Source: Candidatus Zixiibacteriota bacterium (GTDB lineage Bacteria; Zixibacteria; MSB-5A5; GN15; FEB-12). Taken from it: a stretch of DNA of 64,000 nt. The notes beneath the pieces were generated by a model that did not search any database, was not told where the DNA came from, and worked only from the letters and a program-made list of their open reading frames with translations. The stretch is from assembly GCA_036826635.1 (NCBI GenBank), contig DAISVY010000006.1, forward strand, positions 14,554 to 78,553. The letters run 5' to 3'. The position numbers were made by a program, and so were the translations under genes. Position 1 is the first letter of the stretch. Every line of letters starts with the position of its first letter. This document shows, in pieces, positions 1-64,000 of the stretch.

Positions 1-218
1 CTCTTGCGGCGTTCGTGATTCAGATGCTGGCCCAGAAAATAACCTCGCCGCTTCGGGTCTCTCTCATTTTCGCGCTGGAACCGGTTTTCGCCGCCCTGTT
101 CGCCTGGACACTGGGGGGCGAGGAATTCGTGGCCCGTCGGGCTTTGGGCGGTTTGCTGATTTTCGTCGCCCTGGTGCTTTCCGGGTTGCCTTTGCCCCGC
201 CGCACCCGTGAGGAGTGA
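1..218 (+). CDS. EamA/DMT-family transporter, C-terminal fragment (5' end lies outside the window)
   Basis: The reading frame is open from the window edge (same frame as ORF 15..218). It encodes hydrophobic helices and an EPVFAALFAW-type motif typical of the last EamA repeat, with a stop at 216-218. Confidence 0.6.
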   Translation, partial: LAAFVIQMLAQKITSPLRVSLIFALEPVFAALFAWTLGGEEFVARRALGGLLIFVALVLSGLPLPRRTREE

Positions 219-286
219 TTCATTCCTGCCTTGACACCCGTTCCTGTTAGCCTATGTTGTGCCTTTACTGAAGAACACGAGCATCT

Positions 287-1468
287 ATGCACAAGAAACC
301 TCGCCGGTATCGACTCATCGCCAAGACCCTGACAGGACTCGAAGAAGTTCTGGAACGCGAGCTGATTGCTCTGGGCGGAGAAAACGTTCGGGTAATGAAT
401 CGCTCGGTCGAGTTTCACGGTGACACCGAACTGCTCTATCGGGCCAACCTGTGGTGTCGCACCGCCACCCGCATACTCAAGCCGGTGCGGACGTTCAAAG
501 CAAGCAACAGCGACCAGCTCTATAAACACGTCAAAGCGGTCGACTGGTCGCGCTTTATTGACGCCGATTCCACCCTGGCGGTCGATTCCGCAATACATCA
601 CAGCGCTTTCGACAACTCGATGTTCGTCTCTCAGCGAGTGAAAGACGCCGTGGTCGACCAGTTCCGAAAGAGCACGGGGCGACGGCCTTCGGTCGATACC
701 CACAACCCCGACCTGCGCCTGAACGTGCACATCCACGAAAGCCAGGCGACGCTGTCGCTGGATTCTTCCGGCGAACCTTTGCATCGACGCGGTTGGCGTA
801 CCCAGGCGGGCCCGGCTCCACTGAATGAGGTTCTGGCCGCCGGCATCATTGCCCTGAGCGGTTGGGACGGTGTCCGACCGCTGGTCGACGGCATGTGCGG
901 TTCGGGAACACTGGTAATCGAAGCCGCCACGGCCGCGCGCAATATCGCGCCCGGTCTGGGCCGGCAGGAATTCGGCTTTATGCGTTGGAAGGATTTCGAT
1001 TCCGAGCTTTTCCGACAACTCCGGCTGGAAGCCCGAAGCGCCATCAACCATGAACCGACAGGCGATATCCTGGGTTCGGACAGCGACGCAACAATCGTGG
1101 CCGAGGCCCGCGCCAATGCCAGCCGGGCCGGAGTGGCCGAGAATATACGCCTGGAATGTCAGCCTTTCGAACGGTTGACACCTCCCGCGGGACCGGGCGT
1201 GCTGGTGATGAATCCACCTTACGGCGAGCGGATGGAAGTGGCGAATATCGCCGCGCTTTATACCACCATCGGCGATACGCTGAAACAGCGCTACGAGGGG
1301 TATAACGCTTTTATCCTGACCGGCAATCTTGACGCGGCCAAGCGGGTCGGACTTCGCACTTCCCGACGGACGAAGCTGTTCAACGGCCCGCTGGAATGTC
1401 GATTGTTGAAATACGAAATGTATTCAGGCAGCAAAAAAGGGACTAAAAATCTCTCGCCGGACAATTGA
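287..1468 (+). CDS. THUMP-domain class I SAM-dependent RNA methyltransferase (RlmL/RlmK N-terminal-like, COG0116)
   Basis: 393 aa. The N-terminal part is THUMP-like, followed by a SAM-binding DGMCGSGT motif and the catalytic NPPYGER motif. Confidence 0.8.
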   Translation: MHKKPRRYRLIAKTLTGLEEVLERELIALGGENVRVMNRSVEFHGDTELLYRANLWCRTATRILKPVRTFKASNSDQLYKHVKAVDWSRFIDADSTLAVDSAIHHSAFDNSMFVSQRVKDAVVDQFRKSTGRRPSVDTHNPDLRLNVHIHESQATLSLDSSGEPLHRRGWRTQAGPAPLNEVLAAGIIALSGWDGVRPLVDGMCGSGTLVIEAATAARNIAPGLGRQEFGFMRWKDFDSELFRQLRLEARSAINHEPTGDILGSDSDATIVAEARANASRAGVAENIRLECQPFERLTPPAGPGVLVMNPPYGERMEVANIAALYTTIGDTLKQRYEGYNAFILTGNLDAAKRVGLRTSRRTKLFNGPLECRLLKYEMYSGSKKGTKNLSPDN

Positions 1469-1528
1469 GCAACACCATACCCGTCTTTGGGTAAGTGCTT
1501 TCGGACGATAATCCGTTTACTCCCGCGT

Positions 1529-2725
1529 TCAGATACGCTCGAAAGCCTGTTCCAGGTCGGCTTTCAAATCATCTATCTCTTCTATTCCCGCCGAAAGTCG
1601 AATCAAATCGTTGGTGATGCCCGAAGCTTCCCGGGCTTTCTCCGATACGCCCGAGTGAGTCATCGAAGCCGGGTGCTGCACCAGTGATTCCACCCCGCCC
1701 AGCGATACGGCCAGCGTGATCAACTGCAGATTATTCAGCAACACGGTGGCTTTGTCGTAACCGCCCTTGACGCCAAACGTGAGCATGCATCCCGGACCGC
1801 GCATCTGGTTACCTTCGACCACCAATTTATACTGGGGATGATCTTCGAAACCCGGATACCGCACCCAGGCCACTTTGGGATGGTTTCGCAGGTACTCGGC
1901 CAGGGCTATAGCGTTCTGCTGCATCCGTTCCATTCTCAGCCCGAGGGTTTTGACACCGGTATTGAACAAATCGGCACAATCCGGCGAGAGCACACCGCCC
2001 CGGTTCACCACGCTGTTGCGAAGCCGATAGAAGTCCTTCTCGGCCGCCGCCACCAGCATACCGCCGATGGCGTTGGCGTGTCCGCCTATCGACTTGGTCA
2101 TCGAATGCAAAACGACGTCCGCCCCCAGATCGAGCGGGTTCTGCAAATACGGCGAGCAAAATGTATTGTCAACCACTAAGGGAATCTCGGCCCCCTGTGC
2201 GATTTCGGCCAGTTGGGCGATATCACTGATCGCCAGGGTCGGATTGGCCGGCGTTTCGACATAGAGAAGTCTGGTCTGCGGAATCTGGACGGCTTCAAGG
2301 ACTCGTTCCAAGTCTGACGTATCAAGGAATGTCGCCCGCACGCCCCATTTGGCGAAGAAATCCGCTTTCTCAAGTATGCTCCGCGACGGACCGTAAATAG
2401 AACCCGTCGCCACAATATGGCTGGTGGCGTCAAGGTAAGTGAAATACACCGCCTCTACCGCCGCCATTCCGGACGCGGTCGCGATACCACCGTAGCCGTG
2501 TTCCAGCGCCGCGATCTTTTTTTCCAGCGCATCCACACCCGGGCTGAACAACCGTGCATAGATACCCTCTTTCATGGAACTGGTAAAACGAGCCGCCCCG
2601 TCCTCGCAACTCTCAAAAGCGTAAGTTGAAGATCGCTCCAGGGGAGGATTCACCGGACCGCGCCGCGCATGATACCCGGCATGAACGGCCAGGGAATTGA
2701 ATCCGAGTTTCTTATTGTCACTCAT
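1529..2725 (-). CDS. PLP-dependent Cys/Met-metabolism enzyme, methionine gamma-lyase-like
   Basis: 398 aa. It carries the trans-sulfuration family signature HSMTKSIGGH (PLP lysine), an N-terminal AVHAG...RSSTYAF...GAARF...GIYARL pattern and an ASGMAAV motif. Its length fits MGL/CGS better than OAH sulfhydrylase. Confidence 0.8.
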   Translation of the reverse strand: MSDNKKLGFNSLAVHAGYHARRGPVNPPLERSSTYAFESCEDGAARFTSSMKEGIYARLFSPGVDALEKKIAALEHGYGGIATASGMAAVEAVYFTYLDATSHIVATGSIYGPSRSILEKADFFAKWGVRATFLDTSDLERVLEAVQIPQTRLLYVETPANPTLAISDIAQLAEIAQGAEIPLVVDNTFCSPYLQNPLDLGADVVLHSMTKSIGGHANAIGGMLVAAAEKDFYRLRNSVVNRGGVLSPDCADLFNTGVKTLGLRMERMQQNAIALAEYLRNHPKVAWVRYPGFEDHPQYKLVVEGNQMRGPGCMLTFGVKGGYDKATVLLNNLQLITLAVSLGGVESLVQHPASMTHSGVSEKAREASGITNDLIRLSAGIEEIDDLKADLEQAFERI

Positions 2726-2818
2726 TTTGTCACCTTTTGCTTTTCTGGCCGACTTTTTCCCCTCATTGCCCGGTCTCGACGCAAAATCTACCCGATTACG
2801 ACCGCGATTGCAATCGGT

Positions 2819-3565
2819 TTAGCTTAATCCGATCCCGAGAGCCTCAAGCAACTGAGTCATAGCCGTGGTGGCTTTGTCCTGAAGGAACACATCCGTTATC
2901 TGATAAGTGTAATTTGATTCCAGCGTGTTCATTTCGATAATGGCCGCCCCGTTTTGTTTGGCTACCCGGGGAATCATGGAAGCCGGAACAACTTCTCCGG
3001 TCGTCCCGATAACCAGAAAGACATCGGCCGTCTCCGCTTCGTGCAGCGACCGAAGGTAAGCATCATGCGGTATGGGTTCACCGAAGAATACAAAATCAGG
3101 TTTAAGCAAACCGCCGCAGTTGCCGCAATGGGGCGGAAGCGCTCCCAGATCGATATTGGCTACGGGATAGCGTTCACCGCATTTCAGACAGATAAGATAT
3201 TGCGAATTGCCGTGGAACTCGTACACCTCGCGGCTTCCGGCCACCTGGTGAAGGTTGTCGATATTCTGTGTTATAACGGCCTGTAGCAACCCCTCCCGCT
3301 CCATGGCGGCCAGTCCCTTGTGGGCGGCGTTCGGCCTGGCCTGACCGAAGAAATCGTAGAAGATTTCCTTGATAACCACCCAGGCGTCTTCCGGGTTGGC
3401 TCGGAAATAGGATATATCCAGACAGCCGGGATCATACTTGCTCCACAGACCGTCCTCGCCCCGAAACGGCGGAATACCGCTTTCCACCGATATCCCGGCC
3501 CCCGTAAACGCGGTCACCCGCCGGGCGTTTCGGATCAACTCTGCGGCTTTTTCGTAAACAGACAT
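2819..3565 (-). CDS. cobB: Sir2-family NAD-dependent protein deacylase
   Basis: 248 aa with the motifs GAGISVESGIPPFRG, QNIDNLH, a Zn ribbon CLKC...CGNCGG, and the catalytic H in EFHGN. Confidence 0.9.
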   Translation of the reverse strand: MSVYEKAAELIRNARRVTAFTGAGISVESGIPPFRGEDGLWSKYDPGCLDISYFRANPEDAWVVIKEIFYDFFGQARPNAAHKGLAAMEREGLLQAVITQNIDNLHQVAGSREVYEFHGNSQYLICLKCGERYPVANIDLGALPPHCGNCGGLLKPDFVFFGEPIPHDAYLRSLHEAETADVFLVIGTTGEVVPASMIPRVAKQNGAAIIEMNTLESNYTYQITDVFLQDKATTAMTQLLEALGIGLS

Positions 3566-3570
3566 TTTCT

Positions 3571-5775
3571 TTACTTCTCTACCACGACCGCTACATCACG
3601 ACGTGGTTCTACTTCTCCGATAACAGCAGCTTCACCAACACCATGCTGCTGCAAAGCGACCGCAAGGGCCTGCGCCTTATCGGCCGGCACGGAAATGAGC
3701 AGCCCGCCCGACGTTTGAGCGTCATTCAGCAGGAACTGTCTTGTTTCCGACAGCGTGGCGTCGTATTGCACCTGCGCCCTGGTGAAGGAATGATTGTCGG
3801 CGGTGCCGCCGGGAATAAGACCCGACACGGCCAGATCGACCACATCGGGCAGGAACGGAACGTTATCGGCCCGGACAATGGCACTGCATTTCGACCCGTT
3901 CATCATTTCCGTAAGGTGCCCCAGTAATCCGAACCCCGTAACGTCGGTACAGGCGTTAACCCCGACCGTCTGCATTGCCTCGGCGGCCGCTTTGTTCAAG
4001 GTTGCCATGGTACGGGTCAAGATATCAGCCTGAGAAGCGTCCAGCAATCCACGCTTGAGAGCCGTAGACAGAATGCCGGTCCCCAGTGGCTTGGTCAGTA
4101 TCAGAACATCGCCCGGCCTGGCACCCCGGTTGGTTACGATCCGTTCGGGATCAATTATGCCGGTTACGGCCAGACCGAATTTCGGCTCGGTATCGTCCAC
4201 CGTGTGACCACCGATAATAGCAATCCCGGCCTCGCGAGCTTTGTCCAGCGCGCCCTTAAGTATCTCTTCAAGCACCCTCATCGGCAACCGATTGCTGGGG
4301 AACCCCACGATATTCAGAGCAAACAACGCCCTGGCCCCCATGGCGTAAATGTCACTCAGCGAATTGGTGGCGGCAATAGCCCCGAACTGGTACGGATCAT
4401 CGACTATGGGGGTAAAGAAATCCACCGTCTGCACGATTGCCGTGTGATCATCCAGACGATAAACGGCGGCATCATCGGACGTATCAGTGCCTACCAGAAT
4501 AGCGGGATCATCGGGCACCGGCAATTGCTGAAGCACCTTTTCCAGAAGCTGCGGACGCAGTTTGCAGGCACAACCCAATCCATGGGTATATCGGGTCAGC
4601 TTGATCTCGTCACCGTCGCTCGCTACCGGTGCCGGTGCCCCCTCCGGCGACAGGCTCCCGACTACGCGAGCTGTTTCTTCGATGGCCCGGTCGATCTCAT
4701 CGACTGTCGTGAAACGGCCGGTCGAAAAACGTATTGTCCCCATCGCCCATTCCAGCGGTATTTTCATCGCCTGCAGCACACTGGATATCTCGACACTCTC
4801 GCTGTGGCAGGCCGCCCCGGCCGATGCCGCCACCTGGTCAAGTTCCGAAAGAATGGTGTCGGCTTCCAGCCCCCGGAAACTGACACTGAGGGTATTGGAC
4901 AATCTTTTCTGCGGATGACCATTGACGCGAAGATCAGAAATATGCTCCTGCAAACCGTTTTCGAGACGATCCCGCATGGCCTTCAGGTGAGCGGCGTGTT
5001 TATCCAGATCCTGCCCGGCCAGTTCGCAGGCTTTGCCCAGAGCGACTATTTCAATTACGTTCTCGGTACCGGCTCGCCAGTTCCTTTCATGATCGGCGCC
5101 ATGGACCTGTTTTTCCAAATGCACGCCGGAGCGAATATACAGAGCGCCAATACCCTTGGGCGCATACAGCTTATGTCCGGCCACCGAAAGCAGATCGACT
5201 TTCAGATCATCCACCTTCACCGGGATTTTGCCGAGCGACTGGGCGCAATCGGTGTGCATCAGAATACCGCACCGACGGGCCATTTCGGCTATCTCGGCAA
5301 TCGGTTCGATAGTCCCCACTTCGTTGTTGGCGTGCATGATCGTAATCAGGATCGTCTGCGGCGTAACGGCTTCTTCCACCCGGGCCGGATCTACCAGTCC
5401 GTATTGATCGACCGGAAGATAGGTCACCCGCACGCCCCGAGTTTCAAGGTACTTGCAGACCTCGATAACGGCCGGATGTTCCACGGCGGAAGTTATGATA
5501 TGATTGCCCTTGTCCCGGTATGCCCGGGCCACGCCTTTAATCGCGTAGTTGTTGGATTCGGAACCGCCACTGGTGAAAACAATCTCTTCGCTGCTGCAAC
5601 CAAGCAGATCGGCTACCTGCCGACGGGCGATATCGACCGCTTTCCGGGCGGTGGCGCCGAAAGCATGGCTGCTGGAAGGATTGCCAAAATGCTCATTAAT
5701 AAACGGCAACATGGCCTGGCCGACCCGGGGATCAATGGGGGTAGTGGCGTTGTAGTCAAGATATATCGGTTTCAT
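3571..5775 (-). CDS. selD: Fusion protein: NifS-type cysteine desulfurase/selenocysteine lyase (N-terminal) plus selenophosphate synthetase SelD (C-terminal, Cys form)
   Basis: 734 aa. Residues 1 to about 385 are class V aminotransferase-like (LDYNATTP, PLP lysine in SVAGHKLYAPKG, active-site Cys in SAGAACHS). A short Pro/Ala linker follows, and then a complete SelD (LTRYTHGLGCACKL, DDAAVYRL, VQTVDFFTPIVDDPYQFGAIAATNSLSDIYAMGA, GGHTVDD). Confidence 0.9.
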   Translation of the reverse strand: MKPIYLDYNATTPIDPRVGQAMLPFINEHFGNPSSSHAFGATARKAVDIARRQVADLLGCSSEEIVFTSGGSESNNYAIKGVARAYRDKGNHIITSAVEHPAVIEVCKYLETRGVRVTYLPVDQYGLVDPARVEEAVTPQTILITIMHANNEVGTIEPIAEIAEMARRCGILMHTDCAQSLGKIPVKVDDLKVDLLSVAGHKLYAPKGIGALYIRSGVHLEKQVHGADHERNWRAGTENVIEIVALGKACELAGQDLDKHAAHLKAMRDRLENGLQEHISDLRVNGHPQKRLSNTLSVSFRGLEADTILSELDQVAASAGAACHSESVEISSVLQAMKIPLEWAMGTIRFSTGRFTTVDEIDRAIEETARVVGSLSPEGAPAPVASDGDEIKLTRYTHGLGCACKLRPQLLEKVLQQLPVPDDPAILVGTDTSDDAAVYRLDDHTAIVQTVDFFTPIVDDPYQFGAIAATNSLSDIYAMGARALFALNIVGFPSNRLPMRVLEEILKGALDKAREAGIAIIGGHTVDDTEPKFGLAVTGIIDPERIVTNRGARPGDVLILTKPLGTGILSTALKRGLLDASQADILTRTMATLNKAAAEAMQTVGVNACTDVTGFGLLGHLTEMMNGSKCSAIVRADNVPFLPDVVDLAVSGLIPGGTADNHSFTRAQVQYDATLSETRQFLLNDAQTSGGLLISVPADKAQALAVALQQHGVGEAAVIGEVEPRRDVAVVVEK

Positions 5776-5948
5776 TATATACAGCTCCCGCCGTGGGCGG
5801 ATCAGAAACGGCAGTTTTCGTGAATCGTCCAGAGCCTATTTATCGACTTCCCGACGCAAAATCAAGTCCCTAATGCACTCCGAACACCAACAAATCGGGG
5901 TTTCCCTTGCGAGAAACCCCTGAAATGACAAAGTATCGTCGGTTTGGT

Positions 5949-7073
5949 CTAACCAAAAGTCGCCAGCAATATCCCGGCCCCGACAGCCGAACCGATGACT
6001 CCGGCCAGGTTGGGCGCCATAGCGTGCATTATCAGGAAATTGTTGGGATCTTCCTGGGCCCCGACCATCTGGCAAACTCGCGCGGAAATCGGGACGGCAG
6101 AAACACCGGCGGCCCCGATTATCGGATTAATACCCTGACGCGATAAGCGGTTCATCAGCTTGGCAAACAATACGCCGGAGGCGGTGGCCACACAGAACGA
6201 GGCGGCACCCAGAACGAAAATCTTAATCGATGTTACCGTCAAGAACCGACTGGCATCGGTCGAAGCCCCGACCGTCAGACCGAGCAGAATCGTCACGATG
6301 TCAACGAAAGCCGTTCGGGCCGTTGAAGCCAGTCTTTCAGTAACCCCGCACTCTTTGAGCAGGTTGCCGAGGAACAGGAAACCAAGCAGGTTGACAGAAC
6401 CCGGAGCTATGAATCCCGTTATCAGAAACGCAATGATCGGGAAGAGAATTCTAAGCCGCTTGCTGACCGGTTTGGATGGTTTCATCCGAATCAGGCGTTC
6501 CTTTTTGGTGGTCAGCAGCTTTATGATAGGCGGTTGAATAACAGGCACGAGCGCCATGTAGGAATATGCCGACACGGCAACAGCTCCCAGAAATTGAGGA
6601 GCCAGTTTTGAAGACAGGAAAATGGCCGTCGGACCGTCGGCACCACCGATAATTCCGATGGCTGCCGCGTCTTTGTACCCGAATCCCAACAGCACAGCCC
6701 CGAGAAAGGTCAGAAAGATTCCCGCCTGGGCGGCCGCTCCAAGCAGGATCAGCCGCGGGTTGGCCAGCATGCAGGAGAAATCGGTCATGGCTCCTATGCC
6801 AAGGAAAACCAGCGGCGGGTACCAACCCTGCGTAACACCCGTGTAGAGGATGCTGAGCACGCTGTTCTCCTCGTAGATGCCGATCTCCATACCCGGCTCA
6901 AAAGGAATGTTACCGACCAGAACGCCGAAACCGATGGGAACCAGCAGCAGCGGCTCGTAATCCTTGACTATTCCCAAGTACAGGAGAATACAGCCCACCA
7001 CGATCATGCCAAGATTGCCGAAGGTTAGGTGACCCACCGCCCCGGTCTGAATGAAATTCAGAAATATATCCAT
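5949..7073 (-). CDS. mmdB: Na+-translocating decarboxylase beta subunit (OadB/MmdB/GcdB family membrane pump)
   Basis: 374 aa polytopic membrane protein with the family-typical start MDIFLNFIQTGA...LTFGN and a GAAGVSAVP...ARV segment. It is the last gene of the decarboxylase cluster. Confidence 0.85.
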   Translation of the reverse strand: MDIFLNFIQTGAVGHLTFGNLGMIVVGCILLYLGIVKDYEPLLLVPIGFGVLVGNIPFEPGMEIGIYEENSVLSILYTGVTQGWYPPLVFLGIGAMTDFSCMLANPRLILLGAAAQAGIFLTFLGAVLLGFGYKDAAAIGIIGGADGPTAIFLSSKLAPQFLGAVAVSAYSYMALVPVIQPPIIKLLTTKKERLIRMKPSKPVSKRLRILFPIIAFLITGFIAPGSVNLLGFLFLGNLLKECGVTERLASTARTAFVDIVTILLGLTVGASTDASRFLTVTSIKIFVLGAASFCVATASGVLFAKLMNRLSRQGINPIIGAAGVSAVPISARVCQMVGAQEDPNNFLIMHAMAPNLAGVIGSAVGAGILLATFG

Positions 7074-7101
7074 GAGTTGCTCCTATAGGAACTACGGCGA
7101 G

Positions 7102-7500
7102 CTATTCCAGTTCGACCAGGACCTGGCTTTCGCGGACGGAATCTCCGGCGGCGACGGGGATGGCTTTGACTTTGCCGGAAGCAGGAGCGGCAATGGAGGT
7201 TTTCATTTTCATGGCTTCAATCACGAGCAACACCTGACCTTTGGTGATCGACTCCCCGACCTTGCACTTGATCTCGATAATTGTACCGGCGATGGGCGAA
7301 GCCACCGAGTTGTCGCTACCCGGCGCGGCGGGCGGAGTTGAAGCGCCCGAAGGGGGGGCCAGGGGTGTACGGCCATTCGGTTTTGCGGCAACGGGCCTCA
7401 CCTTCGGCAGGACGCCGCTTGGCGGGAATCCCTCGCCGGGGTCAAGCACTTCCACGTCTACTTCGTAAGCAACCCCATGAACTGTTATCTTTAGTTTCAT
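7102..7500 (-). CDS. Biotin carboxyl-carrier subunit of the decarboxylase (MmdC-like)
   Basis: 132 aa. It has an N-terminal beta domain, a Pro/Ala-rich linker and a C-terminal biotinyl domain with the EAMKM biotin-lysine motif. Confidence 0.85.
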   Translation of the reverse strand: MKLKITVHGVAYEVDVEVLDPGEGFPPSGVLPKVRPVAAKPNGRTPLAPPSGASTPPAAPGSDNSVASPIAGTIIEIKCKVGESITKGQVLLVIEAMKMKTSIAAPASGKVKAIPVAAGDSVRESQVLVELE

Positions 7501-7551
7501 CTCTCGTCTCCTAAGACTCTGTCATCCACGAACGTATGAAAAAGTATTTTC

Positions 7552-7896
7552 TTATCTTCCCCGACGATGCACATGCGAACCGTGAAGAATCGCTCGTCCC
7601 TGCGACGACCACGGTCCGGACATAGCGTCGACCGGCAGCAGTTTCTTGACGCTGCGAATGAAATACCGGCCCTGAAGCATGGTCGCCACTGCGGCCGTAA
7701 TCAGAACAAGCGTAAGCGAATCAATATTCTGTTCTTTCTCACCGGCGGCTTTCTTCTGGGCCGCTTCGCGGTCCTCCCACTTGGCGTCGAGTCGCCGAAC
7801 GAGTGATATCACCATCACAATAATGGCCAAGGCCACAAACACGATCAGGATACCGATCACCGAGAAACTGAGACTGAAGCTCATTGTATCTGACAT
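7552..7896 (-). CDS. Small membrane subunit of the Na+ decarboxylase (OadG/MmdD-like)
   Basis: 114 aa. An N-terminal TM helix is followed by a charged linker and a LITAAVATML segment, as in OadG-family proteins. Its position between the carboxyltransferase and carrier genes supports the call. Confidence 0.6.
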   Translation of the reverse strand: MSDTMSFSLSFSVIGILIVFVALAIIVMVISLVRRLDAKWEDREAAQKKAAGEKEQNIDSLTLVLITAAVATMLQGRYFIRSVKKLLPVDAMSGPWSSQGRAILHGSHVHRRGR

Positions 7897-7911
7897 GTTA
7901 TCACCCTGTTT

Positions 7912-9474
7912 CTAAAGCGGAATCAAACCGTGTTTTTTGTTGGGACGGAGTTCACGCTTTGCCTTCAGCACATCCAGGGCCGCGGCAAGATAGGCACGGG
8001 TTTCGGCGGGTTCGATAATTTCGTCGACCATGCCGTGTCCGGCGGCAAAGTAGGGATTGGCGAAGGTGTTCTTGTATTCTTCAAGACGCCGGGTTCGCTC
8101 CGCGGCGGGATCATCGGCTTCTTTGATTTCTTTTCGGTACAGCACATTGACGGCGCCCTCGGCTCCCATCACGGCGATCTCCGCACTCGGCCAGGCACAA
8201 AGGCGGTCGGCCCCCATGCTCTTGGCGCACATAGCCAGAAAAGCACCGCCGTAAGCCTTGCGCACCACCACGGTCAGTTTGGGCACGGTGGCCGAGGCAT
8301 AGGAAAAGAGCATCTTGGCCCCATGCCGGATAATACCGCCGTACTCCTGCTGGACACCGGGAAGAAAACCGGGAACGTCGACGAACGTTATGACGGGGAT
8401 ATTAAAAGCATTGCAAAAACGGATAAACCGCGAAGCCTTATCCGAAGAGTCGATATCCAGCACTCCCGCCTTAACCATCGGCTGATTGGCGATAATACCC
8501 ACCGACCGACCGGTCAACCGGGCAAAGCCTACAATAATGTTGGCCGCGAACTGCTCCTGCACTTCCATGAAATCGGCATTATCCACCACCCCGCATATGA
8601 TGTCCCGCATGTCATAGGGTTCCCCGGGATCGTCGGGGATTATGTTGTTCATACTTTCGTCGGGACCGATCTCTTCCTCGTACAAATCCGGATAGAAAGG
8701 GGGATCCTCGGTGTTATTGCTCGGCAGGAAAGACAACAGGCGTTTGGTAATATATATGGCGTCCTCGCCGTTCTCGGCCGTGAAATGTACCACGCCCGAG
8801 TAGTGAGCATGGCTTTCCACCCCACCCAGTTGCTCGGCCGAGATATCTTCCCCGGTAACCTGCTTGATCACCAGCGGACCGGTGATATACAACTGCCCCT
8901 CATGCCGCACCTGAATGATGAAATCGGTCAGAGCAGGCGAATAGGCCGCGCCACCGGCGCAGGGACCGGCGATAATGCTTATTTGCGGTACGACACCGGA
9001 GAGAAGCACATTACGATAAAAGACCCCGCCGTAAGCCGAAAGGGCATCGACACCTTCCTGAATCCGCGCTCCGCCACTGTCGTTAATAAAAATGAACGGA
9101 TCGCCCGTTTTCAGAGCGTCGTCCATGATCTGCTGAATCTTGCGACCGGTAGCTTCTCCCACCGAGCCCCCGGCCACGGTGAAATCCTGACTGGCGGCGT
9201 ACACCGGCCGACCGTCAATAATGCCGTGTCCGGTAACTACCCCCTCACCGGGGAACTCCTTGTCTGCCATGCCGAAATCCCGGCAGCGGTTCCGCATGAA
9301 CAGACCGGACTCGTCAAAAGTATCCTCATCAAAAAGAAGAGCAAGCCTCTCGCGAGCCGTCAGCTTGCCCAATTCGTGCTGCTTGGCAATGCGCTTGTCA
9401 CCGCCCCCCTTGTGCAGCCGTTCTTTTCTCTTCCTAAGATCATCTATTTTCGATTCCGCCATCAGCATCATCAC
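7912..9474 (-). CDS. mmdA: Methylmalonyl-CoA decarboxylase alpha subunit / acyl-CoA carboxyltransferase (PccB family)
   Basis: 520 aa with GGGDKRIAKQHELGKLTARERL, DSGGARIQEG and GPCAGGAAYSPALTDF motifs, closely matching the pattern of MmdA/PccB. Several Met codons lie at the 5' end, so the exact start is ambiguous (9462-9474). Confidence 0.9.
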   Translation of the reverse strand: MMMLMAESKIDDLRKRKERLHKGGGDKRIAKQHELGKLTARERLALLFDEDTFDESGLFMRNRCRDFGMADKEFPGEGVVTGHGIIDGRPVYAASQDFTVAGGSVGEATGRKIQQIMDDALKTGDPFIFINDSGGARIQEGVDALSAYGGVFYRNVLLSGVVPQISIIAGPCAGGAAYSPALTDFIIQVRHEGQLYITGPLVIKQVTGEDISAEQLGGVESHAHYSGVVHFTAENGEDAIYITKRLLSFLPSNNTEDPPFYPDLYEEEIGPDESMNNIIPDDPGEPYDMRDIICGVVDNADFMEVQEQFAANIIVGFARLTGRSVGIIANQPMVKAGVLDIDSSDKASRFIRFCNAFNIPVITFVDVPGFLPGVQQEYGGIIRHGAKMLFSYASATVPKLTVVVRKAYGGAFLAMCAKSMGADRLCAWPSAEIAVMGAEGAVNVLYRKEIKEADDPAAERTRRLEEYKNTFANPYFAAGHGMVDEIIEPAETRAYLAAALDVLKAKRELRPNKKHGLIPL

Positions 9475-9835
9475 CTTAAGACAAAAAGTTACTCATAGAC
9501 CGCCCAATGTATATCAAAATGGGAAAATGGCAAATAATTCCGGGCTGATTTCATCTTTTAGCCGACAGAAATCCCGGCTCGAGTCGTTTCGGCCGGGAAC
9601 CGTGGCCAAAAGAACAGGGGGGCACAAACGAGCAGGAGTGTCCGACCGGAAAGAACCGTGCCCGTGTCAAATGGCAATAACCACCCTTTGCGTCGGCGGA
9701 TTAGACTGTTCATGAAAAAGATACAATACCCGTCGGAAAACCGGACAGACCAACACCCCGCACCGGGCCAACCTCTATTGACCCGATGCCGCCCCCGATG
9801 TCTGTGTTTTCCGCAACTGCCACAAAATCGACAAA

Positions 9836-10294
9836 CTAAAAATCAGACGAGCGATCGCGCGTGCCCAAACCCTCGAGATACAGCTTCAAATAGCGGTTTT
9901 CTATCTCCGTGCGTTTGACCCGGGCCCTGATAATATCGCGCATTGTCACGATATCAACAATATGATCACCCTCGACAATCGGCATACAGCGAATCCAGTT
10001 TTTGTTCATCACTTCGGCCACGTAGTCAACGTCGTCATCGGACAGACCGACAATGACATTGGTCGTCATCACATCGCCAACTGTCAGATCGTGATAGTCG
10101 CCCCTGGTTTCGTGCACTTTGCGAAAGATATCTTTGGTGCTGGCTATCCCGACCAGGCGGTTGTCCTCATCCACAACCGGCAGGCAACCGATCTTTTCGC
10201 CAAACAACAACTCCATGGCTTCATCGAATGACGTCGATGCCGAACAGGTAATGAGGTCCCGGGATTTCTTTTCCAATACTTGCTTTACCAGCAT
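9836..10294 (-). CDS. CBS-pair domain protein
   Basis: 152 aa containing two CBS repeats (LPVVDEDNRLVGIASTKDI and MPIVEGDHIVDIVTMRDI). Confidence 0.8.
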   Translation of the reverse strand: MLVKQVLEKKSRDLITCSASTSFDEAMELLFGEKIGCLPVVDEDNRLVGIASTKDIFRKVHETRGDYHDLTVGDVMTTNVIVGLSDDDVDYVAEVMNKNWIRCMPIVEGDHIVDIVTMRDIIRARVKRTEIENRYLKLYLEGLGTRDRSSDF

Positions 10295-10335
10295 AGTTTG
10301 CCCTTTCCTTTTGACACATTAACCTCTATATCTAT

Positions 10336-10364
10336 AATATATAAAGGGTTATCAGACTTGACAA
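10336..10364 (-). promoter_or_regulatory. Sigma70-like promoter for the CBS gene
   Basis: On the minus strand the sequence reads TTGTCA, then a 17-nt spacer, then TATATT. It lies about 40 nt upstream of an AAAGGAAAGGG RBS and the ATG at 10294. Confidence 0.4.
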
Positions 10365-10572
10365 GTAAAAGATGGCCTGTGCGCGCACCCATTTCCCCCG
10401 TTCATTTCCCGCCCGGCCATTGAATCCGCCCGTGGTTTTCCCCGGCCGAATCCTTATCACACGGCAACTATCGACAGCGGGGGCACTGACCAACCGAATA
10501 GTTTAAGAAATAAAACGCCTGAACAGGGGATTGCGATCCCGAAACCGGATGAAAAGACGACAATTCCCGGGT

Positions 10573-10600
10573 AAAAAAAAGAGGAGGCCGAAGCCTCCTC
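10573..10600 (-). terminator. Intrinsic terminator downstream of cheW
   Basis: On the minus strand the hairpin GAGGAGGC-TTCG-GCCTCCTC is followed by an 8-T run. It sits about 50 nt after the cheW stop. Confidence 0.7.
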
Positions 10601-10647
10601 ACTCGCATTCGCGAACATATCGAAAACAACACGTGCCGTAATCGATA

Positions 10648-11172
10648 TCAGGTACTCGCGGCCATTTCAGTGACCATATCCGCGGTCACCTCAGAGGTCA
10701 TCTCAGCGGTCATGACTTCATTCATCTCGCCGGCTACACCGGATATATCCAGAAAGATCAGCAATCGTTCCTCAAGCTTGGCCACCCCTTTTATGTACTG
10801 TGAATCGACCGACGTAACAATATCGGGGGGAGGCTCAATAATCGAGGAAGAAATACGAAGAACTTCCTGCACCGAATCTACTATCATACCGATCACGGCC
10901 GTAGCGACATCGCACACCACGATGCGTGTCTCTCTGTCTCTTTCTTTGGATTCAAGTCCGAACCTTCTGCGCAGGTCAATAACCGGAATCACCTTACCCC
11001 GAAGATTTATCACCCCTTCACAGTAATGTGGGGCCTGCGGCACCTGCGTGATGTCGGTCATCCGGTCGATTTCCTGCACTTTCAGGATATCGATTCCGAA
11101 TTCCTCGTCACCGAGTCTGAACGAGACCAGTTGGATCAGCTCGTCGTTTTGTTCCTGTTCGTGTTCCTTCAT
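10648..11172 (-). CDS. cheW: Chemotaxis coupling protein CheW
   Basis: 174 aa with the CheW-like domain pattern (LVSFRLGDEEFGIDILKVQEI...INLRGKVIPVIDLRRRFG). Confidence 0.9.
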   Translation of the reverse strand: MKEHEQEQNDELIQLVSFRLGDEEFGIDILKVQEIDRMTDITQVPQAPHYCEGVINLRGKVIPVIDLRRRFGLESKERDRETRIVVCDVATAVIGMIVDSVQEVLRISSSIIEPPPDIVTSVDSQYIKGVAKLEERLLIFLDISGVAGEMNEVMTAEMTSEVTADMVTEMAAST

Positions 11173-11256
11173 AATACTTCTTCCTGTATCAGCGCCGGTG
11201 AAACAGACCGGGGCCGTCTTATCATCTTTACATTTCCGTACGGCAAGACAGCCCGG

Positions 11257-13332
11257 CTATATCTGCTCTTTAAGTCTGAACTGGGATACCATCTTCTGCA
11301 TCCCTTCGGCCTGGCGGTTCAGTTCTTCCGCCGCCGCCGCCGACTGCTGCGCTCCCGTAGCCGTTTCCTTCGTTATGGCGGTCACGTTCTCGACGTTTTT
11401 CGATATTTGTTCCGCTGCCGTTGACTGCTGTTCCGAAGCCGTCGCAATCTGGCGAATCATATCCATCACCCGTTGGTTCATGGTCACGATCTCATTCAAC
11501 GAATTGCCCGCCTTGTCCGTCAACTCGCGACCGCAGTCAACCTCTTGGATGCCCGTTTCCATCGACCGTACCGCTTCCTGTGTTTCGCTCTGGATTCCCT
11601 TGATCATCTCCGTTATCTCGCCAGTTGCCTGACCGGTACGCTCGGCCAGCTTGCGCACCTCGTCGGCCACCACCGCGAAACCTCGCCCCTGATCCCCGGC
11701 CCGAGCCGCCTCGATAGCCGCGTTCAGAGCCAGAAGGTTCGTCTGGTCCGCAATGTCATCTATTACCCCTATGATCTGACCGATCTGGTCCGCCGAGGAC
11801 GCCAGCTTGCCTATCGAATCCGACGACTCACGAACCACGTCGGCAATACGCTGCATCCCACAAATCGTCTGGCTGACTATTTCTCCCCCGTTAGCGGCCG
11901 TGTCCGAAGCGTTCCGGGCTCCGTCCGAGGCCTCACCGGCGTTCCGGGACGATTCCAGGATCGTCGCCGTCATTTCCTCGATAGCCGACGAAACCTGACT
12001 CATCTGTGCAGTTTGATCGTTGGCTCCCCGGGACATCTGTTCCGATGATGAGGCCACCTCGTTCGCCGCCGACACCAACTGCGTCGCGTTGTCCGACATC
12101 TGACGAACTATTTGCGTAAGGTTCACGAGCATCGTCCGGAACGAATTGCCCAGAATGTCCTGATCCGACTTCGGCTGCACATCGACCTGAAGGTCATTGG
12201 CCGCAATACGTTCCGCCGCCGAAGCCAGGTCCTGCATGTAGGCGATCAAAGCCCGGAACGAGGCTGCCAGAACACCCACCTCGTCCTTCGACTCCAGTTC
12301 AATCGTGTGATTAATATCACCGGTCGATATCTTTTCAGCGACACGAGCCATTTGGGAAACCGGGCGTGAAACTCCCCGGGCGATGAAGAAAGCGATAAAC
12401 ACCCCAATAAGTACCGCCCCCAATACGAAAGCGGTAGTCATGGTAATAGCCAGATTCCGAGCCGATTGCATGTTGTCTTTTTCCGTGCGACGCAGTTCGC
12501 CGCAAATCGCAACAACGTTGCGGCCGGACGAGATAAGCACGTTCTCAAGGGCCACCGATCTGTCATAGGCAGACTGATACGCATCAAAGGCCAATTCGTA
12601 ATCTTCGGCACTTTTAACAACAGCGTCGATCTGATCACGGTTTTCCTGTTTCTTCATCATGCCTTTGGCTATCTGGGCTTGCTCTTTCAACTGGTTGAGA
12701 TAACCGACGACCTTTTCTACGTACTCGGTGTCCTTTCTCATAACGAAGTTCTTCTCGTGCCGGCGCATCTGCAGTATCCATTTAAGCATGCGATTCGCAG
12801 CGTCCGCCTTGGCTACCCGGTCCTGAAGCTGCTGAGAACTCGCCCGGGAAGCGAATTCCTGTTCCATCTGTTCTTTTTGGCTGGTACGCAGGTTCTCGCA
12901 CTCGGCTTCGCACCTTCTGCCGGCCACCACCATATCCTGCAAAGCTGCTTTGCCTTCTTTATCGGTCTGGGCCCAGTTTTCGCTGGCCTCCTGGTACGCC
13001 TCCAAATCCCCAATACACTCGTTAATAGCCGTAATTTCGGAAGGGGTCGTCAGCCTGGCTTCCAATTCGTTGGCCAGGGTGATCCCCTCGGTGATGTGTT
13101 TGTGCAGTTCGTCAATGTATTGATCATCATCCCGGATGATATAATTCTTCTCCGCCTGCCTGCAATCCTGGGCGATTTTGATCAGCCGATTGGCGTCATC
13201 GGCAACTTCCACCTTAGCCGATACCGTGGTCAGACCATCATAGCTCACCCAGCCGGTGACCAGGGTCAGTATCAGGACGATACCGAAACCGATGTACAGT
13301 TTCTTGGCTATTTCCAGATTTTTCCAACTCAT
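11257..13332 (-). CDS. Methyl-accepting chemotaxis protein (TM, helical sensor domain, HAMP, MA signalling domain)
   Basis: It contains the conserved MCP signalling hairpin (IADQTNLLALNAAIEAARAGDQGRGFAVVADEVRKLAERT) and a HAMP region. I prefer the start ATG at 13330-13332 (MSWKNLEIAKK), which is preceded by a GAGGGAGAG RBS, over the ORF-track start at 13389. Confidence 0.9.
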   Translation of the reverse strand: MSWKNLEIAKKLYIGFGIVLILTLVTGWVSYDGLTTVSAKVEVADDANRLIKIAQDCRQAEKNYIIRDDDQYIDELHKHITEGITLANELEARLTTPSEITAINECIGDLEAYQEASENWAQTDKEGKAALQDMVVAGRRCEAECENLRTSQKEQMEQEFASRASSQQLQDRVAKADAANRMLKWILQMRRHEKNFVMRKDTEYVEKVVGYLNQLKEQAQIAKGMMKKQENRDQIDAVVKSAEDYELAFDAYQSAYDRSVALENVLISSGRNVVAICGELRRTEKDNMQSARNLAITMTTAFVLGAVLIGVFIAFFIARGVSRPVSQMARVAEKISTGDINHTIELESKDEVGVLAASFRALIAYMQDLASAAERIAANDLQVDVQPKSDQDILGNSFRTMLVNLTQIVRQMSDNATQLVSAANEVASSSEQMSRGANDQTAQMSQVSSAIEEMTATILESSRNAGEASDGARNASDTAANGGEIVSQTICGMQRIADVVRESSDSIGKLASSADQIGQIIGVIDDIADQTNLLALNAAIEAARAGDQGRGFAVVADEVRKLAERTGQATGEITEMIKGIQSETQEAVRSMETGIQEVDCGRELTDKAGNSLNEIVTMNQRVMDMIRQIATASEQQSTAAEQISKNVENVTAITKETATGAQQSAAAAEELNRQAEGMQKMVSQFRLKEQI

Positions 13333-13808
13333 GCCCGCTCTCCCTCGTTGATTATCTTTCTCCCGTATCGCCTGCCGAAACCGCAGCAAGTTCTGTCGTT
13401 ATCGCAACCTGATGTCAATGCACGGGCTGAACAATGCAATTGCGATAATAAGGTTCACTCTGCCACATATCACTACGCGATTCGGGAAAGTGCTTTATCG
13501 GACAATACAGACCGAGCCCGGACCCGATAATTCCACCGATCAGTGAAACCCGGATCGGCCTCAATTAATACTCGCTCCCTGAGTTCAGCTCGGATTGTCA
13601 TCTTCCGTGTATCCCCTCGATCCGGTGGTCTGGTTTCTCTGTCGCCGACAGCGACACTACCCCGTGGCTGCCTCTTCGGCATTCCTCGAGGCCCTATCCA
13701 CCGCTCACCTATAGAGAAGTAATCGGCCGGATTAACAAGAACCTAAGCTATAGAACTGTATTAACTTTGACCAACCATGCCGGTCGGAAAAAGGCTCCCG
13801 ATCCGCAG

Positions 13809-15254
13809 TCAGGCCACAGAATCAAGCCCGGGACGAGGCCACCTCAAAGAGAAAAGAGGCGTGGCCACCAACGACACGATCATACCGACCGTACCGGCCT
13901 GAGGGGACGGCATGCCCCCGGCGTAAAGCGCTATACAAACGCCCAAACCCAGGATCGACGAGATAATCGCCCCGGTTTTGTTTACCCAGCGAGTAAAAAG
14001 CCCCCAGATGAAAGGCCCCAGGAAAACCGACCCGATAGCCCCCCAGGAGATACCGAGAATGGCCACGATATGAGTTGGCTTGAGATAAGCGAAAAAGACC
14101 GACAGAAACACGAAAAAGGCGCTGGCCAGACGCATCAGGAAAGTGAGCTTTCTGTCCGAAACACCCGGATTGATAAACCCGGCGTAGAGATCTCGGGCCA
14201 CCGAGGAACTGGAAATCAGCACCAGAGCAGCCAGGGTGGACATCGAAGCCGAGAGGATCAAAAGAAGGATCAGCACCGACAGAGAATCGGGGATGACGTT
14301 GGCCAGAAGCTCCGGCATCAGGGCGTCGAAAATCGGTGCGCCATGATCAAAAGCGGTCGGCGCCGATTCCGGTGAGAGAAAGACGCGGCCGGTGGCACCG
14401 GTAAAATAGGCCGCTCCGCCAACGAGAATTGCGAAAATAGTGGAAGCCACCATACCGATCCGAATCGACTTACGGTCTTTGACGGCATAAAATTTCTGAA
14501 CCAGTTGGGGCATGGCAAAAGGAGCCACGCTGGTAAGAAACACCAGACTGAACAACGGCCACCAACCGGGCGGTCCGACCACCTCGGTGAGTTTGGGGTC
14601 TATTTCCCTCAGGGTCCGAACAATGCCGCTCAAACCACCGCCCTGATCCACCGTACTCCAGACCAGAATTATTACCCCGACCACCATTATCATGCCGAAG
14701 AAAACATCGATCATGGTCATCGACCGATACCCGCCCAGCACCAGATAAAGCGCCGTGAACAGCCCCATCAACACCAGTGCCCATTCGTAGGGGATATGGA
14801 AATTGGACTCGAAAAGATGACTCAGCCCTTTGAAGACAGCCGCCGAATAAGGAACGAAAAACACGAAGATACACACGGCGGCAAATATCTTCAGAAATCG
14901 GCTGTCATAACGTTTCTGAAAAAACTCCGGCATCGTGGCCACTTCGTATTCGAGCGACATTTTCTTGATCCGATTACCCAGCAACCACCAGACAGCCAGC
15001 ACCCCGATCAAAGCATTGCCCAGCGCGATCCACAGATCGGAAAAACCGAATCCCCAGCCGATTTTACCGGCGAAACCGATAAAAACAACCGCCGAGAAAT
15101 AAGCCGTACCATAGGTGAAGGCGGTCATCCACGGGCCGATACTGCGCCCCCCGAGGAAGAAATCCGAAAACGAATGGGTCTTGCGCATGGCGCGCAGTCC
15201 GACAAGGACTATCGTCAGCCCATAGGCCACTATCACGACGATTTTCAGGAACAT
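13809..15254 (-). CDS. Sodium:solute symporter (SSS family, PutP/PanF-like)
   Basis: 481 aa with about 13 TM helices and an N-terminal FFLGGRSIGPW motif typical of SSS transporters. Confidence 0.85.
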   Translation of the reverse strand: MFLKIVVIVAYGLTIVLVGLRAMRKTHSFSDFFLGGRSIGPWMTAFTYGTAYFSAVVFIGFAGKIGWGFGFSDLWIALGNALIGVLAVWWLLGNRIKKMSLEYEVATMPEFFQKRYDSRFLKIFAAVCIFVFFVPYSAAVFKGLSHLFESNFHIPYEWALVLMGLFTALYLVLGGYRSMTMIDVFFGMIMVVGVIILVWSTVDQGGGLSGIVRTLREIDPKLTEVVGPPGWWPLFSLVFLTSVAPFAMPQLVQKFYAVKDRKSIRIGMVASTIFAILVGGAAYFTGATGRVFLSPESAPTAFDHGAPIFDALMPELLANVIPDSLSVLILLLILSASMSTLAALVLISSSSVARDLYAGFINPGVSDRKLTFLMRLASAFFVFLSVFFAYLKPTHIVAILGISWGAIGSVFLGPFIWGLFTRWVNKTGAIISSILGLGVCIALYAGGMPSPQAGTVGMIVSLVATPLFSLRWPRPGLDSVA

Positions 15255-15587
15255 GGTCTCTCCCTGGTTGCTATGGCAGACAAGAGGGTGGCCGGCGGTT
15301 CTTCGGGGCCGTTCAGTGAGCCCGAGGACTCAACGCCTTCCCTCGTGGTCTGCATTCGTGGTTGCCGGGTTCACGCGGTTTATCGATCACTCCCGATGCC
15401 CGGGGATATACACCGATACTGCCTCCGACCCGGGCCGACCGGTGCAAGAACCACCGCCCCGACCAGAACCGGACAGGTTACGGACAAGCTGATTTACTGT
15501 GATCAATTAACCCGCACAGGAGACAACAAACCGTTCCCCGGGGCACTTGTCAAGCTTTCCGGTAAATACCTCGGCACAGCCGCAGCA

Positions 15588-16898
15588 TCAATAAGGATAG
15601 AAAACGTAAAACAGCAGCGATAACGCGGCCAGAATCCACATGCCCAGCGCCACCTCGCGTGCCCGCCCGGCGAATATCTTGGCCAGGGGGTAAGTGACAA
15701 ACCCGGCCGTGATGCCAACCCCCAGATTGAAACTGAAAGACATCATGACAATAGCACAAAAAGCCGGCAGGGCCTCCGTAAGGTCATGATATTCAAGCCG
15801 GGTCACCGGGCCGAGCATAAGCAAACCCACGATCATCAGAGCCGGACCGTAGGCACAGGCCGGTATGGCTGTCAGAAGCGGTGAGAAAAACAACGCCAGC
15901 AGAAAGAGCAACGCGGTAACTACCGCCGTCAGCCCGGATCGACCGCCCGCCTCAATCCCGGCCGCCGATTCAAGATAGATACCGGCCGTACTGGTTCCGA
16001 GCAGCGCCCCGACCACCGTAGCCGTGGAATCGCAGAGCATTGGTTTTTCTATCTCTGGAAGGTTCCCCTGTTCATCCAGCAGCCCCGCTTTATAGGACAA
16101 ACCCATGAGTGTGCCGGTGGTATCGACGAAATCCATGACAAGCACGGTGAGAATAACGGAGAAAAAGCCCCAGTGAAGAGCCCCGGCGATATCCAGTTCC
16201 AGAAAGATCGGTTTCAGGCTGGGAGGCATGCTCACCAATTGCGTCGGGAAGGCAGCCACCCCCGTAACAAAAGCGACCACCGACATGGAAAGAATACCGA
16301 TAAGCAAAGCACCCTTGAAACGGTGGATCATCAGAAAAGCCATAACGAAAAAACAGACGACGGCCAGAAAAATCGGCAGGCTGGTAAGATCACCCACGTG
16401 CACGGGGGCACCTTCCACCCCCAACTCGACGATACCGGTATGGTTAAGACCGATAAAAGTCAGATACAAACCGATCCCGACCGAGAAAGCGATCTTAAGT
16501 GAATTGGGGATAGCGTTGGCCAGCCAGCTTCTGATGCGAAAAGCACTGATAAGAGTGAAGAGCACGCCGCCGATAAACACCGCCCCCAAAGCGGTTTGCC
16601 AGGTGTAGCCCAGTACCTGCACAACCGTATAAGCGATAAATGCGTTTTCCCCCATGTAAGGCAGAATGGCAAAAGGCCGCCGGGCATAGATACCGAGCGC
16701 CATCGTTCCGAAAAACGCCGTCAATATGGTAGCAACCATCGAGGGACCAAACGGAATCCCCGCCGCTTCCAGAACTTTCGGATTCACGACGATGACGTAG
16801 GCGACGGTAGCGAAAGTCGTTACCCCGGCCAACACCTCGCGGCGGAAAGTCGTTTGCAGAGCTTCGAGCCTGAAATACCTGCTGATCCATCCGGACAT
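15588..16898 (-). CDS. NCS2-family purine permease (AzgA/PbuG-like adenine/guanine/hypoxanthine permease)
   Basis: The N-terminus reads FRLEALQTTFRREVLAGVTTFATVAYVIVVNP, as in AzgA-type permeases. I chose the start at 16898 (MSGWISRYF) because a GGAGGTG RBS lies 7 nt upstream. Confidence 0.85.
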   Translation of the reverse strand: MSGWISRYFRLEALQTTFRREVLAGVTTFATVAYVIVVNPKVLEAAGIPFGPSMVATILTAFFGTMALGIYARRPFAILPYMGENAFIAYTVVQVLGYTWQTALGAVFIGGVLFTLISAFRIRSWLANAIPNSLKIAFSVGIGLYLTFIGLNHTGIVELGVEGAPVHVGDLTSLPIFLAVVCFFVMAFLMIHRFKGALLIGILSMSVVAFVTGVAAFPTQLVSMPPSLKPIFLELDIAGALHWGFFSVILTVLVMDFVDTTGTLMGLSYKAGLLDEQGNLPEIEKPMLCDSTATVVGALLGTSTAGIYLESAAGIEAGGRSGLTAVVTALLFLLALFFSPLLTAIPACAYGPALMIVGLLMLGPVTRLEYHDLTEALPAFCAIVMMSFSFNLGVGITAGFVTYPLAKIFAGRAREVALGMWILAALSLLFYVFYPY

Positions 16899-17136
16899 CG
16901 TGTCACCTCCAATCACGGCCGGTATTGCATGCGCGCGCCGGTCATCCGAAAAGAAATTGCAAACAAAAAGAACGGCTGTCCAGAAGAAACTTAACCCCTT
17001 AACCCCATCATCCGTTTTGAACCGGGTATGCGTATCACCACAGCATTGAATATACTGATAGTCACTCTGCGCAAGAGCGCCACCGGATCAACGGTGAGAT
17101 TCGAATAACGACGCGGGGCGTGCCCGGGTAACACGT

Positions 17137-18459
17137 CTACCGTCTGATTGTCCCGGCCAGACTGCGTATGTCCTGCCCGCTCGGATCCTGATAAACGCGC
17201 AAATCAAAAAGCGGCACCACGGCCAGAATATGATCGAATATATCCGACTGGATAGCCTCGTAGTTGGCCCAGACCTGATCGTTACTGAAAACGTAAATCT
17301 CTATCGGCAAACCGTGCTCACCGGGCGCAAGCTGCCGCACGAGGAACGTCATCGACTGATGAATCTTGGGATGATGTCTCAGATACGCTTCCACGTACGC
17401 CCGGAAAGTCCCGATATTGGTCAGGTGCCGGCCGTTGACCAGTTCGGAAGTATCGACCTTGTGTTCCTCGTTGTATTTCGACAGCTCTTCTTTTTTGCGC
17501 TCGATATAGTCGGTGATATACTGATACTTCGAATATCGACGCAACATGTCCTCGTCGCAGAACCTGATCGTGTTGATATCGATATATACCGCCCGCTTGA
17601 TCCTCCGGCCGCCGGACTCGCTCATCCCTTTCCAGTTTTTGAATGAATCGGAAATCAGGGAATAGGTGGGAATGGTGCTTATCGTTTTATCCCAGTTCTG
17701 GACTTTGATGGTGTGCAGGGATATATCGACCACGTCACCATCGGCGCCGTACTTCGGCATCTCGATCCAGTCGCCCAGCCCGATCATGTTGTTGGTGGCA
17801 ATCTGAAAAGAGGCCACCAAACCCAGAATGGAATCTTTGAATACCAGTATCAGCACGGCGGTCAGTGCCCCCAGACCACTGAGCAACACGACAGGCGACT
17901 GACCGAGAATGACAGCAACCAGAAAAATTGCCAGCAGCACGAGTACGATTATCTGTACGATCTGCACATAGCCCTTGATGGGCCGGCTTTTGGCAATTTC
18001 CAGGGTACGGTAGACATCGATCACGGCGTTGCAAAAGGCGTTGAATACCATACCGCCCACGATGGCCATATAAACGATAGCCAGCCGTCGAATGAGGTCA
18101 TCGACACCGGGAAAGGCTCCGGCGAACCAATAGAAAATCAGGGCCGGGGCGATGTGCGCCGCCCGATGGAGAACCCGTCGTTCCAAAAGAGCGTCGTCCC
18201 ACTTGGTTTTGCTTCGGCGTATGATAAAAGACAGCCCCGCCAGAAAAACCCGTTTGGTCACGACATTCGCCAGCCAGGCCATTACAATGACAACCAGTGC
18301 AACAACCGCCCAGCTCACATATCCCAGAGCGGCCCCTTCCAAACCGTGACCGGCCAGCCAGTTTTTCACCAGATTAAACACGCTTACGTCCCCTGTTTCT
18401 TCATATTGGTCAACATCCGCGAATGACGGGAAAGTAAAACGCGGCCTTTGTCGGGACAA
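17137..18459 (-). CDS. Mechanosensitive ion channel (MscS family)
   Basis: 440 aa with N-terminal TM helices and an MscS beta-domain pattern (IGLGDWIEMPKYGADGDVVDISLHTIKVQNWDKTISTIPT). Confidence 0.85.
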   Translation of the reverse strand: MSRQRPRFTFPSFADVDQYEETGDVSVFNLVKNWLAGHGLEGAALGYVSWAVVALVVIVMAWLANVVTKRVFLAGLSFIIRRSKTKWDDALLERRVLHRAAHIAPALIFYWFAGAFPGVDDLIRRLAIVYMAIVGGMVFNAFCNAVIDVYRTLEIAKSRPIKGYVQIVQIIVLVLLAIFLVAVILGQSPVVLLSGLGALTAVLILVFKDSILGLVASFQIATNNMIGLGDWIEMPKYGADGDVVDISLHTIKVQNWDKTISTIPTYSLISDSFKNWKGMSESGGRRIKRAVYIDINTIRFCDEDMLRRYSKYQYITDYIERKKEELSKYNEEHKVDTSELVNGRHLTNIGTFRAYVEAYLRHHPKIHQSMTFLVRQLAPGEHGLPIEIYVFSNDQVWANYEAIQSDIFDHILAVVPLFDLRVYQDPSGQDIRSLAGTIRR

Positions 18460-18589
18460 GCTTTAATCGGAATTATAGCCGAAACGGCGAGATCAACATT
18501 TCCCGTGACAAACCGACATACAGAAAGTAACATAGGCTGCAAGCCCAAACTAAAATATACAGCCACGAAAAGAAAGCGCTTGATCTCAT

Positions 18590-20587
18590 ATGTGCGGAAT
18601 CGCCGGATTTTTCCAGATCGAAGGAAAAGCTGAACCCGACCGCGAGTTGATCGGTCGAATGGTGAACATAATCGAACACCGCGGCCCCGATGAGTACGGC
18701 GCGTATCTCGACGATAAGTGCGTTCTGGGACAGGCCCGTCTTTCCATCATCGACCTGGCCGGCGGCTCTCAGCCAATGAGCAACGAAGACAGCTCGATCT
18801 GGATAACGTTCAACGGCGAGATCTTCAACTACGTGGAACTTCGCCCGGAACTCGAAAAGCTGGGCCACCGTTTCAAGACCCGCTCCGATACCGAGGTAAT
18901 CATCCACGCCTACGAACAGTGGGGCAAGGACTGCCTGAACCGTTTCAATGGTCAGTTCGCCTTCGCCATTTACGACAGAAATAAGGAAACGCTTTTCATC
19001 TCCCGTGACCGTCTGGGTATCCGTCCGGTTTTCTACACCGTTCACAACGGTCGTTTCTATTTCGCCTCGGAGATCAAGTCGATCTTCTGCGATCCCGCCG
19101 TGCCGCGGCGTCTGGACTATCGCGGCCTGGATGAAACTTTCACCTGGTGGACCAGCGCCCCGCCGCGCTCGGCTTTCGAAAATATCAACGAACTCGAAGC
19201 CGGGACCTACGTGGAGATCAACAACGGCCGAATCAGCACCGGTCGTTACTGGAGCATGGTTTTCCCGGAAGAATACGATCACGAGCGCACCGCGGCATCA
19301 TGGGCGGAGGAACTTCGCGCCCTGCTGATAGATTCGGTGCGGCTGCGCCTTCGTGCCGACGTCCCGGTGGGGGCATATCTCTCGGGCGGGCTGGACTCGT
19401 CGGCCACCACGGCCCTTATCAAACATTTCACCGACACCCGGGTGGAGACTTTCTCGATTGCCTTCAGCGACGCCGCTTACGATGAGTCGGGCTATCAAAA
19501 CCAGATGGCCGAATACCTGGGGACCAATCATCACCGCGTGCTGTGCGACTATCGCGATATCGCCCAAAATTTCCCGGACGTCATCTGGCATACCGAACGA
19601 CCGATTGTCCGCACCGCCCCCACACCGCTATACATGCTCTCCCGCCTGGTACGAGAGAACAACTTCAAAGTCGTCCTGACCGGCGAAGGCTCCGACGAGA
19701 TTTTAGGCGGCTATGACATTTTCAAAGAGACACTGATCCGCGCCTTCTGGGCTAAGGACCCCGAGTCCAAATGGCGGCCGGCCCTTCTCAAGCGCCTCTA
19801 CCCCACGCTGCCGGTGACGGCTTCACGAGCCGGGGCCTATCTGGCGGCTTTTTACAAAACCGGTCTGAGCGAAACCGACAAGTATTACTTCTCGCACATG
19901 CCGCGCATGGCCACCGCGACCATGATAAAGAATTTCTACTCGTCCGAAACGAAAGAACGGCTGAGCGGTTACGATGCCCGCGAAGCCTACGGTCGTGAAC
20001 TGCCGTCCAACTTCGCCCACTGGCATCATTTGGCCCGGGCGCAGTTTATCGAAGCTCGTTCATTGCTGGCCGGATATATTCTCTCTTCGCAGGGCGACCG
20101 GGTCTCGGCCGCACATTCGGTGGAAGGACGCTTCCCGTTTTTGGATCATCGCGTGGCCGAGTTTGCCGCCACGGTTCCGCCCTGGCACAAGATCCTCGGA
20201 CTCAACGAAAAATTCATCCTCAAAAAAGCCATGCAGCCGGAACTGCCCAAAAACATCCTCGAACGTGTCAAGCAGCCCTACATGGCGCCCGACTCCAACA
20301 GCTTCGTGCAATCCGACGCCCCGGAATACGTGGGACGGATGCTATCCGAGGATATGGTATCACAAAGCGGCATCTTCAACCCGACGGCGGTGAAGAAACT
20401 TCATCAGAAATGCACTCGCATGGCCGACAAGCATCTTTCGTTCAAGGATAACATGTCTTTCGTGGCCATTCTCTCGACGCAACTGCTGATTGATCGTTAC
20501 ATCGACAATTTCCAACCGGCCGCACCGGCGGAGCGCAAAGATTTCACGGTCTGGGAAGACTGTTCTTCCTCGGCGGTGAAAGCGTAA
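18590..20587 (+). CDS. asnB: Asparagine synthase (glutamine-hydrolysing)
   Basis: 665 aa. It has the MCGIAGFF Ntn-amidotransferase start and the synthetase motif AYLSGGLDSS. Confidence 0.9.
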   Translation: MCGIAGFFQIEGKAEPDRELIGRMVNIIEHRGPDEYGAYLDDKCVLGQARLSIIDLAGGSQPMSNEDSSIWITFNGEIFNYVELRPELEKLGHRFKTRSDTEVIIHAYEQWGKDCLNRFNGQFAFAIYDRNKETLFISRDRLGIRPVFYTVHNGRFYFASEIKSIFCDPAVPRRLDYRGLDETFTWWTSAPPRSAFENINELEAGTYVEINNGRISTGRYWSMVFPEEYDHERTAASWAEELRALLIDSVRLRLRADVPVGAYLSGGLDSSATTALIKHFTDTRVETFSIAFSDAAYDESGYQNQMAEYLGTNHHRVLCDYRDIAQNFPDVIWHTERPIVRTAPTPLYMLSRLVRENNFKVVLTGEGSDEILGGYDIFKETLIRAFWAKDPESKWRPALLKRLYPTLPVTASRAGAYLAAFYKTGLSETDKYYFSHMPRMATATMIKNFYSSETKERLSGYDAREAYGRELPSNFAHWHHLARAQFIEARSLLAGYILSSQGDRVSAAHSVEGRFPFLDHRVAEFAATVPPWHKILGLNEKFILKKAMQPELPKNILERVKQPYMAPDSNSFVQSDAPEYVGRMLSEDMVSQSGIFNPTAVKKLHQKCTRMADKHLSFKDNMSFVAILSTQLLIDRYIDNFQPAAPAERKDFTVWEDCSSSAVKA

Positions 20588-20649
20588 TCTTTACGGTAAC
20601 AGAACGAACTTGAATGGGCGGGCGTTATTGGTACTGATCAACGCCCTCG
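20525..20649. repeat. Left copy of a composite inverted duplication: block A 20525-20588 (last 20 codons plus stop of asnB) and block B 20619-20649 (hairpin-forming 31-mer)
   Basis: A is the exact reverse complement of 28661-28724 (64/64). B is the exact reverse complement of 28732-28762 (31/31). B contains its own stem, GGGCGTT...AACGCCC. Confidence 0.95.
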
Positions 20650-20934
20650 ACCGGCGGGACGGGCCTCATGATGTCGGCGATGTGGTGAACCGGGAACCAG
20701 GACCAGGGTTCGTACCACTGAACCAATCTCGATGCGGAAAACTGCGCTGTCGGACTCGAGGGTGAAGAAGCCGGTGTTGCTTGATTTTGACTGATACGCC
20801 GCATCGCCGGAGATCAGCGTCACCTTGACGGTTTGCTCGACCTGATCGGTAATGAATGAAAAGACCCTGCCGGGATAGTAACAAAAGGGGAAAGTCCCGC
20901 AATGAGACATCGAACCGTGGTTTCCCGAGCTCAC
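20638..20934 (-). CDS. Hypothetical small protein (doubtful), last ORF of the SPFH operon
   Basis: 98-aa ORF whose ATG overlaps the upstream stop (ATGA at 20931-20934). Its middle part looks beta-rich and protein-like. The Arg/His/Pro-rich C-terminus runs into repeat block B and looks non-native. Confidence 0.3.
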   Translation of the reverse strand: MSSGNHGSMSHCGTFPFCYYPGRVFSFITDQVEQTVKVTLISGDAAYQSKSSNTGFFTLESDSAVFRIEIGSVVRTLVLVPGSPHRRHHEARPAGRGR

Positions 20935-22499
20935 TCCAGCAGTGTCTTCTCGACCGTTACGGCGTTGAGAACGGAATCGACGTAGAAGTAGTTTTCCAAA
21001 CGAAAAGGAACATAGAAAAGACCAACCTCGACCGGGGTTAGATCAAAACCATTAAAATCGACATCATTGCCAAGTTTCAAACACTCGCGGGCGACAATCA
21101 TAGTGGCCCGGGCCGTGGCCTCGGCCAGGCTTACCTGCACCGGCATGAAGCGCTCATCCATAACTTCCACCGCGTGCGTTTGCAGTTGTGATTTGGCCGC
21201 TGTCATTCGTTTGGCCAGACGATGAACAGCTTCGAAATTCCCCGAACGCAGGGCCGGAATCGCCAGGTAGTCGGTCGGGTCCAGTATGCCCAGCAAAGTT
21301 GCGAAACGGGCTGTCTGTTCCGGCTGGAAACGCAGCAGCCAAAACGGCACGAACTTCGACGAACGATTGTCGCTGCTGTCGGCCAGTTCGATTTGCGGCA
21401 GGCGGTAATCGGATTTGTCGAGCACCTGTAAACAATGGCAGTTGTCACAGATGTAAACGTATGATTGCCTGGCCGGAAGATCCGCCCCGCAGTTGGTGCA
21501 GCGATGAAACCCGATCTTCAGCTCACCGAAAGTTATCTCCTGCGGCGTATCGCTCGGCGTGTCGGTGTCGATGTCAAGCGACGAGAGATCTTCAACCGTC
21601 CCGTCGGCAAGGGCGTTGTCGACAAAACTTGCATGCTCGTGCGAAGGAGGCGTCAAACCGATGGAAACGCCGATCTTGCCGAGGTTCACCGAGATTGTCG
21701 TTGCGCGTTCCGGCGGTGTCGACTCCTCTTTTTCGGATGTATCCGCCGATCCCAGCACTCGTCCGGTGAGGCCGTCGAGAGCGTAGCGCTGGTATGTTGG
21801 CGTGTACGTCTCGGCCAAAATGTACGGGAAGTAAAGCAACGAAAAGACCGGATTGAACAACCACGTGATGTTGGCGCCGAACTCCGGTTCGTTGATATTC
21901 TCCACCGTGGCCAGAGCAAGATTGATTTTCTGCTGGACTGTTTCCCATGGTCGGACAATCGGCAGGGCATCGAAATCGTCCTCGACATTATCCTGCATGA
22001 AGGGGACGATTTTGATCGTCTCGGAACGCATGCCCAGTGAGTCCGGCACGCTGGGCATGGGCGAACCGGCCGCGACCGTCACGGAATAGGGTGTTATGCT
22101 TATTTTACTCCTGGGGTTCGTGGCCACGTGTTCTTCGCAGGCACCGTTGTAATACGTGAGATAAGAAGTTTTCTCCATCCGGTTGCGCAACTTGAGAAGA
22201 GTAGCATCGCACTTCCAATAGGGATAGTACAGTTTCTTGGTCATGAGCGACGAGCCACTCAACGGCTGGTTGTTCGTCTTGAGGTACCGATCCAGGTAGA
22301 AGCGCACCTGCATTTCGGGTATGCCGCTTCGGATCAGGTATGCCACGGGCGTGTCCGGGAGCAGCACGCGCAGGTTGGAACCGCAAAACTTGCAGGTGGT
22401 CACGAAGAAATCATCATCGAGCCGAACCTCGCCGCCGCAGCCGGGGCATCCCACCCCGATATAGAAACCGCTCTTAGTTTTCGTCGGTTGTATCACCAT
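20931..22499 (-). CDS. Hypothetical protein with two zinc-ribbon modules (internally duplicated architecture)
   Basis: 522 aa. The N-terminal half has CPGCGG...CKFCGS followed by YYPYWKC. The C-terminal half has CTNCGA...CDNCHC followed by FVPFWLLRF and [13 protein letters not shown]. It overlaps the upstream SPFH gene by 26 nt, which suggests translational coupling. Confidence 0.6.
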
Positions 22500-23607
22500 C
22501 GACCCTCTTGCCGCACTCGCCGCAGAACTTGGAGCCCGGAATCAGCTCGGCCGAGCAATGCGGACAACGCGGTTTGGAATCGAGCCGGTAACCGCAATAC
22601 ATGCAGAAATTGGCCTCGGTCGGCAGCGGCTGATTGCACGAAGGGCAGACGTTCTGAGCGACCATCTGATGTCCGCAGCGATAGCAATAGCGCGATTGTT
22701 CCGGTGTTTCGCTGTGACATTTGGGACAGGTGACGGTTGCCACCGGTTCGCGCTTGAGTTCGGTTTGCTCCGGCGAAAAAACTTTGTTGAGCATGCCGGG
22801 CATCATGACACCCACCCCGGCCGCCATGCCCATACCGGACCCGGCCGCCGCGGCCCCGCCGGGCGCACCCAGCCCCCTGGCCATTTCGAATTTCAGGAAC
22901 TTGTCCAGATCACCCACCGCTTCCAGCCCGGAACGCTGGTCGATCATTTTGGAAACTTCCTCCGGAGGTGTTATCGAAGAGATGAAGAAATCAACCAGTT
23001 CCAGACCATACTTGTCGAACTCAACTTCCACCGTCTTCTTGAATTTTCCGGCCAGTTCGGTGTAGATGGCGGGAAGGTCCAGCATGGTATCGAGATCTTC
23101 ACCCAGCAGGTCATTCATGCGGGCGATGATGACGTCGCGAAGGTAATCCTGAATCTCCGACGTGGTATAGCGCGCCTGACGGCCGACGATCGTATTCAGG
23201 AACAACACCGGCTCTTTGATACGCATGGTGAAAGCGCCGTGGCCGCGCAGTCTGATCATACCCAGCTTGCTGTCTTTGAATGTAACCGGGTGTTTGGTCC
23301 CCCATTTGAGATCGGTGAAGACTTTCAGGTTAACGAAATATACCTCCGCCCGGAACGGCGAGTTGAACCCGAAAGGAAAGGCCAGCAACCGGGTCAGGAT
23401 CGGGACGTTCATCGTCGAGAGCGTATGTCGTCCGGTGCTGAACGAATCGGCGGCGTGACCATCCTTGAAAAACATGGCCATCTGGCTGTCGCGGACGATC
23501 AATTGAGCACCCAGCTTGAAATCGGCCGAGCCCTCCTGCGGAATCCGGTATATCATCTCGTTACCGGTCGGGTCAAGCCATTCAATTACCTCAATAAGCA
23601 GCGCCAT
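22474..23607 (-). CDS. SPFH/Band-7 domain protein of the YdjI type (COG4260) with a C-terminal triple zinc ribbon
   Basis: 377 aa. The N-terminus [19 protein letters not shown]...[18 protein letters not shown]...[15 protein letters not shown] matches my recollection of B. subtilis YdjI. A Gly/Ala/Met-rich linker follows, and then CPKC..CYRCG, CPSC..CMYCG and CPHC..CGECG. Confidence 0.8.
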
Positions 23608-23772
23608 ATCGTCTCCTCAAATCATGGGGAAGTGCTTGTTATACTATACTTTCGTCAGATGCACGGATTACCTTACCGCCAATACCTCAGCCCCAACGGC
23701 GAAACCGCTTGCCAAGCCTTAAGCTCGAACGTAACATGATTTCCGAAACCAACTTCCACCGGAACTGTTATA

Positions 23773-24378
23773 GTGTCCAACGGATCGAAAAATACAAAGG
23801 CTGATACTATTAGCCCGGAGAAAGACCTGATAATGGAAAAAATATACCGAAACCTGCTCGAGGCGCTCGGCGAAGATACCGGTCGCGAAGGGCTCCTTTC
23901 CACTCCGAAACGCGCCGCCAGGGCAATGAAATTTCTTACCCAGGGTTACGAGCAGAACGTCGATGAAGTTATCAATAATGCTTACTTCCACGCCGATACC
24001 GACGACATAATAATGGTCAGGGACATCGAGCTCTATTCCCTGTGCGAACACCACCTCCTGCCGTTCATCGGTAAGTGTCATGTGGGCTATATACCGAAAG
24101 AGAAAATTCTCGGGTTGTCCAAAGTCGCCCGCGTGGTGGACGTATACGCCCGCCGTTTGCAAATTCAGGAACGTCTGACCCGACAGATCGCCGACGTTTT
24201 GATGACCCGTCTCGATGCGGCCGGGGTGGGCGTGGTGATCGAAGCGCAGCACCTCTGTATGATGATGCGGGGCGTGCAGAAACAGAACTCCGTCATGGTG
24301 ACTTCCTGTTTGCTCGGCACTTTCCGCAAGAACGCCGACACGCGCGCCGAATTCCTTAACCTTATAAAAAAGAAATAG
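23773..24378 (+). CDS. folE: GTP cyclohydrolase I
   Basis: The protein contains [30 protein letters not shown] and [13 protein letters not shown] motifs. An alternative start at ATG 23833 (MEKIYRNL), preceded by GGAGAAAG, is equally plausible. Confidence 0.9.
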
Positions 24379-24383
24379 CCCGC

Positions 24384-25604
24384 ATGTACCTCACGATCAG
24401 CAAGCGTTTCGACATGTCATCCGCGGCCCGGCTGTTTTGCCCCGACTGGGACGAGGATAAAAATCTGGCCGTGTACGGTCCGGGTTGTCGGGGTGAGCAT
24501 GGTCACGGGTACAATTTCGTCGCACGTTTCGTTTTCCACGGTCCGATTGACGAAAAAACCGGCATGATGCTCAACGTGCGGGTGATAAAGGAACGGGCCG
24601 GGAAGATTATCGATGGCCGGTACGATCACAAGTATCTCAATGTCGACACGCCGCCGTTTACCGATCTTGTCCCGACGCCCGAAAATCTGGCCGTGCAATT
24701 GCTCGCGGAGATAACGCCTTTGTTCGACGATCAACCGGCCCGCCCGGTTATCTGTCACTTTCAGGATTCACACAACAGCGCCGCCACCGCCTACACCGAC
24801 GGTCATGTGGATCGCAATTTCTGGCTGGATATGTCGGCGGCCCGACGGACTTTCTCACCGCACCTTTCGGACGAAGAGAACGAAGCTCTTTTCGGTATTG
24901 CCTCGGCGGCCAGCGGGCACGGTCATAACTACCGCCTGCGCGTTACGCTGAGCGGCCGGGCCGATCCTTCCAGCGGGCTGATAGTCCCCTACGAACAAAG
25001 CAGCCGTGCTTTGAAGATGATCCACGACGAGTTGGACCATAAGAACCTCAACACCGACGTGCCGGGTCTGAAAGGCCTGCCCATGACCACCGAGACCCTG
25101 ACTCGCTATATTGCCCAGCGCCTCGGCGGTGATATTCCGGTCAGTCGCGTTAAGCTTTATGAATTGCCTCATTTCTTCTCGGAGTACACGGTCGGGGGGA
25201 AATTTCTCATGGGCGTAACCGACTATTTCCACGCCGCTCACCGGCTGCATTCGCCGTATCTGAACGACGAAGAGAATTGCCAAGTGTACGGCATCTGCAA
25301 CAATCCCAACGGTCACGGTCACGAATACAAGTGCGAGGCAACTATCGGGGGAGAATACGACGAACGCAGCGGGACGCTTTATGATCTGGCCGAATTTCAA
25401 AACGCCATCAGACGGTCACTGGCCTTGTGGGACTATAAACACCTGGAACTGGACACCGACGATTTCACCGACACGCCGTCAACCGGCGAGAACATCATTA
25501 CCCGACTGTGGCCGCGGCTCGACGAACAACTTGACAACCGGCTGCACCGACTGCGCCTGTGGGAAACACCCAACAACCGTTTCGCGCTGCGACGCTCAAA
25601 ATAG
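24384..25604 (+). CDS. Triple-domain 6-pyruvoyl-tetrahydropterin synthase / QueD-family fusion
   Basis: 406 aa made of three consecutive PTPS-like modules of about 130 aa. Module 1 has CRGEHGHGY (Cx3HGH, QueD-like) and DHKYLN. Module 2 has SGHGHNY and DHKNLN. Module 3 has FHAAHRLH and the classical CNNPNGHGHEY signature. Confidence 0.85.
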   Translation: MYLTISKRFDMSSAARLFCPDWDEDKNLAVYGPGCRGEHGHGYNFVARFVFHGPIDEKTGMMLNVRVIKERAGKIIDGRYDHKYLNVDTPPFTDLVPTPENLAVQLLAEITPLFDDQPARPVICHFQDSHNSAATAYTDGHVDRNFWLDMSAARRTFSPHLSDEENEALFGIASAASGHGHNYRLRVTLSGRADPSSGLIVPYEQSSRALKMIHDELDHKNLNTDVPGLKGLPMTTETLTRYIAQRLGGDIPVSRVKLYELPHFFSEYTVGGKFLMGVTDYFHAAHRLHSPYLNDEENCQVYGICNNPNGHGHEYKCEATIGGEYDERSGTLYDLAEFQNAIRRSLALWDYKHLELDTDDFTDTPSTGENIITRLWPRLDEQLDNRLHRLRLWETPNNRFALRRSK

Positions 25605-25615
25605 GAAACCGCATT

Positions 25616-26308
25616 ATGGAACGCTGTCTTATCACCGGAGCCACCAGAGGTATGGGGCGCGCCATCGCTCTTCGGCTGGCCGGGCCGGACAAAGAACTGC
25701 TCCTGCACGGACGTAATCGGGAAGCGTTAGAGCAGGTCCGTGCCGAGGTAGAAAACGCCGGGGCCAAAGCCCGTGTATTGCTGTGCGATTTGAGCAATCC
25801 CGCCGAAATCGAAACGATGATTGACGCTATCGGTACCGAGCCGTTGCGGGCGATAATCAACAACGCCGGTATCGCCATTGTCAAACCGCTGGGTGAATTG
25901 TCGCTGCGGGAATGGCAGGATTCGTTCGCGGTGAATGTCACGGCCCCGTTCCTCTTGATTCAGAAGCTCAGTGCCCTGATGGAAAAAGGCGCCGGTGTGG
26001 TTAATATCCTCTCGGTGGCGGCTCGTACCGGTTTCCCCGGCTGGAGCAGCTATTGTATGAGTAAGTTCGCTCTGGAAGGTTTCACGCGGGCGGTGCGCGA
26101 GGAATTGCGCCCCCGGGGTATTCGTGTTATCAATATCTACCCATCGGCCACCAATACCGATCTGTGGAATGAAATCGAAGGTGACTGGCCGCGCGATAAG
26201 ATGCTCTCGCCCGATGAAGTCGCCGAAGCTGTCGTCTATGCTCTCACTCGTCCCGACTCGGTGCTGGTAGAGGACATCTCCCTCGGCAATCTCTCCGGCA
26301 CGCTGTAG
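25616..26308 (+). CDS. Short-chain dehydrogenase/reductase (possible sepiapterin/pterin reductase role by context)
   Basis: It has the TGATRGMGRAIA Rossmann motif, NNAG, and the catalytic YCMSK (YxxxK). I chose the start at 25616 (MERCLITG), which follows an AGGAA RBS directly after the PTPS stop. Confidence 0.85.
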   Translation: MERCLITGATRGMGRAIALRLAGPDKELLLHGRNREALEQVRAEVENAGAKARVLLCDLSNPAEIETMIDAIGTEPLRAIINNAGIAIVKPLGELSLREWQDSFAVNVTAPFLLIQKLSALMEKGAGVVNILSVAARTGFPGWSSYCMSKFALEGFTRAVREELRPRGIRVINIYPSATNTDLWNEIEGDWPRDKMLSPDEVAEAVVYALTRPDSVLVEDISLGNLSGTL

Positions 26309-26338
26309 GCCGGCCCTGCCGGGTTATCTTGTCCCCTT

Positions 26339-26992
26339 CTATATTTCTTCTTCGAGCGAGGTACCAAGATCCTTCTGGATCCATGCACTATTAGCGTATT
26401 CCAAAATCACATGGTAATTAGTGGATTTGATAATTCCTCGGCCTATCTGAAAAAGTGTCACAATGACTCTGATCCTATCACCACTGTTCTCATCATCCCA
26501 CACGGTCTCTAAATATGTGTCTTTCGAAAGCGGGGCTCCGAAATCGGTTGGCGTTACTTGGTTGCGAGTAGGTTCTCCATATTTCTTCTTGAGAACATCT
26601 GTTAACTTTTGATAATACGACCACATCTTGTTGATAGTCTCAGACTCGTCACCAGTAATTATGCGAAAATGGTATTGAAAAACTGAAAGCGCACCATCTT
26701 CATCGAAAACAGCAAGGATTTCATCTGCTTCTTCGCCCAATAGTTTGACTTTTTCAATCTCGGCATAACGATAGCCTTCAGGAAGTTCGTGAACCGGGTA
26801 GAACGTGTGCGTCTTGTGATCCTTGCTCAGTTTCTTGATCTTGGCTTTTTCTCCCTTAGACGGGTTTTCTAACTTGTTTCTTACTTCATCATACGTCATT
26901 CCCCAACTTAGCCCTTTTGGAGGATTGAATGCCAGAGTGTTTGAAGCTAGCAGCATGCATGCTAATGTCAGAAATATTCGTTTCATAAGCAC
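26339..26992 (-). CDS. Hypothetical secreted protein (AT-richer islet)
   Basis: 217 aa with an N-terminal signal peptide (MLMKRIFLTLACMLLASNTLA). I recognised no family. The codon usage is visibly AT-richer than in neighbouring genes. Confidence 0.55.
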   Translation of the reverse strand: MLMKRIFLTLACMLLASNTLAFNPPKGLSWGMTYDEVRNKLENPSKGEKAKIKKLSKDHKTHTFYPVHELPEGYRYAEIEKVKLLGEEADEILAVFDEDGALSVFQYHFRIITGDESETINKMWSYYQKLTDVLKKKYGEPTRNQVTPTDFGAPLSKDTYLETVWDDENSGDRIRVIVTLFQIGRGIIKSTNYHVILEYANSAWIQKDLGTSLEEEI

Positions 26993-27270
26993 TCCCGGAA
27001 AAAGCTCTGTTTATTATTATTGATTGAATCAAAGTTAACAACAATGGATATACATGTCAAGTATTACGCTTACGATATGGAGCAATCACACGGCAGAGTC
27101 CCTTGATGATCCTTCTCTCCGTCAACGCTAATATAGCGGTTTTAGCTTGATTTTTTCTGAAACTGGGCTTAAGATGAGAAATAGACCAACAAAGGTAAGA
27201 TCATTTTTTAACAAAAGACATCATTTCGTTGACAGTCAACCTGGACACCAGTGGATGAAAGGAGCACGCC

Positions 27271-27909
27271 ATGAAAAACATTGACAATAGAGGCTTGTAT
27301 CGAAAAGCTGCCTGCTGGGAAGTGCTTTGCATACTCAGTCTGGTAGTTGGCTTTCTTCCAATGAGTTCGTTTGCTCAGGTTGGTGGGAGCGAACCTCTCA
27401 TCAAGTATGCTCAAAGGCAGGCGGGGAGAACTTTTGACGAAAAGTGGTCTTGGTCTTTTGGCGATGCGTTGATGTTACTCAAAGAGAATAACGGAATTAA
27501 AACCGGGGCGATTCTTCCGATCAGGATCAGCACATGGAGTTTCCCCATTACATTAGTGCGGCTCAACTCGGACGATTCTCAGAACGTCCGTATTGAGCCA
27601 ATTCTGTCTGTGGGACTTGGATATGTTTGGATCAGTGGATTGAGCACCATAGACGCGAAAAATGAAAGCATAATAATCTATCCCAGTAGCACTATAGGAA
27701 TTGCAGCCAGTTTAGGAGTCATTAACAAAGTTGATGGCTCCGCAGGAACTGAAGGAAGTCTAACTCTAACCGGTGTCATTGGACTCCGCTCAATGTTAAT
27801 TTCTTTTGGTTACGATTTCTTGTCCGAATCCCCGGTAGTTGGAATGGGCTTCTGTGTTAATCTCTTTACGCTGTCAAAAAACGCCTACCGAATCTCTGGA
27901 ATCGATTGA
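27271..27909 (+). CDS. Hypothetical exported/possibly beta-barrel protein (AT-richer islet)
   Basis: 212 aa. It has a hydrophobic signal-like segment ending SSFAQ and alternating beta-strand-like segments. I recognised no family. Confidence 0.5.
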   Translation: MKNIDNRGLYRKAACWEVLCILSLVVGFLPMSSFAQVGGSEPLIKYAQRQAGRTFDEKWSWSFGDALMLLKENNGIKTGAILPIRISTWSFPITLVRLNSDDSQNVRIEPILSVGLGYVWISGLSTIDAKNESIIIYPSSTIGIAASLGVINKVDGSAGTEGSLTLTGVIGLRSMLISFGYDFLSESPVVGMGFCVNLFTLSKNAYRISGID

Positions 27910-27989
27910 CTCTTAGCTAAGCTTCCCTGTCAAGCAAGCTTAGAACAGAACCCCTCGGCGGTTTTGCTCTACGTCAACTCTGTTGGTAA

Positions 27990-28649
27990 TCATTTCTTCG
28001 TGTTGTACGTTACACCCCAACTCTTCTCACCTGGTCGCTCAATGTATTTGACATTATCCGCGATGTCCCTGAGGACATTCTTGACTTCCTCTTCTGTGGG
28101 GAAGTTCTTCACGATCTCAAATGAGCGACCGTCCGGCAAAGAGCGTTGCTCTAAAGTATTGCCGTCAGGATCTTGCCTCCTGGCCTGCCCTTCATAAGGC
28201 AGTTGATCGACAAACAGCACAAGAGCTCCGGGCGCGAGCCTGCTGTGCAACACGGAGAGAAACGGCCGAATCTGCGCTTTTGGTATGTGAGACCACCACC
28301 AGATCCCCAGGGCAGCGCTGAACCCCGTTCGAACCCCGTCGAGGGTGTATGCGTCGGTTGTCTCGAATTGGACGTTGGACAGATGCTTGCACCTGTCCTT
28401 TGCAATCGAGACGAGCGATGAGTTAATGTCCGTTGCGAGCACTGAGTTTGCTACTTCGCCGATGACTTGTGTCCAGTACCCTGACCCGCAAGCAATCTCA
28501 AGCACATCATGTCCACTGAACATCTCTCGGTACCGTGCCTTGATAGGGACACGAAGCTGTTCTGCCTCCGGATCGGTGTAGCCTGCCGTCTCGTCGTAAA
28601 CAAGGGCTCGGGCTGCATAGTATTCGGTTATATTGTTAACCAATGACAT
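27990..28649 (-). CDS. Class I SAM-dependent methyltransferase
   Basis: 219 aa with the motif I sequence [12 protein letters not shown] and an acidic residue after beta-2 (LATDIN). The substrate is unknown. Confidence 0.8.
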
Positions 28650-28660
28650 GATTCAATAAA

Positions 28661-28762
28661 ATTACGCTTTCACCGCCGAGGAAGAACAGTCTTCCCAGAC
28701 CGTGAAATCTTTGCGCTCCGCCGGCCCTGGCCGAGGGCGTTGATCAGTACCAATAACGCCCG
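28661..28762. repeat. Right copy of the composite inverted duplication: A' 28661-28724 and B' 28732-28762
   Basis: These are exact reverse complements of 20525-20588 and 20619-20649. The A-B spacer is 7 nt here versus 30 nt on the left. A' ends 11 nt upstream of the methyltransferase ATG, and B' lies 18 nt downstream of the stop of the 28781..31171 gene. Confidence 0.95.
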
Positions 28763-28780
28763 TCAGTTTCAACAACCCGC

Positions 28781-31171
28781 TTACAACTCAAAGCCCAGTC
28801 TTACACTGAAGTCCTGTGTGTCGTAATCCGAAAGCTGCCAGGTGAAATACAACGCGAAATTGAGCGGTGAGATAAACGGCGTAAGATTCCCCAAACCGAA
28901 TCCGACTTCACGATAGGCTTTCGACGCCGTGTTGATAAACTCGTCGCCCGGATGCACTGCGTGGTTATTGAAATCCGTCCAGAAAACACCGGCATAGACA
29001 CTTAACCAAAGCGGGATGTCCCTGATCAACGGCAACCCGCTGGCCGTGAACAGTCGCCGCCGGAAATTATGGAACAGCCCCAGAGCCAAAACGCGACTGC
29101 CGCCGAAATTCTTGGTGTCAAGACTGCTGAAACCACGGGCGTCGAAGAAATAACCATCGCCGAAATCGACCGAGAAATACCGCTGGGGCGGAAGGTCCCC
29201 GTCGGAACCGCCCGCAAACACGTTGAGCGCCGTCACGCCCAGCCCGAGACTTCGCTGCCGCCGATAGAACCGCACCCAATAGCGGCGGAAGTCGAAATCA
29301 TTATCGATAAAATCGGGCGAGGCATATTCGACGGCCGCCTCCAAACGCGAGTACTGAACCTGGTCGATCCGCTCATCACGGCCCTTGTTTCGAAATAACT
29401 GACGCGAATCAAAGACAAACGACAGCGTCAACGAACGCAATGTCCCTTCGGTTACGGACGGATTGTCGCGAATATCGTCTTCATCACCGAAAACGCTGAA
29501 ATCGGTCCCAAACGGCAGCGAACGGTGACGCAAATCGCTGTAGGTCAACCCGAGGCGGGTGAAATCGATCAATTTCGTTTGCACGAACGCCTGCGCACCT
29601 TTGGTGAGGTAATAATCGAAAGGATCTTCCCCGACCCACAGAGCAAAGAACGACGGGTTATAGTCCCGGGCCGAGACAATAGTCGGACGGTGCGTCACGC
29701 GATTGAAATAATCAAAACCGACGTCCAGCTTCCTGCCCTCGTGCAGACGATACGTCAGGCCGTACTGATGTTCCCCGCGTTTGATTTCAAAAGCATAACC
29801 CGTTTTGATCCGGAAATTCATCCTGTCGACCAGGCGGTCCAAATCCAGCCCCAACCCGAGGTAAGGACCTTCAACACGATTGAATCTGAAAAAGTCCTTC
29901 TCCCCGGCCGTAGCCAGATACATAGCGGCGGCCAGTCCGGTCAGCATCTTTCGACCCAACGACCGGGGAGCGCCGGTCACCGAATCGATCCGCGCGTAAC
30001 CGTTTATCTCAACGGGCGTCAGCGGAATAGTCGGCCGCTCATACCATCGCAGACTGTCGAAATCATCGGCCTTGTCGTCGACCTCAATGGCATACTCCCC
30101 GAATGTTCCCCGGGGATGTCCGGTATCAAAATGGAAATCGTGCAGCAGGGCCGTGTGCGATACACGCAGGCGGTCGGGCACTCCCGGAATAGGCATTTCT
30201 ATATTCACATCACAAGAGAATCGAATCTCTATCGGCATCCAGTACTCGTTGTCGAACTGCGCGAAGCGCTGAGCGTAGCGAGCGTCGGAAACGAGAGGAA
30301 GATCGACACCGCGGCTGAAAGTCACGTCCACTTCCACCACGTCATAGGTGCTGTCGGCGATACTGATCACTCCCGCAAACAACGGATCTTCCGGATTTTT
30401 CGGTTCCACCTCCAGCCGAAACACGGTCAGCGAGTCGATATACACGGTGTCCAGCAGGTAATAATTGTAATGATCCAGCGCATCGTCGGCCGTGGGCGTA
30501 ACCAGCGAATAGCGCTGTATATTGATTCGATTGGCATTGAAATTAAGAATCTCCCCCACCGTCACCAGATTACCCTCGGCCGGTATATTGGCCGACTGCC
30601 GGCGCGACGTTATGACCTCTTTATACTTGTCCGGCTGTTCCCAGCAGGCCGTGGTCTGTGACTCGGTAATAAGGAACACCTTGCCCGAATCGGCCGGGGA
30701 AAGATCGGTAACCAGCAGTTTAACATACGCTTCATAGCGATAGTCGTGAATGGCCGCGAGGATATCCTCCTTGCGCTTGATCGCCTCTACTATGATGCGC
30801 TGGGCGGGATCGTAGGCACGCGACGAAACCGTTATCCCCTGCACCTCCACCATGGCCGGAACCAGAAAGACGTCGCGATGCACCAGGGAGTCACTTCCGG
30901 CTATCGTCAGACGTTCGGAATAAAAAGCGATGTGACTGAATTTGAGACGATCTTCCCCGGGCCCCAGGCGCAGGCGATACTCACCGTCGGCGTTAGCCAA
31001 AGCCGACCGCCCGGTACCCTCGATACGAACCGAAGCAAAAGGAATCGGCGCCCCGCTCTCGGCATTGAAAACCGTCCCCTCGACGACAATCCGCTCCTGC
31101 GCGACAGCAGTAGTTACCATCGATTGAAAAACGAACAGCAGAATAATGATGGCTACGCTTTGTCTGTGCAC
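28781..31171 (-). CDS. CarboxypepD_reg-like domain protein of the DUF5686 type (outer-membrane associated)
   Basis: 796 aa. It has a signal peptide, then EGTVFNAESGAPIPFASVRIEGTGRSALANADGEYRL (carboxypeptidase-regulatory-like fold), and a long beta-rich C-terminal region ending in an aromatic-rich barrel-like tail. Confidence 0.7.
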   Translation of the reverse strand: MHRQSVAIIILLFVFQSMVTTAVAQERIVVEGTVFNAESGAPIPFASVRIEGTGRSALANADGEYRLRLGPGEDRLKFSHIAFYSERLTIAGSDSLVHRDVFLVPAMVEVQGITVSSRAYDPAQRIIVEAIKRKEDILAAIHDYRYEAYVKLLVTDLSPADSGKVFLITESQTTACWEQPDKYKEVITSRRQSANIPAEGNLVTVGEILNFNANRINIQRYSLVTPTADDALDHYNYYLLDTVYIDSLTVFRLEVEPKNPEDPLFAGVISIADSTYDVVEVDVTFSRGVDLPLVSDARYAQRFAQFDNEYWMPIEIRFSCDVNIEMPIPGVPDRLRVSHTALLHDFHFDTGHPRGTFGEYAIEVDDKADDFDSLRWYERPTIPLTPVEINGYARIDSVTGAPRSLGRKMLTGLAAAMYLATAGEKDFFRFNRVEGPYLGLGLDLDRLVDRMNFRIKTGYAFEIKRGEHQYGLTYRLHEGRKLDVGFDYFNRVTHRPTIVSARDYNPSFFALWVGEDPFDYYLTKGAQAFVQTKLIDFTRLGLTYSDLRHRSLPFGTDFSVFGDEDDIRDNPSVTEGTLRSLTLSFVFDSRQLFRNKGRDERIDQVQYSRLEAAVEYASPDFIDNDFDFRRYWVRFYRRQRSLGLGVTALNVFAGGSDGDLPPQRYFSVDFGDGYFFDARGFSSLDTKNFGGSRVLALGLFHNFRRRLFTASGLPLIRDIPLWLSVYAGVFWTDFNNHAVHPGDEFINTASKAYREVGFGLGNLTPFISPLNFALYFTWQLSDYDTQDFSVRLGFEL

Positions 31172-31703
31172 TGACCTGATCCTCCTGTTTGTACCCTCTC
31201 CTTAACCGTCACCGACAAATCCCGTGCCGGGCCACGATTTCCACCAATACCAACCAGTTACAAACCCGCACGCGCTTCGGTCGTGTCAATTCAACACACG
31301 CCGGACCACATTATGGTCCGACCAATCGCTCCGGCCAAGGGTAAAACATCACACCGGGCCGGGCTCCCCCTCGAAAAATCACCTCTCATGGCGACTCGCA
31401 CGCGAAGAATCGACCCTGACTCTTCCACACACACTGTCAACAACTTGTGGAAAACCTGTGGATGCCATGTCAATATCTCCATAACTTGCTAAAACAACGG
31501 CAATTATGATATGAAGAAATGAAACTCCCGGCTGTATAATCTATATCATAAATTACGTGCGCGGTAAGCGCTTGAAAAACAGATAATTACTTAAGCTGCT
31601 TTTTTATCGATCACGGTTTGTGGCAAAAATCCGAGCCGAATCCATAAACTCTCATCTTTATACCGGTCTGTCGTTCAAGGGAATACGATTTTTTCTTGAT
31701 TTA

Positions 31704-31750
31704 GCACAATTTTTTGTGGTCGGCCCAATCGCAACCCCAATATATTGTGG
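31704..31750 (+). promoter_or_regulatory. Tandem NrdR boxes upstream of nrdJ
   Basis: GCACAATTTTTTGTGG (31704-31719) and CCCCAATATATTGTGG (31735-31750) both fit the 16-bp palindromic NrdR consensus acaCwAtATaTwGtgt. The centre-to-centre distance is 31 bp, about three helical turns. Confidence 0.75.
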
Positions 31751-31893
31751 CCTCTTTAGGGAAAAAATACACTTGGATGACCCGGAAGCGATGATTATTC
31801 GACAGGGACGGACGGCTCTTTTTAGCTCATCCGTACCGTAAGGACGCGGGCCCTGTCTTTTCTTCCGACGAGCAACGGTACAGGAGGTACTTC

Positions 31894-34800
31894 TTGAAAG
31901 TTCAGAGATACTTTACCCGCGAAGGCGAGTCTCCCTATGCCCGGCTAAATTTTGCCCGGCGATCTTCAGAGATAAAGAACCCCGACGGCTCGGTAGTTTT
32001 CAGACTTGATAATATAGAGGTTCCTGAAGCCTGGTCGCAGGTAGCGGTAGATATTCTGGCTCAGAAGTATTTCCGCAAAGCGGGCGTGCCGCAGGTTGAT
32101 GCCCAGGGCAACCCGGCGAGAGACGACGAAGGCAAGCCGAAACTCGGCGGTGAAACGGATGCCCGCCAGGTTTTCCATCGTTTGTCCGACTGCTGGCGTC
32201 ACTGGGGTGAGAAATACGGCTATTTTGACAGCCGCGAAGACGCCAAGAACTTCTACGACGAGTTGGCCTACATGCTGGCCGCGCAGATCGCCGCCCCCAA
32301 CTCCCCTCAGTGGTTCAACACCGGTCTGTATAATTCCTACGGCATTTCCGGCGTCCCGCAGGGTCATTATTTCGTCGACCCTTCGACTCACACCCTCACC
32401 GAAGCCAAAAACGCCTATGAACACCCGCAGCCGCATGCCTGCTTTATCCAGTCGGTCAGCGATGATCTGGTCAACGAGGGCGGAATTATGGACCTGTGGG
32501 TACGCGAGGCCCGGCTGTTCAAGTACGGCTCGGGTACCGGCAGCAACTTCTCCGCCGTGCGCGGCGCCGGTGAGTCACTCTCGGGTGGGGGAAAATCGTC
32601 GGGACTGATGTCTTTCCTGCGGATCGGCGACCGTGCCGCCGGGGCTATCAAGTCGGGCGGGACAACCCGTCGGGCGGCCAAAATGGTCACCCTGAATCTG
32701 GATCATCCGGATATTATCGAATTCATCGACTGGAAAGTCATCGAGGAACAAAAAGTCGCCGCACTGGTCGCCGGCTCCAGGGTCATCCGCCAGCAACTTC
32801 GGGACATTTGCGAAGCCGTCGTGGTGTCGACCGAAGGTGACCGGAAAACCGTCGAGGTCGATCCCCGCAAAAACAAAAAGCTCGAACAGACAATAAGAAC
32901 CGCGCGACGGAACGCCGTCCCCGATACATATATCCGCAAAGTGCTGGAACTCGCCGGTCAGGGCGTTACCGATATCGACTTTATCGAACTGAATACGAAC
33001 TGGGACAGCGAAGCTTACCTTACGGTGGCCGGACAGAACTCCAACAACTCGGTGCGTATCCCCAACCTCTTTTTCGAAAAATTGAAAGCCGGTGAAGACT
33101 GGCCGTTGCACTATCGCAGCGCGAACGAAACACCCGACCCCATTCCGGCCGCTCAATTGTGGGACAAAATCTGTTATGCCGCCTGGGCCTGCGCCGATCC
33201 CGGGGTACAGTTCGACAGCACCATTAACGAATGGCATACCTGCCCCGAAGACGGGCGGATCAATGCCTCGAATCCCTGCTCGGAATACATGTTTCTCGAC
33301 GACACGGCCTGCAATCTGGCTTCGCTGAACCTGAGCAAGTTCTTCGGCGAAAACAGCGATTTCGACATCGAAGGTTACCGCCACGCTGTCCGCCTGTGGA
33401 CGATAGTCCTGGAGATTTCCGTCCTCATGGCGTCGTTCCCGTCGCGTCAGATTGCCCAGAAAAGCTACGAGTTTCGGACTCTCGGCCTGGGGTTCGCCAA
33501 TATCGGTTCCGTCCTGATGCAATTGGGCATTCCTTATGATTCCCCTCGCGGCTATGCCTGGTGTGGAGCGCTGGCGGCCCTTCTGACCGGGCAGGCCTAT
33601 ATGACCTCGGCCGAAATGGCCAAAGAGCAGGGACCTTTTCCCGGCTACTATCGCAACCGCGATCACATGCTGCGGGTGATGCGCAACCATCGCCGGGCCG
33701 CTCACAATGCGGACAGGTCGGAATACGAAGGACTCACGGTCAAGCCGACCGGAATCAACCCCAACTATCTGCCCGAGGAACTGGTGCAAACGGTCCGTTC
33801 GGTCTGGGATGAAGCGCTGTCTCTGGGCGAGGTATACGGATTCCGCAACGCTCAGACGACGGTGGTGGCCCCTACCGGGACAATCGGTTTGCTGATGGAT
33901 TGCGACACGACAGGAATCGAACCCGACTTCGCCCTGGTGAAATTCAAAAAGCTGGCCGGCGGCGGCTACTTTAAGATCATCAACAATTCGGTACCGTTGG
34001 CCCTGACTCACCTGGGTTACTCGGACGATGAAGTTGCTGACATCATCAAATACGCCACCGGGCACAAGACTCTCAAGGAATGCCCGTACGTCAATCATGA
34101 ATCGCTGCGAGCCAAGGGATTCGGCGACGAAGAGTTGCAAAAGATCGAGGCCTCGCTGAACGAGGTATTCGACATCTCCTTCGCTTTCAACAAACACATT
34201 CTGGGTGACGAATTCATTCATGATACGCTGGGGTTCACGGCCGAAGCAGTCGATGCCTGGGATTTCAACCTGTTGAAAGAACTGGGCTTTACCCGCGGGC
34301 AGATCGAGGCGGCCAACGAATACTGCTGCGGTACGATGACTCTCGAGGACGCCCCCCATATCAAGGATCATCACCTTCCCATTTTCGACTGCGCCAATCG
34401 GTGCGGCCGCAAGGGCAAGCGATTCATCAGCTACGAGGCACATATCCGCATGATGGCTGCGGCTCAGCCGTTCATTTCCGGCGCCATTTCAAAAACCATC
34501 AATATGCCGTCGGAAGCAACCATCGACGACGTCAAGCGAGCTTACATGCTGGCCTGGGAATCGATGAACAAAGCGGTGGCGTTGTATCGCGACGGGTCCA
34601 AACTCTCGCAGCCGTTGACGGCTTCCCTGCTGGGCGAAGATGACGAAGAAGAACCGCAGGAGATGACGGTCGAAGCCGCCGCCCGCAAGATGAGCGAGAA
34701 GCTCATCTATCGCTACATTGCCAAGCGCCGCAAACTGCCGCATCGCCGGGCCGGTTACACCCAGAAGGCTATGGTGGCCGGACACAAACTTTATATTCGC

Positions 34801-35568
34801 ACCGGAGAATACGGCGACGGCACGCTGGGAGAAATTTTCCTCGACATGCACCGCGAAGGCGCGGCTTTCCGCTCACTGATGAACAGTTTTGCGATTGCCG
34901 TCTCGCTGGGTTTGCAGCACGGTGTTCCTTTGGAGGAATTCGTCGAGGCTTTCCTTTTCAGCCGGTTCGAACCCAGCGGTATTGTTTCCGGAAACAAGAA
35001 AATAAAAATGGCCACTTCCATAATCGATTACATTTTCCGCGAACTGGCCATTACCTACCTGGGGCGCACCGACCTGGCCCATGTATCGGAGGAAGACCTG
35101 CGGCATGATGCCATGGGTTCGCCGAAGGAACAACCGGTCGAGTATGAAGAAGAAGAAACGGCCACGGCTCGTATCACGGGACAATTGACCAAAGCCAGCC
35201 GGGATCACAACGATCTCTATAGCCCCCACCTGAGGTTTACCATCAAAGGACGAGACAACGGTGGCAACGGGAACGGTAACGGGAACGGGAATGGCAACGG
35301 ACAGCACGGAGGAAACGGCAATGGTAAGCAGATGGAGACTGCGACTGCAGAAGAATCTAAAGAGCAGGAGACGGTGCTTGAGTACGTCTCGACCAGCAAC
35401 CCGGATGAATCCCAAGAGGGGGAATACCGCCTCCGCCGGGAAATCAGAAACGCGCGACTAAGGGGATATGAAGGAGACATGTGCCCCGAATGCGGTCAGT
35501 TTACTATGGTTCGCAATGGAACCTGCCTAAAATGTACGACCTGCGGGGCCACCTCCGGCTGCTCCTGA
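31894..35568 (+). CDS. nrdJ: Adenosylcobalamin-dependent ribonucleotide reductase, class II
   Basis: 1224 aa. The protein begins at a TTG start following a CAGGAGG RBS. Its N-terminus reads FTREGESPY...[12 protein letters not shown]...[19 protein letters not shown]. It contains the catalytic NPCSEY motif and a C-terminal CPECG...CLKCTTCG zinc ribbon with a terminal Cys tail. Confidence 0.9.
35257..35325 (+). repeat. Imperfect hexanucleotide (AAC-GGN) tandem repeat encoding a (Gly-Asn)n tract inside nrdJ
   Basis: The nucleotides aacggtggcaacgggaacggtaacgggaacgggaatggcaacgga...ggaaacggcaatggt encode [23 protein letters not shown]. The tract lies between the catalytic body and the C-terminal zinc ribbon. 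Confidence 0.9.
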
Positions 35569-35594
35569 TTGACCAGACTACTTTTCCTGTGTTG

Positions 35595-35640
35595 GAAGAC
35601 GCCAGGGCGACTCTACGGCTTTGGCGTCTTCTTATCTTCC
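35595..35640 (+). terminator. Possible terminator after nrdJ
   Basis: A 10-bp stem pairs GAAGACGCCA with TGGCGTCTTC around a 17-nt loop and is followed by the T-rich TTATCTT. The long loop and weak U-tract lower my confidence. Confidence 0.4.
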
Positions 35641-35787
35641 TGAACAACAAAGCCTTACTAAAACAAAGGGACGGATGGGCCAACCCGGCGGTGACAAATA
35701 CGGACCAAAAGCGAGAAAAGCCGCTCTGTGAGCGCATTTTCCCGCTTTTACCCCTGTTCTAATTCTGATCTAAAAAGGATTTTTCCC

Positions 35788-35903
35788 TTGACAAAAAAAG
35801 GATTAACGGCTATCTTCGAGTTGCAATCGGAAAGTGTTACTCTTTCTGTGGATTACCTAATATCGTCCACCCAGGTAGGTCAACCACTTGCCTGGGTTTT
35901 TTT
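35788..35903 (+). ncRNA. Candidate small RNA or terminated leader: sigma70-like promoter plus about 80-nt transcript plus intrinsic terminator
   Basis: The promoter is TTGACA (35788-35793), a 17-nt spacer and TATCTT (35811-35816). An internal hairpin pairs GAAAG with CTTTC (about 35831-35846). The terminator pairs CCCAGG (35870-35875) with CCTGGG (35891-35896) and is followed by T7 (35897-35903). The predicted transcript contains no ATG. Confidence 0.5.
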
Positions 35904-36027
35904 ATGAGCTGAATATCGATTCATCATCGCTTCCGATTCGATCTTCATACATTTGATAACGGAGTCATCAACGTTCATTTCTTTTCCCGATTGACTCTCC
36001 GCCGCTGTTGGTATACCTTGCCAAACC

Positions 36028-36615
36028 ATGAACATGCCGAACACATTGACGCTGCTGCGCATAGCCCTGGCGCCGGTGTTCATGTTCTTCTTTCTCATAG
36101 ACAACTTCTATATGAAACTTGTCGCTCTGGCTTTGTTTGTCATAGCGGCACTAACCGATCTGGCCGATGGTTATTATGCGCGCAAGTTCGGCATCATCAC
36201 CGGCTTCGGTAAATTCATGGATCCCCTGGCCGACAAGATACTCGTCTCTTCGGCTCTAATCTCTTTTGTGGCGCTCAATTACGTTTCTCCCCTGCCCGTG
36301 CTTCTGATTGTCGGGCGGGAATTCGCAATCACCGGTCTGAGGCTGGTCTCGGCATACAAAGGGGTCGTCATACCTCCAACCTGGTTTGCCAAGGTTAAGA
36401 CCTTTCTGCAAATGACCGTAGTCGGCGTGGTCATGGGTTACATATGCCTTCTCTGCACCCTGTCACATTTCCAAAGTCAGTCGATCGGCATGTTTGAGTT
36501 TGACTATCGCCTGTATTTTGATTGGTTACTCTGGATTACGGCTATTATCACGGCCTGGACGGGGGTTGACTATATTGTGAAGTACTTCTATATGATCAAA
36601 AGCGTATTGAAATAG
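36028..36615 (+). CDS. pgsA: CDP-diacylglycerol--glycerol-3-phosphate 3-phosphatidyltransferase
   Basis: 195 aa. It starts PNTLTLLRIALAPVF and carries the CDP-alcohol phosphatidyltransferase motif DLADGYYARK...G...D..ADK. Confidence 0.9.
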   Translation: MNMPNTLTLLRIALAPVFMFFFLIDNFYMKLVALALFVIAALTDLADGYYARKFGIITGFGKFMDPLADKILVSSALISFVALNYVSPLPVLLIVGREFAITGLRLVSAYKGVVIPPTWFAKVKTFLQMTVVGVVMGYICLLCTLSHFQSQSIGMFEFDYRLYFDWLLWITAIITAWTGVDYIVKYFYMIKSVLK

Positions 36616-36625
36616 GTGAACAACG

Positions 36626-37087
36626 GTGAAAGACTTTCTGGTTAAGTTCTTTGCGTCGGGTCTCTTCAGCGGATATCTTCGCCCCTTCCCGGGCACGTGG
36701 GGGACCATTCCGGCCTGGTTACTGGCCTGGTTCGTGTTGCGGAACAACTGGTTCTTGATGCTTACGGTTGCCTGTATCGTTTTTCTGGCCTCGGTCTGGC
36801 TTGCCGGCGAAGCGGAAAAAAAGATGGGGCACGATTCGCGCAAGATAGTGATCGACGAGTGGACCGGCATACTGATAACTATGTTATTCGTCCCGCCGGT
36901 GTTCAAATTTTACGTGGCCGGATTCGTGGCTTTCCGCGTATTCGACGTTATCAAAATTCCACCGGCCCGCCAGTGCGAAAAACTCCCTGCCGGTCTCGGT
37001 ATAACGATGGATGATGTGATTGCGGGCATCCAGGCCAATATCTTTATTCATCTGGTCATATTCATCGTGGAGCAATTCGTGGCATAG
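36626..37087 (+). CDS. pgpA: Phosphatidylglycerophosphatase A
   Basis: 153 aa with PgpA-family motifs: FFASGLFSGYLRPFPGTWGT, D.W.G and FRVFDVIKIPPA. Confidence 0.85.
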   Translation: MKDFLVKFFASGLFSGYLRPFPGTWGTIPAWLLAWFVLRNNWFLMLTVACIVFLASVWLAGEAEKKMGHDSRKIVIDEWTGILITMLFVPPVFKFYVAGFVAFRVFDVIKIPPARQCEKLPAGLGITMDDVIAGIQANIFIHLVIFIVEQFVA

Positions 37088-37110
37088 CGGTCCCCGGAAG
37101 GACAGCCCTT

Positions 37111-38352
37111 ATGGACGTTGAAATCATCACGATAGGCGACGAGCTTATAACCGGTTTTACCCTGGATACCAACGGCGCTTTTCTGAGCCGCCGGTTGACA
37201 CAGGCCGGTTTCACCGTCAGATATCGAAGCTCGGTGGGAGATGCACCCGAGGAGATGGAAGCCGTGTTTCGGCAGGCCCTGAAAAGGGCTAAGATCGTCA
37301 TTACCACGGGCGGGCTGGGACCAACCGATGACGACATCACCAAGCGAGTCATTGTAAAAGTCTTCAAACGAAATCTGGTTTTTCACGAGGATATCCTTGA
37401 GGATATCAAACAGCGCTTCGCCCGGCGCGGTATCGAAATGCCGGCTATCAACCAGAACCAGGCCCTGTTGCCACAGGGAGCGACATTTTTCCCCAATAAG
37501 TTCGGCTCGGCGGTAGGTATCTGTATCGCTGAACACGGTCGGATTTTCATCTCTTTGCCGGGAGTGCCGCGCGAGATGGAACAGATCACCGACGACCAGG
37601 TCCTGCCCTACCTGGAAAAATCATCCGATGGACACGCGATTAAAATTGTCTCACTGCGTACCACGGGGGTAGTAGAAACCCGACTCGCCGAAATAATCAA
37701 ACCCAACCTTCGTCTGGAACAGGGCGTACGTCTGGCTTACCTGCCGGCGTACAGTGGCATCACTCTGCGCGTTATAGCCACGGGTGAAAACGCCGCCGAG
37801 GCCGAAGAAAAAGCTTCCGGTCTGGTTCGATACCTGGAAAACACGGCCGGGAAATATGTTTTCGGACGGGACGACGATACCCTGGAAGGCGTGGTAGGTC
37901 AACTGCTGGCAGATAACGACAAGACTCTGGCCGTGGCCGAAAGCTGTACCGGCGGCCAACTGGGGATGACGATAACTTCAGTATCGGGCGCCTCACGCTA
38001 TTTCAAGGGAGGTGTTCTGACCTACAGCAACGAGGTCAAAACGGAGCAACTGGGCGTCTCCTCCGAGATACTCGAACGGGACGGGGCGGTATCGGAAGCC
38101 TGCGCGGTAGCCATGGCGGTAGGATGTCGTAAGTTGTTCGGCAGCGATTACGCCCTGTCGGTAACGGGAATCGCCGGGCCCGACGGAGGCAGCGACGATA
38201 AACCGGTCGGTACTACCTATATCGGGCTGGCTTCGGCTCACACGGCTTCGGCCCGTCGGTTCAACTTTGGGGCGGACCGCAAGACCAATCGTTCGCGGGC
38301 GGTTTATGCCGCGCTGGAAATGCTGCGCCGCGAGATTCTGGATATTGTCTGA
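37111..38352 (+). CDS. cinA: CinA: competence/damage-inducible protein (MoCF-like domain plus nicotinamide-nucleotide amidase PncC domain)
   Basis: 413 aa. The N-terminus reads VEIITIGDELITG and the C-terminal domain reads LAVAESCTGG...TGIAGPDGG. Confidence 0.9.
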   Translation: MDVEIITIGDELITGFTLDTNGAFLSRRLTQAGFTVRYRSSVGDAPEEMEAVFRQALKRAKIVITTGGLGPTDDDITKRVIVKVFKRNLVFHEDILEDIKQRFARRGIEMPAINQNQALLPQGATFFPNKFGSAVGICIAEHGRIFISLPGVPREMEQITDDQVLPYLEKSSDGHAIKIVSLRTTGVVETRLAEIIKPNLRLEQGVRLAYLPAYSGITLRVIATGENAAEAEEKASGLVRYLENTAGKYVFGRDDDTLEGVVGQLLADNDKTLAVAESCTGGQLGMTITSVSGASRYFKGGVLTYSNEVKTEQLGVSSEILERDGAVSEACAVAMAVGCRKLFGSDYALSVTGIAGPDGGSDDKPVGTTYIGLASAHTASARRFNFGADRKTNRSRAVYAALEMLRREILDIV

Positions 38353-38930
38353 TGCCGATAAGATTATTCATTGCTCTGCCACTGGGCAAGGAAGCGGAAC
38401 AGAGACTTGGACGGATTATAGAAGACTTCAGGCCGAGAAGTCGCGCTGTCAAATGGGTGCCCTCGCAGAACATCCACCTGACCCTGAAATTTCTGGGCGA
38501 TACCGACGAGCATCTGGTCGACAAGATCAGTCAGGCTGTCGACCGGGTGGTCTCGAATTACCCGGCGTTTGACATCCTGATTGACCGGCTGGGGGCTTTT
38601 CCTAACCTTCATCGTCCCCGGGTGATCTGGATGGGCGGTGCGAAGGCACCGGAACCGGCGGCGGCCATGGCCCGGGAAATCGATACCGCCATGCATCGGC
38701 TTGACTTCGAAAAAGAAAAGCGCGCCTTCAAGGCTCACCTGACCCTTGGGCGTGTTCGCCAGGGACAAACCATCGGTGATCTGGCTGAATATATCGATCA
38801 ATACTCTTTCGAACCGATCCCTCTTCATCTTGACCGTTTGATTCTTTTCAAATCTACCCTGACGCCGAAGGGGGCGATTTACGAACCTCTGCACAAAGCG
38901 ACACTCTCCCGGGAGAGATTCGAAGGGTGA
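38352..38930 (+). CDS. thpR: RNA 2',3'-cyclic phosphodiesterase (2H family)
   Basis: 192 aa with two HxT/S motifs (HLTLKFLG and HLTLGRV). It overlaps the cinA stop (ATGA-type junction at 38350-38354). Confidence 0.85.
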   Translation: MPIRLFIALPLGKEAEQRLGRIIEDFRPRSRAVKWVPSQNIHLTLKFLGDTDEHLVDKISQAVDRVVSNYPAFDILIDRLGAFPNLHRPRVIWMGGAKAPEPAAAMAREIDTAMHRLDFEKEKRAFKAHLTLGRVRQGQTIGDLAEYIDQYSFEPIPLHLDRLILFKSTLTPKGAIYEPLHKATLSRERFEG

Positions 38931-39196
38931 GCCGATCCCCGCAGATGTTCGACGGCAACGACTACTACCCGGGCAACACAACGACCGCATACAAAAAGCT
39001 CGCGAACAAGGATGATATTTTCATCAGTCCACGGCTCCCGACCGCTAACCCCGGTTCGAAAAAATGCTGACATAATTTGTCAGTCCAGAAAGCTATTTTG
39101 GGGGCCATTAGAATGTGATATATTACGCTGTAGTCAGCGATTATACTGGTCAGCGTAGAACGCAAACGGATTGAGACGAGGAAAGGCGAGTCCCCA

Positions 39197-40252
39197 ATGG
39201 CTTCTTCCACGACAGGTAATACCGACCGAAAAAAGGCGCTGGATGCCGCCCTGACCCAGATTGAACGCTCGTTTGGCAAAGGTTCCATAATGCGGTTAGG
39301 CGACAGCACGGTGCTTGAAATTGAGACCATCTCTACCGGTTCTCTTGGGCTTAACCATGCTCTCGGAGTCGGCGGGGTGCCGCGGGGCAGGATAACCGAA
39401 GTCTTCGGCCCCGAAGCATCGGGCAAGACTACCCTGGCCCTGCATATCATTGCTGAAACCCAGAAAGCAGGCGGTGTGGCGGCCTTTATTGACGCTGAAC
39501 ATGCTCTGGATGCCACATACGCCCGGGCCCTGGGGGTCAATACGACTGATCTCCTTGTATCCCAACCTGATAACGGCGAGCAGGCCCTTGACATTACGGA
39601 AACCCTGGTCCGCTCAGGGGCGGTCGATATTATTGTGGTCGACTCGGTGGCGGCTCTTACGCCCAAGTCCGAGATTGAAGGTGAAATGGGTGACGCCCAT
39701 ATGGGTTTGCAGGCCCGGCTGATGTCACAGGCCTTGCGCAAACTGACCGCGATTACCGCCAAATCACACACCGCCATTGTTTTCATTAACCAGATCAGGA
39801 TGAAAATAGGTGTCATGTTCGGCAATCCGGAAACCACTACCGGTGGAAACGCACTCAAGTTCTACGCTACCTGCCGCCTGGATATTCGCCGTATCGCCTC
39901 GATCAAAGACGGCCAGGAAATGATTGGCAGCCGTACCCGGGTAAGAGTGGTAAAGAACAAGGTTGCCCCGCCTTTTCGGGAAGCCGAGTTCGATATCATT
40001 TACGGCAAAGGCATTTCGATCACCGGCGAGCTTCTGGACAAGGCCGCGGACGCCGGTATCATTGACAAATCCGGGGCCTGGTTCAGTTATCAGAGTAATC
40101 GTCTGGGACAGGGTCGAGAGAACGCGCGCCGTTTCCTTGAGGACAATTCGGAAATCTACGACGAGATCATGACCAAAGTGAAAACCGAACTGGGCATGAT
40201 AAAACCGGCCGAAACCGCCGACAAGCCGGAACCCGTCAGCAGCGAAGCGTAA
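39197..40252 (+). CDS. recA: Recombinase RecA
   Basis: 351 aa with canonical RecA sequence, including Walker [19 protein letters not shown] and [29 protein letters not shown]. Confidence 0.97.
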
Positions 40253-40282
40253 AAACCGATCAGCCCCTCAGAAAAGGTTCCG

Positions 40283-40320
40283 AGCCCCGAGGACAACCCC
40301 CAAACCTCGGGGCTTTCTTA
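40283..40320 (+). terminator. Intrinsic terminator after recA
   Basis: The stem pairs AGCCCCGAGG with CCTCGGGGCT around a 12-nt loop and is followed by TTCTTAT. Confidence 0.65.
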
Positions 40321-40635
40321 TGCTCCTGGCCCGAGGAATAACCGCGGCGTCTATTCTCTTATCATTCATTCTATTACAGAAAAAACTCCGGTCCGATCCA
40401 GACCGGGAGGTTGGCCCCGGAGATTGAAAAGGCTTGTTTGTCCGCTGCGGGCGGGGTATCTTTAGACTTAGCTACGGGGACAGCTACGAGCAATCGGCCT
40501 ATATTCAGTTCAGAATCCCGAAACGCCAAATTATGGCGCCCAAGGGTACTGAAAGGGGAACTTCAGGGACTTCAGCAATGTTATTTTTAGTACCCTGTAA
40601 TGGACGATTGCTTTCAGGACCCGGGGAGGCTTTGT

Positions 40636-41223
40636 ATGCCTGAAAGTAAGACCGGTAATCAGGAAAAACGCAGGGCTTTCGAAACCGAGGCCATGCCTCA
40701 CATGGATGCCCTGCTGCGAACAGCGTTGCGAATGACCAAAAATCAGAGCGACGCCGAAGACTTGGTACAGGAGACTTACGCAAAGGCCTACCGATTCTGG
40801 GACAAGTTTGAGTCGGGTTCCAACTGCCGGGCTTGGTTATTCAAGATAATGACCAACATATTCATCAACGATTACCGTTCCAAAACTCGCACGCCCGTTT
40901 CGGTAAACGTTGAAGACATGGATGACAGCTTTTTGTACGGGCAGTTGGCCAGCCTGGAGCCAGAGGACAACCCGGAACGGCAGTTGTTTTCCAAAATTTT
41001 CGACGACGACATCAAGAAAGCTATAGAAGAACTCCCGGACGATTTTCGGGTGGTGGTCGTGCTCTCGTTTCTGGAGGGCTTTTCCTACCAGGAAATCGCA
41101 GAGATTGCCGATCTTCAATTGGGAACGGTCAAGTCACGACTCCACCGAGGCCGGAAGCTCTTGCAGAAACAACTGCTGGACTATGCAATAAAGAATGGCT
41201 ACATCAAGGACACGGCACAATGA
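40636..41223 (+). CDS. ECF-type RNA polymerase sigma factor
   Basis: Region 2 reads DAEDLVQETYAKAYRFWDKF and region 4 reads FSYQEIAEIADLQLGTVKSRLHRGR. I chose the start at 40636 (MPESK) because a GGGGAGG RBS lies 6-7 nt upstream. Confidence 0.85.
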   Translation: MPESKTGNQEKRRAFETEAMPHMDALLRTALRMTKNQSDAEDLVQETYAKAYRFWDKFESGSNCRAWLFKIMTNIFINDYRSKTRTPVSVNVEDMDDSFLYGQLASLEPEDNPERQLFSKIFDDDIKKAIEELPDDFRVVVVLSFLEGFSYQEIAEIADLQLGTVKSRLHRGRKLLQKQLLDYAIKNGYIKDTAQ

Positions 41224-42044
41224 CATGTCAGGAAGCGCTGGAACTACTGTATGACATAATCGATAAAGAAGCCTCTGAAATCGATACGCAGGAAGTGAAG
41301 AAACACCTCAGCCAGTGTAAGCACTGCGCCGATGTCTATAGGATAGAGCGTTCTATTAACGAGTTGATTAAAGAACGGCTCGCGTCACAAAATCAGACGT
41401 CGCCACAGGTCGAAAGTCTCAGGGCGCGGGTAATCGCCCAGTTGGACAGTATCGACGGGGCGGAGTGTACCAACGATCAAGCCGACGTTTCCCCATCTAA
41501 AAAAAAAACTGAACCCACTTTCAGAATAGGGCGTGCTCTGGCTTTCGCGGCCGCGATTGTCATCGTAATCAGCGGCGCTTTTTACGGCGGCCAGTTTATT
41601 AAAGACAAAGCACCCTACTACAAACTGGAACAATCGCATTGGCATGTTTCGGACAACGTAACCAATTTTCAGGATGAAGGTGTCACCGTTTCGGCCAGAC
41701 AGATCGTTAACCATCGGGCGGCTTACAATCTCTATCCGACAGTGGGAGATTTCGAATTAATCGGCGGCCGGATGGAACAGATCGACGGGGTCCAGACGGC
41801 TCATTTCGTATACCGCGACGGCAACCGGATGGTATCGGTGTTTATTGCCCTGGCCGACCAGTTCCACCTGCCCGAAGAGCTACTGAAAACGGCCGTGACC
41901 AAGGACAATATCGAATTCTACGATCATCATTGCCGCGGTTGTCGACTCGTGTATCACCTGGTCGGCAATGCCGTGATCGTTACCGCTACCAACGAACGCG
42001 ACGTGGACCTTCTGAAGTTCCTTCCCGGCCATACCACGGCCTGA
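41220..42044 (+). CDS. Anti-sigma factor (zf-HC2 type, single-pass membrane)
   Basis: It overlaps the sigma stop (ATGA). The N-terminal H-x3-C-x2-C motif is HLSQCKHC, and one TM helix is present (ALAFAAAIVIVISGAFYGG). Confidence 0.75.
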   Translation: MTCQEALELLYDIIDKEASEIDTQEVKKHLSQCKHCADVYRIERSINELIKERLASQNQTSPQVESLRARVIAQLDSIDGAECTNDQADVSPSKKKTEPTFRIGRALAFAAAIVIVISGAFYGGQFIKDKAPYYKLEQSHWHVSDNVTNFQDEGVTVSARQIVNHRAAYNLYPTVGDFELIGGRMEQIDGVQTAHFVYRDGNRMVSVFIALADQFHLPEELLKTAVTKDNIEFYDHHCRGCRLVYHLVGNAVIVTATNERDVDLLKFLPGHTTA

Positions 42045-42094
42045 CCGGTCAGTTTGTTATTGCTTTTCCCGACCCTGGAAATAGCTTGACCACC

Positions 42095-43162
42095 ATGAGA
42101 CGACCGCCGGTCTTTCTTTTCTGTTTTATTCTGTTCCCGTGTTTTTTGATTTACGGAACTTACGCGGCCGATTCTTATATGGACGATTCCAGGATCGGCG
42201 CTCTCATGCGCGCCCAGGATTTCCTGTTCGATGACCGTTTCGACGCCGCCGATTCGATCTATACGGCCATGATCAATGAGTCTCCACGCGATCCGGCCGG
42301 CTATATCTTTCGAGCCGGTGGTCTTCTGGCTCAAATGAACGACCGCGAAGAGAATTTGCGAGGGGCCTTGTTTTCGGACTTGCTCGATTCGGTCGAGATA
42401 TTCAGCGAAGCGATTCTCGACACCTGCAACGATCGCACGGCGGCCTGGATGCATCTTTTCAGGGGACATTCGCGGGCCTATCGATCACTTTGGGAAGCCC
42501 GTTTTGGATCGGTCCTGAAAGCTCTCAGGGTGGGACTTTCGAGCAACGACGAGTATGAACGGGGGTTGATATGTGACAGCAGTCTTTACGATCTGTACGC
42601 CGGTTTGGGCTCGTACCACTATTGGAAATCATCCCGGGCCGGCCTTCTGCGCACCCTGGGGCTGTTTCGAAACGAGAAAGAGCGGGGTATTACCGAGCTG
42701 TACCTGGCTGTCGACTCCTCCGTGCTGCATCGGGAATCCGCCCACAGCGCTCTGGCGTGGGTATGGCTGGATCGTGATCGGTATGACTCCGTCATTGCTA
42801 TTGCTTCAGACTTCGCGGCCCGATACGACAAAGGAAAGACATTTCTCTGGCCGCTGGCGCAAGCTTACTATCTGCAAGAAGACTACCAACACGCTCTTGA
42901 GATCTACCGCATGATTCGCTCACGTCTGCTTGACTGTCCGGGGAACTATTTCAATCTGATCGAATGCGACTATTACATCTGCCAATGTCACAACTGGCTG
43001 TTGCGGGAAGATCGAGCGATTGCCGCCGCTCGACGAATACACGAATACCGCGACCTTATCCCCGATAAAACATTCGGACGGCAACGTTCCAAAGTACGCT
43101 TTCTTGAGCGAATGGCCACGCGGGAAACGAGAGTAACGGAACTTACGGCCGACTCGGAATAA
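42095..43162 (+). CDS. Hypothetical exported all-alpha (TPR-like) protein
   Basis: The start at ATG 42095 gives a signal-like N-terminus (MRRPPVFLFCFILFPCFLIYGTYA). The protein is helical-repeat rich. The ORF-track start at 41930 would overlap the anti-sigma gene. Confidence 0.55.
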   Translation: MRRPPVFLFCFILFPCFLIYGTYAADSYMDDSRIGALMRAQDFLFDDRFDAADSIYTAMINESPRDPAGYIFRAGGLLAQMNDREENLRGALFSDLLDSVEIFSEAILDTCNDRTAAWMHLFRGHSRAYRSLWEARFGSVLKALRVGLSSNDEYERGLICDSSLYDLYAGLGSYHYWKSSRAGLLRTLGLFRNEKERGITELYLAVDSSVLHRESAHSALAWVWLDRDRYDSVIAIASDFAARYDKGKTFLWPLAQAYYLQEDYQHALEIYRMIRSRLLDCPGNYFNLIECDYYICQCHNWLLREDRAIAAARRIHEYRDLIPDKTFGRQRSKVRFLERMATRETRVTELTADSE

Positions 43163-43165
43163 TAC

Positions 43166-45256
43166 TCAGGTCGAAGTTTCCCGCTGGCATTCGTCCAGAA
43201 GACGACACCCTTCCATCAGGATAGACTCGTTGGAATACTCGTTGTTGGCCGGGGGAATATCTTCTTCCGCGACCGGTTCGATAACCCACTTACCGCTGTT
43301 CCAGGCCAGGGCGGCGTATACCCCCTCGGCCCCGAGCAGATCACCGGACTGAGCGAACACGATCTGACCCTTTTTCAGATACAGGATCAGTTCGTTGCCA
43401 TTTGAGGTAATGCTTATCTTGGCCGTTTTGCGGCTCGGTCCCAACGCCTGCAACAGATCAATGAGATTCATGTCTTCCAGAAGACCGGCCGTACCGGTAG
43501 CGCTGACCGACTCGCCCCTGGCATTGGTTTCGGCCCGGGAACGCAGTTTGCGCATTTTCATTACGAGCAAATCGAGACCGTTTTCAATCGGGATGATATC
43601 TTCTATCCCCCGTTCGAACATGGAAGCCAACTCGGCGGCCGCCCGCTGCGAAGTCAACAGAAAAGTGGGAACTTTCACGATCTCGACACCGCGCCGGGTC
43701 AATTCGTCGATCTGTGCGATAGCTCTGGAGGCACGAGACTGACCAGCCAGTATAATATAGTCCGGGCGGCTTCGCTGATATAGTTCCACCAGACGGTCGG
43801 TGTTGCTGAGGGCTATCGGCCGGAAACCTTCCTGCCGGAGACGTTTGACAATCGGATTAAGCTGCTCGAGATCTTCGCCCATAACCAGAGCCTGATTGTA
43901 CTTGTTGGCCGAGGGCTCGATCAGAATCTCGTCCTCGATCATTTCTATGAACGTCTCCACCACTTCCGGGAGGAACAGTTTGCCGGTCATGGAAATCAAA
44001 TTGCTGCGGACGGCCTCGAACTTGTCCAGTGATATCTGTTCTTCGAACGACATGTTCTCGCAGAATATATCAACGATGGTCAGGATGTTGCCACCCAGGG
44101 TTTCGATAGGCAACCGCTTGGTATATTTCTGTTGCAGGTTGATATAGGCCGAACGCAATATCTCCACCACCAAGGGCGAATAGTTCAGCGAGTCCAGAAG
44201 CTTCGCGGTCAGAGCGATGCGAGTGCGACAGTCGGAAGCTTCTTCGGCCTCCCCATAGTAGAACCGGGACATATTGTGCAGATAGGCGGCGTTGACAATA
44301 CTCAAACGATCCCTGTCCGGAATCCCCATCTGTCGGCACAGACGATCAACATAGTGACCGACCACCCCGGCATGGTTGTCTTTGAGATTCTCCCGGGAAG
44401 CCAGAAGAGAAGTAAAAACCTCAAGGCTCTTGATTACCTGATCGTTCAGAATCTCGCTTTGCCCTCCGCTGAGAAGCAGTTGGGCCGGTGATTCGTAGTA
44501 TCGCACACAGGTCCGCGGTGATACTTTGCGCAACCGATCGATCAGATCGATATAATCACCCTGAACCGTGTCGCGGATAAAAACCGTATGGAACCTTTGA
44601 TTCCCGATGATTTCAATGGCATCGTCGGCCGAGTTGGTGCAAACAAGCTTATAATTTTCGTTTTCCAGAGCTTCCCGCAACGGCCGGTCGGCGTCGGGCT
44701 CATCGCTTACCAGCAAAATCGACCCGCGCGACGGCAGGATATCGACGGCCCCGGTATCGTCAAGCGAGGGGATTCTCTGTTGAATCGCCGGTTCTTCGGG
44801 GTCGGCATTCCGCTGAACACCAACGTAATGTCGAGCGACCGCGGCCCGCAACGGCATCTCGGCCGCCACGTAGAGTTTCACTTTCTTCCCGGCCGCCATG
44901 AAGTTCAACTCATTGATGAGATTCTCGTCGTCGGGATTCTCGCAGGCTATCTTGAGCAGATTGTCATCGGGATCGTAATCGAACGGTATGACGGTTCTGG
45001 CGATAGCCAGATTGGACGGTATAAGCTGGGTTATTTCTCTGGGGATTTCCACATCGGAGAGCATGACCGACTCACACCCGAACTGTTTCGACAAAGCCGT
45101 GAGCAAACCGGCTTCATCGACAAAGCCCAGTCGCACCAGATGCGAGCCCAGTCGACCACCATGCTCTCGCTGATATTGCAGGGCTGTCTTGACTTGTTCC
45201 TCGGTAACCAGCCCGTCCCAGAGCAGGATTTCGTCTATTCTCAAAGTGGTACTCAC
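43166..45256 (-). CDS. Multidomain signalling protein: MshEN-type c-di-GMP-binding domain, two receiver-like domains, a degenerate HD-type domain and a C-terminal DUF4388
   Basis: 696 aa. It has two consecutive 24-residue MshEN motifs (RIDEILLWDGLVTEEQVKTALQYQ and RLGSHLVRLGFVDEAGLLTALSKQ) and a T2SSE_N-like fold. The HD-like segment has AAYLHN in place of LHD. The C-terminal sequence LIDLLQALGPSRKTAKISI...GAEGVYAALAW is typical of DUF4388. Confidence 0.75.
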   Translation of the reverse strand: MSTTLRIDEILLWDGLVTEEQVKTALQYQREHGGRLGSHLVRLGFVDEAGLLTALSKQFGCESVMLSDVEIPREITQLIPSNLAIARTVIPFDYDPDDNLLKIACENPDDENLINELNFMAAGKKVKLYVAAEMPLRAAVARHYVGVQRNADPEEPAIQQRIPSLDDTGAVDILPSRGSILLVSDEPDADRPLREALENENYKLVCTNSADDAIEIIGNQRFHTVFIRDTVQGDYIDLIDRLRKVSPRTCVRYYESPAQLLLSGGQSEILNDQVIKSLEVFTSLLASRENLKDNHAGVVGHYVDRLCRQMGIPDRDRLSIVNAAYLHNMSRFYYGEAEEASDCRTRIALTAKLLDSLNYSPLVVEILRSAYINLQQKYTKRLPIETLGGNILTIVDIFCENMSFEEQISLDKFEAVRSNLISMTGKLFLPEVVETFIEMIEDEILIEPSANKYNQALVMGEDLEQLNPIVKRLRQEGFRPIALSNTDRLVELYQRSRPDYIILAGQSRASRAIAQIDELTRRGVEIVKVPTFLLTSQRAAAELASMFERGIEDIIPIENGLDLLVMKMRKLRSRAETNARGESVSATGTAGLLEDMNLIDLLQALGPSRKTAKISITSNGNELILYLKKGQIVFAQSGDLLGAEGVYAALAWNSGKWVIEPVAEEDIPPANNEYSNESILMEGCRLLDECQRETST

Positions 45257-45478
45257 CGCTGTCTGTCAGCTCTCTGTTTCCGACCCGATTCCCCTGCCCG
45301 GAGGCCCGGGCTTATATCTCCGGCCGAAACCGTACACGTACTCCTCTGCTTATGTAATCGGAAAGAGTCGGAACAATTGTACCGGTCAGGGCTGTTCAAT
45401 CTTTGCACACGGTTGACCTAAGCCGCCGAAATCAGACGATTCTTGCCGCGGGAATGTTCTTAACGTATTATTGGTACC

Positions 45479-46537
45479 ATGACCGACAAAAAAGAGCTTT
45501 CATCAATCAGACTGACCGCCGAAGTCAGTTGCTCGGGGTGAGCTTCCAAACTGGGGTCAAAGTTTTTGGCCGAAGCACTGAAAAATCTCACGCAGTCCGA
45601 CCACCCGGATCTTCTGGTAGGCTTCAATAAAGCCGATGACGCCGGGGTCTTCCGCCTGACCGACGAGCTGGCCCTGGTACAGACGGTGGATTTTTTCCCG
45701 CCTATCGTCGATGATCCCTTCAGTTTCGGCCAGATTGCCGCCGCCAACGCCCTGTCGGACGTTTTTGCGATGGGGGGTCGGCCCCTGACGGCTCTCAATA
45801 TCGTCGGTTTTCCGCTGGCCGATATGCCCCCGCAGGTCTTTACCGAGATTCTCCGCGGCGGAAACGAGAAGATACAGGAAGCCGGGGCGGTGGTGGTCGG
45901 GGGACATTCCATCAAAGACAAAGAGCTAAAATACGGCGTCGCCGTATCGGGAATAGTTCACCCCTCACACATCATTACCAACGCCGGGGCGGTTGTCGGC
46001 GATTGCCTGTTTCTTACCAAACCGCTGGGTACCGGCATCATTACGACAGCGATCAAACGACAGGCGGTCGACCCGTCCCTGATCGACCTGGTAACACGGC
46101 AAATGGCCGCCCTGAACAAAACAGCCGCCGAGTTGATGCTGCAACACGACGTCCACGCGGCCACCGATATCACCGGATACGGCCTCCTCGGCCACGGTTA
46201 TGAAATGGCCGAGGCCTCGGGGGTAAGTATCCGCATCGCGGCCGGGGCAGTTCCGCTTCTACCGGAAGCAGCACGGCTGGCCGGCGAGGGAATGAACCCC
46301 GGCGGAGCCGGAGATAATCGCGATTACCTGACCGGTCACGTACGAGTCGACGAGAACGTCGATAAAAACATCGAACAGGTATTATATGACCCCCAGACCT
46401 CGGGAGGCCTCCTGATGGCTATTCCCCCCGAGCGGGCGGACCGGTTCGCGGAGGCTTTACGGCAACATGGCTTGATATCAGCCGCCATCGGTAAAGTCAT
46501 CGCACGCGACGAATATGAACTGATCGTGGAAGCCTGA
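45479..46537 (+). CDS. selD: Selenophosphate synthetase with predicted selenocysteine (TGA 45539-45541) in the active-site loop
   Basis: The frame of ORF 45566..46537 stays open upstream except for one TGA. From ATG 45479 it reads MTDKKELSSIRLTAEVSCSG-U-ASKLGSKFLAEALKNL. The TGA aligns with E. coli SelD Cys17, and the Lys three residues later with Lys20. An in-frame TAA at 45461 bounds the 5' end. Downstream are canonical SelD motifs (DDAGVFRL, VQTVDFFPPIVDDPFSFGQIAAANALSDVFAMGG, GGHSIKD). Confidence 0.8.
45542..45576 (+). promoter_or_regulatory. Candidate bacterial SECIS hairpin immediately 3' of the selD TGA
   Basis: GCTT (45542-45545) pairs with AAGC (45573-45576), and CCAAA (45546-45550) pairs with TTTGG (45565-45569). 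The G-rich apical region is CTGGGGTCAAAG. The hairpin starts 1 nt after the TGA. Confidence 0.5.
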
Positions 46538-46745
46538 TAAAAAACGAGTCGCAGAGTAGTCTTTGCGGAAGGTTCGCATTCACGGGTTGCTCTCTGTCAC
46601 GAAACAAAGCGCCGGCTTGGGGAGTTATGACCGATGACATGACGAAAACCTGACACAACAAAGCAAACCGCGTGTATAAATGACAGGAAGTTGTTGTTGA
46701 CGGCATGGTGCCGTCGACCTTAACCTGACCTCGGTAGGAGGCGAA

Positions 46746-47003
46746 ATGGATATCGACGTTATATATTCCAAAAAGGATCCTCGGCAGGCCAGAACCATGG
46801 ATTTCGTGAAAAGATGGGTTCGCGATTGCGGTGTACTGGCCAAGATCGTGGAAACCGAAAAGGATGTGAACTCACCTACCGTTATTATAAACGGTCATAC
46901 CCTCCGCGATCTTCGCAAGAGTCCTCGCGGCACCAAGCCAGCCATGTATCCCACGACGAAGGATATCGCCAAAGAGCTGGAACGCCACGTCTGGTGTCTG
47001 TAA
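46746..47003 (+). CDS. Small hypothetical protein with thioredoxin-fold-like pattern but no CxxC
   Basis: 85 aa preceded by a strong TAGGAGG RBS. Its beta-alpha-beta-like pattern (IDVIYS...FVKRWVRDCG...AKIVETE...PTVIINGHTL) resembles small Trx/Rdx-like proteins. Confidence 0.55.
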   Translation: MDIDVIYSKKDPRQARTMDFVKRWVRDCGVLAKIVETEKDVNSPTVIINGHTLRDLRKSPRGTKPAMYPTTKDIAKELERHVWCL

Positions 47004-47078
47004 AAGACTAAAAAGCAAACGAAGCATCAGCCTGATCGACCGCTCTGCGCCGGTCAGGAAGATGTATATGTATCCGGT

Positions 47079-48416
47079 TCAGCCGTAGATTTTCTCGTTG
47101 AGAAAATCTATCAACTGCTCGGTCGTCATGCGGCTTTGTTCCATGCTGTCGCGGTCGCGTACGGTCATCGTGTTGTCCTGCAGCGTCTGACCGTCAACCG
47201 TCACGCAGAACGGGCAACCGGCCTCGTCCATGCGGGCATAGCGGCGCCCGACCGCTCCCGAAACATCATAGAAAACCTTGAAGCGCTTTTTGAGTTCCTG
47301 GTAGACCTTCTCGGCATACTCCGGCATGCCATCCTTCTTGACCAGCGGGAACACAGCCGCCTTGAGGGGTGAGATTTTCGGAGAAAGGCGCAGAAACACG
47401 CGCTTCTCGCCCTTGACCTCGACTTCGTCATAGCTATCCACCAGGATCGTAAGCAGTGTCCTGTCGCACCCGGCCGAAGTTTCGATGATATACGGCACGA
47501 ATTTAGCGGGGAAACGCTCGTCGAAATAGCGCATGTCCTTGCCCGTAGCGTTCATATGACGGCTCAGGTCGAAATCGGTCCGATTGTGCACACCTTCCAG
47601 TTCCTGCCAGCCGAAGGGATATTCGTACTCGATATCATAGGCGCTCTTGGCATAGTGGGCCAGTTCATCGTCGGCGTGCCGATGCCAGCGGAGCTTTTCG
47701 GGATTGATGCCCAGCGACAGATACCAGGCCCAACGCTGTTCCCGCCAGTATTCGAACCATTTCTCGTCTTCATCCGGGTGAATGAAGTACTGCATTTCCA
47801 TTTGTTCGAATTCACGGGTTCGGAAAATGAAATTGCCGGGAGTAATCTCGTTGCGAAAAGCTTTGCCGATTTGAGCAATACCGAACGGGATCTTCTGCCG
47901 CGAGGAATTCTTGACGTTGAGAAAATTGACGTAAATCCCCTGGGCTGTTTCGGGTCGGATGTAGATAGCCGCCGAATCGTCCTCGACCGGCCCCATAAAG
48001 GTCTTGAACATGAGATTGAAACGCCGGGGCTCGGTCAGCTCGCCGCCGCATTCCAGAGGAGTTTTGGACGGCTTGAGCAGACAACGGCACTCCTCAAGCT
48101 TATCGGCGCGAAAACGCCCCTTGCATGTTTTGCAGTCTACCAGCGGATCGGTGAACTCTTCGACGTGCCCGGAAGTATACCAGACCTTCGGATGCATGAG
48201 AATCGCGGCGTCGATTCCTTCGATATCATCGCGCCGGTGGGTCATGGCGTCCCACCAGAAGCTCTTGACATTGCGCTTGAGTTCGGCTCCGAGCGGGCCA
48301 TAGTCCCAGCAGGAACCGAGGCCGCCGTAAATTTCCGACGATGGGTATACATAGCCGCGTCGTTTGCACAGGGATACGATTTTGTCCATCAACGTTTCGG
48401 TCTTCTTGGCACTCAT
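47079..48416 (-). CDS. glyQS: Glycine--tRNA ligase (dimeric class II type)
   Basis: 445 aa. The N-terminus reads IVSLCKRRGYVYPSSEIYGGLGSCWDYGPLG, and class II motifs are present (FRNEITPGNFIFRTREFEQMEMQYF). Confidence 0.95.
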   Translation of the reverse strand: MSAKKTETLMDKIVSLCKRRGYVYPSSEIYGGLGSCWDYGPLGAELKRNVKSFWWDAMTHRRDDIEGIDAAILMHPKVWYTSGHVEEFTDPLVDCKTCKGRFRADKLEECRCLLKPSKTPLECGGELTEPRRFNLMFKTFMGPVEDDSAAIYIRPETAQGIYVNFLNVKNSSRQKIPFGIAQIGKAFRNEITPGNFIFRTREFEQMEMQYFIHPDEDEKWFEYWREQRWAWYLSLGINPEKLRWHRHADDELAHYAKSAYDIEYEYPFGWQELEGVHNRTDFDLSRHMNATGKDMRYFDERFPAKFVPYIIETSAGCDRTLLTILVDSYDEVEVKGEKRVFLRLSPKISPLKAAVFPLVKKDGMPEYAEKVYQELKKRFKVFYDVSGAVGRRYARMDEAGCPFCVTVDGQTLQDNTMTVRDRDSMEQSRMTTEQLIDFLNEKIYG

Positions 48417-48429
48417 AGGTCTCTTTCTC

Positions 48430-49221
48430 TCAGCCCAGACGGGTCTGTTTCAACTTCTCAAGAAACTCCAGCGACTTCAAATCAGTCACCAACCCGGAGT
48501 GGAACCTCAGGAAGTTAGCTAAGGTCTCAATCAGGAAAGTGGCCTCCTGATACCCTATCGGCACGACGGCGGCTTCGTCAAGCGACGCCCGCTGCAGCAC
48601 CGCGAGCAACTGCAGGCCATCGGCGGAAAGGTCAATATAATACTCTCCCGGCTTTTGGCAAGCCGGACAGACAGTTCCGCCCCGCTCCGGAGAAAACCTC
48701 ACCCGGCCGTCGGGACCGGCCAGCCGACCGCTTTCGGCCCCGCAGCCGACACAGTAGGCCAGGGACGGATGATAGCCCAGTTGTGACATAGTCCGCAGGA
48801 AAAAAGCCAGAAAAACCGCCGGCAACGCCTGTTTCGGCACCTGCTCCAGTTTGCGCAGGAAAGACACGAAATAGCCGTACAGACCAACCTGCGCCTCGCC
48901 TTCGGGAAGCAGCAAATACAACAGTTCACAGGCCGCGGAGCCGTAGGCCAGTCGACCCAGACTCCCTTCGTTTTCCATCGAAAAAGCCTCCAGCAAACCG
49001 GTATCGGAGATATACCCGCTGGTCTGCTTTTCCGATTTGTAAAACGTCATCTCCAGCCGGGCGAACGGCATCAGACGGCCGCGTTTGGATTTCAACGACC
49101 GACCGCCTTTGTCCACCAGCGGAATCTTGCCGAACTGCCGGGTAAAGAACAACACGGTGCGGGACGACTCCGCCCAGTTGAACATCTTGAGAATGACGGC
49201 TTCCGATTTCTCCAGCGACAT
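48430..49221 (-). CDS. recO: DNA repair protein RecO
   Basis: 263 aa with an N-terminal OB-fold pattern and the zinc motif CVGCG...CPAC. Confidence 0.8.
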   Translation of the reverse strand: MSLEKSEAVILKMFNWAESSRTVLFFTRQFGKIPLVDKGGRSLKSKRGRLMPFARLEMTFYKSEKQTSGYISDTGLLEAFSMENEGSLGRLAYGSAACELLYLLLPEGEAQVGLYGYFVSFLRKLEQVPKQALPAVFLAFFLRTMSQLGYHPSLAYCVGCGAESGRLAGPDGRVRFSPERGGTVCPACQKPGEYYIDLSADGLQLLAVLQRASLDEAAVVPIGYQEATFLIETLANFLRFHSGLVTDLKSLEFLEKLKQTRLG

Positions 49222-49227
49222 GGCTCT

Positions 49228-49590
49228 TTAGTGGCCACGGTAACGGTAGACTATTTCACCGGGGCGCACCATGTAATAGTGAGTCCGCGCCACGTACTCG
49301 ATATATCGTTTATTGGAAGTAAGCATACTTCGGATGCGCTCGGCATCGATGAGATCAGCGGTCAGCTCGCGGTTGGCTTTCACCAGTGATTCTTTCTGCA
49401 GGCTGAGCCTGATTATTCTTGGCACGCTGTACGTACCGAACATCAACGAACAACCGAACAGCACCGCCAGCACCCAGAGCGACCATTTCAACGCACGTCG
49501 GCGCAGTCGTTTGTCCGTATCGGAAAGCCTGCGGATAAGATTACCCGCCGGGGAAAGCAGAGAAGATTTTTTGCGAATACGCCGTGGCAT
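49228..49590 (-). CDS. Septum formation initiator family protein (FtsB/DivIC-like)
   Basis: 120 aa with a single TM helix, a coiled-coil segment, and a C-terminal ARTHYYMVRPGEIVY motif typical of the family. Confidence 0.6.
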   Translation of the reverse strand: MPRRIRKKSSLLSPAGNLIRRLSDTDKRLRRRALKWSLWVLAVLFGCSLMFGTYSVPRIIRLSLQKESLVKANRELTADLIDAERIRSMLTSNKRYIEYVARTHYYMVRPGEIVYRYRGH

Positions 49591-49645
49591 GGGGCCAAAT
49601 TATCGCCGGGCGGTTTGAACACGCAAGCTAAAACAGATCGCCAGC

Positions 49646-50182
49646 TCAGAACAGACGAGGAAAACGCAGCCGGGACGGAAGGTCCGTCTCCAGATAACTC
49701 AGTTCCGTACCGTAAGAATCATAGCGGTCTTTCTCCAGACCGGATACGGCGGCCAGTTTCCAGCCGTTGTCGAACCGACGAAAGAGAAGAAAAGTATATC
49801 GAACCCGTCGGGTCCGATTACTCGGTTTCCGGCCGTTGCCCCGGAACGTCAGACGGGCATAGCTGGCCTCGTGGATCAATCCGTCATAGCAAAGCGTGTC
49901 GAGATCAGGCCAGTTGACGAAATGATGCTCCAGAAAAGTCCGCAGAGAAGCAAAACCGTCGCGGCGTACCAAACGGTCAAGGCGCCCCGCTTCGTCGGGA
50001 TCCATCAGGTGAAGAAAATCATCGGGCCGATTTTCGTCCACGGCCAGCTTTATCTGCTTGAAAACCGTCGCGAGTGTATCGGCCAGAGGAGGACATTCGC
50101 CCGTATGTTCCATGACATCTTCGTCGCCTTTGCAGGCCAGCGACAAACACAATACGCATATGATCGGGAGAATGCTTTTCAC
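49646..50182 (-). CDS. Hypothetical lipoprotein (NTF2-like fold suspected)
   Basis: 178 aa with a lipobox (LSLAC) at the end of the signal peptide. I recognised no family signature. Confidence 0.5.
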   Translation of the reverse strand: MKSILPIICVLCLSLACKGDEDVMEHTGECPPLADTLATVFKQIKLAVDENRPDDFLHLMDPDEAGRLDRLVRRDGFASLRTFLEHHFVNWPDLDTLCYDGLIHEASYARLTFRGNGRKPSNRTRRVRYTFLLFRRFDNGWKLAAVSGLEKDRYDSYGTELSYLETDLPSRLRFPRLF

Positions 50183-50301
50183 GAACTACCCTCCGACTGT
50201 TTTTTTATTGTCGGCAAAAGAGCCCGAACAGCTTGAGTTCCGGTCCCGGTTTCGATGGGATGATATCAGGAACGAGCCGGAAAATGCCGATAAGCGGATA
50301 A

Positions 50302-51237
50302 ATGTCGAACGAAACGAAAAAAGGCCACTACGGGAGCAAATGGCTCTGGGCTATTCTGGCCGTGGCAATCCTGCTGACCGCCTGGGCGGTCTATGCCGGC
50401 CTGCGCTGCGATTACTGCGGTGGGGAAATCACCGGCAAGTATGTCGTCCACAACGGAAAGAACTACCACCCTCGCTGTTACGAAGACCATATCGCCCTTC
50501 GCTGCGATTTGTGCGGTAAAATCATCGAAGGTCGCCATCTCACCGACTACTGGGGAGATCATTACTGCGCTTCTCACGAAGGCAACGCCCCGCAGTGTCT
50601 CTATTGCGGTCGTTTCATCGGCGACAAGCACAACCGAGGCGGACAGACATACCCCGACGGACGGACGGTATGCAATCTGTGCCTGGCCTCAGCTATCAAC
50701 AACAGGGCCGAAGCCGAATTGATTTTTGATGAAGTGAAAATGCGGCTGGGTCAACTGGGCATAATCATAGTAAACGACCGAATCAAGCTGCATCTGGCCG
50801 ACCGTAACAAACTGGCCCGCTATATGGGCGATGAGATGGCGAGCGCGAACGAGTCCGGATTCGTGGAGCACAAATTCACGCGCCGCGCTGATCGGGCCGT
50901 CGATCAAAGTTTCGATATTTATATCCTCGACGGCATGCCCCGGATGCATTTCATCGCCACCGCCGCCCATGAGTTGATGCATGTCTGGCAATATCTCAAC
51001 TGCCCCCTGGATAACGACGTCGCTATGTGCGAAGGCAGTTGCAATTACGCCGCTTACCTTGTCCTGAGACAGATCGGCGGCCGCGAAGCCGGGTACATCG
51101 TCGAGACCTTCCGCCAGAGTGACGATCCGATCTACGGAGAAGGTTTCCGCCGGGTTTCGCGGTATACATCGCGCACCAGCACCGGCGATTTGCTGGATCA
51201 CCTGAAAAGCAGCAAGTATTTCCCGGCCGGTTATTGA
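50302..51237 (+). CDS. Membrane-anchored LIM-like zinc-finger plus DA1-like HExxH metallopeptidase
   Basis: 311 aa. An N-terminal TM helix is followed by repeated CxxC...H..C zinc-finger spacing (CDYCGG...HPRC, CDLCGK...HYCASH, CLYCGR...CNLC). The peptidase motif is AAHELMHVW...EG. Confidence 0.7.
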   Translation: MSNETKKGHYGSKWLWAILAVAILLTAWAVYAGLRCDYCGGEITGKYVVHNGKNYHPRCYEDHIALRCDLCGKIIEGRHLTDYWGDHYCASHEGNAPQCLYCGRFIGDKHNRGGQTYPDGRTVCNLCLASAINNRAEAELIFDEVKMRLGQLGIIIVNDRIKLHLADRNKLARYMGDEMASANESGFVEHKFTRRADRAVDQSFDIYILDGMPRMHFIATAAHELMHVWQYLNCPLDNDVAMCEGSCNYAAYLVLRQIGGREAGYIVETFRQSDDPIYGEGFRRVSRYTSRTSTGDLLDHLKSSKYFPAGY

Positions 51238-51332
51238 GCCGATCCCGCGACGATTCCCGACCACCACCGACAAAAGCCGCCGGGCTATTGACCCGACGGC
51301 TTCGGTATAATCCGCAATATGAACAGGTCGGT

Positions 51333-52706
<1,374 letters not shown>

Positions 52707-52956
52707 TTATTTAACTGTAGCCAAAATCCCTTCAGTATGGGATTTATTCGCCATATTTTTACCGGCCGGATTTTCCAACTCCTTGGGAGACAAGCAATCA
52801 GTGATTGGCAGCGAATTTGATATGATATAGTTCAGGAACAACAGGTGAAACGAAAACTTGATGTGACCGAATAATACAGTAGAGGGAAAATCGGAAGCAG
52901 GAGTCTTCGGAAAGCCGAAAAGACATTGGGGTCAGTCGAGTCAAAATATCTGACCC

Positions 52957-52989
52957 GGGGCCGGTCTCAAGCCGGCCCCTTCTTTTTTT
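52957..52989 (+). terminator. Strong intrinsic terminator in the leader region upstream of the AGCS symporter
   Basis: GGGGCCGG pairs with CCGGCCCC around a 7-nt loop and is followed by TTCTTTTTTT. Two further hairpins precede it (52903-52924 and 52929-52956). No plus-strand CDS ends here. Confidence 0.65.
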
Positions 52990-53081
52990 GAAAACAACAG
53001 AAACTGCGGCATCGCCGCCACCATCCATACGGCACTTTGTTGTTGCCAGACTTTTTCCAATTGTCTATCTAATAGGCCATC

Positions 53082-54476
53082 ATGGCTTACCTAAACAATC
53101 TTCTCAAAGTGATATCCGATCTGGTCTGGGGCATTCCCATGGCCGGATTGCTTCTGTTTACCGGTATCGTTCTTACCTGTCGCATGTTCTTTATCCAGTT
53201 GCGCGGATTCGTGCACGGCGTGGGGATAGCTACCGGCAGATATGACGACCCCGCTCACCAGGGGGAATTAACTCACTTCCAGGCCCTGACGGCGGCCCTC
53301 AGCGCCACGATCGGCATCGGCAACATCGCCGGTGTGGCCATCGCGCTATACTACGGCGGCCCCGGAGCGATTTTCTGGATGTGGGTCTCGGCCTTCTTCG
53401 GCATGGCCATCAAATACACCGAATGCACACTGGCCGTGAAGTACCGCAAAATCGAACCCGACGGCAATGTGCTCGGCGGCCCGATGTATTACATCGAACT
53501 GGGACTGAATAAGTATTTCAAGCCTCTGGCTTATCTGTTCGCCTTCTGTACGGCTATCGCCGCCCTGGGCATCGGCAACATGGTTCAGTCCAACACGGTG
53601 GCCCACTCGTTGGTCGACGGTTTTCACATCTCCCCGGAAATGGAAGGCACGTGGCGGTGGATTCTCGGTGTCATCATCGCGGCCATGGTGGGAGTTGTCA
53701 TCATCGGCGGCATCAAGCGAATCGGAAAAGTTGCTTCTTTTCTGGTGCCCATAATGTCGATTATTTACGTCTCCTCGGCCCTGATCATCCTGTACATAGA
53801 GGCCGACCAGATCATCCCGGCTTTTAACCTGATCTTTTATCACGCCTTCCATCCCACCGCTTTCGTAGGTGGATCGGCTTCGGGGGTGACCGTCTGGATG
53901 ACCCTCTCATGGGGATTGCGACGGGGGCTTTTCTCCAACGAAGCCGGCCAGGGATCGGCGGCTATGGCGCACTCCACGGCCAAAGTTGAGGAACCGGTGC
54001 GGGAAGGCCTGGTAGCCATGCTGGGACCATTCATCGATACAATCGTTATCTGTTCAATGACGGCCCTGGTTATTATCACCACCGGACAGTGGAACTGCGG
54101 CCTCAACGGAGCGGCCCTGACGATGTCGGCGTTCGACGTGGCGCTGCCCACGTACGGGCGCTGGATGGTGGTCGTGGGGGTTCTGCTCTTTGCTTATTCC
54201 ACCGTGATCGCTTGGTCATACTACGGTGAAAAAGGGATCGAGTATCTCTTCGGGAAAGGAGCCAAGTTTCCGTACAAATGGGTTTTCGTGATCTTCACCC
54301 TGCTGGGCGCGAGGCTCGACCTGCAGGCGGTCTGGTCCTACGCCGATACGGCCAACGGCCTGATGGCGGTGCCCAACCTGGTGGCGTTGATCGGCCTGTC
54401 CGGCGTGGTGATCGGCATCACGAAGAAATACATGGACGAAAAAGCCAAAGGATTGCATCGACCGTTCGGGAAATAA
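53082..54476 (+). CDS. Alanine/glycine:cation symporter (AGCS family)
   Basis: 464 aa with family-typical motifs: FQALTAALSATIGIGNIAGVA.A...GGPGAIFWMW and FSNEAGQGSAA.AHS. Confidence 0.9.
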   Translation: MAYLNNLLKVISDLVWGIPMAGLLLFTGIVLTCRMFFIQLRGFVHGVGIATGRYDDPAHQGELTHFQALTAALSATIGIGNIAGVAIALYYGGPGAIFWMWVSAFFGMAIKYTECTLAVKYRKIEPDGNVLGGPMYYIELGLNKYFKPLAYLFAFCTAIAALGIGNMVQSNTVAHSLVDGFHISPEMEGTWRWILGVIIAAMVGVVIIGGIKRIGKVASFLVPIMSIIYVSSALIILYIEADQIIPAFNLIFYHAFHPTAFVGGSASGVTVWMTLSWGLRRGLFSNEAGQGSAAMAHSTAKVEEPVREGLVAMLGPFIDTIVICSMTALVIITTGQWNCGLNGAALTMSAFDVALPTYGRWMVVVGVLLFAYSTVIAWSYYGEKGIEYLFGKGAKFPYKWVFVIFTLLGARLDLQAVWSYADTANGLMAVPNLVALIGLSGVVIGITKKYMDEKAKGLHRPFGK

Positions 54477-54550
54477 ACGCGTAGCGGAACCAAAGCCGTT
54501 CCCTCATTTCTCGGTTGACGCATGTTCGAGCGGCACGTAGTATCAGTTAT

Positions 54551-54733
54551 ATGGAACAGCATTTCCATTGTCCCTGCTGCGGCCAGGATATCATGATATT
54601 CATTGACCTCGATGAAGGCGACGTGCAGGAGCTGGTACATAATTGCCCCTTGTGCGGTTTGCCCAATGTTATCCGGGTTAGTTTCAACCAGCCCCTGAGT
54701 TCTTACGATATCGACTTGTGTCAGGAAGTGTAG
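54551..54733 (+). CDS. CPXCG motif-containing cysteine-rich protein
   Basis: 60 aa from ATG 54551 (MEQHFHCPCCGQ...CPLCG), which matches the typical length and motif spacing of this small family. Confidence 0.65.
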   Translation: MEQHFHCPCCGQDIMIFIDLDEGDVQELVHNCPLCGLPNVIRVSFNQPLSSYDIDLCQEV

Positions 54734-54905
54734 AAATCCCGGGCGGCGGTAATGAAACACTGGACAGCAGCCGTCTCGCGGGCTAACTTGCCGGCGGTTA
54801 ATGAGGCTTCTTTCGTCGAATCATCGCCAAACCGTCGAGGAGCTAAACCATTCCCCAAAAAGAACCGACACTGCCTAAAGGAGCAAGGGGAAGGTCAGGA
54901 AACAA

Positions 54906-55841
54906 ATGAAATACTTGGTTACCGGCGGAGCCGGGTTTATCGGCTCCAACATCGTAGAGAAACTTCTGGAGCTGAAGCACGAAGTTCGAGTGCTGGACAA
55001 TTTTTCGTCCGGTCGTGAGCAAAATATCCGGCCGTTTGTCGATAAGATACACCTGATCGACGGCGACATTCGGGATTACTGGACAGTCGTGCGGGCAGTG
55101 GAAGGAATCGACTATATTCTCCACCAGGCGGCTTTGCCGTCGGTACCGCGGTCGGTCGAGAACCCGCTGACCTCTACGGAGGTCAACATCAACGGCACGC
55201 TTAACGTGCTCGAGGCGGCCCGTCACGCCGGGGTCAAAAAGATGGTCATGGCTTCGTCCTCTTCGGTTTACGGCGAATCCAAAGAATTGCCCAAACACGA
55301 GGGCATGATGCCCGATCCCCTCTCGCCGTACGCCATTACCAAGTTGACCGACGAGCATTACTGCCGTGTTTACTGGCAGCTTTACGGATTCCCGACCTGC
55401 TGTTTGCGGTATTTCAACATTTTCGGTCCCCGTCAGGACCCCAAGAGCCAATACGCCGCCGTGATCCCCCGCTTCATCACCCGGTTGAAAGCCGGACGGC
55501 CGCCGATAGTCTACGGCGACGGTGAACAGTCGCGCGATTTCACCTACGTGGAGAACGCCGTACAGGCCAACCTGCTGGCCGCGGAGAACGACAAGATGGT
55601 CGGCACGGTCTTCAACGTTGCCTGCGGCGGGCAGTTCACCCTCAACGATCTGCTGGATAAGCTTCGCGCCATCATCGGGGTCGATACGAAGGCACAATAC
55701 GACCCGCCGCGCGCCGGAGATATCAAGCATTCATATGCGGCGATTGACAAGATCGGCAAGCTCGGATACAAACCGACAGTTGATTTCGACGAGGGGCTGA
55801 AGCGGACTGTCGCCCATTTCGATTCAATTACGGCCGATTGA
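54906..55841 (+). CDS. NAD-dependent nucleotide-sugar epimerase/dehydratase (UDP-sugar 4-epimerase-like)
   Basis: 311 aa with TGGAGFIGSN, the SSSSVYG serine and the catalytic YAITK (YxxxK). Confidence 0.85.
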   Translation: MKYLVTGGAGFIGSNIVEKLLELKHEVRVLDNFSSGREQNIRPFVDKIHLIDGDIRDYWTVVRAVEGIDYILHQAALPSVPRSVENPLTSTEVNINGTLNVLEAARHAGVKKMVMASSSSVYGESKELPKHEGMMPDPLSPYAITKLTDEHYCRVYWQLYGFPTCCLRYFNIFGPRQDPKSQYAAVIPRFITRLKAGRPPIVYGDGEQSRDFTYVENAVQANLLAAENDKMVGTVFNVACGGQFTLNDLLDKLRAIIGVDTKAQYDPPRAGDIKHSYAAIDKIGKLGYKPTVDFDEGLKRTVAHFDSITAD

Positions 55842-55913
55842 AACCGGCAACGTAAACCCGGAACTGACAACAAATGATAAAGGCGGTCTGATTATTACCG
55901 ACCGCCTTTTGTT

Positions 55914-56426
55914 TTATATCGAAAATCTCCAGCCACAGTAGTGCTTGTCGCCGGCTTCGGGATCGGGCGGAGCGCAGATAACCTCGGTTTTGATACGCTC
56001 GTCGATGGTGCTGGCAAAACCGGTATACTCCACCACGCCGACCGATTTACACGGGAAGAGCGTCATGTTCTTGCGCTTGCGAGCCGATTGCACCCGGCAA
56101 TCGACCATGTAGAAGTCAAACGAGTTTTCGGTCTCGTTGCGGATTTCCTGTTCGTTCAAAACGGCGTACAGCCGGTATCCCAGCGCCTTTTTCAAACCCG
56201 CCAGACCGCTGTTGGGGGGGATATCGTGCCGGGCCATAATCCGTTTGGCCTCAATGACGGTGAAGCGCTCCCAGGCCTCAATGTCAAGCCTGATAGCCTC
56301 GTCAATCCCGTGCGCTCTTTCCACGGCCTGAAACCACAGACCATCGTGGGCCAGCCAGTTCCTGGCGAAATCGGTCAGCATTTTTACCAGCACTTCACGA
56401 TCAAGTCCCTCGAGTTGAGAAATCAT
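55914..56426 (-). CDS. Hypothetical cytosolic protein (DUF6125-like, from memory)
   Basis: The start at 56426 (MISQLEG) follows an AAAGGAGGAGG RBS. The motif NWLAHDGLWFQAVE...EAWERFTVIEAKRI matches what I recall of the DUF6125 family. Confidence 0.55.
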   Translation of the reverse strand: MISQLEGLDREVLVKMLTDFARNWLAHDGLWFQAVERAHGIDEAIRLDIEAWERFTVIEAKRIMARHDIPPNSGLAGLKKALGYRLYAVLNEQEIRNETENSFDFYMVDCRVQSARKRKNMTLFPCKSVGVVEYTGFASTIDERIKTEVICAPPDPEAGDKHYCGWRFSI

Positions 56427-56581
56427 GCCTCCTCCTTTATTGCCTCGGAATGTCCCACTATACAAAACCGGCCGCCTTTACAAAAGAACGATATTGGCCT
56501 ATCTTGCTTGAAGTCCTGCCTCCGGGGCTTTCTTGTTTGCATGAACTCCGGTGGTAAGTCGTCGTTATACCGGAGAAACCT

Positions 56582-59527
56582 ATGAGATTACTCGCGTCGT
56601 TCGCCGTAATAAGTCTGCTGCTGGTCGTTTCGCCTGATGTTCTTGCCGGACAACTCGGAGAAAAACTAACGGAAACAATCAGCACGAAAACACCCGATCA
56701 ATTCGTGTCCGTCTGGATTCGGCTCCATGACAAACAGGACACGAACCGGCTAAGTAAAACCGTGGCGACACAGGCGGCGACCCGGGCCGAGCGACATCGG
56801 ATAGCTCATGCGGAATTGAAACAAAGAAGCCTCGACCAGAACGACTTGTTAACCGAACTGGAATCCATGGCTTCCCGAAATCAGGCCAGAAACGTAAAGG
56901 GACACTGGATCGTCAATGTCATCGAGGCCGAGATCGAAGTTGGGCAGCTTGAGCACCTGGCCGCCAGAGAAGATATCGACGTGATTTACCAGCAACCGAA
57001 GATCGAACTGGTAGCGCCCGATATCGGCAAAGTTCGCACCGATCACTCGACAGCAACCGCAACCGTCGGCAGCAATCTGACTCATATCAACGCCCCGGCA
57101 GCCTGGAACGCCGGTTATACCGGTCTTGGCCGCGTGGTGTGCGCTTTCGATAACGGCGTGCTCGGTGGTCACCCGGCTTTGAAAAATAGCTGGAAAGGTA
57201 ACGACGGCGACACGGCGGCGGCCTGGTTCGACCAGCTTTACGAAGGGTCTGCCCCCCATCCTTTCCCGGAAACGTACTCCTACTACTACGATCACGGCAC
57301 CCACACCATGGGCACGATAGTGGGACGCGACGACGCTACCGGCGACACGACAGGCGTGGCTATCGAAGCCGAATGGATCGGAGCCGCGGTGGTGGATATC
57401 GCGGGAGTCTCGGTGCTCGATGCTTTCGAGTGGGCGGCGGACCCGGACGGTAACCCGAATACTATCGACGATGTTCCGGATGTCATCAATCACAGTTGGG
57501 GATTAATAATGTCGTCCTGTCTCAACATCGTATACGATGCAATCGACAACACCGAGGCGCTGGGAATTGTCAACGTCTTTGCGGCCGGCAACGAAGGTTC
57601 AGCTTCCACGGCAATCCGCAACCCGGCCGACCGGGCTCTGGATTCGATTGACTGCTTCGCGGTCGGTAATCTTCAGCATGAAGCCGTACCCCCGACGATC
57701 GCTTCCAATTCTTCACGCGGTCCTTCCCCCTGCAACGGAGCGATCAAACCGAACGTAGTCGCGCCCGGCACCGATATCAGATCGACGTGGAATGACAGTA
57801 GTTACAACACACTAAGCGGTACGTCCATGGCCGCGCCGCACGTTTCCGGACTGGTGGCCCTGCTGCGGCAGAAAAACCCGGACGCCACGGTGGACCAGAT
57901 AAAAACGGCTATCCTGAACTCCACGCAACGGGCCGGTTTCGGCACTATCCCCAACAACACTTACGGCTGGGGAGAAATCGACTGCATGGCGGCGCTGAAC
58001 GCTCTCCCCGGTCCCGATGGTCCGGACGTACGCCTCTATGATTTCAGCCATGCCCCCATCTCTCCGGGCGATACCGTCGCCGGGACAATCGTACTGACCA
58101 ACCCGGGGACCATGGCCAGCAATGTTTCGGTAAGCATCACCGGAAGCAACAGCGATCTGACCATTCTCTCCGGCAACGCCTCTTTCGGTAATATCGCCCA
58201 CGGGGCAATCGTGCGGTCGAATGATTCGATTCGGGCGATAGTTTCGCCGGGCGTGTGCGAGGGCAGCCAACTGCCTATTGAACTGAGCATTACCGGCACC
58301 GGCTACAGTGATATCACCACTCTGTATTTCGTGGTCGAACCGCCTTTGAAAAAATCAATCGCCACACACGACGTGGGACGGATCGAGTTCAGTCTGTCCA
58401 ATTACGGCGTTTACGGCCTCGGACCGGACCTGGTAACTTCGATCTACCCCACAGGCGGAGTGGGATTCACCTTTGACGGTGGCAGTAACGAACTCTATGA
58501 AGGCGGCATAATGGTAGGGGACGATTTCACCCGCGTCTCCAGCGGCTGGCACAACGCCCTGTTCACCCCGGACATGGATTTCAAAGTCGCTCCGGACGGA
58601 AATCTGGAATTCTTCGAACCCGGCATGACAGCCCAGCAAACGCACTGCATCTATAACGACAGCAACGCCCATGACCCGCTTGGCCTCGAAATCGAACAGG
58701 AGTCTTTCGCTCTGGCGCCGCCCAACGATGATTACCTGGTCATGCGCTACATTCTCCGCAACGTCAGCGGGGCCACGCTGTCGAACGTGTATTTCGGCTT
58801 ATTCATGGACTTTGATTGCTATGATTACCGCTACAACGCCGGCGGGTACGACACCGCCAGTGGCGTGACCTGGATTGCATACAACTCCGGAACGACTTCC
58901 GACCCGCAGTATGCGATCTTTCGGGGATTGAAACTTCTGCAGGGATCGGTAGCCGCCGCGGGGGCCATCCCGGCCGCGCCGTATTATCCGTGCGAGGCCA
59001 GTCCTTCCGGGCCCGGTTTCCCCACCAACGAGAAATTCCGCATCCTCACCAGCGGAATGCAATACGCCTACGACTATGACAGCGCCAAAACGAACCTGTT
59101 CATATTCATAACCGGCGGACCGCTTAATATCTCGACGGACGGCTGCGATACGCTAAGCTACGCCATCATGGCGGCGGATAACCTGACCGGATTGAAAGCC
59201 GTCGCCGAGCGGGCGCAATCAATCTATACGGATGTTGACGAGATTCCCCCGGTCGATGAACTGCCATCGAGGTTCGTTCTGCACCAGAACTATCCCAATC
59301 CCTTCAACCCGTCGACCGTGATATCGTTCGAGATGCCCCACTACGGTGCGTACACTCTGACTGTCATGAACCTGCTCGGACGGACGGTGCACAAGGAGTC
59401 CGGCACGGCCCGGGCCGGAACGGTAAATATCGAATGGAACGCCGACGGGCTGGCCTCGGGGGTTTACCTGTACGAAGTCAGGGTCGGGGAATGTTCCGAA
59501 ACGCGCAAGATGATACTCCTGAAATAA
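56582..59527 (+). CDS. Secreted subtilisin-family (S8) serine protease with a T9SS-type C-terminal sorting domain
   Basis: 981 aa with a signal peptide. The Asp/His/Asn/Ser motifs are VCAFDNGV, HGTHTMGT, FAAGNEG and SGTSMAAPHVSG. The C-terminal 80 aa (LHQNYPNPFNPSTVISFE...ASGVYLYEVR) is typical of Por/T9SS CTDs. Confidence 0.9.
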   Translation: MRLLASFAVISLLLVVSPDVLAGQLGEKLTETISTKTPDQFVSVWIRLHDKQDTNRLSKTVATQAATRAERHRIAHAELKQRSLDQNDLLTELESMASRNQARNVKGHWIVNVIEAEIEVGQLEHLAAREDIDVIYQQPKIELVAPDIGKVRTDHSTATATVGSNLTHINAPAAWNAGYTGLGRVVCAFDNGVLGGHPALKNSWKGNDGDTAAAWFDQLYEGSAPHPFPETYSYYYDHGTHTMGTIVGRDDATGDTTGVAIEAEWIGAAVVDIAGVSVLDAFEWAADPDGNPNTIDDVPDVINHSWGLIMSSCLNIVYDAIDNTEALGIVNVFAAGNEGSASTAIRNPADRALDSIDCFAVGNLQHEAVPPTIASNSSRGPSPCNGAIKPNVVAPGTDIRSTWNDSSYNTLSGTSMAAPHVSGLVALLRQKNPDATVDQIKTAILNSTQRAGFGTIPNNTYGWGEIDCMAALNALPGPDGPDVRLYDFSHAPISPGDTVAGTIVLTNPGTMASNVSVSITGSNSDLTILSGNASFGNIAHGAIVRSNDSIRAIVSPGVCEGSQLPIELSITGTGYSDITTLYFVVEPPLKKSIATHDVGRIEFSLSNYGVYGLGPDLVTSIYPTGGVGFTFDGGSNELYEGGIMVGDDFTRVSSGWHNALFTPDMDFKVAPDGNLEFFEPGMTAQQTHCIYNDSNAHDPLGLEIEQESFALAPPNDDYLVMRYILRNVSGATLSNVYFGLFMDFDCYDYRYNAGGYDTASGVTWIAYNSGTTSDPQYAIFRGLKLLQGSVAAAGAIPAAPYYPCEASPSGPGFPTNEKFRILTSGMQYAYDYDSAKTNLFIFITGGPLNISTDGCDTLSYAIMAADNLTGLKAVAERAQSIYTDVDEIPPVDELPSRFVLHQNYPNPFNPSTVISFEMPHYGAYTLTVMNLLGRTVHKESGTARAGTVNIEWNADGLASGVYLYEVRVGECSETRKMILLK

Positions 59528-59548
59528 CCCAAGGCGAGAAAGTAATCG

Positions 59549-59583
59549 ACCGGCCGGACCTGCGGGTGCGGCCGGTTTCTTTA
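59549..59583. terminator. Hairpin between convergent genes (likely bidirectional terminator)
   Basis: ACCGGCCG pairs with CGGCCGGT around a 12-nt loop and is followed by TTCTTT on the plus strand. It lies between the protease stop (59527) and the stop of the minus-strand gene (59581). Confidence 0.55.
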
Positions 59584-60705
59584 TGTGTCACGATTGATTG
59601 TCGACGGCAGAAACGGGATTACCCGATACCCGAATCTCCGGTGCAGCAATTCGGCTTCGTCGGCCGTGTGACAGAACAAAACCACGGCCTCACGGGGAAT
59701 CCCGTCCATGTAAAAATTACCTCGATGTCGGTATTCCTTCTCGGTGCGCCAGTCGCTTATCTTCCCTTCCGACTGACTCAGCCACATCAGATCGGGCGGA
59801 AGTTTTACCTCGTCCCCTTTCCCGTAATAGGCTACCGGGTGTATTCCCTTCTCCAGAGCGATTTGTTTTTCGATTCCCAGACCGTACGGCTCGAATGACA
59901 TCCGGCCATAACGCGCCCGCCACCTCATCAACGGCGCAACTTCCCGCGGCGGCAGCGAAGAGAATGACACGACAGGTTCTTTCCCCGGCATGTTTCGTGA
60001 CGAAGCCATCAAACGCTGCGAATGAACTATATGCGACAACGTATCGAATCCAGAACGCGGCCAGGAAGCGGCGGTGACAACGGCCCGATAAAGATCAATA
60101 ATGCGCTCGTCCGGCCAGCGATCATTGGTCGCCCGTGTCCAGTGGGTAATGTAGTCCGCCTCGAGGTCTTCTATTTCGGGATTAAGCGAGTCCGGAGAAA
60201 TTACCAACGCCAACGGTTCCTGTCGATCCTCGTAAGGCACGACAAAGTCCCGGTTGACGATCATACCCGACGCTTCCGCATCGGCTATCAGAGAAGCCAT
60301 GTTGCCTTCTCCGCGCACGGATACGGGTACCAGCAAATCGGCCAGTTCGACAACGCTTCGGTCTCGCGCGGACATCAGAGCCGTACCCGAGGATTCCCGT
60401 CCGGACAACACAACCGGGACAAATTCCGTCAGATGGGAATCGAGAGCGAACTGCCGCTTGAGAGCATCACGACGAGAGAAAAACTGCGACATCGATACGG
60501 CCGGCACGACCAGCTTGAGCGGGCATTGTTCCAGAACCGCCAGGGCCGTCACCAGTTCCCAGGTTTGCATGCCCGACGAACCGACCAGACCATACCCCTG
60601 CTTACGCAGCCAGGTAAGTGCGGCTACGGCTCCCCGGACCCAGGCGCTTTTACCCGATGGGCGAAGTGGTTGGCGTGAGAGCAGGACAGCGGCGAATTTC
60701 GACAT
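59581..60705 (-). CDS. Hypothetical fusion: DprA/Smf-like (SLOG-type Rossmann) N-terminal domain plus AbiGi/DUF2971-like C-terminal domain
   Basis: 374 aa from ATG 60705 (MSKFAAVLLSRQP). The N-terminal half parallels DprA (AVLLSRQP..S...A.AL..L...GYGLVGSSG...ARDRSVVELADLLVPVSV..EGNMASLI.A...G). The C-terminal half has ITHWTR...VVSFSSLP...YGRMSFEPYGLGI...GIHPVAYY...EKEYRHRG. The 47-aa ORF-track N-terminal extension looks non-coding. Confidence 0.6.
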   Translation of the reverse strand: MSKFAAVLLSRQPLRPSGKSAWVRGAVAALTWLRKQGYGLVGSSGMQTWELVTALAVLEQCPLKLVVPAVSMSQFFSRRDALKRQFALDSHLTEFVPVVLSGRESSGTALMSARDRSVVELADLLVPVSVRGEGNMASLIADAEASGMIVNRDFVVPYEDRQEPLALVISPDSLNPEIEDLEADYITHWTRATNDRWPDERIIDLYRAVVTAASWPRSGFDTLSHIVHSQRLMASSRNMPGKEPVVSFSSLPPREVAPLMRWRARYGRMSFEPYGLGIEKQIALEKGIHPVAYYGKGDEVKLPPDLMWLSQSEGKISDWRTEKEYRHRGNFYMDGIPREAVVLFCHTADEAELLHRRFGYRVIPFLPSTINRDT

Positions 60706-60854
60706 AGTTGCAATTTCCCGGAAGCGGTTAATCCGACAAACCGTTTTTTTCAATAGTCCTCTTTCCGAAAAGGGAATACATACAACTTCAGCGCCTTCGG
60801 CAAGGAAAAAAGAAATATAGCCCCACAAACAGCGGAAAGGTGACACTGTTAAAC

Positions 60855-60883
60855 TTGACAGTTCCCCCGAAGGATCGTAAATA
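60855..60883 (+). promoter_or_regulatory. Sigma70-like promoter upstream of the endonuclease V-like gene
   Basis: TTGACA (60855-60860), a 17-nt spacer and TAAATA (60878-60883), about 125 nt upstream of the TTG start at 61009. Confidence 0.45.
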
Positions 60884-61008
60884 TAGTCGCAAGTATCATA
60901 AACGATGGGAACCTCCCAAGGTCAGCGACAAACCGTATATCCGAATTCAGCCCTGCGCTAACTTTTTTCGGTTATCGGATCAACCAGGAAAAGAGAAAGA
61001 CAGTTGCC

Positions 61009-61731
61009 TTGGACTGGGTAAACAAACACCACTGGCCCCAAAATGAACTACAGGCCCTCGCGTTGCAGGATGAACGGGCCGCCCTCGTCGACCTGACCGA
61101 CAATACCGGGGAACCGAAACTTATCGCTGCCGCCGAAGCCGCATACGGCAACAATGGTCAAAGCATCTATGCCGCGGCGCTGGTTTTCACTTTTCCGGGC
61201 TTCGAAGAAGTGGACAAATGTTTGTATCAACAACCGGCCAGGTTTCCGTATATTCCCGGGCTTTTCTATTTCCGCGAAGGTCCCGCCTTGGTCGGTGCCC
61301 TTTCAGGTTTGAAGTGCGACCCCGATTTGCTGATGATCAGCGGGCACGGAATCGCCCACCCGCAGTTTTGCGGCATGGCCTGCCATATCGGGATAGATTT
61401 CGACAAACCCACGGTCGGTTGTGCGCGCCGGCTGCTTTGCGGCTATCACCAGCCGGTCGAGTCGAGCAGAGGGAGCGCTCGACCTATCAGTTATGGTAAT
61501 ATCGAAGTCGGGGTGGCCTATCGCAGCAAAGATAACGTTAAGCCCATTTTCATCTCCCCCGGTCACTGTTGCAACGTAACTTTCGCCCGAAACATCACAA
61601 TCCGTTGTCTTCTCGATTATCGTCTGCCCGAACCGCTTCACCAAACCCACCTGCTGGCCCACAAGCACAAGCGCTACCTCGAAAAAGAGATCAGCAACCG
61701 GACAAGTTCGGATGACAACCAAACCGTATAA
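61009..61731 (+). CDS. nfi: Endonuclease V family protein with non-canonical metal-binding residues
   Basis: 240 aa that aligns by eye along E. coli Nfi (FPYIPGLFYFREGPAL, PDLLMISGHGIAHP, PTVGCARRLLCG, YRLPEP). AAEAAY replaces GADVGF, ISGHG replaces VDGHG, and HPQF replaces HPRR. Confidence 0.8.
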   Translation: MDWVNKHHWPQNELQALALQDERAALVDLTDNTGEPKLIAAAEAAYGNNGQSIYAAALVFTFPGFEEVDKCLYQQPARFPYIPGLFYFREGPALVGALSGLKCDPDLLMISGHGIAHPQFCGMACHIGIDFDKPTVGCARRLLCGYHQPVESSRGSARPISYGNIEVGVAYRSKDNVKPIFISPGHCCNVTFARNITIRCLLDYRLPEPLHQTHLLAHKHKRYLEKEISNRTSSDDNQTV

Positions 61732-61872
61732 CCGGGAATCATTGCCATATGGCCCCGCATCCCGTCATCCCTCCGCAAGATGTCCCGCACGAAATCACCC
61801 CGCCTCATCGCCGATGAAAAATCACCCCGGCATCACCCTTGTCATAACCCCCGTTCCGGATTACCTTATGAC

Positions 61873-63357
61873 ATGAACACGATATGGCGCTTGAGCAAAA
61901 CAACAACCCTGGCCATTCTGGTAGCAATAATTCTCTGTTCGCCGGGTCGGGCTCAGTTCTTCAAAGGGCAGGCGGTAACCTGGTCCAATTTCGATTACGT
62001 CTACTCGGTCGCCGCCTCGATGAGCCACGTCTATTTCGCCACCACCGGCGGAGTGACCCGATACAATAAACTCGAGAACCGATGGGAGGAACCTCTCACC
62101 GGGGCAGACGGTCTGGACGATCAGGTGGCCCAGAGAATATGGGTAGACTGGTTCGACCGATACGTCTATATCGAAACAACTCTGGGTTACTATGAATATG
62201 ACGTTCTGTTCGAGCGCTGGTATCCGATTATCGACCTCCCGGATTTCGACACCCAGACAAGCCATGTGGACCCGCCGGACATATTCATGCCTTCTTTTAA
62301 CGCCAACTACATGGGACAGGGCAGGTTTATCGACACCTACGGCCGTTCTTTCCTTACCTCGGACATTCTGGACGACAACACCGGCACTCTCTGGATCGGG
62401 ACCTGGGGATTCGGTGCGGCCAAATCGGCCAAGTCGTCTCTCCTGATGGACCTGCTTCCCTACGGTCTCCTGCAAAACCGCGTGAACACGATACTGGCCG
62501 ACGATACCGTCATGTGGGTATCGGGAGCCGTGTTCAACGATTCCAGAACCGGTCTGACGGCTTTTAACCCGGAGGAGAACAGCTTTTTCCACGTTGAATC
62601 GGGGGTCGGTTTCTCGTTTCCGGCGGTCGATGTCAATTGCCTGGCGGCCGACAGAGACAAGCTGTACGTAGGCACACCGGCGGGGATGTACATTGTGGAA
62701 CGCGGTCGCTGGAACGCCACCGGGCCCATAGGGCAACGCCGGGGACTGGCAGATGACAATATCCTGGCGCTTTGTTGTCATGATAACCTGCTGTTCATAG
62801 GTACGGCCGGGGGACTGAACATCATCGATATAGCCAGTGATTCGATCTATCAAGTCCACCCCCAAACCTTCTTCAATCATATCATCTACGATCTGGAACC
62901 GGTCGGGACAACGGTCTGGATCGCTTCCGAGGTTGGAGCTTTCCGTTACCGACCCGAATCGAACAAGCTGCAACAATATCAGGACCCGAATCTTATCCTG
63001 ACCTCTCGGGTTTACGATGTCGCGTCGTACGGCGACTTTATATGGTTTGCCTCGGACGCCGGGGTGGTAAATCTGAACCTTCAGACGGCGGAGTCCACCC
63101 CTTTCCGCGAAGTATCGATCCGGTTCGACAGCCGCGCCCTGGCGGTAAACGACGAAATCGCGGCGGTAGCCTCCGACGGAGGCCTGACACTGATCTTTCA
63201 CGACCTCGAGAAACCATTCAGCCGCGAGTTTACCACCGGCGACGGGCTCCCGTCCAATGTCGTTTACAGCTTGCTCATGGACGGAGATTATCTCTGGGTG
63301 GGTACAGATCGCGGTTTGACCCGTTTCTGGTGGAACAATCCCAACCGTATCGACTGA
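61873..63357 (+). CDS. Exported beta-propeller protein (two-component-regulator-propeller / Reg_prop repeats)
   Basis: The start at ATG 61873 gives a signal peptide (MNTIWRLSKTTTLAILVAIILCSPGRAQ). The repeated units are of the type ...W.GT..GL..., as in WIGTWGFG, LYVGTPAGM, LFIGTAGGL, VWIASEVGA and LWVGTDRGL. Confidence 0.7.
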   Translation: MNTIWRLSKTTTLAILVAIILCSPGRAQFFKGQAVTWSNFDYVYSVAASMSHVYFATTGGVTRYNKLENRWEEPLTGADGLDDQVAQRIWVDWFDRYVYIETTLGYYEYDVLFERWYPIIDLPDFDTQTSHVDPPDIFMPSFNANYMGQGRFIDTYGRSFLTSDILDDNTGTLWIGTWGFGAAKSAKSSLLMDLLPYGLLQNRVNTILADDTVMWVSGAVFNDSRTGLTAFNPEENSFFHVESGVGFSFPAVDVNCLAADRDKLYVGTPAGMYIVERGRWNATGPIGQRRGLADDNILALCCHDNLLFIGTAGGLNIIDIASDSIYQVHPQTFFNHIIYDLEPVGTTVWIASEVGAFRYRPESNKLQQYQDPNLILTSRVYDVASYGDFIWFASDAGVVNLNLQTAESTPFREVSIRFDSRALAVNDEIAAVASDGGLTLIFHDLEKPFSREFTTGDGLPSNVVYSLLMDGDYLWVGTDRGLTRFWWNNPNRID

Positions 63358-63473
63358 GCACCGTCATTTGTCGTTGATCAAACCCGGCCTATTTCGTACT
63401 ATAAGACACATTGAAACGCCGGGGTTGCAGAGTCCGGTGTTCCGAGTGAACAATAATGGCGATATAAAAAATT

Positions 63474-64000
63474 ATGAAATGGCTCTGGGAGAATTTCTGG
63501 CTTAAAGTCGTCGCCTTCATACTGGGGCTTCTGGTCTGGTTCCATGTCGCCACGGAGAAAACCTATAACTACGACCTGAAACTTCCGGTCTCCGAAATAA
63601 CTCTCCAGGAAGGCCTGGCCCTGTCGAAAGAACCCCCGGACTCCATCGGCGTGGCGGTATCGGCCACCGGCAAAAAGTTGCTTCGGCGTGAATGGCGCAA
63701 ACGCGGACTGAGAATAAACGCCAGCCAGTTCAAAGCGGGACGATACAGCCTCACTCTTACCCCGGCCAATACTTCACTGGTCCATCCCGCCGCCGACGTT
63801 TCACTCGACGAAGTCCTGTCACCGAGCTCGATCCAGTTGCAGATTGACATGGCCTCTTCGGCCGAAGTGCCGGTGATGCCCGATTTGGAAACGGTGCCGG
63901 ATGAAGGTTTCGCCATCGACCAGGATATCGAGGTGACGCCTCCCAAGGTAACGCTGTTCGGACCTCGCTCTCAGATCGGCCTGGTCTCGGCTATTTACAC
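63474..64000 (+). CDS. YbbR-domain protein (CdaR-like), 3' end outside the window
   Basis: The frame is open from ATG 63474 to the window end, so it is absent from the ORF track because it has no stop. It reads MKWLWENFWLKVVAFILGLLVWFHV (TM helix), followed by YbbR-like repeats (...GRYSLTLTP... and ...VTPPKVTLFGPRSQI). Confidence 0.7.
   Translation, partial: MKWLWENFWLKVVAFILGLLVWFHVATEKTYNYDLKLPVSEITLQEGLALSKEPPDSIGVAVSATGKKLLRREWRKRGLRINASQFKAGRYSLTLTPANTSLVHPAADVSLDEVLSPSSIQLQIDMASSAEVPVMPDLETVPDEGFAIDQDIEVTPPKVTLFGPRSQIGLVSAIY

What the first reader, a model, noticed from the sequence alone, without database searches (positions are those of the whole stretch)
3571..5775. NifS-type desulfurase/selenocysteine lyase fused in one polypeptide to a second, Cys-type SelD
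A single 734-aa ORF joins a complete class-V PLP desulfurase (PLP Lys in SVAGHK, active-site Cys in SAGAACHS) to a complete SelD through a short Pro/Ala linker. The SelD active-site loop is GLGCACK, which is Cys rather than Sec. NifS-like enzymes are known to mobilise selenium from selenocysteine for SelD, so the fusion implies direct channelling of selenide into selenophosphate synthesis. I recall that such fusions have been noted in comparative surveys, so the architecture itself may not be new. The unusual point is that it coexists with a separate Sec-containing selD 40 kb away. This suggests division of labour, for example a Se-independent bootstrap enzyme alongside a more active Sec enzyme, or separate pathways for Sec, selenouridine and Se-cofactor.
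Basis: partly seen in the sequence, partly recalled or inferred. Interest (0 to 1): 0.6.

Follow-up and report, generated by a model that had tools for sequence, protein, structure and literature searches.

The report
Known desulfurase–SelD fusion plus Sec-SelD
One gene really does join a cysteine/selenocysteine-cleaving enzyme to the enzyme that makes selenophosphate, and a separate selenocysteine-containing copy of that enzyme lies 40 kb away. Both the fusion and this pairing were already described in 2015, so this is a new member of a known and widespread family.

Summary
ORF 3571-5775 (-) encodes 734 aa: an IscS/NifS-type class-V PLP desulfurase (res 1-376; K202, C323), a 16-aa Pro/Ala linker, and a complete Cys-type SelD (res 393-734; loop G399-LGCACK-405). 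A second selD at 45479-46537 (+) has an in-frame TGA at the Cys17 position.

It is not new. Mariotti et al. 2015 (Suppl. S2) describe a Cys-type NifS-SPS fusion plus a separate Sec-SPS in Caldithrix abyssi. They note that all NifS-SPS species carry another SPS, and they speculate that the fusion serves selenocysteine recycling.

- A protein labelled Caldithrix abyssi is 70% identical to the window's fusion.
- Full-length relatives occur in at least 590 GTDB species genomes across many phyla, with K202, C323, C402, C404 and K405 conserved in 82/82 loci read.
- One other contig (3.84 Mb) carries both gene types.
- In 8 Bacteroidota loci the fusion sits next to selU.

Best reading: a selenium-delivery enzyme tethered to SelD. 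Se moves from the mobile C323 loop to the mobile C402 loop and is then phosphorylated with ATP. This is inferred, not shown.

One small addition: the desulfurase half carries a fixed P101/A199/H324 triad where E. coli IscS has K/S/T and human Sec lyase has D/V/H.

The parts
3571..5775 (-). Whole fusion gene (734 codons plus stop): NifS/IscS-like desulfurase, linker, Cys-type SelD
   Evidence: ORF list. Pfam and NCBIfam domains. Full-length relatives at 53-76% identity in 80 genome loci.
4648..5775 (-). Desulfurase half, res 1-376 (class-V PLP enzyme, group I). PLP-Lys K202 is at codon 5170-5172, E99-H100-P101 includes 5473-5478, and catalytic C323 is at codon 4807-4809.
   Evidence: Aminotran_5 E 3.6e-80. 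The best PDB relative is E. coli IscS, 372 bits. The Cys loop aligns without gaps to IscS 301-379. Codons verified. K202, C323 and H324 are conserved in 82/82 loci.
4600..4647 (-). Linker, res 377-392 (PEGAPAPVASDGDEIK). Its sequence varies between relatives but its length is constrained.
   Evidence: One search shows the sequence varies. One search shows the aligned segment 375-391 is 17-19 residues long in 69 of 82 loci. AF2 pLDDT is below 50 over res 377-413.
3574..4599 (-). SelD half, res 393-734. The Gly-rich catalytic loop G399-K405 (GLGCACK) is at 4561-4581. D435, D452, N471, D475 and D611 correspond to E. coli D51, D68, N87, D91 and D227.
   Evidence: TIGR00476 403.9 bits against cut-off 125. 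Alignment to E. coli SelD 3U0O, 293 bits. Residue conservation is 80-82 of 82 loci. Codons verified.
5897..5920 (-). Terminator-like hairpin (10-bp stem) between the upstream Na+-decarboxylase beta-subunit gene and the fusion. It suggests the fusion starts its own transcription unit.
   Evidence: consensus scan only. Sequence, with GGGAG about 11 nt upstream of the ATG.
2819..3565 (-). Sir2/CobB-type NAD-dependent protein deacylase gene, starting 5 nt after the fusion's stop codon. It is probably co-transcribed; a functional link is not established.
   Evidence: NF001753 261.6 bits against cut-off 243. 5-nt gap. A Sir2 gene lies in the flanks of the fusion in only 4 of 82 loci.
45479..46537 (+). 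Separate, unfused selD encoding a selenoprotein (352 codons, Sec at codon 21, motif C-S-G-U)
   Evidence: tblastn 48.7% identity to the fused SelD domain. Translation. About 110 of the 120 closest homologs are 306-331-aa gene calls that start after the TGA. Synteny with L081.
45539..45541 (+). In-frame TGA (Sec codon) aligned with Cys17 of E. coli SelD
   Evidence: Conserved in L081 and L085, with the reading frame upstream also conserved.
45542..45576 (+). SECIS-like hairpin directly after the TGA: outer stem GCUUC/GAAGC, inner stem 45555-45571, apical loop GUU
   Evidence: MFE fold; the energy z-score alone is not significant. The inner hairpin is conserved in L081 and L085 with a U-to-C change that keeps the pair.

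Best explanation
The gene encodes a bifunctional selenium-activating enzyme of the known NifS-SPS (NifS-SelD) fusion family.

Proposed mechanism:
1. The N-terminal group-I PLP desulfurase removes Se from free L-selenocysteine, and possibly S from cysteine. This yields alanine and a Cys323-S-Se(-) adduct on its long mobile loop.
2. The adduct is passed directly to Cys402 in the mobile Gly-rich loop of the SelD half. That loop begins only about 25 residues after the desulfurase fold ends, so it is in effect part of the tether.
3. The SelD half uses ATP to produce selenophosphate, the selenium donor for Sec-tRNA(Sec) and 2-selenouridine.
4. The separate Sec-type SelD is an old paralog that probably handles free selenide. 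The fusion would then be the selenocysteine-recycling or organic-Se route.

Shown: the architecture, intact catalytic residues in both halves, family-wide conservation, co-existence of the two selD types, and selU linkage in some lineages.

Inferred: activity on selenocysteine, loop-to-loop Se transfer, and the division of labour.
For: - Both halves are complete and score as their families.
- K202, C323, C402, C404, K405 and the SelD Asp/Asn ligands are conserved in 80-82 of 82 loci drawn from many phyla. That indicates purifying selection on both activities.
- Linker length is constrained (17-19 residues in 69/82) while its sequence is free.
- The two lowest-confidence AF2 segments are the C323 loop (321-330) and the linker plus SelD loop (377-413). 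This matches two mobile loops that could meet.
- tRNA 2-selenouridine synthase (NF008750, 371 bits against cut-off 241) is directly adjacent on the same strand in 8 of 82 loci. This ties the fusion to selenophosphate use.
- Published biochemistry: NifS-like proteins plus selenocysteine support SelD in vitro. T. brucei SCLY binds SEPHS2 through the SEPHS2 N-terminal region (PMC7595633). Human SCL has a dynamic Cys segment proposed to deliver Se to SPS (PMC3266270).
- The desulfurase half has P101/A199/H324 where E. coli IscS has K/S/T. It therefore lacks the Lys that gave human SCL its Cys activity when introduced (D146K), and it shares the His found in the Sec-specific SCLs of higher eukaryotes (PMC3266270).
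- The same speculation was published for this family (Mariotti 2015 S2).
Against: - No experiment on any bacterial NifS-SelD fusion turned up in the library searched.
- The desulfurase half is more similar to IscS (372 bits) than to Sec lyases (human SCLY 241 bits; SclA model 129.6 against cut-off 525). Sequence alone therefore does not show selenium specificity.
- From memory, A. vinelandii NifS, a true cysteine desulfurase, also has Pro at the P101 position. I could not check this here.
- AF2 pTM is only 0.66 and no coordinates were available, so no fixed inter-domain interface is shown.
- No Se gene is a conserved neighbour in the window.
- Whether fusion-bearing genomes generally hold a second SelD could be checked for only two contigs.
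Confidence: 0.6

Rival explanations
1. The N-terminal half works mainly as an ordinary cysteine desulfurase on sulfur. Its persulfide would either feed sulfur pathways (for example the 2-thiouridine that SelU later converts to 2-selenouridine) or capture inorganic Se as an S-Se adduct for SelD. Free selenocysteine would not be the physiological substrate.
For: - The closest solved relatives are IscS and NFS1 desulfurases, and the protein passes the 'IscS subfamily cysteine desulfurase' model NF002806 (318.9 against 304).
- The Cys loop has the same length as in IscS.
- selU adjacency in Bacteroidota would fit one enzyme serving both the S and the Se step of the tRNA modification.
- Reviews state that bacterial Sec lyases are generally Cys desulfurases of broad specificity (PMC13188914).
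Against: - All three positions linked to Cys-versus-Sec preference differ from E. coli IscS, and they are fixed across the family: P 79/80, A 82/82, H 82/82.
- The IscS C-terminal tail is replaced by the linker; from memory, that tail helps bind the sulfur acceptor IscU.
- The fusion partner is a bona fide SelD by equivalog score.
Confidence: 0.2
2. The Cys-type fusion exists chiefly as a selenium-independent 'starter'. It would make the first selenophosphate needed to translate the Sec-containing SelD after selenium starvation.
For: The fused SelD is Cys-type in 82/82 loci. The partner SelD in the window and on contig ctg97514c is Sec-type.
Against: - The supplementary table of Mariotti 2015 lists genomes whose SelD is the Sec form, for example H. 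influenzae and G. sulfurreducens. That these have no Cys-type copy is from my own knowledge.
- The idea does not explain why a desulfurase is attached.
- Geobacter FRC-32 has a Sec-type fusion plus a Sec-type free SelD.
Confidence: 0.1
3. The fused SelD-like half has changed function, for example thiophosphate or another chalcogen-phosphate product as proposed for archaeal SelD-like proteins. The true SelD of the cell would then be only the Sec form.
For: [quoted passage not shown]
- SelD-like families with non-Se roles have been proposed (PMC4210487, listed; PMC9312934).
Against: - It scores far above the SelD equivalog cut-offs and far below 'fusion_not_SelD' TIGR04369 (154 against 700).
- All SelD catalytic residues are kept.
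- It is adjacent to selU in 8 loci.
Confidence: 0.07
4. Artefact: two neighbouring genes joined by a sequencing or assembly error.
For: None found.
Against: The same continuous architecture occurs in 82 independent loci and in all 120 listed protein clusters, 117 of them 731-740 aa (range 719-762). N-termini and the linker position are conserved.
Confidence: 0.01

Closest known systems
NifS-SPS (NifS-SelD) fusion of Caldithrix abyssi, with its separate Sec-SPS (Mariotti et al. 2015, Genome Res., Suppl. Material S2)
   Same: - N-terminal NifS-like desulfurase and C-terminal SelD in one ORF.
- Cys at the Sec position.
- A second, unfused Sec-containing SelD in the same genome.
- A protein labelled Caldithrix abyssi (P0095, 736 aa) is 70% identical over 99% of the window's protein.
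   Different: The host is different: the nearest database relatives are Zixibacteria MAG proteins at 74% identity. Nothing differs in architecture.
NifS-SelD fusion of Geobacter sp. FRC-32 (Zhang & Gladyshev 2008; Mariotti 2015)
   Same: Same two-domain order. A second free SelD is also present in that genome.
   Different: The Geobacter fusion has Sec (CxxU) in the SelD loop. The window's fusion has Cys (GCACK), and the CxxU motif is instead on the window's free SelD.
Non-covalent Sec-lyase/SelD pairs: T. brucei SCLY-SEPHS2 complex, and E. coli NifS-like proteins (CsdB, CSD, IscS) supporting SelD in vitro
   Same: The same two activities. Se hand-off is proposed between the mobile Cys loop of the lyase and the mobile N-terminal loop of SelD, and binding depends on the SelD N-terminus (PMC7595633; PMC3266270).
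   Different: There the partners are separate proteins. Here they are covalently tethered by about 16 residues. The eukaryotic lyase has D/V/H at the three specificity-linked positions, while the fusion has P/A/H.
E. coli IscS (group-I cysteine desulfurase; PDB 1P3W)
   Same: The best solved relative of the N-half (372 bits). It has the same PLP-Lys motif, the same length of Cys loop, and C328 aligns with C323.
   Different: The fusion lacks the last ~25 residues of IscS and has P101/A199/H324 where IscS has K/S/T. It falls below the IscS and NifS equivalog cut-offs.
Ndh-SelD (NADH-dehydrogenase-like/SelD) fusions
   Same: An N-terminal extension on a Cys-type SelD, thought to supply or reduce selenium for SelD.
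   Different: A different partner domain and a different loop motif (CxxC). The model TIGR04369 is not matched at cut-off (154 against 700).

Membership tests
SelD / selenophosphate synthetase (selenide, water dikinase) | AIRS N- and C-domains scoring above curated equivalog cut-offs | tested here: met
   TIGR00476 403.9 against 125; NF002098 396.1 against 299; Pfam AIRS and AIRS_C.
SelD / selenophosphate synthetase (selenide, water dikinase) | N-terminal Gly-rich loop with Cys/Sec17 and Lys20 (E. coli numbering) | tested here: met
   G399-L-G-C402-A-C404-K405 aligns with G-A-G-C17-G-C19-K20 of 3U0O. Conserved in 82/82 loci.
SelD / selenophosphate synthetase (selenide, water dikinase) | ATP/metal ligands Asp51, Asp68, Asn87, Asp91, Asp227 | tested here: met
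   D435, D452, N471, D475 and D611 are present and conserved in 80-82 of 82 loci.
SelD / selenophosphate synthetase (selenide, water dikinase) | Makes selenophosphate from reduced Se + ATP | not testable with these tools
   Needs an enzyme assay or complementation of a selD mutant.
Group-I (IscS/NifS-type) class-V PLP cysteine desulfurase / Sec lyase | Class-V fold with PLP-Lys in an xGHK motif and a His-containing EH motif | tested here: met
   Aminotran_5 E 3.6e-80. A199-G-H-K202 and E99-H100 align with IscS SGHK and EHK.
Group-I (IscS/NifS-type) class-V PLP cysteine desulfurase / Sec lyase | Catalytic Cys on the long group-I loop (consensus SSGSACTS) | tested here: met
   SAGAAC323HS aligns without gaps with IscS SSGSAC328TS. 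The variant motif AACH is fixed in the family.
NifS proper (TIGR03402) or IscS proper (TIGR02006 / NF010611) | Score at or above the curated equivalog cut-off | tested here: not met
   NifS 495.5 against 530.75; IscS 433.3 against 643.2 and 435.6 against 548. Only the broader subfamily model NF002806 passes, at 318.9 against 304.
Dedicated selenocysteine lyase (bacterial SclA NF040779; eukaryotic SCLY) | Family-level sequence membership | tested here: not met
   SclA 129.6 against 525. Human and rat SCL score 241 and 238 bits, against 372 for IscS.
Dedicated selenocysteine lyase (bacterial SclA NF040779; eukaryotic SCLY) | Specificity-linked residues of human SCL: Asp146, Val256, His389 (Collins 2012) | tested here: inconclusive
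   The fusion has P101, A199 and H324. The His matches, the IscS Ser is replaced by the non-hydroxyl Ala, and the group-I Lys is absent, but the Asp is absent too; one relative, L032, has Asp.
NifS-SPS fusion family (Mariotti 2015; Zhang & Gladyshev 2008) | NifS-like domain N-terminal to SelD in one reading frame | tested here: met
   The same architecture is seen in 82 loci and 120 protein clusters.
NifS-SPS fusion family (Mariotti 2015; Zhang & Gladyshev 2008) | Close sequence relationship to a described member | tested here: met
   70% identity over 99% of the length to P0095, labelled Caldithrix abyssi. The SelD domain falls in a core clade of 9 fusion sequences with 99/100 bootstrap; P0095 was among the tree's inputs but its place in that clade was not checked.
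NifS-SPS fusion family (Mariotti 2015; Zhang & Gladyshev 2008) | Another, unfused SPS/SelD in the same genome (an empirical regularity noted in 2015) | tested here: met
   Sec-selD at 45479-46537. The same pairing is on contig ERZ21831104:ctg97514c.

The most novel reading that the evidence does not exclude
The desulfurase half of this fusion family may be a bacterial group-I enzyme specialised for selenocysteine, marked by the fixed P101/A199/H324 triad where IscS has K/S/T.

The family occurs in at least 590 species, far more than the two prokaryotic cases known in 2015. On this reading it would be a dedicated, widespread selenocysteine-salvage route running in parallel to a selenide route served by the free Sec-SelD. 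It would give a natural 'Rosetta-stone' answer to the open question of which protein delivers selenium to SelD in vivo.
Probability: 0.3. Interest if true: 0.55.

Novelty: new member of a known kind. Interest (0 to 1): 0.25.

Why it matters
For this window, little changes. It adds one more genome to a pairing already published: a Cys-type NifS-SelD fusion plus a free Sec-SelD.

At family level it matters somewhat more. Recent reviews still say that the in vivo selenium donor for SelD is unresolved and that a specific bacterial Sec lyase is 'ambiguous' (PMC13188914).

A covalent desulfurase-SelD fusion with intact active sites on both sides, present in hundreds of species, is the simplest experimental system for testing direct Se hand-off and Se/S discrimination. 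No biochemical study of it turned up in the library searched.

Tried and rejected
1. Exact look-ups of the window's fusion and of its Sec-SelD fragment to name the organism found nothing usable.
2. A conserved operon around the fusion was not found. Sir2 lies in the flanks in only 4/82 loci, the decarboxylase operon in 1/82 and the methionine-gamma-lyase-like gene in 1/82. I therefore dropped any functional link to those neighbours.
3. No second SelD lies within +-10 kb of the fusion in any of the 80 genome loci.
4. Monophyly of all fused SelD domains is unresolved. An NJ tree puts 24 of 26 fusions together, but bootstrap support is absent (0/100 exact, 41/100 relaxed). Only the core clade of 9 is solid at 99/100.
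5. SECIS significance from folding energy alone gave z = 0.36, not significant. I relied instead on conservation of the TGA, the frame and the hairpin in three loci.
6. The AF2 model was meant to show a fixed inter-domain interface. With pTM 0.66 and no coordinates returned, it gives only loop-mobility information.
7. Similarity of the Cys-loop region to Sec lyase: IscS ranks first and SCLY well below it.
9. A selenoneine (SenC-type) role was considered. No SenA- or SenB-like gene appeared among the recurrent neighbours, but this was not tested with dedicated models.
Full report
**Observation**

The window has a single uninterrupted ORF at 3571..5775 on the minus strand (734 aa).
- Pfam places Aminotran_5 at residues 4-363 (E 3.6e-80), AIRS at 434-541 and AIRS_C at 553-732.
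- In NCBIfam the C-terminal half passes the SelD equivalog cut-offs: TIGR00476 scores 403.9 against 125, and NF002098 scores 396.1 against 299.
- The N-terminal half scores best as NifS (TIGR03402, 495.5) and IscS but falls below their equivalog cut-offs. It passes only the broader IscS-subfamily model NF002806, at 318.9 against 304.

**Catalytic residues**

Against E. coli SelD (PDB 3U0O, 293 bits), C402-A-C404-K405 aligns with Cys17-Gly-Cys19-Lys20. The ligands D51, D68, N87, D91 and D227 correspond to D435, D452, N471, D475 and D611.

Against E. coli IscS (1P3W, 372 bits), the Cys-loop region aligns without gaps, with IscS C328 matching C323. K202 sits in the same xGHK motif. The desulfurase fold ends at about residue 376, which corresponds to IscS residue ~380. 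The last ~25 residues of IscS are replaced by the linker and SelD.

**The second selD**

A tblastn search with the fused SelD domain finds one more copy at 45479..46537 (+), 48.7% identical.
- It has an in-frame TGA at 45539-45541 at the Cys17 position, reading ...EVSCSG-U-ASKLG, a CxxU motif.
- About 110 of its 120 closest database homologs are 306-331-aa gene calls that begin after this codon. That is what gene callers produce for Sec-SelD.
- In two orthologous loci (L081, L085) the TGA, the reading frame upstream of it and a hairpin directly downstream are conserved. The window's hairpin spans 45542-45576, with an inner stem GG[U/C]CAAA-GUU-UUUGGCC.
- The folding energy alone is not significant.
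- No tRNA, and so no tRNA-Sec, lies in the window. None of the roughly 45 window ORFs scanned is selA, selB, selU or yedE/F.

**The fusion is a large conserved family**

- The 120 best protein clusters are all fusions of 719-762 aa (117 of them 731-740) at 67-74% identity. Sources name them SelD or 'cysteine desulfurase NifS/selenium donor protein'. Hosts include Zixibacteria, Marinimicrobia, Latescibacteria and Caldithrix.
The best 80 loci are 53-76% identical and most match nearly the full length. They span Zixibacteria, Calditrichota, Ignavibacteria, Bacteroidota, Planctomycetota, Anaerolineae, Acidobacteriota, KSB1, Cloacimonadota and others.
- Across 82 loci, K202, C323, H324, C402, C404, K405 and four of the five SelD ligands are each conserved in 82/82, and D611 in all 80 loci where it could be read. 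None has a TGA at the C402 position.
- The linker varies freely in sequence but is 17-19 residues long in 69/82 loci.

This excludes a frameshift or assembly artefact and shows selection on both active sites.

**Relationship of the two SelDs**

An exhaustive search with the fused SelD domain returns other fusions first (65% and 57% identity). After them come many truncated, Sec-type free SelDs at 48-56%.

In an NJ tree of 157 SelD domains, the window's fused domain sits in a core clade of 9 fusion sequences (99/100 bootstrap). The free Sec-SelD lies in a separate group of Sec-type sequences. Monophyly of all fused domains is not resolved. The two genes are therefore old paralogs, not a recent duplication.

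**Genomic context**

- A strong terminator-like hairpin (5897-5920, minus strand) separates the fusion from an upstream methylmalonyl-CoA/oxaloacetate-type Na+-decarboxylase operon.
- A Sir2/CobB gene starts 5 nt after the fusion's stop codon, and a methionine-gamma-lyase-like gene follows.
- These neighbours are not conserved: Sir2 appears in 4/82 loci and the others in 1/82.
- Unbiased clustering of all flanking ORFs found one selenium gene. tRNA 2-selenouridine synthase MnmH/SelU (NF008750, 371 bits against cut-off 241) is directly adjacent on the same strand in 8 loci, at least 7 of them labelled Bacteroidota or Bacteroidales. Seven are upstream and one downstream, with gaps from -22 to 112 nt.
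- This is independent evidence that the fusion acts as a selenophosphate supplier.
- No second SelD lies within 10 kb of any of the 80 genome-scan fusions.
- On one 3.84-Mb contig (ERZ21831104:ctg97514c), a fusion (P0034) and a Sec-type SelD (P0238) lie about 450 kb apart. The Sec-selD neighbourhood there is syntenic with the window.

**Mechanism**

The best-supported reading is a tethered selenium relay.
1. The PLP domain cleaves selenocysteine.
2. The Se is held as a sulfoselenide on C323, on the long mobile group-I loop.
3. It is passed to C402 on the mobile Gly-rich loop of SelD.
4. SelD then phosphorylates it with ATP.

Published support comes from several sources. NifS-like proteins with selenocysteine can replace selenide for SelD in vitro. 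T. brucei SCLY binds SEPHS2, the binding needs the SEPHS2 N-terminal region, and it buries the lyase PLP site (PMC7595633). Human SCL has a dynamic Cys segment proposed to deliver Se directly to SPS (PMC3266270).

An AF2 model built on 34 homologs (pLDDT 72.8, pTM 0.66) folds both halves. Its lowest confidence falls exactly on residues 321-330 and 377-413, the two loops that would have to meet. No coordinates were available, so no fixed interface was shown.

**A family signature**

Collins et al. 2012 link three positions of human SCL to selenium specificity: D146, V256 and H389. Group-I desulfurases have Lys, Ser and Thr or Ala at those positions, and D146K alone confers cysteine activity. 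E. coli IscS has K, S and T at the aligned positions.

The fusion family has P101 (79/80 loci; one, L032, has Asp), A199 (82/82) and H324 (82/82).
- The His matches the Sec-specific lyases.
- The group-I Lys and Ser are absent.
- The Asp is absent too.
- By overall similarity the domain is closer to IscS than to SCLY or SclA.

From memory, A. vinelandii NifS also has Pro at the first position, so that residue is not diagnostic. The signature is suggestive of a selenocysteine preference but inconclusive.

**Comparison with what is known**

- Zhang & Gladyshev 2008 reported a NifS-SelD fusion in Geobacter sp. FRC-32, with a CxxU Sec motif.
- Mariotti et al. 2015 found two prokaryotic cases plus Naegleria and Acanthamoeba.
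- Their Supplement S2 describes Caldithrix abyssi as having a Cys-type NifS-SPS fusion and a separate Sec-SPS.
- It states that all species with the fusion also have another SPS.
- P0095, labelled Caldithrix abyssi, is 70% identical to the window's protein.

The bootstrap idea is weak. The supplementary table of that paper lists genomes whose SelD is the Sec form, such as H. influenzae and G. sulfurreducens. Geobacter FRC-32 carries a Sec-type fusion.

I found no biochemical study of a bacterial NifS-SelD fusion. Recent reviews still call the in vivo Se donor for SelD unresolved.

**Verdict**

This is a real feature, correctly read: a new member of a known kind. Interest is low for the window itself.

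At family level the modest additions are:
- the very wide distribution (at least 590 species, against two prokaryotic cases in 2015);
- the invariant GLGCACK loop;
- the length-constrained tether;
- the selU linkage in Bacteroidota;
- the P/A/H triad.

These make the family a good experimental system for selenium delivery to SelD.

Noticed in passing
window 46746-47003 (+); L081 6095-6352: An 85-aa ORF directly downstream of the Sec-selD has no Pfam or NCBIfam match. An ORF of the same length sits at the same place in L081/L082 but not in L085. It may be a small conserved partner of this Sec-selD lineage.
   Followed up: partly
window 43166-45256 (-); L081 2488-4593; L085 523-2652; L084 2497-4617: A ~700-aa MshEN/PatA_N (c-di-GMP-binding type) protein is encoded divergently from the Sec-selD in the window, L081 and L085. 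In L084 the same kind of gene sits upstream of and divergent from the NifS-SelD fusion, with a T2SSE gene between them. L084 also carries the Sir2 and decarboxylase genes that flank the window's fusion.
   Followed up: partly
L043, L048, L053, L059, L065, L067, L068, L069 (next to the fusion match): tRNA 2-selenouridine synthase (MnmH/SelU) lies directly next to the fusion on the same strand in 8 loci, at least 7 of them labelled Bacteroidota or Bacteroidales (gaps -22 to 112 nt). This suggests a selU/nifS-selD operon in that phylum.
   Followed up: yes
L032 (Deferribacteres MAG), residues aligned to window fusion 94-106: This is the only relative with Asp (EHD) instead of Pro (EHP) at the position of human Sec-lyase Asp146, the residue reported to confer selenium specificity.
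   Followed up: no
window 26001-28000: GC content drops to 0.454 against about 0.55 elsewhere. The two ORFs here (26339-26992 on the minus strand, 27271-27909 on the plus strand) have no family match. This may be a small acquired islet.
   Followed up: no
window 31894-35568 (+): A class II (B12-dependent) ribonucleotide reductase is unusually long at 1224 aa. The barrel domain matches in two stretches and there is a C-terminal TSCPD domain.
   Followed up: no
window 2819-3565 (-) and 1529-2725 (-): A Sir2/CobB deacylase gene starts 5 nt after the fusion's stop codon, and a methionine-gamma-lyase-like PLP enzyme follows. Sir2 lies in the flanks of the fusion in only 4 of 82 related loci, so a functional link is doubtful.
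   Followed up: yes
L027, L028, L076: Three full-length fusion loci come from MAGs labelled 'uncultured archaeon'. This is either mis-binning or transfer of the fusion into archaea.
   Followed up: no
window 3571-5775 vs protein collection: The window's fusion protein is absent from the 15-billion-protein collection (best hit 74%). Yet the post-TGA fragment of its Sec-SelD (P0121, 100% identical) is present on a 219,651-bp NCBI/Logan contig. The reason is unknown.
   Followed up: partly
P0247 (819 aa), P0250 (919 aa), P0372 (814 aa): Longer NifS-SelD fusions carry extra N-terminal sequence; P0250 has a Ser/Thr-rich start. They may be the protist versions described in 2015.
   Followed up: no

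Follow-up and report, generated by a model that had tools for sequence, protein, structure and literature searches.

The DNA analysed here, called the window below, is a 64,000-nt stretch from Candidatus Zixiibacteriota bacterium (GCA_036826635.1, contig DAISVY010000006.1, positions 14,554-78,553 of the forward strand), and all coordinates refer to the window. The plus strand encodes a glutamine-hydrolysing asparagine synthetase, asnB (18590-20587), whose 665-aa product starts with MCGIAG and contains the Pfam domains Asn_synthase and GATase_6/7. The right flank is formed by a minus-strand gene for a 796-aa outer-membrane-type protein with Pfam DUF5686 and CarboxypepD_reg domains (28781-31171). 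The conserved core of the 8-kb segment between these two genes consists of minus-strand genes for p522, a zinc-ribbon protein whose family has named members solely from Zixibacteria/GN15, and an SPFH/Band-7 zinc-ribbon protein (together 20931-23607, Pfam). It is followed on the plus strand by a pterin cluster (23833-26308, Pfam) coding for GTP cyclohydrolase I, a triple PTPS protein and a short-chain dehydrogenase. An AT-richer islet (26339-27909) with a GC content of 0.41-0.45 contains two ORFs, at 26339-26992 on the minus strand and at 27271-27909 on the plus strand, neither of which matches a Pfam, NCBIfam or PADLOC family. The last gene of the segment, on the minus strand (27990-28649), codes for a 219-aa class I SAM-dependent methyltransferase (Pfam Methyltransf_25).

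The initial annotation described a segment of ten genes bracketed by repeats. The bracketing stands, while the gene content is better given as eight credible genes and one doubtful ORF, orf98; a 177-aa ORF at 23719-24252 was discarded as a gene because it runs antisense to the GTP cyclohydrolase I gene (23833-24378). No recombinase, integrase or transposase was found among the 49 ORFs of the 64-kb window, which confirms what had been noted for the segment, and RecA and RecO are both encoded in the window. The segment and the islet gave no phage or plasmid match and no defence family. The GC skew of the segment, -0.008, lies inside the range of the other parts of the window and thus cannot polarise an inversion.

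Two short sequences occur at both ends of the segment in inverted orientation. Block A (20525-20588, plus strand, 64 nt) comprises the last 20 codons of asnB, the stop codon and one further nucleotide, and its exact reverse complement, A', is placed at 28661-28724 on the minus strand, 11 nt upstream of the ATG of the methyltransferase gene (28649). Block B (20619-20649, plus strand, 31 nt) is a hairpin with the stem GGGCGTT/AACGCCC and a loop of 13 nt, and its exact reverse complement, B', is placed at 28732-28762 on the minus strand, 18 nt after the DUF5686 stop codon (28781-28783). If one mismatch is allowed, the repeat search extends the two matches to 67 nt and 34 nt, respectively. The spacer between A and B is 30 nt long (20589-20618), and that between A' and B' is 7 nt long (28725-28731, CCCTGGC on the plus strand). 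The two pairs are the only exact repeats that the search found in the 64-kb window, and by far the longest; the number of chance matches to either block expected from dinucleotide shuffles is zero. All of these coordinates, together with the exactness of the copies, the unequal spacers and the order A, B ... A', B', had been given correctly to the base.

The copies of each block are 8.1 kb apart, and their order is interleaved, a b' ... a' b. On the asnB strand it reads asnB, A, 30 nt, B, and on the DUF5686 strand DUF5686, 18 nt, B, 7 nt, A, 11 nt, methyltransferase. At each end of the segment, the hairpin-bearing block that belongs there is thus accompanied by an inverted copy of the block from the opposite end. 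Considered as crossover sites, the repeats form two staggered, interleaved inverted pairs rather than a single IRL...IRR pair.

Block A is native to asnB, since the C-termini of related proteins are homologous through the last residues. The alignments with asnB homologs of 70-81% identity reach the C-terminus of the protein, and the tail encoded by block A, ...FTVWEDCSSSAVKA, matches the tails of the relatives, for example ...FSVWHDCSTLAAK. Because A is native asnB coding sequence, A' is the copy. Block A also includes a hairpin, interrupted and about 40 nt long (about 20542-20581), which in DNA folding is stronger than that of block B (z = -4.5 for 20540-20588 versus -2.5 for B), so that both duplicated blocks contain hairpins. 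Block B' is presumably the 3' hairpin of the DUF5686 gene itself. A function of block B as an intrinsic terminator was considered and rejected, as there is no T-run after the left copy, the terminator scan makes no call there and the RNA fold is unremarkable.

The initial annotation had raised the question of whether block B is a dispersed, REP-like element. No support for this was obtained: the window contains two copies and no further match at up to three mismatches, and the exact pattern is absent from the GTDB species representatives and from the IMG/VR viral contigs. The exact pattern of block A gave no match in the JGI metagenomes, and neither Rfam families nor tRNAs were found at the junctions.

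The gene order in relatives bears directly on the history of the segment; the closest ones are Zixibacteria whose asnB is about 80% identical. In L092, asnB is preceded by a divergently oriented mscS gene and followed, after a set of variable genes, by p522 and SPFH genes that point towards it, with amino acid identities of 81% for AsnB, 87% for the SPFH protein and 53% for p522. The same arrangement is found in L095, with identities of 80% for AsnB and 46% for p522. L092 further has the GTPCH, PTPS and SDR genes on one side and a permease gene on the other side, collinear with the window, and the pterin cluster adjoins the SPFH and p522 genes in both L092 and L094 at 64-78% amino acid identity. 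On the other side of the segment, L085 shows the order RNR, DUF5686, SPFH, p522, in which the genes are directly adjacent, RNR points away from the other three, and the relative orientation is that of the window. The segment is hence collinear with these outgroups, L092, L095 and L085, in its present orientation and not inverted. The islet is absent from the fetched relatives, and the 1.7-kb islet and the methyltransferase gene are the only lineage-specific parts of the segment. Homologs of the methyltransferase (79-87% identity) are located in unrelated contexts that adjoin neither asnB nor DUF5686, and relatives of asnB in GTDB (70% identity) share no neighbours with the window; neither comparison is informative about the state before the event. 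The net effect is a conserved arrangement with two additions, an inverted B that follows asnB at a distance of 30 nt and an inverted A that follows the hairpin of DUF5686 at a distance of 7 nt.

These comparisons weigh against a recent one-way inversion, in which the methyltransferase gene came directly after asnB in the ancestor, p522 was convergent with DUF5686, and one staggered-break event produced the present state. Such a single event reproduces the interleaved order exactly, as we found by scripting it according to a published model (PMC1885836), and the perfect identity of both pairs would fit a recent date. However, L092 and L095 have the present orientation at the asnB end, so the flipped state with asnB next to the methyltransferase is not ancestral, and L085 has the present orientation at the DUF5686 end. 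Furthermore, a methyltransferase gene downstream of asnB, the arrangement that had been proposed for a synteny check, was never seen in the asnB relatives examined. We therefore regard a one-way inversion as highly unlikely. The idea that the flipped state, with a direct A...A repeat, was the original one is likewise not supported by L092 and L095, in which asnB remains convergent with p522 and SPFH.

The flipped state had also been likened to an integration scar, and a genomic island or mobile element integrated in the 3' end of asnB and later inverted would account for the duplication of this end at the distal border of a segment containing the AT-richer islet. The repeats are, however, inverted and not direct, A' is coding sequence of asnB itself, copied to another place, and neither an integrase in the window, a tRNA nor any phage or plasmid similarity accompanies it. 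The p522, SPFH and pterin genes moreover represent conserved chromosomal synteny beside asnB in relatives, and integration of an island is in our view extremely improbable.

The contig belongs to a metagenome-assembled genome (MAG), and an assembly problem was the third of the options named in the initial annotation. We compared the window with independent Logan contigs (k=31) from the read set SRR2043635 (PRJNA284867, HKU anaerobic digester; HiSeq 2000, paired-end). One of these, L001, corresponds to positions 20620-28690 at 100% identity and ends inside block B at one side and 30 nt (k-1) into A' at the other, and another, L083, carries DUF5686 and ends 48 nt past its stop codon, which is 30 nt into B'. 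Breaks placed exactly in B and A' imply that both continuations of each block are present in the reads, and the repeats are thus unlikely to have been created by a chimeric assembly. The order of the pieces is a separate matter: it comes from one MAG assembly, the k=31 Logan contigs are blind to orientation, and the k=31 graph is ambiguous in that the same pieces can be arranged in three Eulerian orders, namely the window and the forms obtained by flipping at A or at B. Among these three, the synteny in relatives agrees with the assembled order only. A reading of the graph as a tandem or circular unit of 135 nt (A-30-B-7) was rejected, since it lacks biological plausibility and is not needed.

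The blocks could accordingly be real and the assembly still be wrong, either through a wrong path in the repeat graph or because two strains, each with only one of the two extra copies, were merged. The three possible orders and the origin of the contig from a MAG speak for this, as does the length of the HiSeq 2000 reads, which we take to be about 100 nt and which would span a 64-nt repeat only narrowly. On the other hand, the linkers of 30 nt and 7 nt are unique sequences that no assembler can make up, the Logan contigs break precisely at the branches expected of real repeats, block B (31-34 nt) is much shorter than a read, and the synteny in relatives backs nothing but the assembled order. 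An assembly problem is thus unlikely.

Perfect inverted repeats around a segment are also what would be expected of a phase-variable switch, in which the repeats serve as crossover sites and flipping determines whether the methyltransferase gene and its neighbours receive readthrough from asnB or from DUF5686, as well as the termination of asnB. In favour of such a switch, our scripted rearrangements leave asnB undamaged in the window form, the A-flip and the B-flip alike; a segment that flips back and forth is expected to have a history with an even number of inversions; and RecA and RecO are encoded nearby. The locus resembles the Hin, Fim and Bacteroides invertons in that inverted repeats surround DNA whose orientation could alter co-transcription. 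It differs from them in having no recombinase gene (no invertase, tyrosine or serine recombinase is encoded within the 64 kb, although one encoded elsewhere may act in trans), in the interleaving of the pairs, in the use of ordinary coding sequence copied from the housekeeping gene asnB as one of the repeats, and in its cargo of 8 kb of conserved, housekeeping-type genes, whereas known invertons are mostly promoter-sized (PMC11892184, PMC11602134). A dedicated switch is therefore very doubtful.

Chromosomal inversion that depends on RecA occurs between inverted repeats such as rrn operons and IS copies. The locus shares with these inversions the perfect inverted repeats flanking a chromosomal segment and a RecA encoded in the window, but the repeats, of 64 and 31-34 bp, are copies of neither an IS element nor an rrn operon, and these lengths are near the minimum for efficient RecA recombination. 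Homologous recombination could use the 64-bp pair as a substrate and, marginally, the pair of 31-34 bp. Judged from the repeats as they stand, RecA could flip the segment among the three isomers, and flipped forms could lose the extra copies.

We consider it probable, at roughly 60%, that the repeats were left passively by illegitimate recombination, associated with hairpins, between the ends of an 8-kb piece of ordinary Zixibacteria chromosome, and under this reading the segment is most likely neither a mobile element nor a dedicated switch. Among the options named in the initial annotation, a rearrangement scar is the best supported, without the recent one-way inversion that the synteny disfavours. 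We infer the path of events from the geometry of the repeats, the best asnB identity among the relatives found being 81% and none of these displaying the state just before the event. The segment may have been inverted by one or more non-homologous events whose breaks lay next to the two hairpins: if two pairs of staggered breaks were filled in and the middle piece was rejoined upside down, the order a b' ... a' b would result. The segment would then have returned to its original orientation, either through a second event of this type or through RecA-type recombination via the new repeats, and the flip and return would have left the two inverted copies behind. When a staggered-break inversion of the repeat-free flipped state was scripted, it yielded the window minus the 30-nt and 7-nt spacers. 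A weakness of this path is that flip and return are two rare events that would have to reuse the same few nucleotides, or else a 30-nt filler must be assumed.

A near-equivalent route to the same footprint would consist of one or two template switches during replication or repair, in which synthesis continued on the opposite strand at the far end of the segment and short inverted tracts were pasted in without any lasting inversion. The left tract of 39 nt (B, one nucleotide and CCGGCGG) would in this case have been copied from the right junction at a time when A' was already present. This route requires up to four switches across 8 kb.

Both routes have counterparts in other organisms. At inversion breakpoints in Drosophila, the staggered-break model yields inverted duplications in the order a b' ... 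a' b (Ranz et al. 2007, PLoS Biol, PMC1885836). As in these breakpoints, single-copy, non-repetitive blocks from both breakpoint regions are each duplicated in inverted form at the locus, in the same order, with little or no homology at the joins and without a transposable element. The Drosophila segments are, however, inverted relative to the outgroup, whereas the segment studied here is collinear with its outgroups and therefore needs an extra reversal or a non-inverting route. The blocks are also tiny in comparison (64 and 31 nt), both bear hairpins, and the locus is bacterial. Templated inverted insertions, as produced by MMBIR and by fold-back or quasi-palindrome switching, share with the locus the short inverted tracts, the hairpin-forming sites and a possible microhomology of 7-8 nt (PMC8421209, PMC11724301, PMC7202029). 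Most of the cases described come from eukaryotes or, in E. coli, cover less than 100 bp. At the present locus, donor and acceptor are 8 kb apart, copying has occurred reciprocally at the two ends, and the microhomology at most joints is 0-2 nt.

If the scar reading is correct, the locus provides a clean bacterial case of the interleaved inverted-duplication signature that is best known from Drosophila inversion breakpoints, caught while the copies are still 100% identical and with hairpins in both duplicated blocks. Such repeats would then not necessarily mark a standing inversion but may persist after a segment has regained its conserved orientation, which calls for caution when a recent inversion or an inverton is deduced from inverted repeats alone. 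It would also follow that IS elements are not required for the formation of short, perfect inverted repeats, on which RecA-driven flipping could later act. A functional or applied importance is not evident. In a more speculative version, to which we give little credence, the locus would be a recombinase-free switch with three states: the hairpin-prone ends of two convergent genes would break or stall repeatedly, the 8-kb block would flip back and forth, and the copies would let general recombination toggle the methyltransferase gene and its neighbours between readthrough from asnB and from DUF5686. This would represent a route by which bacteria build new invertible segments from scratch.

The junctions themselves hold a few further details. 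The octamer ACCGGCGG directly follows the left copy of block B (20650-20657, plus strand) and is identical to positions 20524-20531 at the 5' edge of block A. It occurs 13 times on the two strands of the window, and by our own estimate the chance of its landing at both edges is about 1e-3; it may represent either microhomology or a part of the 39-nt tract copied from the right junction. The octamer apart, the microhomology at the junctions is 0-2 nt, and no significant similarity between the flanks extends past the edges of the repeats. Cutting of the restriction type at R^CCGGY (ACCGGC at 20524 and 20650) was rejected as an explanation, as the predicted cohesive-end joint of CTCGA with CCGGCGGAGC differs from the right junction observed. 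The 30-nt spacer could be either the native 3' flank of asnB or junction filler; it has no match of at least 11 nt elsewhere in the window, and its similarity to the 3' flank of DUF5686 is not significant (p about 0.05). The region of the 7-nt spacer reads GGCCAG GGCCGG on the DUF5686 strand and, by its sequence, looks like a tandem slip of 6 nt.

The left copy of block B also contains, in its loop, the stop codon of orf98 (20638-20934, minus strand, 98 aa). It is doubtful that this ORF is a genuine gene: it matches no Pfam, NCBIfam or PADLOC family, and the gene calls of the Logan contig do not include it. The suggestion that its C-terminus is non-native is thus weakened by the standing of the ORF itself, but receives slight support from its five weak matches among 1.84 billion representatives, in which the alignments end at residues 79-84 of the 98.

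The 64-nt block A (20525-20588), the 3' end of asnB (18590-20587, plus strand), recurs without mismatch in inverted orientation at 28661-28724 (A'), as does the 31-nt hairpin block B (20619-20649) at 28732-28762 (B'). Here the sequence and a repeat finder agree to the base with the initial annotation, including the spacers between the blocks, 30 nt on the left versus 7 nt on the right. Both pairs lengthen by 3 nt at the cost of one mismatch. They are the sole exact repeats in the 64 kb of the window, longest by far, with 0 matches expected for either in shuffled sequence, and B has no third copy in the window with up to three mismatches allowed. A contains an interrupted hairpin of about 40 nt, which is stronger than that of B (z -4.5 versus -2.5). 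The octamer ACCGGCGG overlaps the 5' boundary of A (20524-20531) and recurs directly 3' of the left B (20650-20657); given its 13 copies in the window, both strands counted, we estimate the chance of its presence at both edges at about 1e-3. At 20540-20583, the terminal codons of asnB (SSSAVK) are imperfectly reverse-complementary to the conserved DFTVWED codons shortly before them, so that the gene finishes in a coding hairpin, despite which its tail residues are homologous to the tails in relatives.

A encodes the asnB C-terminus ...RKDFTVWEDCSSSAVKA, which has homologous counterparts in relatives with 70-81% identity, such as ...REAFSVWHDCSTLAAK and ...RTAFKVWLDQSSAAKVL. A is thus native to asnB, and A', which ends 11 nt upstream of the start codon of the methyltransferase gene (27990-28649, minus strand), is a displaced copy. 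B' ends 18 nt downstream of the stop codon of the DUF5686 gene (28781-31171, minus) and, from its position, is presumably the 3' hairpin of that gene; intergenic sequence, which might show where B came from, is not conserved among the relatives.

Between the repeats lie the doubtful orf98 (20638-20934, minus), the genes for the zinc-ribbon protein p522 (20931-22499, minus) and an SPFH/zinc-ribbon protein (22474-23607, minus), GTP cyclohydrolase I (23833-24378, plus), a triple PTPS (24384-25604, plus), an SDR (25559-26308, plus), two ORFs without assigned function in an AT-richer islet (26339-26992, minus; 27271-27909, plus), and the methyltransferase. A 177-aa ORF at 23719-24252 is spurious, being antisense to the GTP cyclohydrolase gene. 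The flanks carry genes for a permease (15588-16916, minus) and mscS (17137-18459, minus) beyond asnB, and a class II RNR (31894-35568, plus) beyond DUF5686.

The top asnB relatives are Zixibacteria. The related contig L092 (ENA ERZ27252236) encodes homologs with amino acid identities of 81% (asnB), 87% (SPFH), 80% (permease), 76% (GTP cyclohydrolase), 65% (PTPS), 64% (SDR), and 53% (p522), in the order SDR, PTPS, and GTP cyclohydrolase leftward, DUF4349, SPFH, and p522 rightward, two RND genes and asnB leftward, and mscS, TPR, and permease rightward. Contig L095 (JGI 3300063138; asnB 80%, p522 46%) has mscS leftward, asnB rightward, and Fic, p522, and SPFH leftward. Both are collinear with the present arrangement of the window, and on the DUF5686 side L085, with RNR leftward followed by DUF5686, SPFH, and p522 rightward, has the same relative orientation. 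The pterin cluster is retained near SPFH-p522 in L094, from a genome of 3.84 Mb, and none of the methyltransferase homologs (79-87% identity) adjoins asnB or DUF5686. The flipped state, in which the methyltransferase follows asnB, had been considered as the ancestor, but it is not ancestral: L092, L095, and L085 share the present orientation instead. A recent one-way inversion of the segment is contradicted by this synteny and very unlikely. In net terms, the window keeps the conserved arrangement and has gained two short tracts in inverted orientation, B inserted 30 nt past the asnB stop codon and A 7 nt past the DUF5686 hairpin.

Between the convergent asnB and p522 genes, the content of the gap varies: an RND efflux pair in L092 (11591-15868), a Fic gene in L095 (12057-13205), and the doubtful orf98 alone in the window (20588-20931). 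This end of the segment is thus rearrangement-prone across the lineage. In the related contig L096 (ctg96280l; ~12050-12150), about four tandem copies of an ~18-nt unit, CAATCAAGTCACAGCTTC, directly follow the asnB stop codon.

The window comes from an NCBI contig of 219,651 nt, and proteins identical to its own were found in Logan contigs (an independent per-run assembly, k=31) of SRR2043635, an anaerobic digester metagenome from Hong Kong (HiSeq 2000, paired-end). Contig SRR2043635_1153 (8071 nt) matches window 20620-28690 with 0 mismatches, begins one base inside B and ends exactly 30 nt (k-1) into A', while the contig bearing DUF5686 stops 48 nt past the stop codon, 30 nt into B' after the 18 nt that precede it. 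Since a unitig ends only at a graph branch, the reads hold two continuations each for B and A, and an assembler would not have made up the linkers of 30 nt and 7 nt, both of them unique sequence. A script showed that the same pieces allow three threadings, namely the window, an A/A' flip, and a B/B' flip; that of the contig, the probable order on the molecule, is the sole one matching the synteny. The Logan break points argue against an assembly mis-path or a merge of strains, as do the synteny and the unique linkers, and we consider this rival unlikely.

As noted initially, inverting a single A-B unit as one copy would not give the order A,B ... A',B'. The arrangement X a b' S' a' b Y fits it, the product of filled-in staggered breaks at both ends of a segment and its upside-down rejoining; in Drosophila, this mechanism has been put forward for 17 of 29 inversions (PMC1885836). 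Applied by script to a flipped state free of repeats (asnB-A-11 nt-methyltransferase ... orf98-B'-DUF5686), the staggered-break operation reproduces the window exactly, two spacers aside. We read the repeats as a passive recombination footprint, with a probability of roughly 60% for three routes taken together and not firmly ranked. In route (a), a clean inversion would be followed by a double-staggered re-inversion, two illegitimate events that would re-employ breakpoints beside hairpins and require a 30-nt filler, for which the window offers no match of 11 nt or more elsewhere; on the right, the ends would have been joined through CCGGCGG microhomology, and a slip of 6 nt (GGCCAG GGCCGG) would have come afterwards. 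In route (b), two inversions would have occurred, both with staggered breaks at a single end, and each would be undone by homologous recombination via its own new repeat. No filler would be required, and the left B, 1 nt, and CCGGCGG would form a tract of 39 nt copied from the right junction with A' already present. In route (c), replication that was break-induced or stalled would switch templates in inverted orientation and paste the tracts with no lasting inversion (PMC8421209, PMC11724301, PMC7202029). All would be passive, with breaks or switches beside hairpin-forming sequence, and would leave the same end structure.

The window shows no sign of dedicated machinery: of its 49 ORFs, none encodes a recombinase, integrase, or transposase, in line with the initial annotation for the segment, no tRNA or Rfam family occurs at the junctions, and no phage or plasmid similarity of the segment was matched. 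RecA and RecO are encoded in the window. A programmed inverton is improbable, as it would be without a recombinase, the repeat geometry is wrong, and its "site" would be a fragment of a housekeeping gene. The earlier picture of an integration scar is rejected as scarcely credible, since the repeats are inverted, an integrase is missing, and the cargo is conserved. The rearrangement scar proposed earlier survives in altered form: the segment does not stand inverted, its orientation being conserved in relatives. The repeats probably add a bacterial case to a known type of rearrangement footprint, instructive in that the segment has returned to, or never left, the conserved orientation.

According to the scripted isomers, asnB is intact in each. 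Inversion between A and A' would place the methyltransferase 12 nt downstream of asnB, and inversion between B and B' would place it after asnB-A-30-B-7-A; in either, the other pair turns direct and could delete the extra copies. Given the minimal homology lengths for RecA recombination, the 64-bp pair would be a plausible substrate, and the pair of 31-34 bp no more than marginal.

In every case (window 20931-23607; L085, L092, L094, L095), the gene for the SPFH/Band-7 protein, which carries zinc ribbons at its C-terminus, precedes its partner gene, whose start overlaps the SPFH stop codon and whose 470-527-aa product has a zinc ribbon at its N-terminus and matches no known family. The pair is from Zixibacteria/GN15 wherever the source gives an organism name, as are all named members of the p522 family, and one homolog (P0196, 843 aa) is a fusion of both proteins. 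In the pterin cluster (23833-26308), the combination of GTP cyclohydrolase I, three PTPS repeats within one 406-aa protein, and an SDR resembles a pathway of the tetrahydrobiopterin type, and in L092 a Biopterin_H (aromatic amino-acid hydroxylase) gene lies near the cluster. The islet (26339-27909) has a GC content of 0.41-0.45 versus 0.55, is missing from the relatives retrieved, and is probably of foreign origin; its ORFs (217 and 212 aa) gave 0 matches in Pfam, NCBIfam, and PADLOC. In an 87%-identical relative (L084, 797-1024), a second methyltransferase-like gene follows the methyltransferase with an ATGA overlap, at the place of the islet in the window. Finally, a 311-aa ORF at 50302-51237 matches a LIM domain and a DA1-like peptidase family, which are typically eukaryotic and thus unusual for a bacterial chromosome.

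Follow-up and report, generated by a model that had tools for sequence, protein, structure and literature searches.

We conclude with high confidence that positions 45479-46537 on the plus strand of the window, as we call the whole 64-kb stretch of DNA analysed here, hold a complete selD, the gene of a selenophosphate synthetase (selenide, water dikinase) predicted to be catalytically intact, in which a UGA, directed by a SECIS element, encodes the selenocysteine (Sec) that acts as the active-site nucleophile, and that a Cys-type fusion protein encoded in the same window is a second SelD. SelD is among the commonest bacterial selenoproteins, and the enzymes of H. influenzae and A. aeolicus are natural selenoproteins. 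Sec-containing SelD has long been established, and the selD of the window is a further case in a poorly studied lineage. Among prokaryotic SelD genes, 19% were reported to encode Sec, without exception at this position (PMC4561486), and the SelD family was described as the second largest among prokaryotic selenoproteins (PMC13188914). A preliminary description of the window had proposed that this selD encodes a selenoprotein, its UGA occupying the catalytic site. This central claim is supported by the match to the protein family, by the alignment with Cys17 and Lys20 of the E. coli enzyme, by the occurrence of either TGA or TGC at the same codon of related genes, by a start codon conserved 20 codons upstream of the TGA and by a covarying hairpin.

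The frame of selD is bordered on its 5' side by a TAA (45461-63), which is followed by five codons that are no possible starts (no ATG, GTG or TTG) and then by the ATG at 45479-81. From this ATG the frame runs through 20 sense codons MTDKKELSSIRLTAEVSCSG, the TGA at 45539-41, 331 further sense codons and the TGA at 46535-37, the TGA at 45539-41 being the single interruption of the 352-codon frame. The features of the gene are the following:

45479..46537, plus strand: full coding sequence of selD, 352 codons including the predicted Sec21, followed by the stop
45479..45481, plus strand: ATG start of selD, the sole canonical start after the TAA at 45461
45539..45541, plus strand: in-frame TGA, predicted to be read as Sec (residue 21, catalytic Sec/Cys site), from the alignment with E. 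coli Cys17 and the comparison of codons
46535..46540, plus strand: true stop TGA of selD with an adjoining TAA, from the reading of the frame

The mechanical ORF list begins the gene at TTG 45566 and gives it as 45566-46537, with a product of 323 aa (P0001). It had been remarked before that this list cuts selD short at TTG 45566, and that ATG 45479 is its only ATG start after the in-frame TAA at 45461; the full frame of 45479-46537 with its 352 codons bears out the former, and the coordinates of the latter are correct.

The identity of the product was examined with Cys in the place of U. The 352-aa translation, whose alignment to the SelD family model had been suggested as a check, matches TIGR00476, the NCBIfam SelD equivalog model, over its full length with 393.5 bits (cutoff 125), residues 11-319 covering positions 1-310 of the 311 in the profile. 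It further matches NF002098 with 347.4 bits (cutoff 299), and both Pfam domains, AIRS and AIRS_C, are present. Since the match to TIGR00476 begins at profile position 1 with residue 11, the segment ahead of the TGA represents the conserved N-terminus of the family. Homologous SelD structures are 3u0o from E. coli, which is the best match (E = 7.7e-72 over residues 8-342), and 2yye from A. aeolicus. The latter, for which 2zod is also available, represents the Cys mutant of a natural selenoprotein. In the pairwise alignment with 3u0o, the TGA at 45539-41 falls on the catalytic Cys17 of the E. coli enzyme and Lys24, three residues further on, falls on Lys20, which confirms the positions assigned to both in the preliminary description. 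The same alignment matches the Asp motifs DDA(GV), VDFF, SDVFAMGG and TDITGYG with their E. coli counterparts; these motifs belong to the ATP/metal site, in which Asp residues bind the metal. The N-terminal Gly-rich loop, SCSG-[TGA]-ASK as compared with GAG-C17-GC-K20 in E. coli, requires both the start at 45479 and read-through of the TGA.

Relatives of the gene were scanned with one genome per species, which gave 80 loci in each of which the homologous selD codon was located. The orthologue codons, which the preliminary description had proposed to check for TGA or TGC, turned out to be TGA at 61 of the 80 loci and TGC at the remaining 19; the peptide is conserved before and after this codon, in a common context of LTxxxxxxG-[U/C]-xxK. 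All of the 38 closest loci have TGA; they belong mostly to Zixibacteria MAGs, some being labelled Ignavibacteriales or Calditrichaeota. In the genome collection, the sequences nearest to the window selD come from Zixibacteria MAGs and share 67% identity with it at most. The TGA-type selD was also found in Chloroflexi, Dehalococcoidia, Planctomycetota and other lineages, while the TGC-type occurs mainly in Clostridia, with the motif GCGAK. A TGT variant of the Sec codon is present inside the same syntenic clade as the window selD (L083). Judged from these sequences, the alternation of TGA and TGC at one column across 80 loci is no chance feature. The lengths recorded in databases tell the same story from another side, since 119 of the 120 best homologues of the selD product measure 306-338 aa, which indicates that gene callers have truncated them all at this TGA. 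The one that departs from this, P0093, is a full-length protein of 351 aa and is of the Cys form (SCAG-C-AAK).

A single base difference would suffice to turn a TGC or TGT into the observed TGA by an error of sequencing or assembly, and nothing more specific speaks for such an origin. We regard it as extremely improbable, given that the TGA is present in 61 independently assembled genomes, including 38 of the 38 closest, and that it is accompanied by a clade-specific hairpin which is degraded in the one close relative with TGT.

The segment upstream of the TGA was compared in a clade set consisting of the window and the 33 closest loci (34 sequences, ungapped alignment A1). Of these 34 sequences, 32 have a start codon at a distance of exactly 20 codons upstream of the TGA. 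Thirty of these starts, that of the window and those of 29 loci, are ATG, and the two others (L007 and L025) are GTG; L032 and L033 are without a start codon at this position. On the 5' side of this start, conservation among the 34 sequences ends at once and stop codons appear. Of the 12 codons preceding the TGA, all 12 are variable at the third position and 4 at the second, and 2727 synonymous codon differences stand against 1509 non-synonymous ones. Such variation, dominated by third positions and mostly synonymous, implies that the segment is translated in the frame of selD. The search for a conserved start codon after the TGA among the clade relatives and the 120 best homologues revealed none, and the TTG at 45566 of the window encodes Leu, eight relatives having CTG in its place. 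The preliminary description had considered that orthologues might start after the TGA; what they have is no conserved downstream start and, in 32 of 34, the start at -20. Together with the synonymous bias, this excludes a gene start on the 3' side of the TGA.

These comparisons also bear on the possibility that the TGA is a true stop. Translation would then start downstream, for example at TTG 45566, and give a truncated SelD-like protein, as is suggested by the 323 aa of the ORF track and by the 306-338 aa annotated for 119 of the 120 best homologues; or the gene would be a decaying pseudogene that the fusion makes dispensable, for which the intact Cys-type SelD in the same window may be adduced. 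We consider this very unlikely in both versions, because the peptide encoded by the 20 codons before the TGA is conserved across 34 genomes, with the start kept and with mostly synonymous changes, because the TGA itself is shared by 61 genomes of several phyla, and because no conserved start follows it. A product that begins at 45566 would be without the catalytic Sec/Cys-Lys loop. Moreover, the remainder of selD is under purifying selection, with 9891 synonymous against 3882 non-synonymous codon differences in codons +40 to +79.

A SECIS-like hairpin was located inside the coding sequence by RNAfold and covariation, and has the following parts:

45542..45576, plus strand: SECIS-like hairpin inside the coding sequence, from RNAfold and covariation
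45542-46 with 45572-76, plus strand: lower stem of the hairpin
45547-54, plus strand: internal loop of 8 nt on the 5' side
45555-61 with 45565-71, plus strand: upper stem of 7 bp
45562-64, plus strand: apical loop GUU, 3 nt

The upper stem begins 13 nt past the TGA, and the spacing from UGA to loop is 20 nt. RNAfold gives a minimum free energy of -9.4 kcal/mol when 35 nt are folded and of -10.9 kcal/mol with 42 nt; as compared with shuffled sequences, the energy of the hairpin is not unusual (z = -0.5 to -0.7), and folding z-scores of -0.5 to +0.6 likewise did not set it apart. In the 34 sequences of the clade the upper stem is 95% paired, and in five of its seven pairs both partners have changed in a compensatory manner (AU replaced by GC or CG; GC by CG, AU or UA), a covariation that none of 500 shuffles reached. 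When the structure is shifted by 1-3 columns as a control, pairing falls to 32-49%. The stem is retained where the peptide differs (P-K-F-L-A changed to P-A-V-L-A), and G45562, the first base of the loop, is invariant in 34 of 34 sequences although it is the third position of a codon. The putative SECIS element is thus supported by the comparison with other genomes, not by its free energy.

Published criteria for bacterial SECIS (bSECIS) elements demand a loop of 3-9 nt, an upper stem of 4-16 bp, a distance of 16-37 nt from UGA to loop and a minimum free energy of at most -7.5 kcal/mol, and describe a loop with G within its first two positions, typically G followed by G or U (PMC13188914). The hairpin, for which a folding or bSECIS test downstream of the TGA had been recommended, agrees with this description throughout, with its GUU loop, its 7 bp, its 20 nt and its -9.4 or -10.9 kcal/mol. 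The preliminary description had placed a hairpin with a G-rich apical loop at 45542-45576. The hairpin itself exists there and is compatible with a bSECIS, but its loop is GUU (45562-64), and the fold with the G-rich apical loop (45547-52 paired with 45561-68) was rejected, since its covariation over the 34 orthologues (0.144) hardly departs from that of shuffles (0.140) and is reached by 165 of 500 of them.

In the clade a mean of 6.65 of the 7 upper-stem pairs is formed, as opposed to about 3.5 of 7 at the same columns of TGC-type genes. L083, the TGT variant of the same syntenic clade, has the hairpin in a degraded state, and the Cys-type SelD paralogue of the window does not form it. Loops within the clade are GUU, GGU or GGC, always of 3 nt. 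The TGA-type loci of Chloroflexi and Dehalococcoidia have another hairpin, GGCGCAG-GUN-CUGCGCC, about 13 nt further downstream. Bacterial SECIS elements are known to be lineage-specific, and a different hairpin in other TGA-type lineages fits this property. Rfam gave no match in the whole window at gathering thresholds and, in a permissive scan of 45450-45650, only a chance match of 7.8 bits; it holds no model matching either the GUU hairpin or the GGCGCAG-GUN-CUGCGCC hairpin. A covariance model built from the hairpin (R1) found one other match in the window (20 bits, 4519-4572, minus strand), which lies in the Cys-codon region of the fusion; it reflects coding homology, and was rejected as a second SECIS.

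Components of the Sec machinery were looked for around the gene. ARAGORN, used for tRNA-Sec, reported no tRNA in the 64-kb window or in 60 selD loci. Pfam was applied to 40 of the 50 long ORFs of the window without detecting selA or selB; as all ORFs of more than 250 aa were included, the sizes expected for these two genes were covered. An extra 9.7 kb of left flank (L081) yielded no selA, selB or tRNA-Sec either, and no sel genes were found beside selD in the related loci, where its conserved neighbours encode TPR, anti-sigma, isocitrate dehydrogenase, superoxide dismutase and similar proteins. A conserved ORF of 85 aa with a thioredoxin fold lies downstream of selD. A scan of the window for pairs of ORFs split by an in-frame TGA gave, among the larger candidates inspected, no convincing selenoprotein other than selD; the remaining candidates were discarded, some because they lie on the strand opposite to Pfam-verified genes, others because their ORFs share a frame by chance, as with 22558/23773.

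With regard to the genetic code, TGA stops 23 of the 50 longest non-overlapping ORFs of the window, among them Pfam-verified full-length genes for GlyRS, RecO and ribonucleotide reductase as well as selD itself. TGA is therefore a usual stop and UGA is not reassigned. This result weighs on a further explanation, in which the UGA of selD is read as Cys or Trp, be it by near-cognate or suppressor decoding or by reassignment as in codes 4 or 25. The failure to find Sec machinery within the 64-kb window and the 9.7-kb flank would agree with read-through of that kind. We nevertheless judge it highly improbable: a reassigned code is at odds with the 23 of 50 ORFs that end in TGA, including the verified full-length genes, and general suppression does not predict a covarying bSECIS-type hairpin at bSECIS spacing, as the SelB mechanism does. 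In addition, Caldithrix abyssi, which has the same pair of SelDs, was reported to possess Sec machinery and other selenoproteins (PMC4561486 Suppl. S2). From the conserved recoding signals we infer that the organism decodes Sec.

The second SelD of the window is encoded at the following position:

3571..5775, minus strand: fusion of a NifS-like domain (cysteine desulfurase / selenocysteine lyase) with a SelD of the Cys type, motif GLGCACK, 734 aa

Its Pfam domains are Aminotran_5 (residues 4-363), AIRS (434-541) and AIRS_C (553-732), and residues 392-700 match TIGR00476 with 403.9 bits. Over 343 aa, the SelD domain of the fusion shares 50% identity with the Sec-type SelD, and it has Cys opposite the TGA. 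The 120 best homologues of the fusion are all full-length fusions and all have Cys at the Sec site; those that are named come from Zixibacteria, Marinimicrobia, Latescibacterota and Caldithrix. The fusion gene and the Sec-type selD are 40 kb apart in the window. In the complete Zixibacteria chromosome CP070766.1 the pair is separated by 1.9 Mb, with a TGA-type selD (L026) near 0.12 Mb and the fusion (L082) near 2.0 Mb. A selD (P0118) and a fusion (P0154) whose contigs agree in their length of 3.84 Mb were taken as a further co-occurrence of the pair. The Cys paralogue, with its full catalytic motif, is expected to be active. The preliminary description had held that selenophosphate synthesis in this organism depends on its own product, and this claim is weakened by the fusion at 3571-5775 (minus strand) of the same window: with a Cys-type SelD in the same genome, selenophosphate synthesis need not rely on the Sec enzyme alone.

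The arrangement resembles several known systems. The Sec-type bacterial SelDs of H. influenzae and A. aeolicus have UGA at the same active-site column as the window selD, and the A. aeolicus motif SSG-C(U)-AAK is near-identical to SG-U-A[AS]K, whereas the window selD comes from a different lineage and has a clade-specific SECIS hairpin. The E. coli SelD shares the catalytic loop and the Asp motifs with it, but carries Cys (GAGCGCK) where the window selD has UGA and lacks a second Cys (SG-U-ASK). As to the recoding signal, the bSECIS consensus and the SECIS of E. coli fdhF are, like the hairpin of the window, stem-loops in the coding sequence just after the UGA, and the loop of the window has the G followed by U; the hairpin has no sequence similarity to the fdhF SECIS, and its loop is minimal, with 3 nt.

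The closest parallel in gene content is Caldithrix abyssi, in which a NifS-SPS(Cys) fusion and a standalone SPS(Sec) were described (Mariotti et al. 2015, PMC4561486 Suppl. S2), the same two-gene arrangement within one genome. A Caldithrix homologue of the fusion (P0215) is 70% identical to that of the window, and a Calditrichaeota locus (L012) has a TGA-type selD. The pair of the window differs in belonging to a Zixibacteria-like genome, with its genes 40 kb apart. In 2015, the NifS-SPS fusion was known from two prokaryotic genomes only (PMC4561486), as against no fewer than 120 close homologues of full length today. Mariotti et al. speculated that the fusion acts solely on selenium handed over by its NifS part. 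Animals, too, have two paralogues per genome, SPS1 and SPS2, one of which is a selenoprotein (PMC4561486). Animal SPS1, however, has Thr or Arg and has lost selenophosphate synthesis, whereas the non-Sec paralogue of the window has Cys and the full catalytic motif, and the duplication seen in the window is independent of the animal one.

A working model of the pair can be outlined along the lines of SelB-dependent UGA decoding, which is an established bacterial pathway. The complex of SelB, GTP and Sec-tRNASec would bind the hairpin beginning 13 nt past the UGA (45555-71, loop GUU), and Sec would be delivered to the A site instead of release factor 2. At the TGA of 46535, which is without such a hairpin, termination would take place. 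The N-terminal loop SCSG-U-ASK of the resulting protein may bind selenium and, with Lys24, catalyse the ATP-dependent formation of selenophosphate. The two SelDs would divide their labour in that the NifS-SelD(Cys) fusion supplies the first selenophosphate, or recycles selenium from selenocysteine, and the Sec-type SelD would hence not be required for its own synthesis.

A more far-reaching idea, which we put forward tentatively and ourselves consider unlikely, is that in Zixibacteria, Calditrichaeota, Marinimicrobia and Latescibacteria the NifS-SelD(Cys) fusion and the SelD(Sec) form a selenium-sensing feed-forward circuit, with the GUU-loop SECIS and the 85-aa ORF as its lineage-specific parts. 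If it were true, selenocysteine and selenium delivered by NifS would be the sole sources for the basal selenophosphate made by the fusion, and the more active Sec-type SelD would be translated only once such a supply exists.

The annotation of selD as a protein of 323 aa without its catalytic loop, which recurs in 119 of the 120 best database homologues, means that the use of Sec is under-reported in Zixibacteria-like lineages. The covarying hairpin provides a lineage-specific SECIS alignment that may be used for finding further selenoprotein genes in these genomes. The organism is predicted to carry selA, selB and tRNA-Sec, and probably other selenoproteins. The two-SelD arrangement is extended from Caldithrix abyssi to Zixibacteria, and a pair of Sec- and Cys-type SelDs would remove the apparent chicken-and-egg problem of a selenophosphate synthetase that is itself dependent on Sec.

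In Chloroflexi, Dehalococcoidia and Anaerolineae, selD genes of the TGA type contain a conserved hairpin, GGCGCAG-GUN-CUGCGCC, that differs from the SECIS-like hairpin of the Zixibacteria clade. It lies about 30-46 nt after the TGA, its distance from the UGA exceeding that of its Zixibacteria-clade counterpart by approximately 13 nt, and shows compensatory variants in which CAG/CUG is replaced by CAA/UUG. Found at twelve of the related selD loci (L038, L046, L051, L055, L058, L061, L068, L069, L073, L074, L076, and L077), this hairpin looks like a second, lineage-specific type of SelD SECIS.

In the window, a sigma-70-like promoter match on the plus strand (45443-45471; TTGCCG, 17-nt spacer, TATTAT) stops 7 nt short of the ATG of selD, and the count of such matches around selD is not above that in shuffles. 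A putative promoter in this position would leave the selD mRNA with little or no 5' leader. The sequence before the ATG shows no obvious Shine-Dalgarno motif. Upstream of selD lie the following genes:

40600-41223, plus strand: ECF sigma factor
41220-42044, plus strand: probable anti-sigma ORF, overlapping the stop of the ECF sigma factor gene
within 40600-43162, plus strand: 410-aa ORF without a Pfam match
43166-45256, minus strand: 696-aa regulator with MshEN, a partial receiver domain and DUF4388

In related loci, the region upstream of selD again contains genes of these kinds, namely those for zf-HC2 anti-sigma and TPR proteins and a minus-strand ORF of about 700 aa.

Downstream, at a distance of 0.2 kb, selD is followed by an 85-aa ORF, which is kept on the same strand as selD, 0.2-3 kb downstream of it and with 29-61% identity, in at least 14 related loci, including that of the TGT variant (L083):

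46746-47003, plus strand: 85-aa ORF of the window
L001, 6416-6670, same strand as selD: homologue
L003, 5916-6170, same strand as selD: homologue
L005, 4230-4478, same strand as selD: homologue
L015, 4357-4611, same strand as selD: homologue
L083, 4968-5219, same strand as selD: homologue

Searches of Pfam and NCBIfam with this ORF gave no match, and its sequence contains neither a CxxC motif nor an in-frame TGA. A single-sequence AlphaFold model (pLDDT 70.6) has the topology beta-alpha-beta-beta-beta-alpha; its Foldseek matches are weak (E ≥ 0.02) and mostly to thioredoxin-fold proteins, SelW/Rdx-family entries among them.

Pfam gives no match for the longest ORF in the region 7912-9498 of the window (7930-9498, plus strand, 522 aa), and gene calls on an identical Logan contig replace it with a carboxyltransferase on the opposite strand:

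7912-9468, minus strand: 518-aa carboxyltransferase
5949-7896, adjoining it: OAD_gamma, biotinyl carrier and OAD_beta

Together these genes form a complete oxaloacetate/methylmalonyl-CoA decarboxylase-type cluster.

The second SelD of the window is fused to a NifS-like domain and is encoded 40 kb from the Sec-type selD, with two further genes on the same strand:

3571-5775, minus strand: 734-aa fusion of a NifS-like cysteine desulfurase/selenocysteine lyase and a Cys-type SelD (motif GLGCACK)
2819-3565, minus strand: Sir2-family deacetylase, directly downstream of the fusion
1529-2725, minus strand: Cys/Met-metabolism PLP enzyme, next after the Sir2 gene

In 2015, NifS-SelD fusions were reported in just two prokaryotic genomes (Mariotti et al., 2015; PMC4561486). 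In our homologue search, full-length homologues were plentiful in Zixibacteria, Marinimicrobia, Latescibacterota, and Caldithrix. In Clostridia (L041, L044, L045, L053, L054, L056, and others), the TGC (Cys-type) selD is flanked by genes for a stand-alone class-V aminotransferase of the NifS-like type and for a Sulf_transp (YedE-like) protein; selD and its NifS-like neighbour there correspond, in unfused form, to the NifS-SelD pairing. The top match of the PLP enzyme is methionine gamma-lyase, with a score below the curated cutoff; a gamma-lyase adjoining the selenium-mobilising fusion might have selenomethionine or other seleno-amino acids as its substrates.

Follow-up and report, generated by a model that had tools for sequence, protein, structure and literature searches.

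A protein family of Zixibacteria and Fibrobacterota joining a DprA-like SLOG fold to a putative ADP-ribosyltransferase-like domain

Introduction

The question raised by the locus described here is whether a two-part protein with relatives in conflict systems for both of its halves is itself a conflict protein, or whether it serves the physiology of the bacterium that encodes it. The gene lies in a stretch of 64,000 nucleotides of a Candidatus Zixiibacteriota genome (contig DAISVY010000006.1), referred to below as the window. An earlier note, made from the sequence alone, had read its product as a DprA/SLOG-like domain fused to an AbiGi/DUF2971-like domain and had proposed a single-gene anti-phage or nucleotide-sensing function. 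We analyzed the protein by profile searches, structure prediction and fold comparison, and its gene by comparison of the corresponding loci in related genomes.

Results

The target gene (positions 59581–60705, minus strand) is complete and encodes 374 residues followed by a stop codon, as read from the list of open reading frames and the translation. A longer GTG-initiated frame in the same list extends to position 60846; the methionine equivalent to that of the initial MSKF is the start in 39 of 39 aligned homologues, which confirms the start codon. The family is large: 185 full-length homologues share 40–52% identity with the target, and at the 50% clustering level 1720 cluster representatives are retrieved at E ≤ 1e-3, at least 660 of them at E ≤ 1e-30. 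Its members are unannotated "hypothetical proteins" of about 365 residues. The window protein has no significant family match in Pfam, NCBIfam or PADLOC and no sequence match in the PDB; in PHROGs it weakly matches an unannotated family (E 0.007), and a search of BFVD, which returned unnamed or uncharacterised viral proteins alone, was not informative. Profile searches of the PDB with alignments of the full-length protein, of its C-terminal half and of a standalone family described below gave two marginal matches, AriA (E 0.008, on the inter-domain stretch) and a lysine methyltransferase (E 0.009), both taken as chance.

The reading frame is real, and all the motifs quoted from it in the earlier note are present: AAVLLSRQP (residues 5–13), GYGLVGSSG (37–45), ARDRSVVELADLLVPVSV (113–130) and EGNMASLI (133–140) in the N-terminal half, HWT (188–190), VSFSS (246–250), YGLGI (274–278), PVAYY (290–294) and EKEYR (322–326) in the C-terminal half. 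In a set of 40 homologues of about 45% identity, most of these motifs hold invariant or near-invariant residues and are therefore not chance patterns. Taken together, the predicted structures, the fold matches and the family profiles support the description of the target as an uncharacterised two-part protein in which a DprA-like SLOG Rossmannoid is followed by an AbiGi/DUF2971-like domain. A fusion of this kind is modelled in none of Pfam, NCBIfam, PADLOC, PHROGs and the PDB, and no paper pairing AbiGi with SLOG was found in the literature searched, so that the combination is undescribed within these libraries and this literature, as had been supposed.

Residues 1–165 (positions 60211–60705, minus strand) form an alternating β/α Rossmannoid of SLOG/DprA-like fold in the AF2 model (pLDDT 92.4, pTM 0.88). 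The best Foldseek match of this model in the PDB is ShosA (8zva, E 3.7e-5 over about 150 residues, probability about 1.0); the DprA structures 4ljr, 3uqz, 3maj and 5mll match with E 1e-4 to 1e-3 and probability 1.0, and the Moco carrier protein, YpsA, the SLOG domain of ThsA and LOG-like proteins with probability about 1.0. By this comparison the domain has the Rossmann-like core of DprA as well as the fold common to the SLOG superfamily, of which LOG, YpsA, DprA, the Moco carrier protein and the C-terminal domain of ThsA are members. At the level of sequence, a tie to DprA was rejected: Pfam PF02481 (DNA_processg_A) is matched at E ≤ 10 by 0 of 40 members, hhalign of the N-terminal profile against Escherichia coli Smf gives a probability of 0.3%. 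One weak Pfam match, to the SLOG-type family LDcluster4, was seen (E 0.15, 1 of 40 members). The position-by-position likeness to DprA put forward in the earlier note thus holds for the fold and not for the sequence. Moreover, the SAM-like N-terminal and winged-helix C-terminal domains that flank the core of DprA are absent: the SLOG-like domain begins at residue 1 and the C-terminal domain follows.

The invariant residues of the N-terminal domain are S10, R11, Q12, P16, W22, S43, G45, T48, W49, R114, D115 and P127, and S129, R131, G134 and M136 are nearly so. Four arginines are conserved in the domain, and Ser/Gly/Thr loops follow its β-strands. These loops may bind a nucleotide or a nucleotide-derived ligand in the manner of SLOG domains, a putative function suggested by the conservation of S10-R11-Q12, of S43, G45 and T48, of R114-D115 and of S129, R131 and G134. 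Each half of the protein has a net charge of only about +2, which gives little hint of strong binding to nucleic acids.

The C-terminal domain (residues ~183–366; positions 59608–60159, minus strand) is a putative DarT-like ADP-ribosyltransferase (ART)-fold domain according to AF2, Foldseek and HMM comparisons. The model of residues 166–374 has a pLDDT of 90.2, and its best two fold matches in the PDB are DarTG (7omu, E 0.042) and DarT1 (8baq, E 0.17, TM 0.41), followed by KptA, tankyrase and an Rhs ART toxin; none of these matches is significant, and all the non-noise ones are ART-fold proteins. The Foldseek comparison of each half, suggested in the earlier note, gave SLOG matches for the first (E 4e-5 to 1e-3) and non-significant DarT matches for the second.

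Among the families searched, AbiGi is the one that recurs. The PADLOC AbiGi model is matched by 12 of 40 members (best 22.9 bits, E 1.1e-5, model positions 80–124 of 260) and Pfam AbiGi (PF10899) by 9 of 40 plus 3 of 10 members (best E 0.012–0.024, best score 16.1 bits against a gathering score of 22.4). These matches are local, about 45 residues long (residues ~265–317), and cover neither H188 nor the ExE motif described below; no full-length AbiGi match above the curated cut-off was obtained. The similarity always falls on this one segment, and no other family recurs when the member sets are compared with Pfam and PADLOC. DUF2971 (PF11185) is matched once, below its gathering score (E 0.13, 14.1 against 22 bits), and PHROG 13416 by 19 of 40 members (residues 270–300 in the window protein). 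No DarT match was obtained in the Pfam scans, PF14487 included, or in the PADLOC scans. The AbiGi/DUF2971 likeness claimed for this half is thus borne out as a recurrent, sub-threshold and local similarity of sequence.

The residues conserved in this domain are distributed as in ARTs. Candidate motif I, H188-W-T190-R191 (positions 60133–60144, minus strand), lies on the first C-terminal strand, predicted at residues 185–191, with H188, T190 and R191 invariant in 40 of 40 sequences. Candidate motif II is carried by the strand V246-S-F248-S-S250 (59956–59970, minus strand; V246 and F248 near-invariant), predicted at residues 245–249 and followed by a conserved Arg-rich helix (253–266). The invariant columns of E272-P-Y274-G275 (59881–59892, minus strand), at the start of strand 271–279, are the core of the local AbiGi, DUF2971 and PHROG 13416 matches. 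Candidate motif III, E322-K-E324-Y-R326 (E-x-E-[YW]-R; 59728–59742, minus strand), opens strand 324–328; E322, E324 and R326 are invariant and are kept even in the most divergent Fibrobacterota-type members. The catalytic-type motifs H188-x-T190, F248-S249 and E322-x-E324, invariant or nearly so, sit on predicted strands 1, 2 and 5, which, with the helix between strands 2 and 3, corresponds to the canonical ART layout in the predicted structure; the helices of residues 202–229 lie between the first two strands. The R-H-R-R motifs of the Tpt1 type are absent from the 40-sequence alignment.

These features can be compared with published families. DarT1 has a serine at the motif II position, and both DarT1 and DarT2 modify bases of single-stranded DNA (PMC11543638). 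AbiGi and DUF2971 have been counted among the families of ART fold, with motifs of H/Y/ExE type and, between β1 and β2, large helical inserts; ExE serves as motif III in DUF2971 and in ARTs related to it (PMC12522546); according to a 2026 review, AbiGi itself has no significant PDB match (PMC13064643). The above data show that the C-terminal domain is remotely related to the AbiGi/DUF2971 group, a group assigned to the ART superfamily by published computation. The ART assignment of the domain itself rests on remote evidence, namely the Foldseek matches to DarT (E 0.04–0.17) and the local, sub-threshold AbiGi matches.

No closer relative can be demonstrated for the C-terminal domain than a standalone, unannotated actinobacterial family of about 230 residues, found for example in Kitasatospora (WP_331727353.1), Streptomyces and Actinoplanes: hhalign aligns the two with a probability of 96% (E 1e-9) over residues 183–328, from motif I to motif III. 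Both have in common the segments written HFTGR, CFSES, PWG, VAY and W.HEREWR in the standalone proteins; HFTGR is aligned with motif I, CFSES with motif II and the invariant E-R-E-W-R with motif III. Unlike the target, this family has no SLOG domain, and its genomic contexts are variable, the nearby genes encoding an integrase, a transposase, Abi_C/TIGR02391 or SNF2. A Rosetta-stone relationship was rejected, as the genes upstream of the standalone relatives do not correspond to the SLOG half (probability ≤0.2%); they are also unrelated to one another. A profile search with the standalone family found no bridge to Pfam-annotated AbiGi or DUF2971, none being annotated among the best 120 of 234 relatives.

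On the chromosome, the target converges with an S8 protease gene. A GC-rich hairpin read directly from the sequence (positions 59550–59582: CCGGCCG, a 12-nt loop, CGGCCGG, then TTTCTTT) lies between the two stop codons, as the earlier note had stated; its 7-bp arms occupy 59550–59556 and 59569–59575, and its T-run overlaps the stop codon of the target. The hairpin is not listed by the consensus terminator scan because its 12-nt loop exceeds the limit of the scan (8 nt). On the other side, a divergent intergenic region of 303 bp (60706–61008, from the ORF coordinates) presumably holds the promoters of both the target and an endonuclease V gene. A scan of this region for the sigma-70-type promoter consensus, which does not cover the promoter types of this lineage, gave no match, nor did Rfam, and Rfam and tRNA scans found no RNA element at the locus or in the whole window. 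The divergent neighbour is an endonuclease V gene, as had been noted (Pfam E 4e-56); calling it atypical is only mildly justified, its score of 194.7 lying below the NCBIfam equivalog cut-off of 230. A general functional tie between the two genes was rejected because their adjacency is limited to about 14 of some 80 loci.

On the side of the convergent gene, 44 of 78 loci have the same S8 subtilase gene directly next to the target, with DUF6125 usually beyond it, and the order target, convergent S8 subtilase, DUF6125 persists down to 33% identity of the target. In 22 of 76 related loci the target directly follows same-strand genes for divalent-metal uptake, of three unrelated transporter types: DtxR/MntR with ZnuA-ABC, Nramp with Usp, and ZIP. 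The spacing is often very tight, 2–58 nt in loci where the target adjoins a transporter or Usp gene, which suggests co-transcription. No AbiGii partner gene is conserved in 80 loci; no macrodomain, NADAR or ARH reversing enzyme occurs among the conserved neighbour clusters, and no known defence gene among the conserved neighbours.

At least 92 species genomes, from Zixibacteria and Fibrobacterota, carry the target gene. Its base composition (GC 0.569, GC3 0.627) is like that of its neighbours, and in close genome pairs its dS is similar to that of flanking genes, with nearest-neighbour pairs largely shared between target and flanks. A Mantel test of co-divergence with the flanking genes gave a weak correlation (r 0.12), the distances of the target reaching saturation near 0.6, and was replaced by the closest-pair and dS comparisons. 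The dN/dS ratio of 0.16–0.18 indicates purifying selection. The protein evolves 2–3 times faster than its neighbours, a rate that a conflict-related role would also allow. Searches of phage records and of IMG/VR contigs yielded no relatives, and the plasmid relatives amount to one weak, partial match. The target is thus a stable, vertically inherited chromosomal gene across Zixibacteria and some Fibrobacterota and no mobile anti-phage cargo. The homologues, for which the earlier note had foreseen variable islands, lie in a conserved syntenic core-genome context in Zixibacteria, a neighbourhood of housekeeping type, and a PADLOC screen gave 0 matches for the window protein and only local AbiGi-domain matches in relatives, with no system. 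A conserved core-genome context was one of the findings that the earlier note had named as refuting its anti-phage proposal, which therefore fails on the note's own terms.

Discussion

Several known systems share parts of this architecture. DarT, a single-stranded DNA (ssDNA) thymidine- or guanosine-specific ADP-ribosyltransferase toxin paired in DarTG with a macrodomain or NADAR antitoxin, resembles the predicted C-terminal domain in a layout of ART type, where strand 1 bears a conserved His and strand 5 a Glu of catalytic type, and its ssDNA substrate fits the DprA-like partner domain of the target. Unlike in DarTG, however, neither DarG nor NADAR nor another reversing enzyme is fused or adjacent, and the context is chromosomal and syntenic rather than a toxin–antitoxin or defence locus. 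AbiGi (PF10899; PADLOC PDLC02331), the first gene product of the lactococcal abortive-infection system AbiG, is the sole family matched recurrently, around the segment MSFEPYGIGI...V.YY, but the matches span only about 45 of 185–260 model positions, and the target differs from it in its fusion to a SLOG domain, the lack of an AbiGii partner and the lack of a plasmid location. With DUF2971 (PF11185), a proposed DarT-like ART family, the target has in common a motif grammar (an aromatic-Gly strand and E-x-E-[WY]-R) and a large helical insert between β1 and β2.

For the N-terminal half the closest comparison is ShosA, the DprA-like antitoxin of ShosTA, whose DprA-like domain binds ssDNA (PMC11961720). 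The conserved positions of the target are similar to those of DprA and ShosA (S-R behind strand 1, S-x-G behind strand 2, R-D-R in the helix that precedes strand 5) at an identity of only 13–15%, and a catalytic-type domain replaces the SAM and winged-helix domains of DprA. In ThsA of the Thoeris system, as in the target, SLOG is joined in one polypeptide to an effector of NAD+-utilising type, putative in the target. The SLOG domain of ThsA senses cyclic ADPR isomers. ThsA has a SIR2 or transmembrane effector and a C-terminal SLOG domain, needs ThsB and resides in defence islands, none of which is true of the target.

Our tentative reading, to which we give a little less than an even chance, is that the target is a vertically inherited, lineage-specific two-domain enzyme, ART-like and SLOG, with an endogenous role. 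In its most likely form it would be a domesticated NAD+-dependent ADP-ribosyltransferase whose SLOG domain targets or gates it. The C-terminal domain would bind NAD+ and move ADP-ribose onto a substrate, and the DprA-like domain would probably provide substrate targeting or ligand gating in cis. Speculatively, the favoured substrate is single-stranded nucleic acid, since the best N-terminal matches are ssDNA binders and the best, non-significant C-terminal matches ADP-ribosyltransferases of ssDNA bases. The enzyme would serve the cell's own physiology, for example DNA/RNA metabolism or a response to stress, rather than be mobile anti-phage cargo. Against this reading stand the remote nature of the ART evidence, the lack of a significant PDB match for AbiGi itself, the missing sequence-level tie to DprA, the modest net charge, the faster evolution of the protein and the lack of a conserved ADP-ribose-removing partner nearby, which a DarT-like enzyme, if active, should require. 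The more specific proposal of a chromosomally fixed ADP-ribosyltransferase of ssDNA or RNA bases, which carries its own DprA-like single-strand-binding module, lacks an antitoxin and acts in endogenous replication, repair or transformation-type processing, seems to us improbable.

The gating could instead be the essence of the protein: SLOG would sense a nucleotide or an ADP-ribose-derived molecule and switch protein ADP-ribosylation or NAD+ hydrolysis, with a role in stress or metal limitation. The ligand binders among the fold matches (the ThsA SLOG domain, the Moco carrier protein and LOG-like proteins), the metal-uptake genes directly upstream in 22 of 76 related loci and the modest net charge, which argues against a dedicated nucleic-acid binder, speak for such an enzyme, yet the strongest N-terminal matches belong to the ssDNA-binding DprA/ShosA branch and not to the small-molecule branches; the window copy has no upstream metal genes, and most loci lack the metal linkage, which could reflect a meaningless cassette-insertion slot. 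We regard this alternative as rather unlikely, and a C-terminal domain that is no ART at all as more doubtful still. Such a domain might be another His/Glu/Arg enzyme (a nucleic-acid hydrolase or an RNA 2'-phosphotransferase-like protein) or a non-catalytic binding module, consistent with the lack of a statistically significant fold match to any ART and of a PDB sequence match, with an AbiGi family of no experimentally shown activity and with the presence of the Tpt1-type KptA among the weak fold matches. The ART fold of every non-noise match (DarTG, DarT1, KptA, tankyrase, the Rhs ART toxin), the canonical ART placement of H, S and ExE (predicted strands 1, 2 and 5) and of the helix that separates strands 2 and 3, and the absence of the Tpt1-type R-H-R-R motifs all argue the other way.

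The original proposal of a single-gene anti-phage or abortive-infection protein, with SLOG as sensor and the AbiGi-like domain as effector, is the least probable of these readings and a distinctly improbable one. It draws on the kinship with AbiGi as part of a lactococcal Abi system, on the standalone actinobacterial relatives beside Abi_C/TIGR02391, integrase, transposase and SNF2 genes, on the faster evolution of the protein and on the occurrence of SLOG domains in the defence systems of ThsA and ShosA. It is contradicted by the synteny of the core genome across the phylum, where closest pairs and dS largely follow those of the flanks, by native base composition and purifying selection, and by non-mobility, the relatives being found in no phage or viral contig and on plasmids only as the single weak match; neither defence genes among conserved neighbours, nor a PADLOC system, nor an AbiGii partner accompanies it.

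Since the family has at least 660 representatives and is wholly unannotated, defining it would improve the annotation of Zixibacteria and Fibrobacterota; if the protein is inert or merely regulatory, the practical value would be limited to this new family definition. If, on the other hand, the favoured reading of a two-domain enzyme with an endogenous role is true, an ART-like module with kin in abortive-infection, toxin-type and mobile contexts would have been fixed as a core gene in two little-studied lineages of the FCB group. The family would then be a natural test case for the domestication of conflict enzymes and would hint at what the mechanistically obscure AbiGi-type domains do. Should the ssDNA/RNA reading be true, nucleic-acid ADP-ribosylation would have passed, by domestication, from a conflict module to a housekeeping role.

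Two-domain architecture of the protein

The gene lies on the minus strand at 59581–60705 and, read from the ATG at 60705, encodes 374 aa. The longest open frame in the ORF list starts at a GTG at 60846 and would give 421 aa; since all of the 39 aligned homologues (39/39) begin at the Met equivalent to ATG 60705, which alignment and model place 2–4 residues ahead of the first β-strand, the ATG is the correct start, and the reading frame proposed earlier is borne out. An AlphaFold2 model built on a 40-sequence alignment (mean pLDDT 92.4, pTM 0.88) reveals two domains, an alternating β/α N-terminal domain (residues 1 to ~165) and a C-terminal domain of mixed fold (residues ~183–366). A Foldseek search of the PDB with the full-length model gave N-terminal matches spanning about 150 residues, all with a probability of ~1.0: ShosA (8zva, E 3.7e-5), which binds ssDNA (PMC11961720), DprA from three species (E 1e-4 to 1e-3), and the Moco carrier protein, YpsA, the SLOG domain of ThsA and LOG-like proteins (E ~1e-3 to 2e-2). 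As judged from the predicted structure, this set of matches coincides exactly with the SLOG superfamily, the DprA branch ranking first. Pfam DNA_processg_A matched none of the 40 members, and the N-terminal profile aligned to E. coli Smf with an hhalign probability of 0.3%. As a link in sequence is undetectable, the position-by-position parallel with DprA drawn in the earlier note holds for the correspondence of loops at the level of the fold and does not extend to family membership.

The C-terminal domain modelled on its own reached a pLDDT of 90.2, and a PDB fold search with this model returned nothing significant; the top two matches were the DNA ADP-ribosyltransferases DarTG (7omu, E 0.042) and E. 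coli DarT1 (8baq, E 0.17, TM 0.41), followed amid noise by KptA, tankyrase and an Rhs ART toxin. A PDB sequence search with the window protein gave no match; scans against Pfam, NCBIfam and PADLOC yielded no significant hit for it, and PHROGs only a weak one to the unannotated phrog_13416 (E 0.007). When family members were scanned one by one, AbiGi was the sole recurrent family, matched by the PADLOC model in 12 of 40 members (best E 1.1e-5), so that the PADLOC screen is silent on the window protein and responds to its relatives, and by Pfam PF10899 in 9 of 40 and 3 of 10 members (best E 0.012); DUF2971 was matched once (E 0.13). All these matches fall on the segment MSFEPYGIGI...V.YY, cover about 45 residues and stay under the curated cut-offs. 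The proposed kinship with AbiGi/DUF2971 is thus backed by recurrent AbiGi matches and a single DUF2971 match, which are local and sub-threshold, with no significant PDB fold match beside them. Both families have been placed computationally in the ART superfamily near DarT, their motifs being described as H / Y / ExE and their β1 and β2 as separated by a large helical insertion (PMC12522546); in DarT1, motif II has Ser in place of Tyr (PMC11543638). The order of elements in our alignment and model matches that published arrangement: strand 1 with H-W-T-R (residues 185–191), a helical insert (202–229), strand 2 with V-S-F-S-S (245–249), an Arg-rich helix (253–266), strand 3 with the invariant EPYG (271–279), and E322-K-E324-Y-R326 (322–328) leading into the strand 324–328.

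Conservation was read from 40 members of about 45% identity, whose alignment has 35 invariant columns. The motifs first picked out by eye are all found in the protein at the relative positions proposed, and most hold at least one invariant column: S10, R11, Q12, S43, G45, T48, W49, R114, D115 and P127 in the N-terminal domain, and H188, T190, R191, E272, P273, Y274, G275, Y293, E322, E324 and R326 in the C-terminal one. The novelty claimed for the combination stands, as neither the searched libraries nor the literature, searched for AbiGi together with SLOG, reports such a fusion.

Genomic context and inheritance

A GC hairpin of 7 bp followed by TTTCTTT separates the convergent stop codons of the gene and of an S8 protease gene, as had been read from the sequence. 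The divergent neighbour at 61009–61731 is indeed an endonuclease V homologue (Pfam E 4e-56); it scores under the NCBIfam equivalog cut-offs (194.7 vs 230, 174 vs 300) and is thus a somewhat divergent nfi. Endonuclease V adjoins the gene in only ~14 of ~80 related loci. The GC content of the gene (0.569; GC3 0.627) is like that of its neighbours, and the window holds no second copy. Elsewhere in the window, GC falls to 0.454 at 26001–28000 (vs ~0.55); neither of two ORFs there, 26339–26992 (minus strand) and 27271–27909 (plus strand), is matched by Pfam, and next to them 27990–28649 (minus strand) encodes a class I methyltransferase. The stretch 14001–16000 stands out for an unusually high AT skew of 0.298.

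The 185 homologues of 40–52% identity to the protein run its full length (~365 aa), are listed as "hypothetical proteins" and all derive from Zixibacteria MAGs. An exhaustive HMMER search recovered 1720 cluster representatives, 660 of them with E<=1e-30, and in a set with one genome for each GTDB species the family occurs in at least 92 species. Most are Zixibacteria, among them three assemblies or contigs of 3.2–3.8 Mb (two deposited as chromosomes); 14 of the 92 are labelled Fibrobacterota or Chitinispirillaceae, and the copies labelled Fibrobacterota lie in separate neighbourhoods. The same convergent S8 subtilase of ~980 aa, with a type IX secretion tail, lies directly downstream in 44 of 78 distinct loci, usually followed by DUF6125, and this order is kept even where the protein is only 33–34% identical to the window copy. 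The pairing of the subtilase (Por_Secre_tail) with DUF6125, at 55914–59527 in the window, is strongly conserved across Zixibacteria, and DUF6125 is 62–82% identical to the window copy where the fusion protein is only 33–51% identical. The upstream side is more variable, with endonuclease V, M20 peptidase or Reg_prop genes, a β-helix protein, or metal-uptake genes. Neither macrodomain, NADAR or AbiGii genes nor known defence genes are conserved nearby; phage records (50,697) and IMG/VR hold no relatives, and among 72,556 plasmids only a distant Kitasatospora protein matched.

The genome pairs that are closest for the protein are mostly also the closest for S8 and DUF6125, and within these the three genes have similar dS values (e.g. 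0.63, 0.56 and 0.43). For the three least saturated close pairs of loci (L018/L027, L041/L033 and L035/L040), dN/dS is 0.16–0.18 for the fusion gene, 0.06–0.08 for S8 and 0.03–0.12 for DUF6125: the gene is under purifying selection, its product evolving 2–3 times faster than its neighbours. Protein distances saturate near 0.6, yet the 35 residues stay invariant, the picture of a rapidly evolving protein whose catalytic-type core is fixed. Synteny, composition, the lack of mobile relatives, co-inheritance and selection together identify a vertically inherited chromosomal gene, not island cargo. Such a conserved context is what the earlier note had itself named as refuting its proposal of a single-gene anti-phage protein, and by that standard the proposal fails.

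Metal-uptake genes on the same strand directly precede the gene in 22 of 76 related loci, though not in the window. They are of three unrelated types, DtxR/MntR with ZnuA and ABC-3, Nramp with Usp, and ZIP (e.g. 3493–7943, 6121–7950 and 9181–9993 of loci L001, L003 and L008; in L072, L073 and L075 they stand immediately before the fusion gene, which lies at ~10001). The gaps between transporter or Usp gene and the fusion gene are mostly 2–58 nt, at most 201 nt, and such short distances suggest co-transcription; the adjacency may reflect a functional link or a slot for cassette insertion. One member (P0149, 659 aa) carries a 295-residue N-terminal extension before the full two-domain unit; a further fusion may account for it, or else a merger of gene calls.

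Standalone relatives in Actinobacteria

The Kitasatospora plasmid match (tblastn) led to a standalone family of ~230-aa actinobacterial proteins with 234 members, none annotated among the 120 listed. It aligns with residues 183–328 (hhalign probability 96%, E 1e-9) and has in common with the C-terminal domain the motifs HFTGR, CFSES, PWG, VAY and W-HEREWR. Whereas the fusion gene sits in a syntenic chromosomal context, the standalone genes have accessory-type surroundings (integrase with HTH/M78; DDE transposase; Abi_C with an HD protein), the plasmid member being flanked by SNF2 and TIGR02391 genes. Genes upstream of standalone members are unrelated to the SLOG domain and to one another. In Streptomyces and Actinoplanes contigs (L086–L090) the standalone genes lie in variable regions. 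The plasmid protein (WP_331727353.1; NZ_CP107965.1 of Kitasatospora sp. NBC_00374, locus L084, 3884–4690) appears truncated by its annotated start at locus position 4082, the longer ORF containing a conserved LIHFTGR that aligns with H188-W-T-R. The family might itself constitute an accessory or defence-type module that has yet to be described.

Proposed mechanism and alternatives

With its two-domain architecture, invariant residue sets and core-genome status established, we infer that the protein works like an ART of the DarT/AbiGi type joined in cis with a SLOG module; its likeness to ThsA-type SLOG-effector fusions is one of logic only. According to the model, the C-terminal domain would bind NAD+ by means of its H-x-T, F-S and ExE residues and transfer ADP-ribose, and the loops with conserved Arg, Ser, Gly and Thr of the SLOG domain would bind a phosphate-bearing ligand. 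Because the best structural matches of the N-terminal half bind ssDNA and those of the C-terminal half modify ssDNA bases (PMC11543638), we favour, tentatively and at somewhat less than an even chance, a DprA-like domain that would bind single-stranded nucleic acid and hand the substrate to a DarT-like transferase; nucleic acid as the specific substrate is rather doubtful. This reading is weakened by the non-significant fold matches, the local nature of the AbiGi matches, the fact that no activity has been demonstrated to date for AbiGi itself (PMC13064643), a net charge of only ~+2 per domain and the lack of an evident ADP-ribose-removing partner; a non-ART function of the C-terminal domain is improbable. 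The main rival, in which SLOG is a small-molecule sensor gating an ART or NADase that acts on protein or NAD+ in stress or metal physiology, we consider unlikely. A role in defence draws support from the relationship to AbiGi, from the higher rate of protein evolution and from the accessory surroundings of the standalone genes, but vertical inheritance on the chromosome speaks against it, and we regard it as improbable.

By their defining tests the protein falls outside DprA, AbiGi, DUF2971 and DarTG, since HMM cut-offs are not reached, partner genes are absent and the genomic context is wrong. It represents a new, unannotated family that joins two known superfamilies and that, unusually, is fixed in a core genome. 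Housekeeping ADP-ribosylation of nucleic acid by a self-targeting DarT-like enzyme is an improbable reading, which would be of high interest if true.
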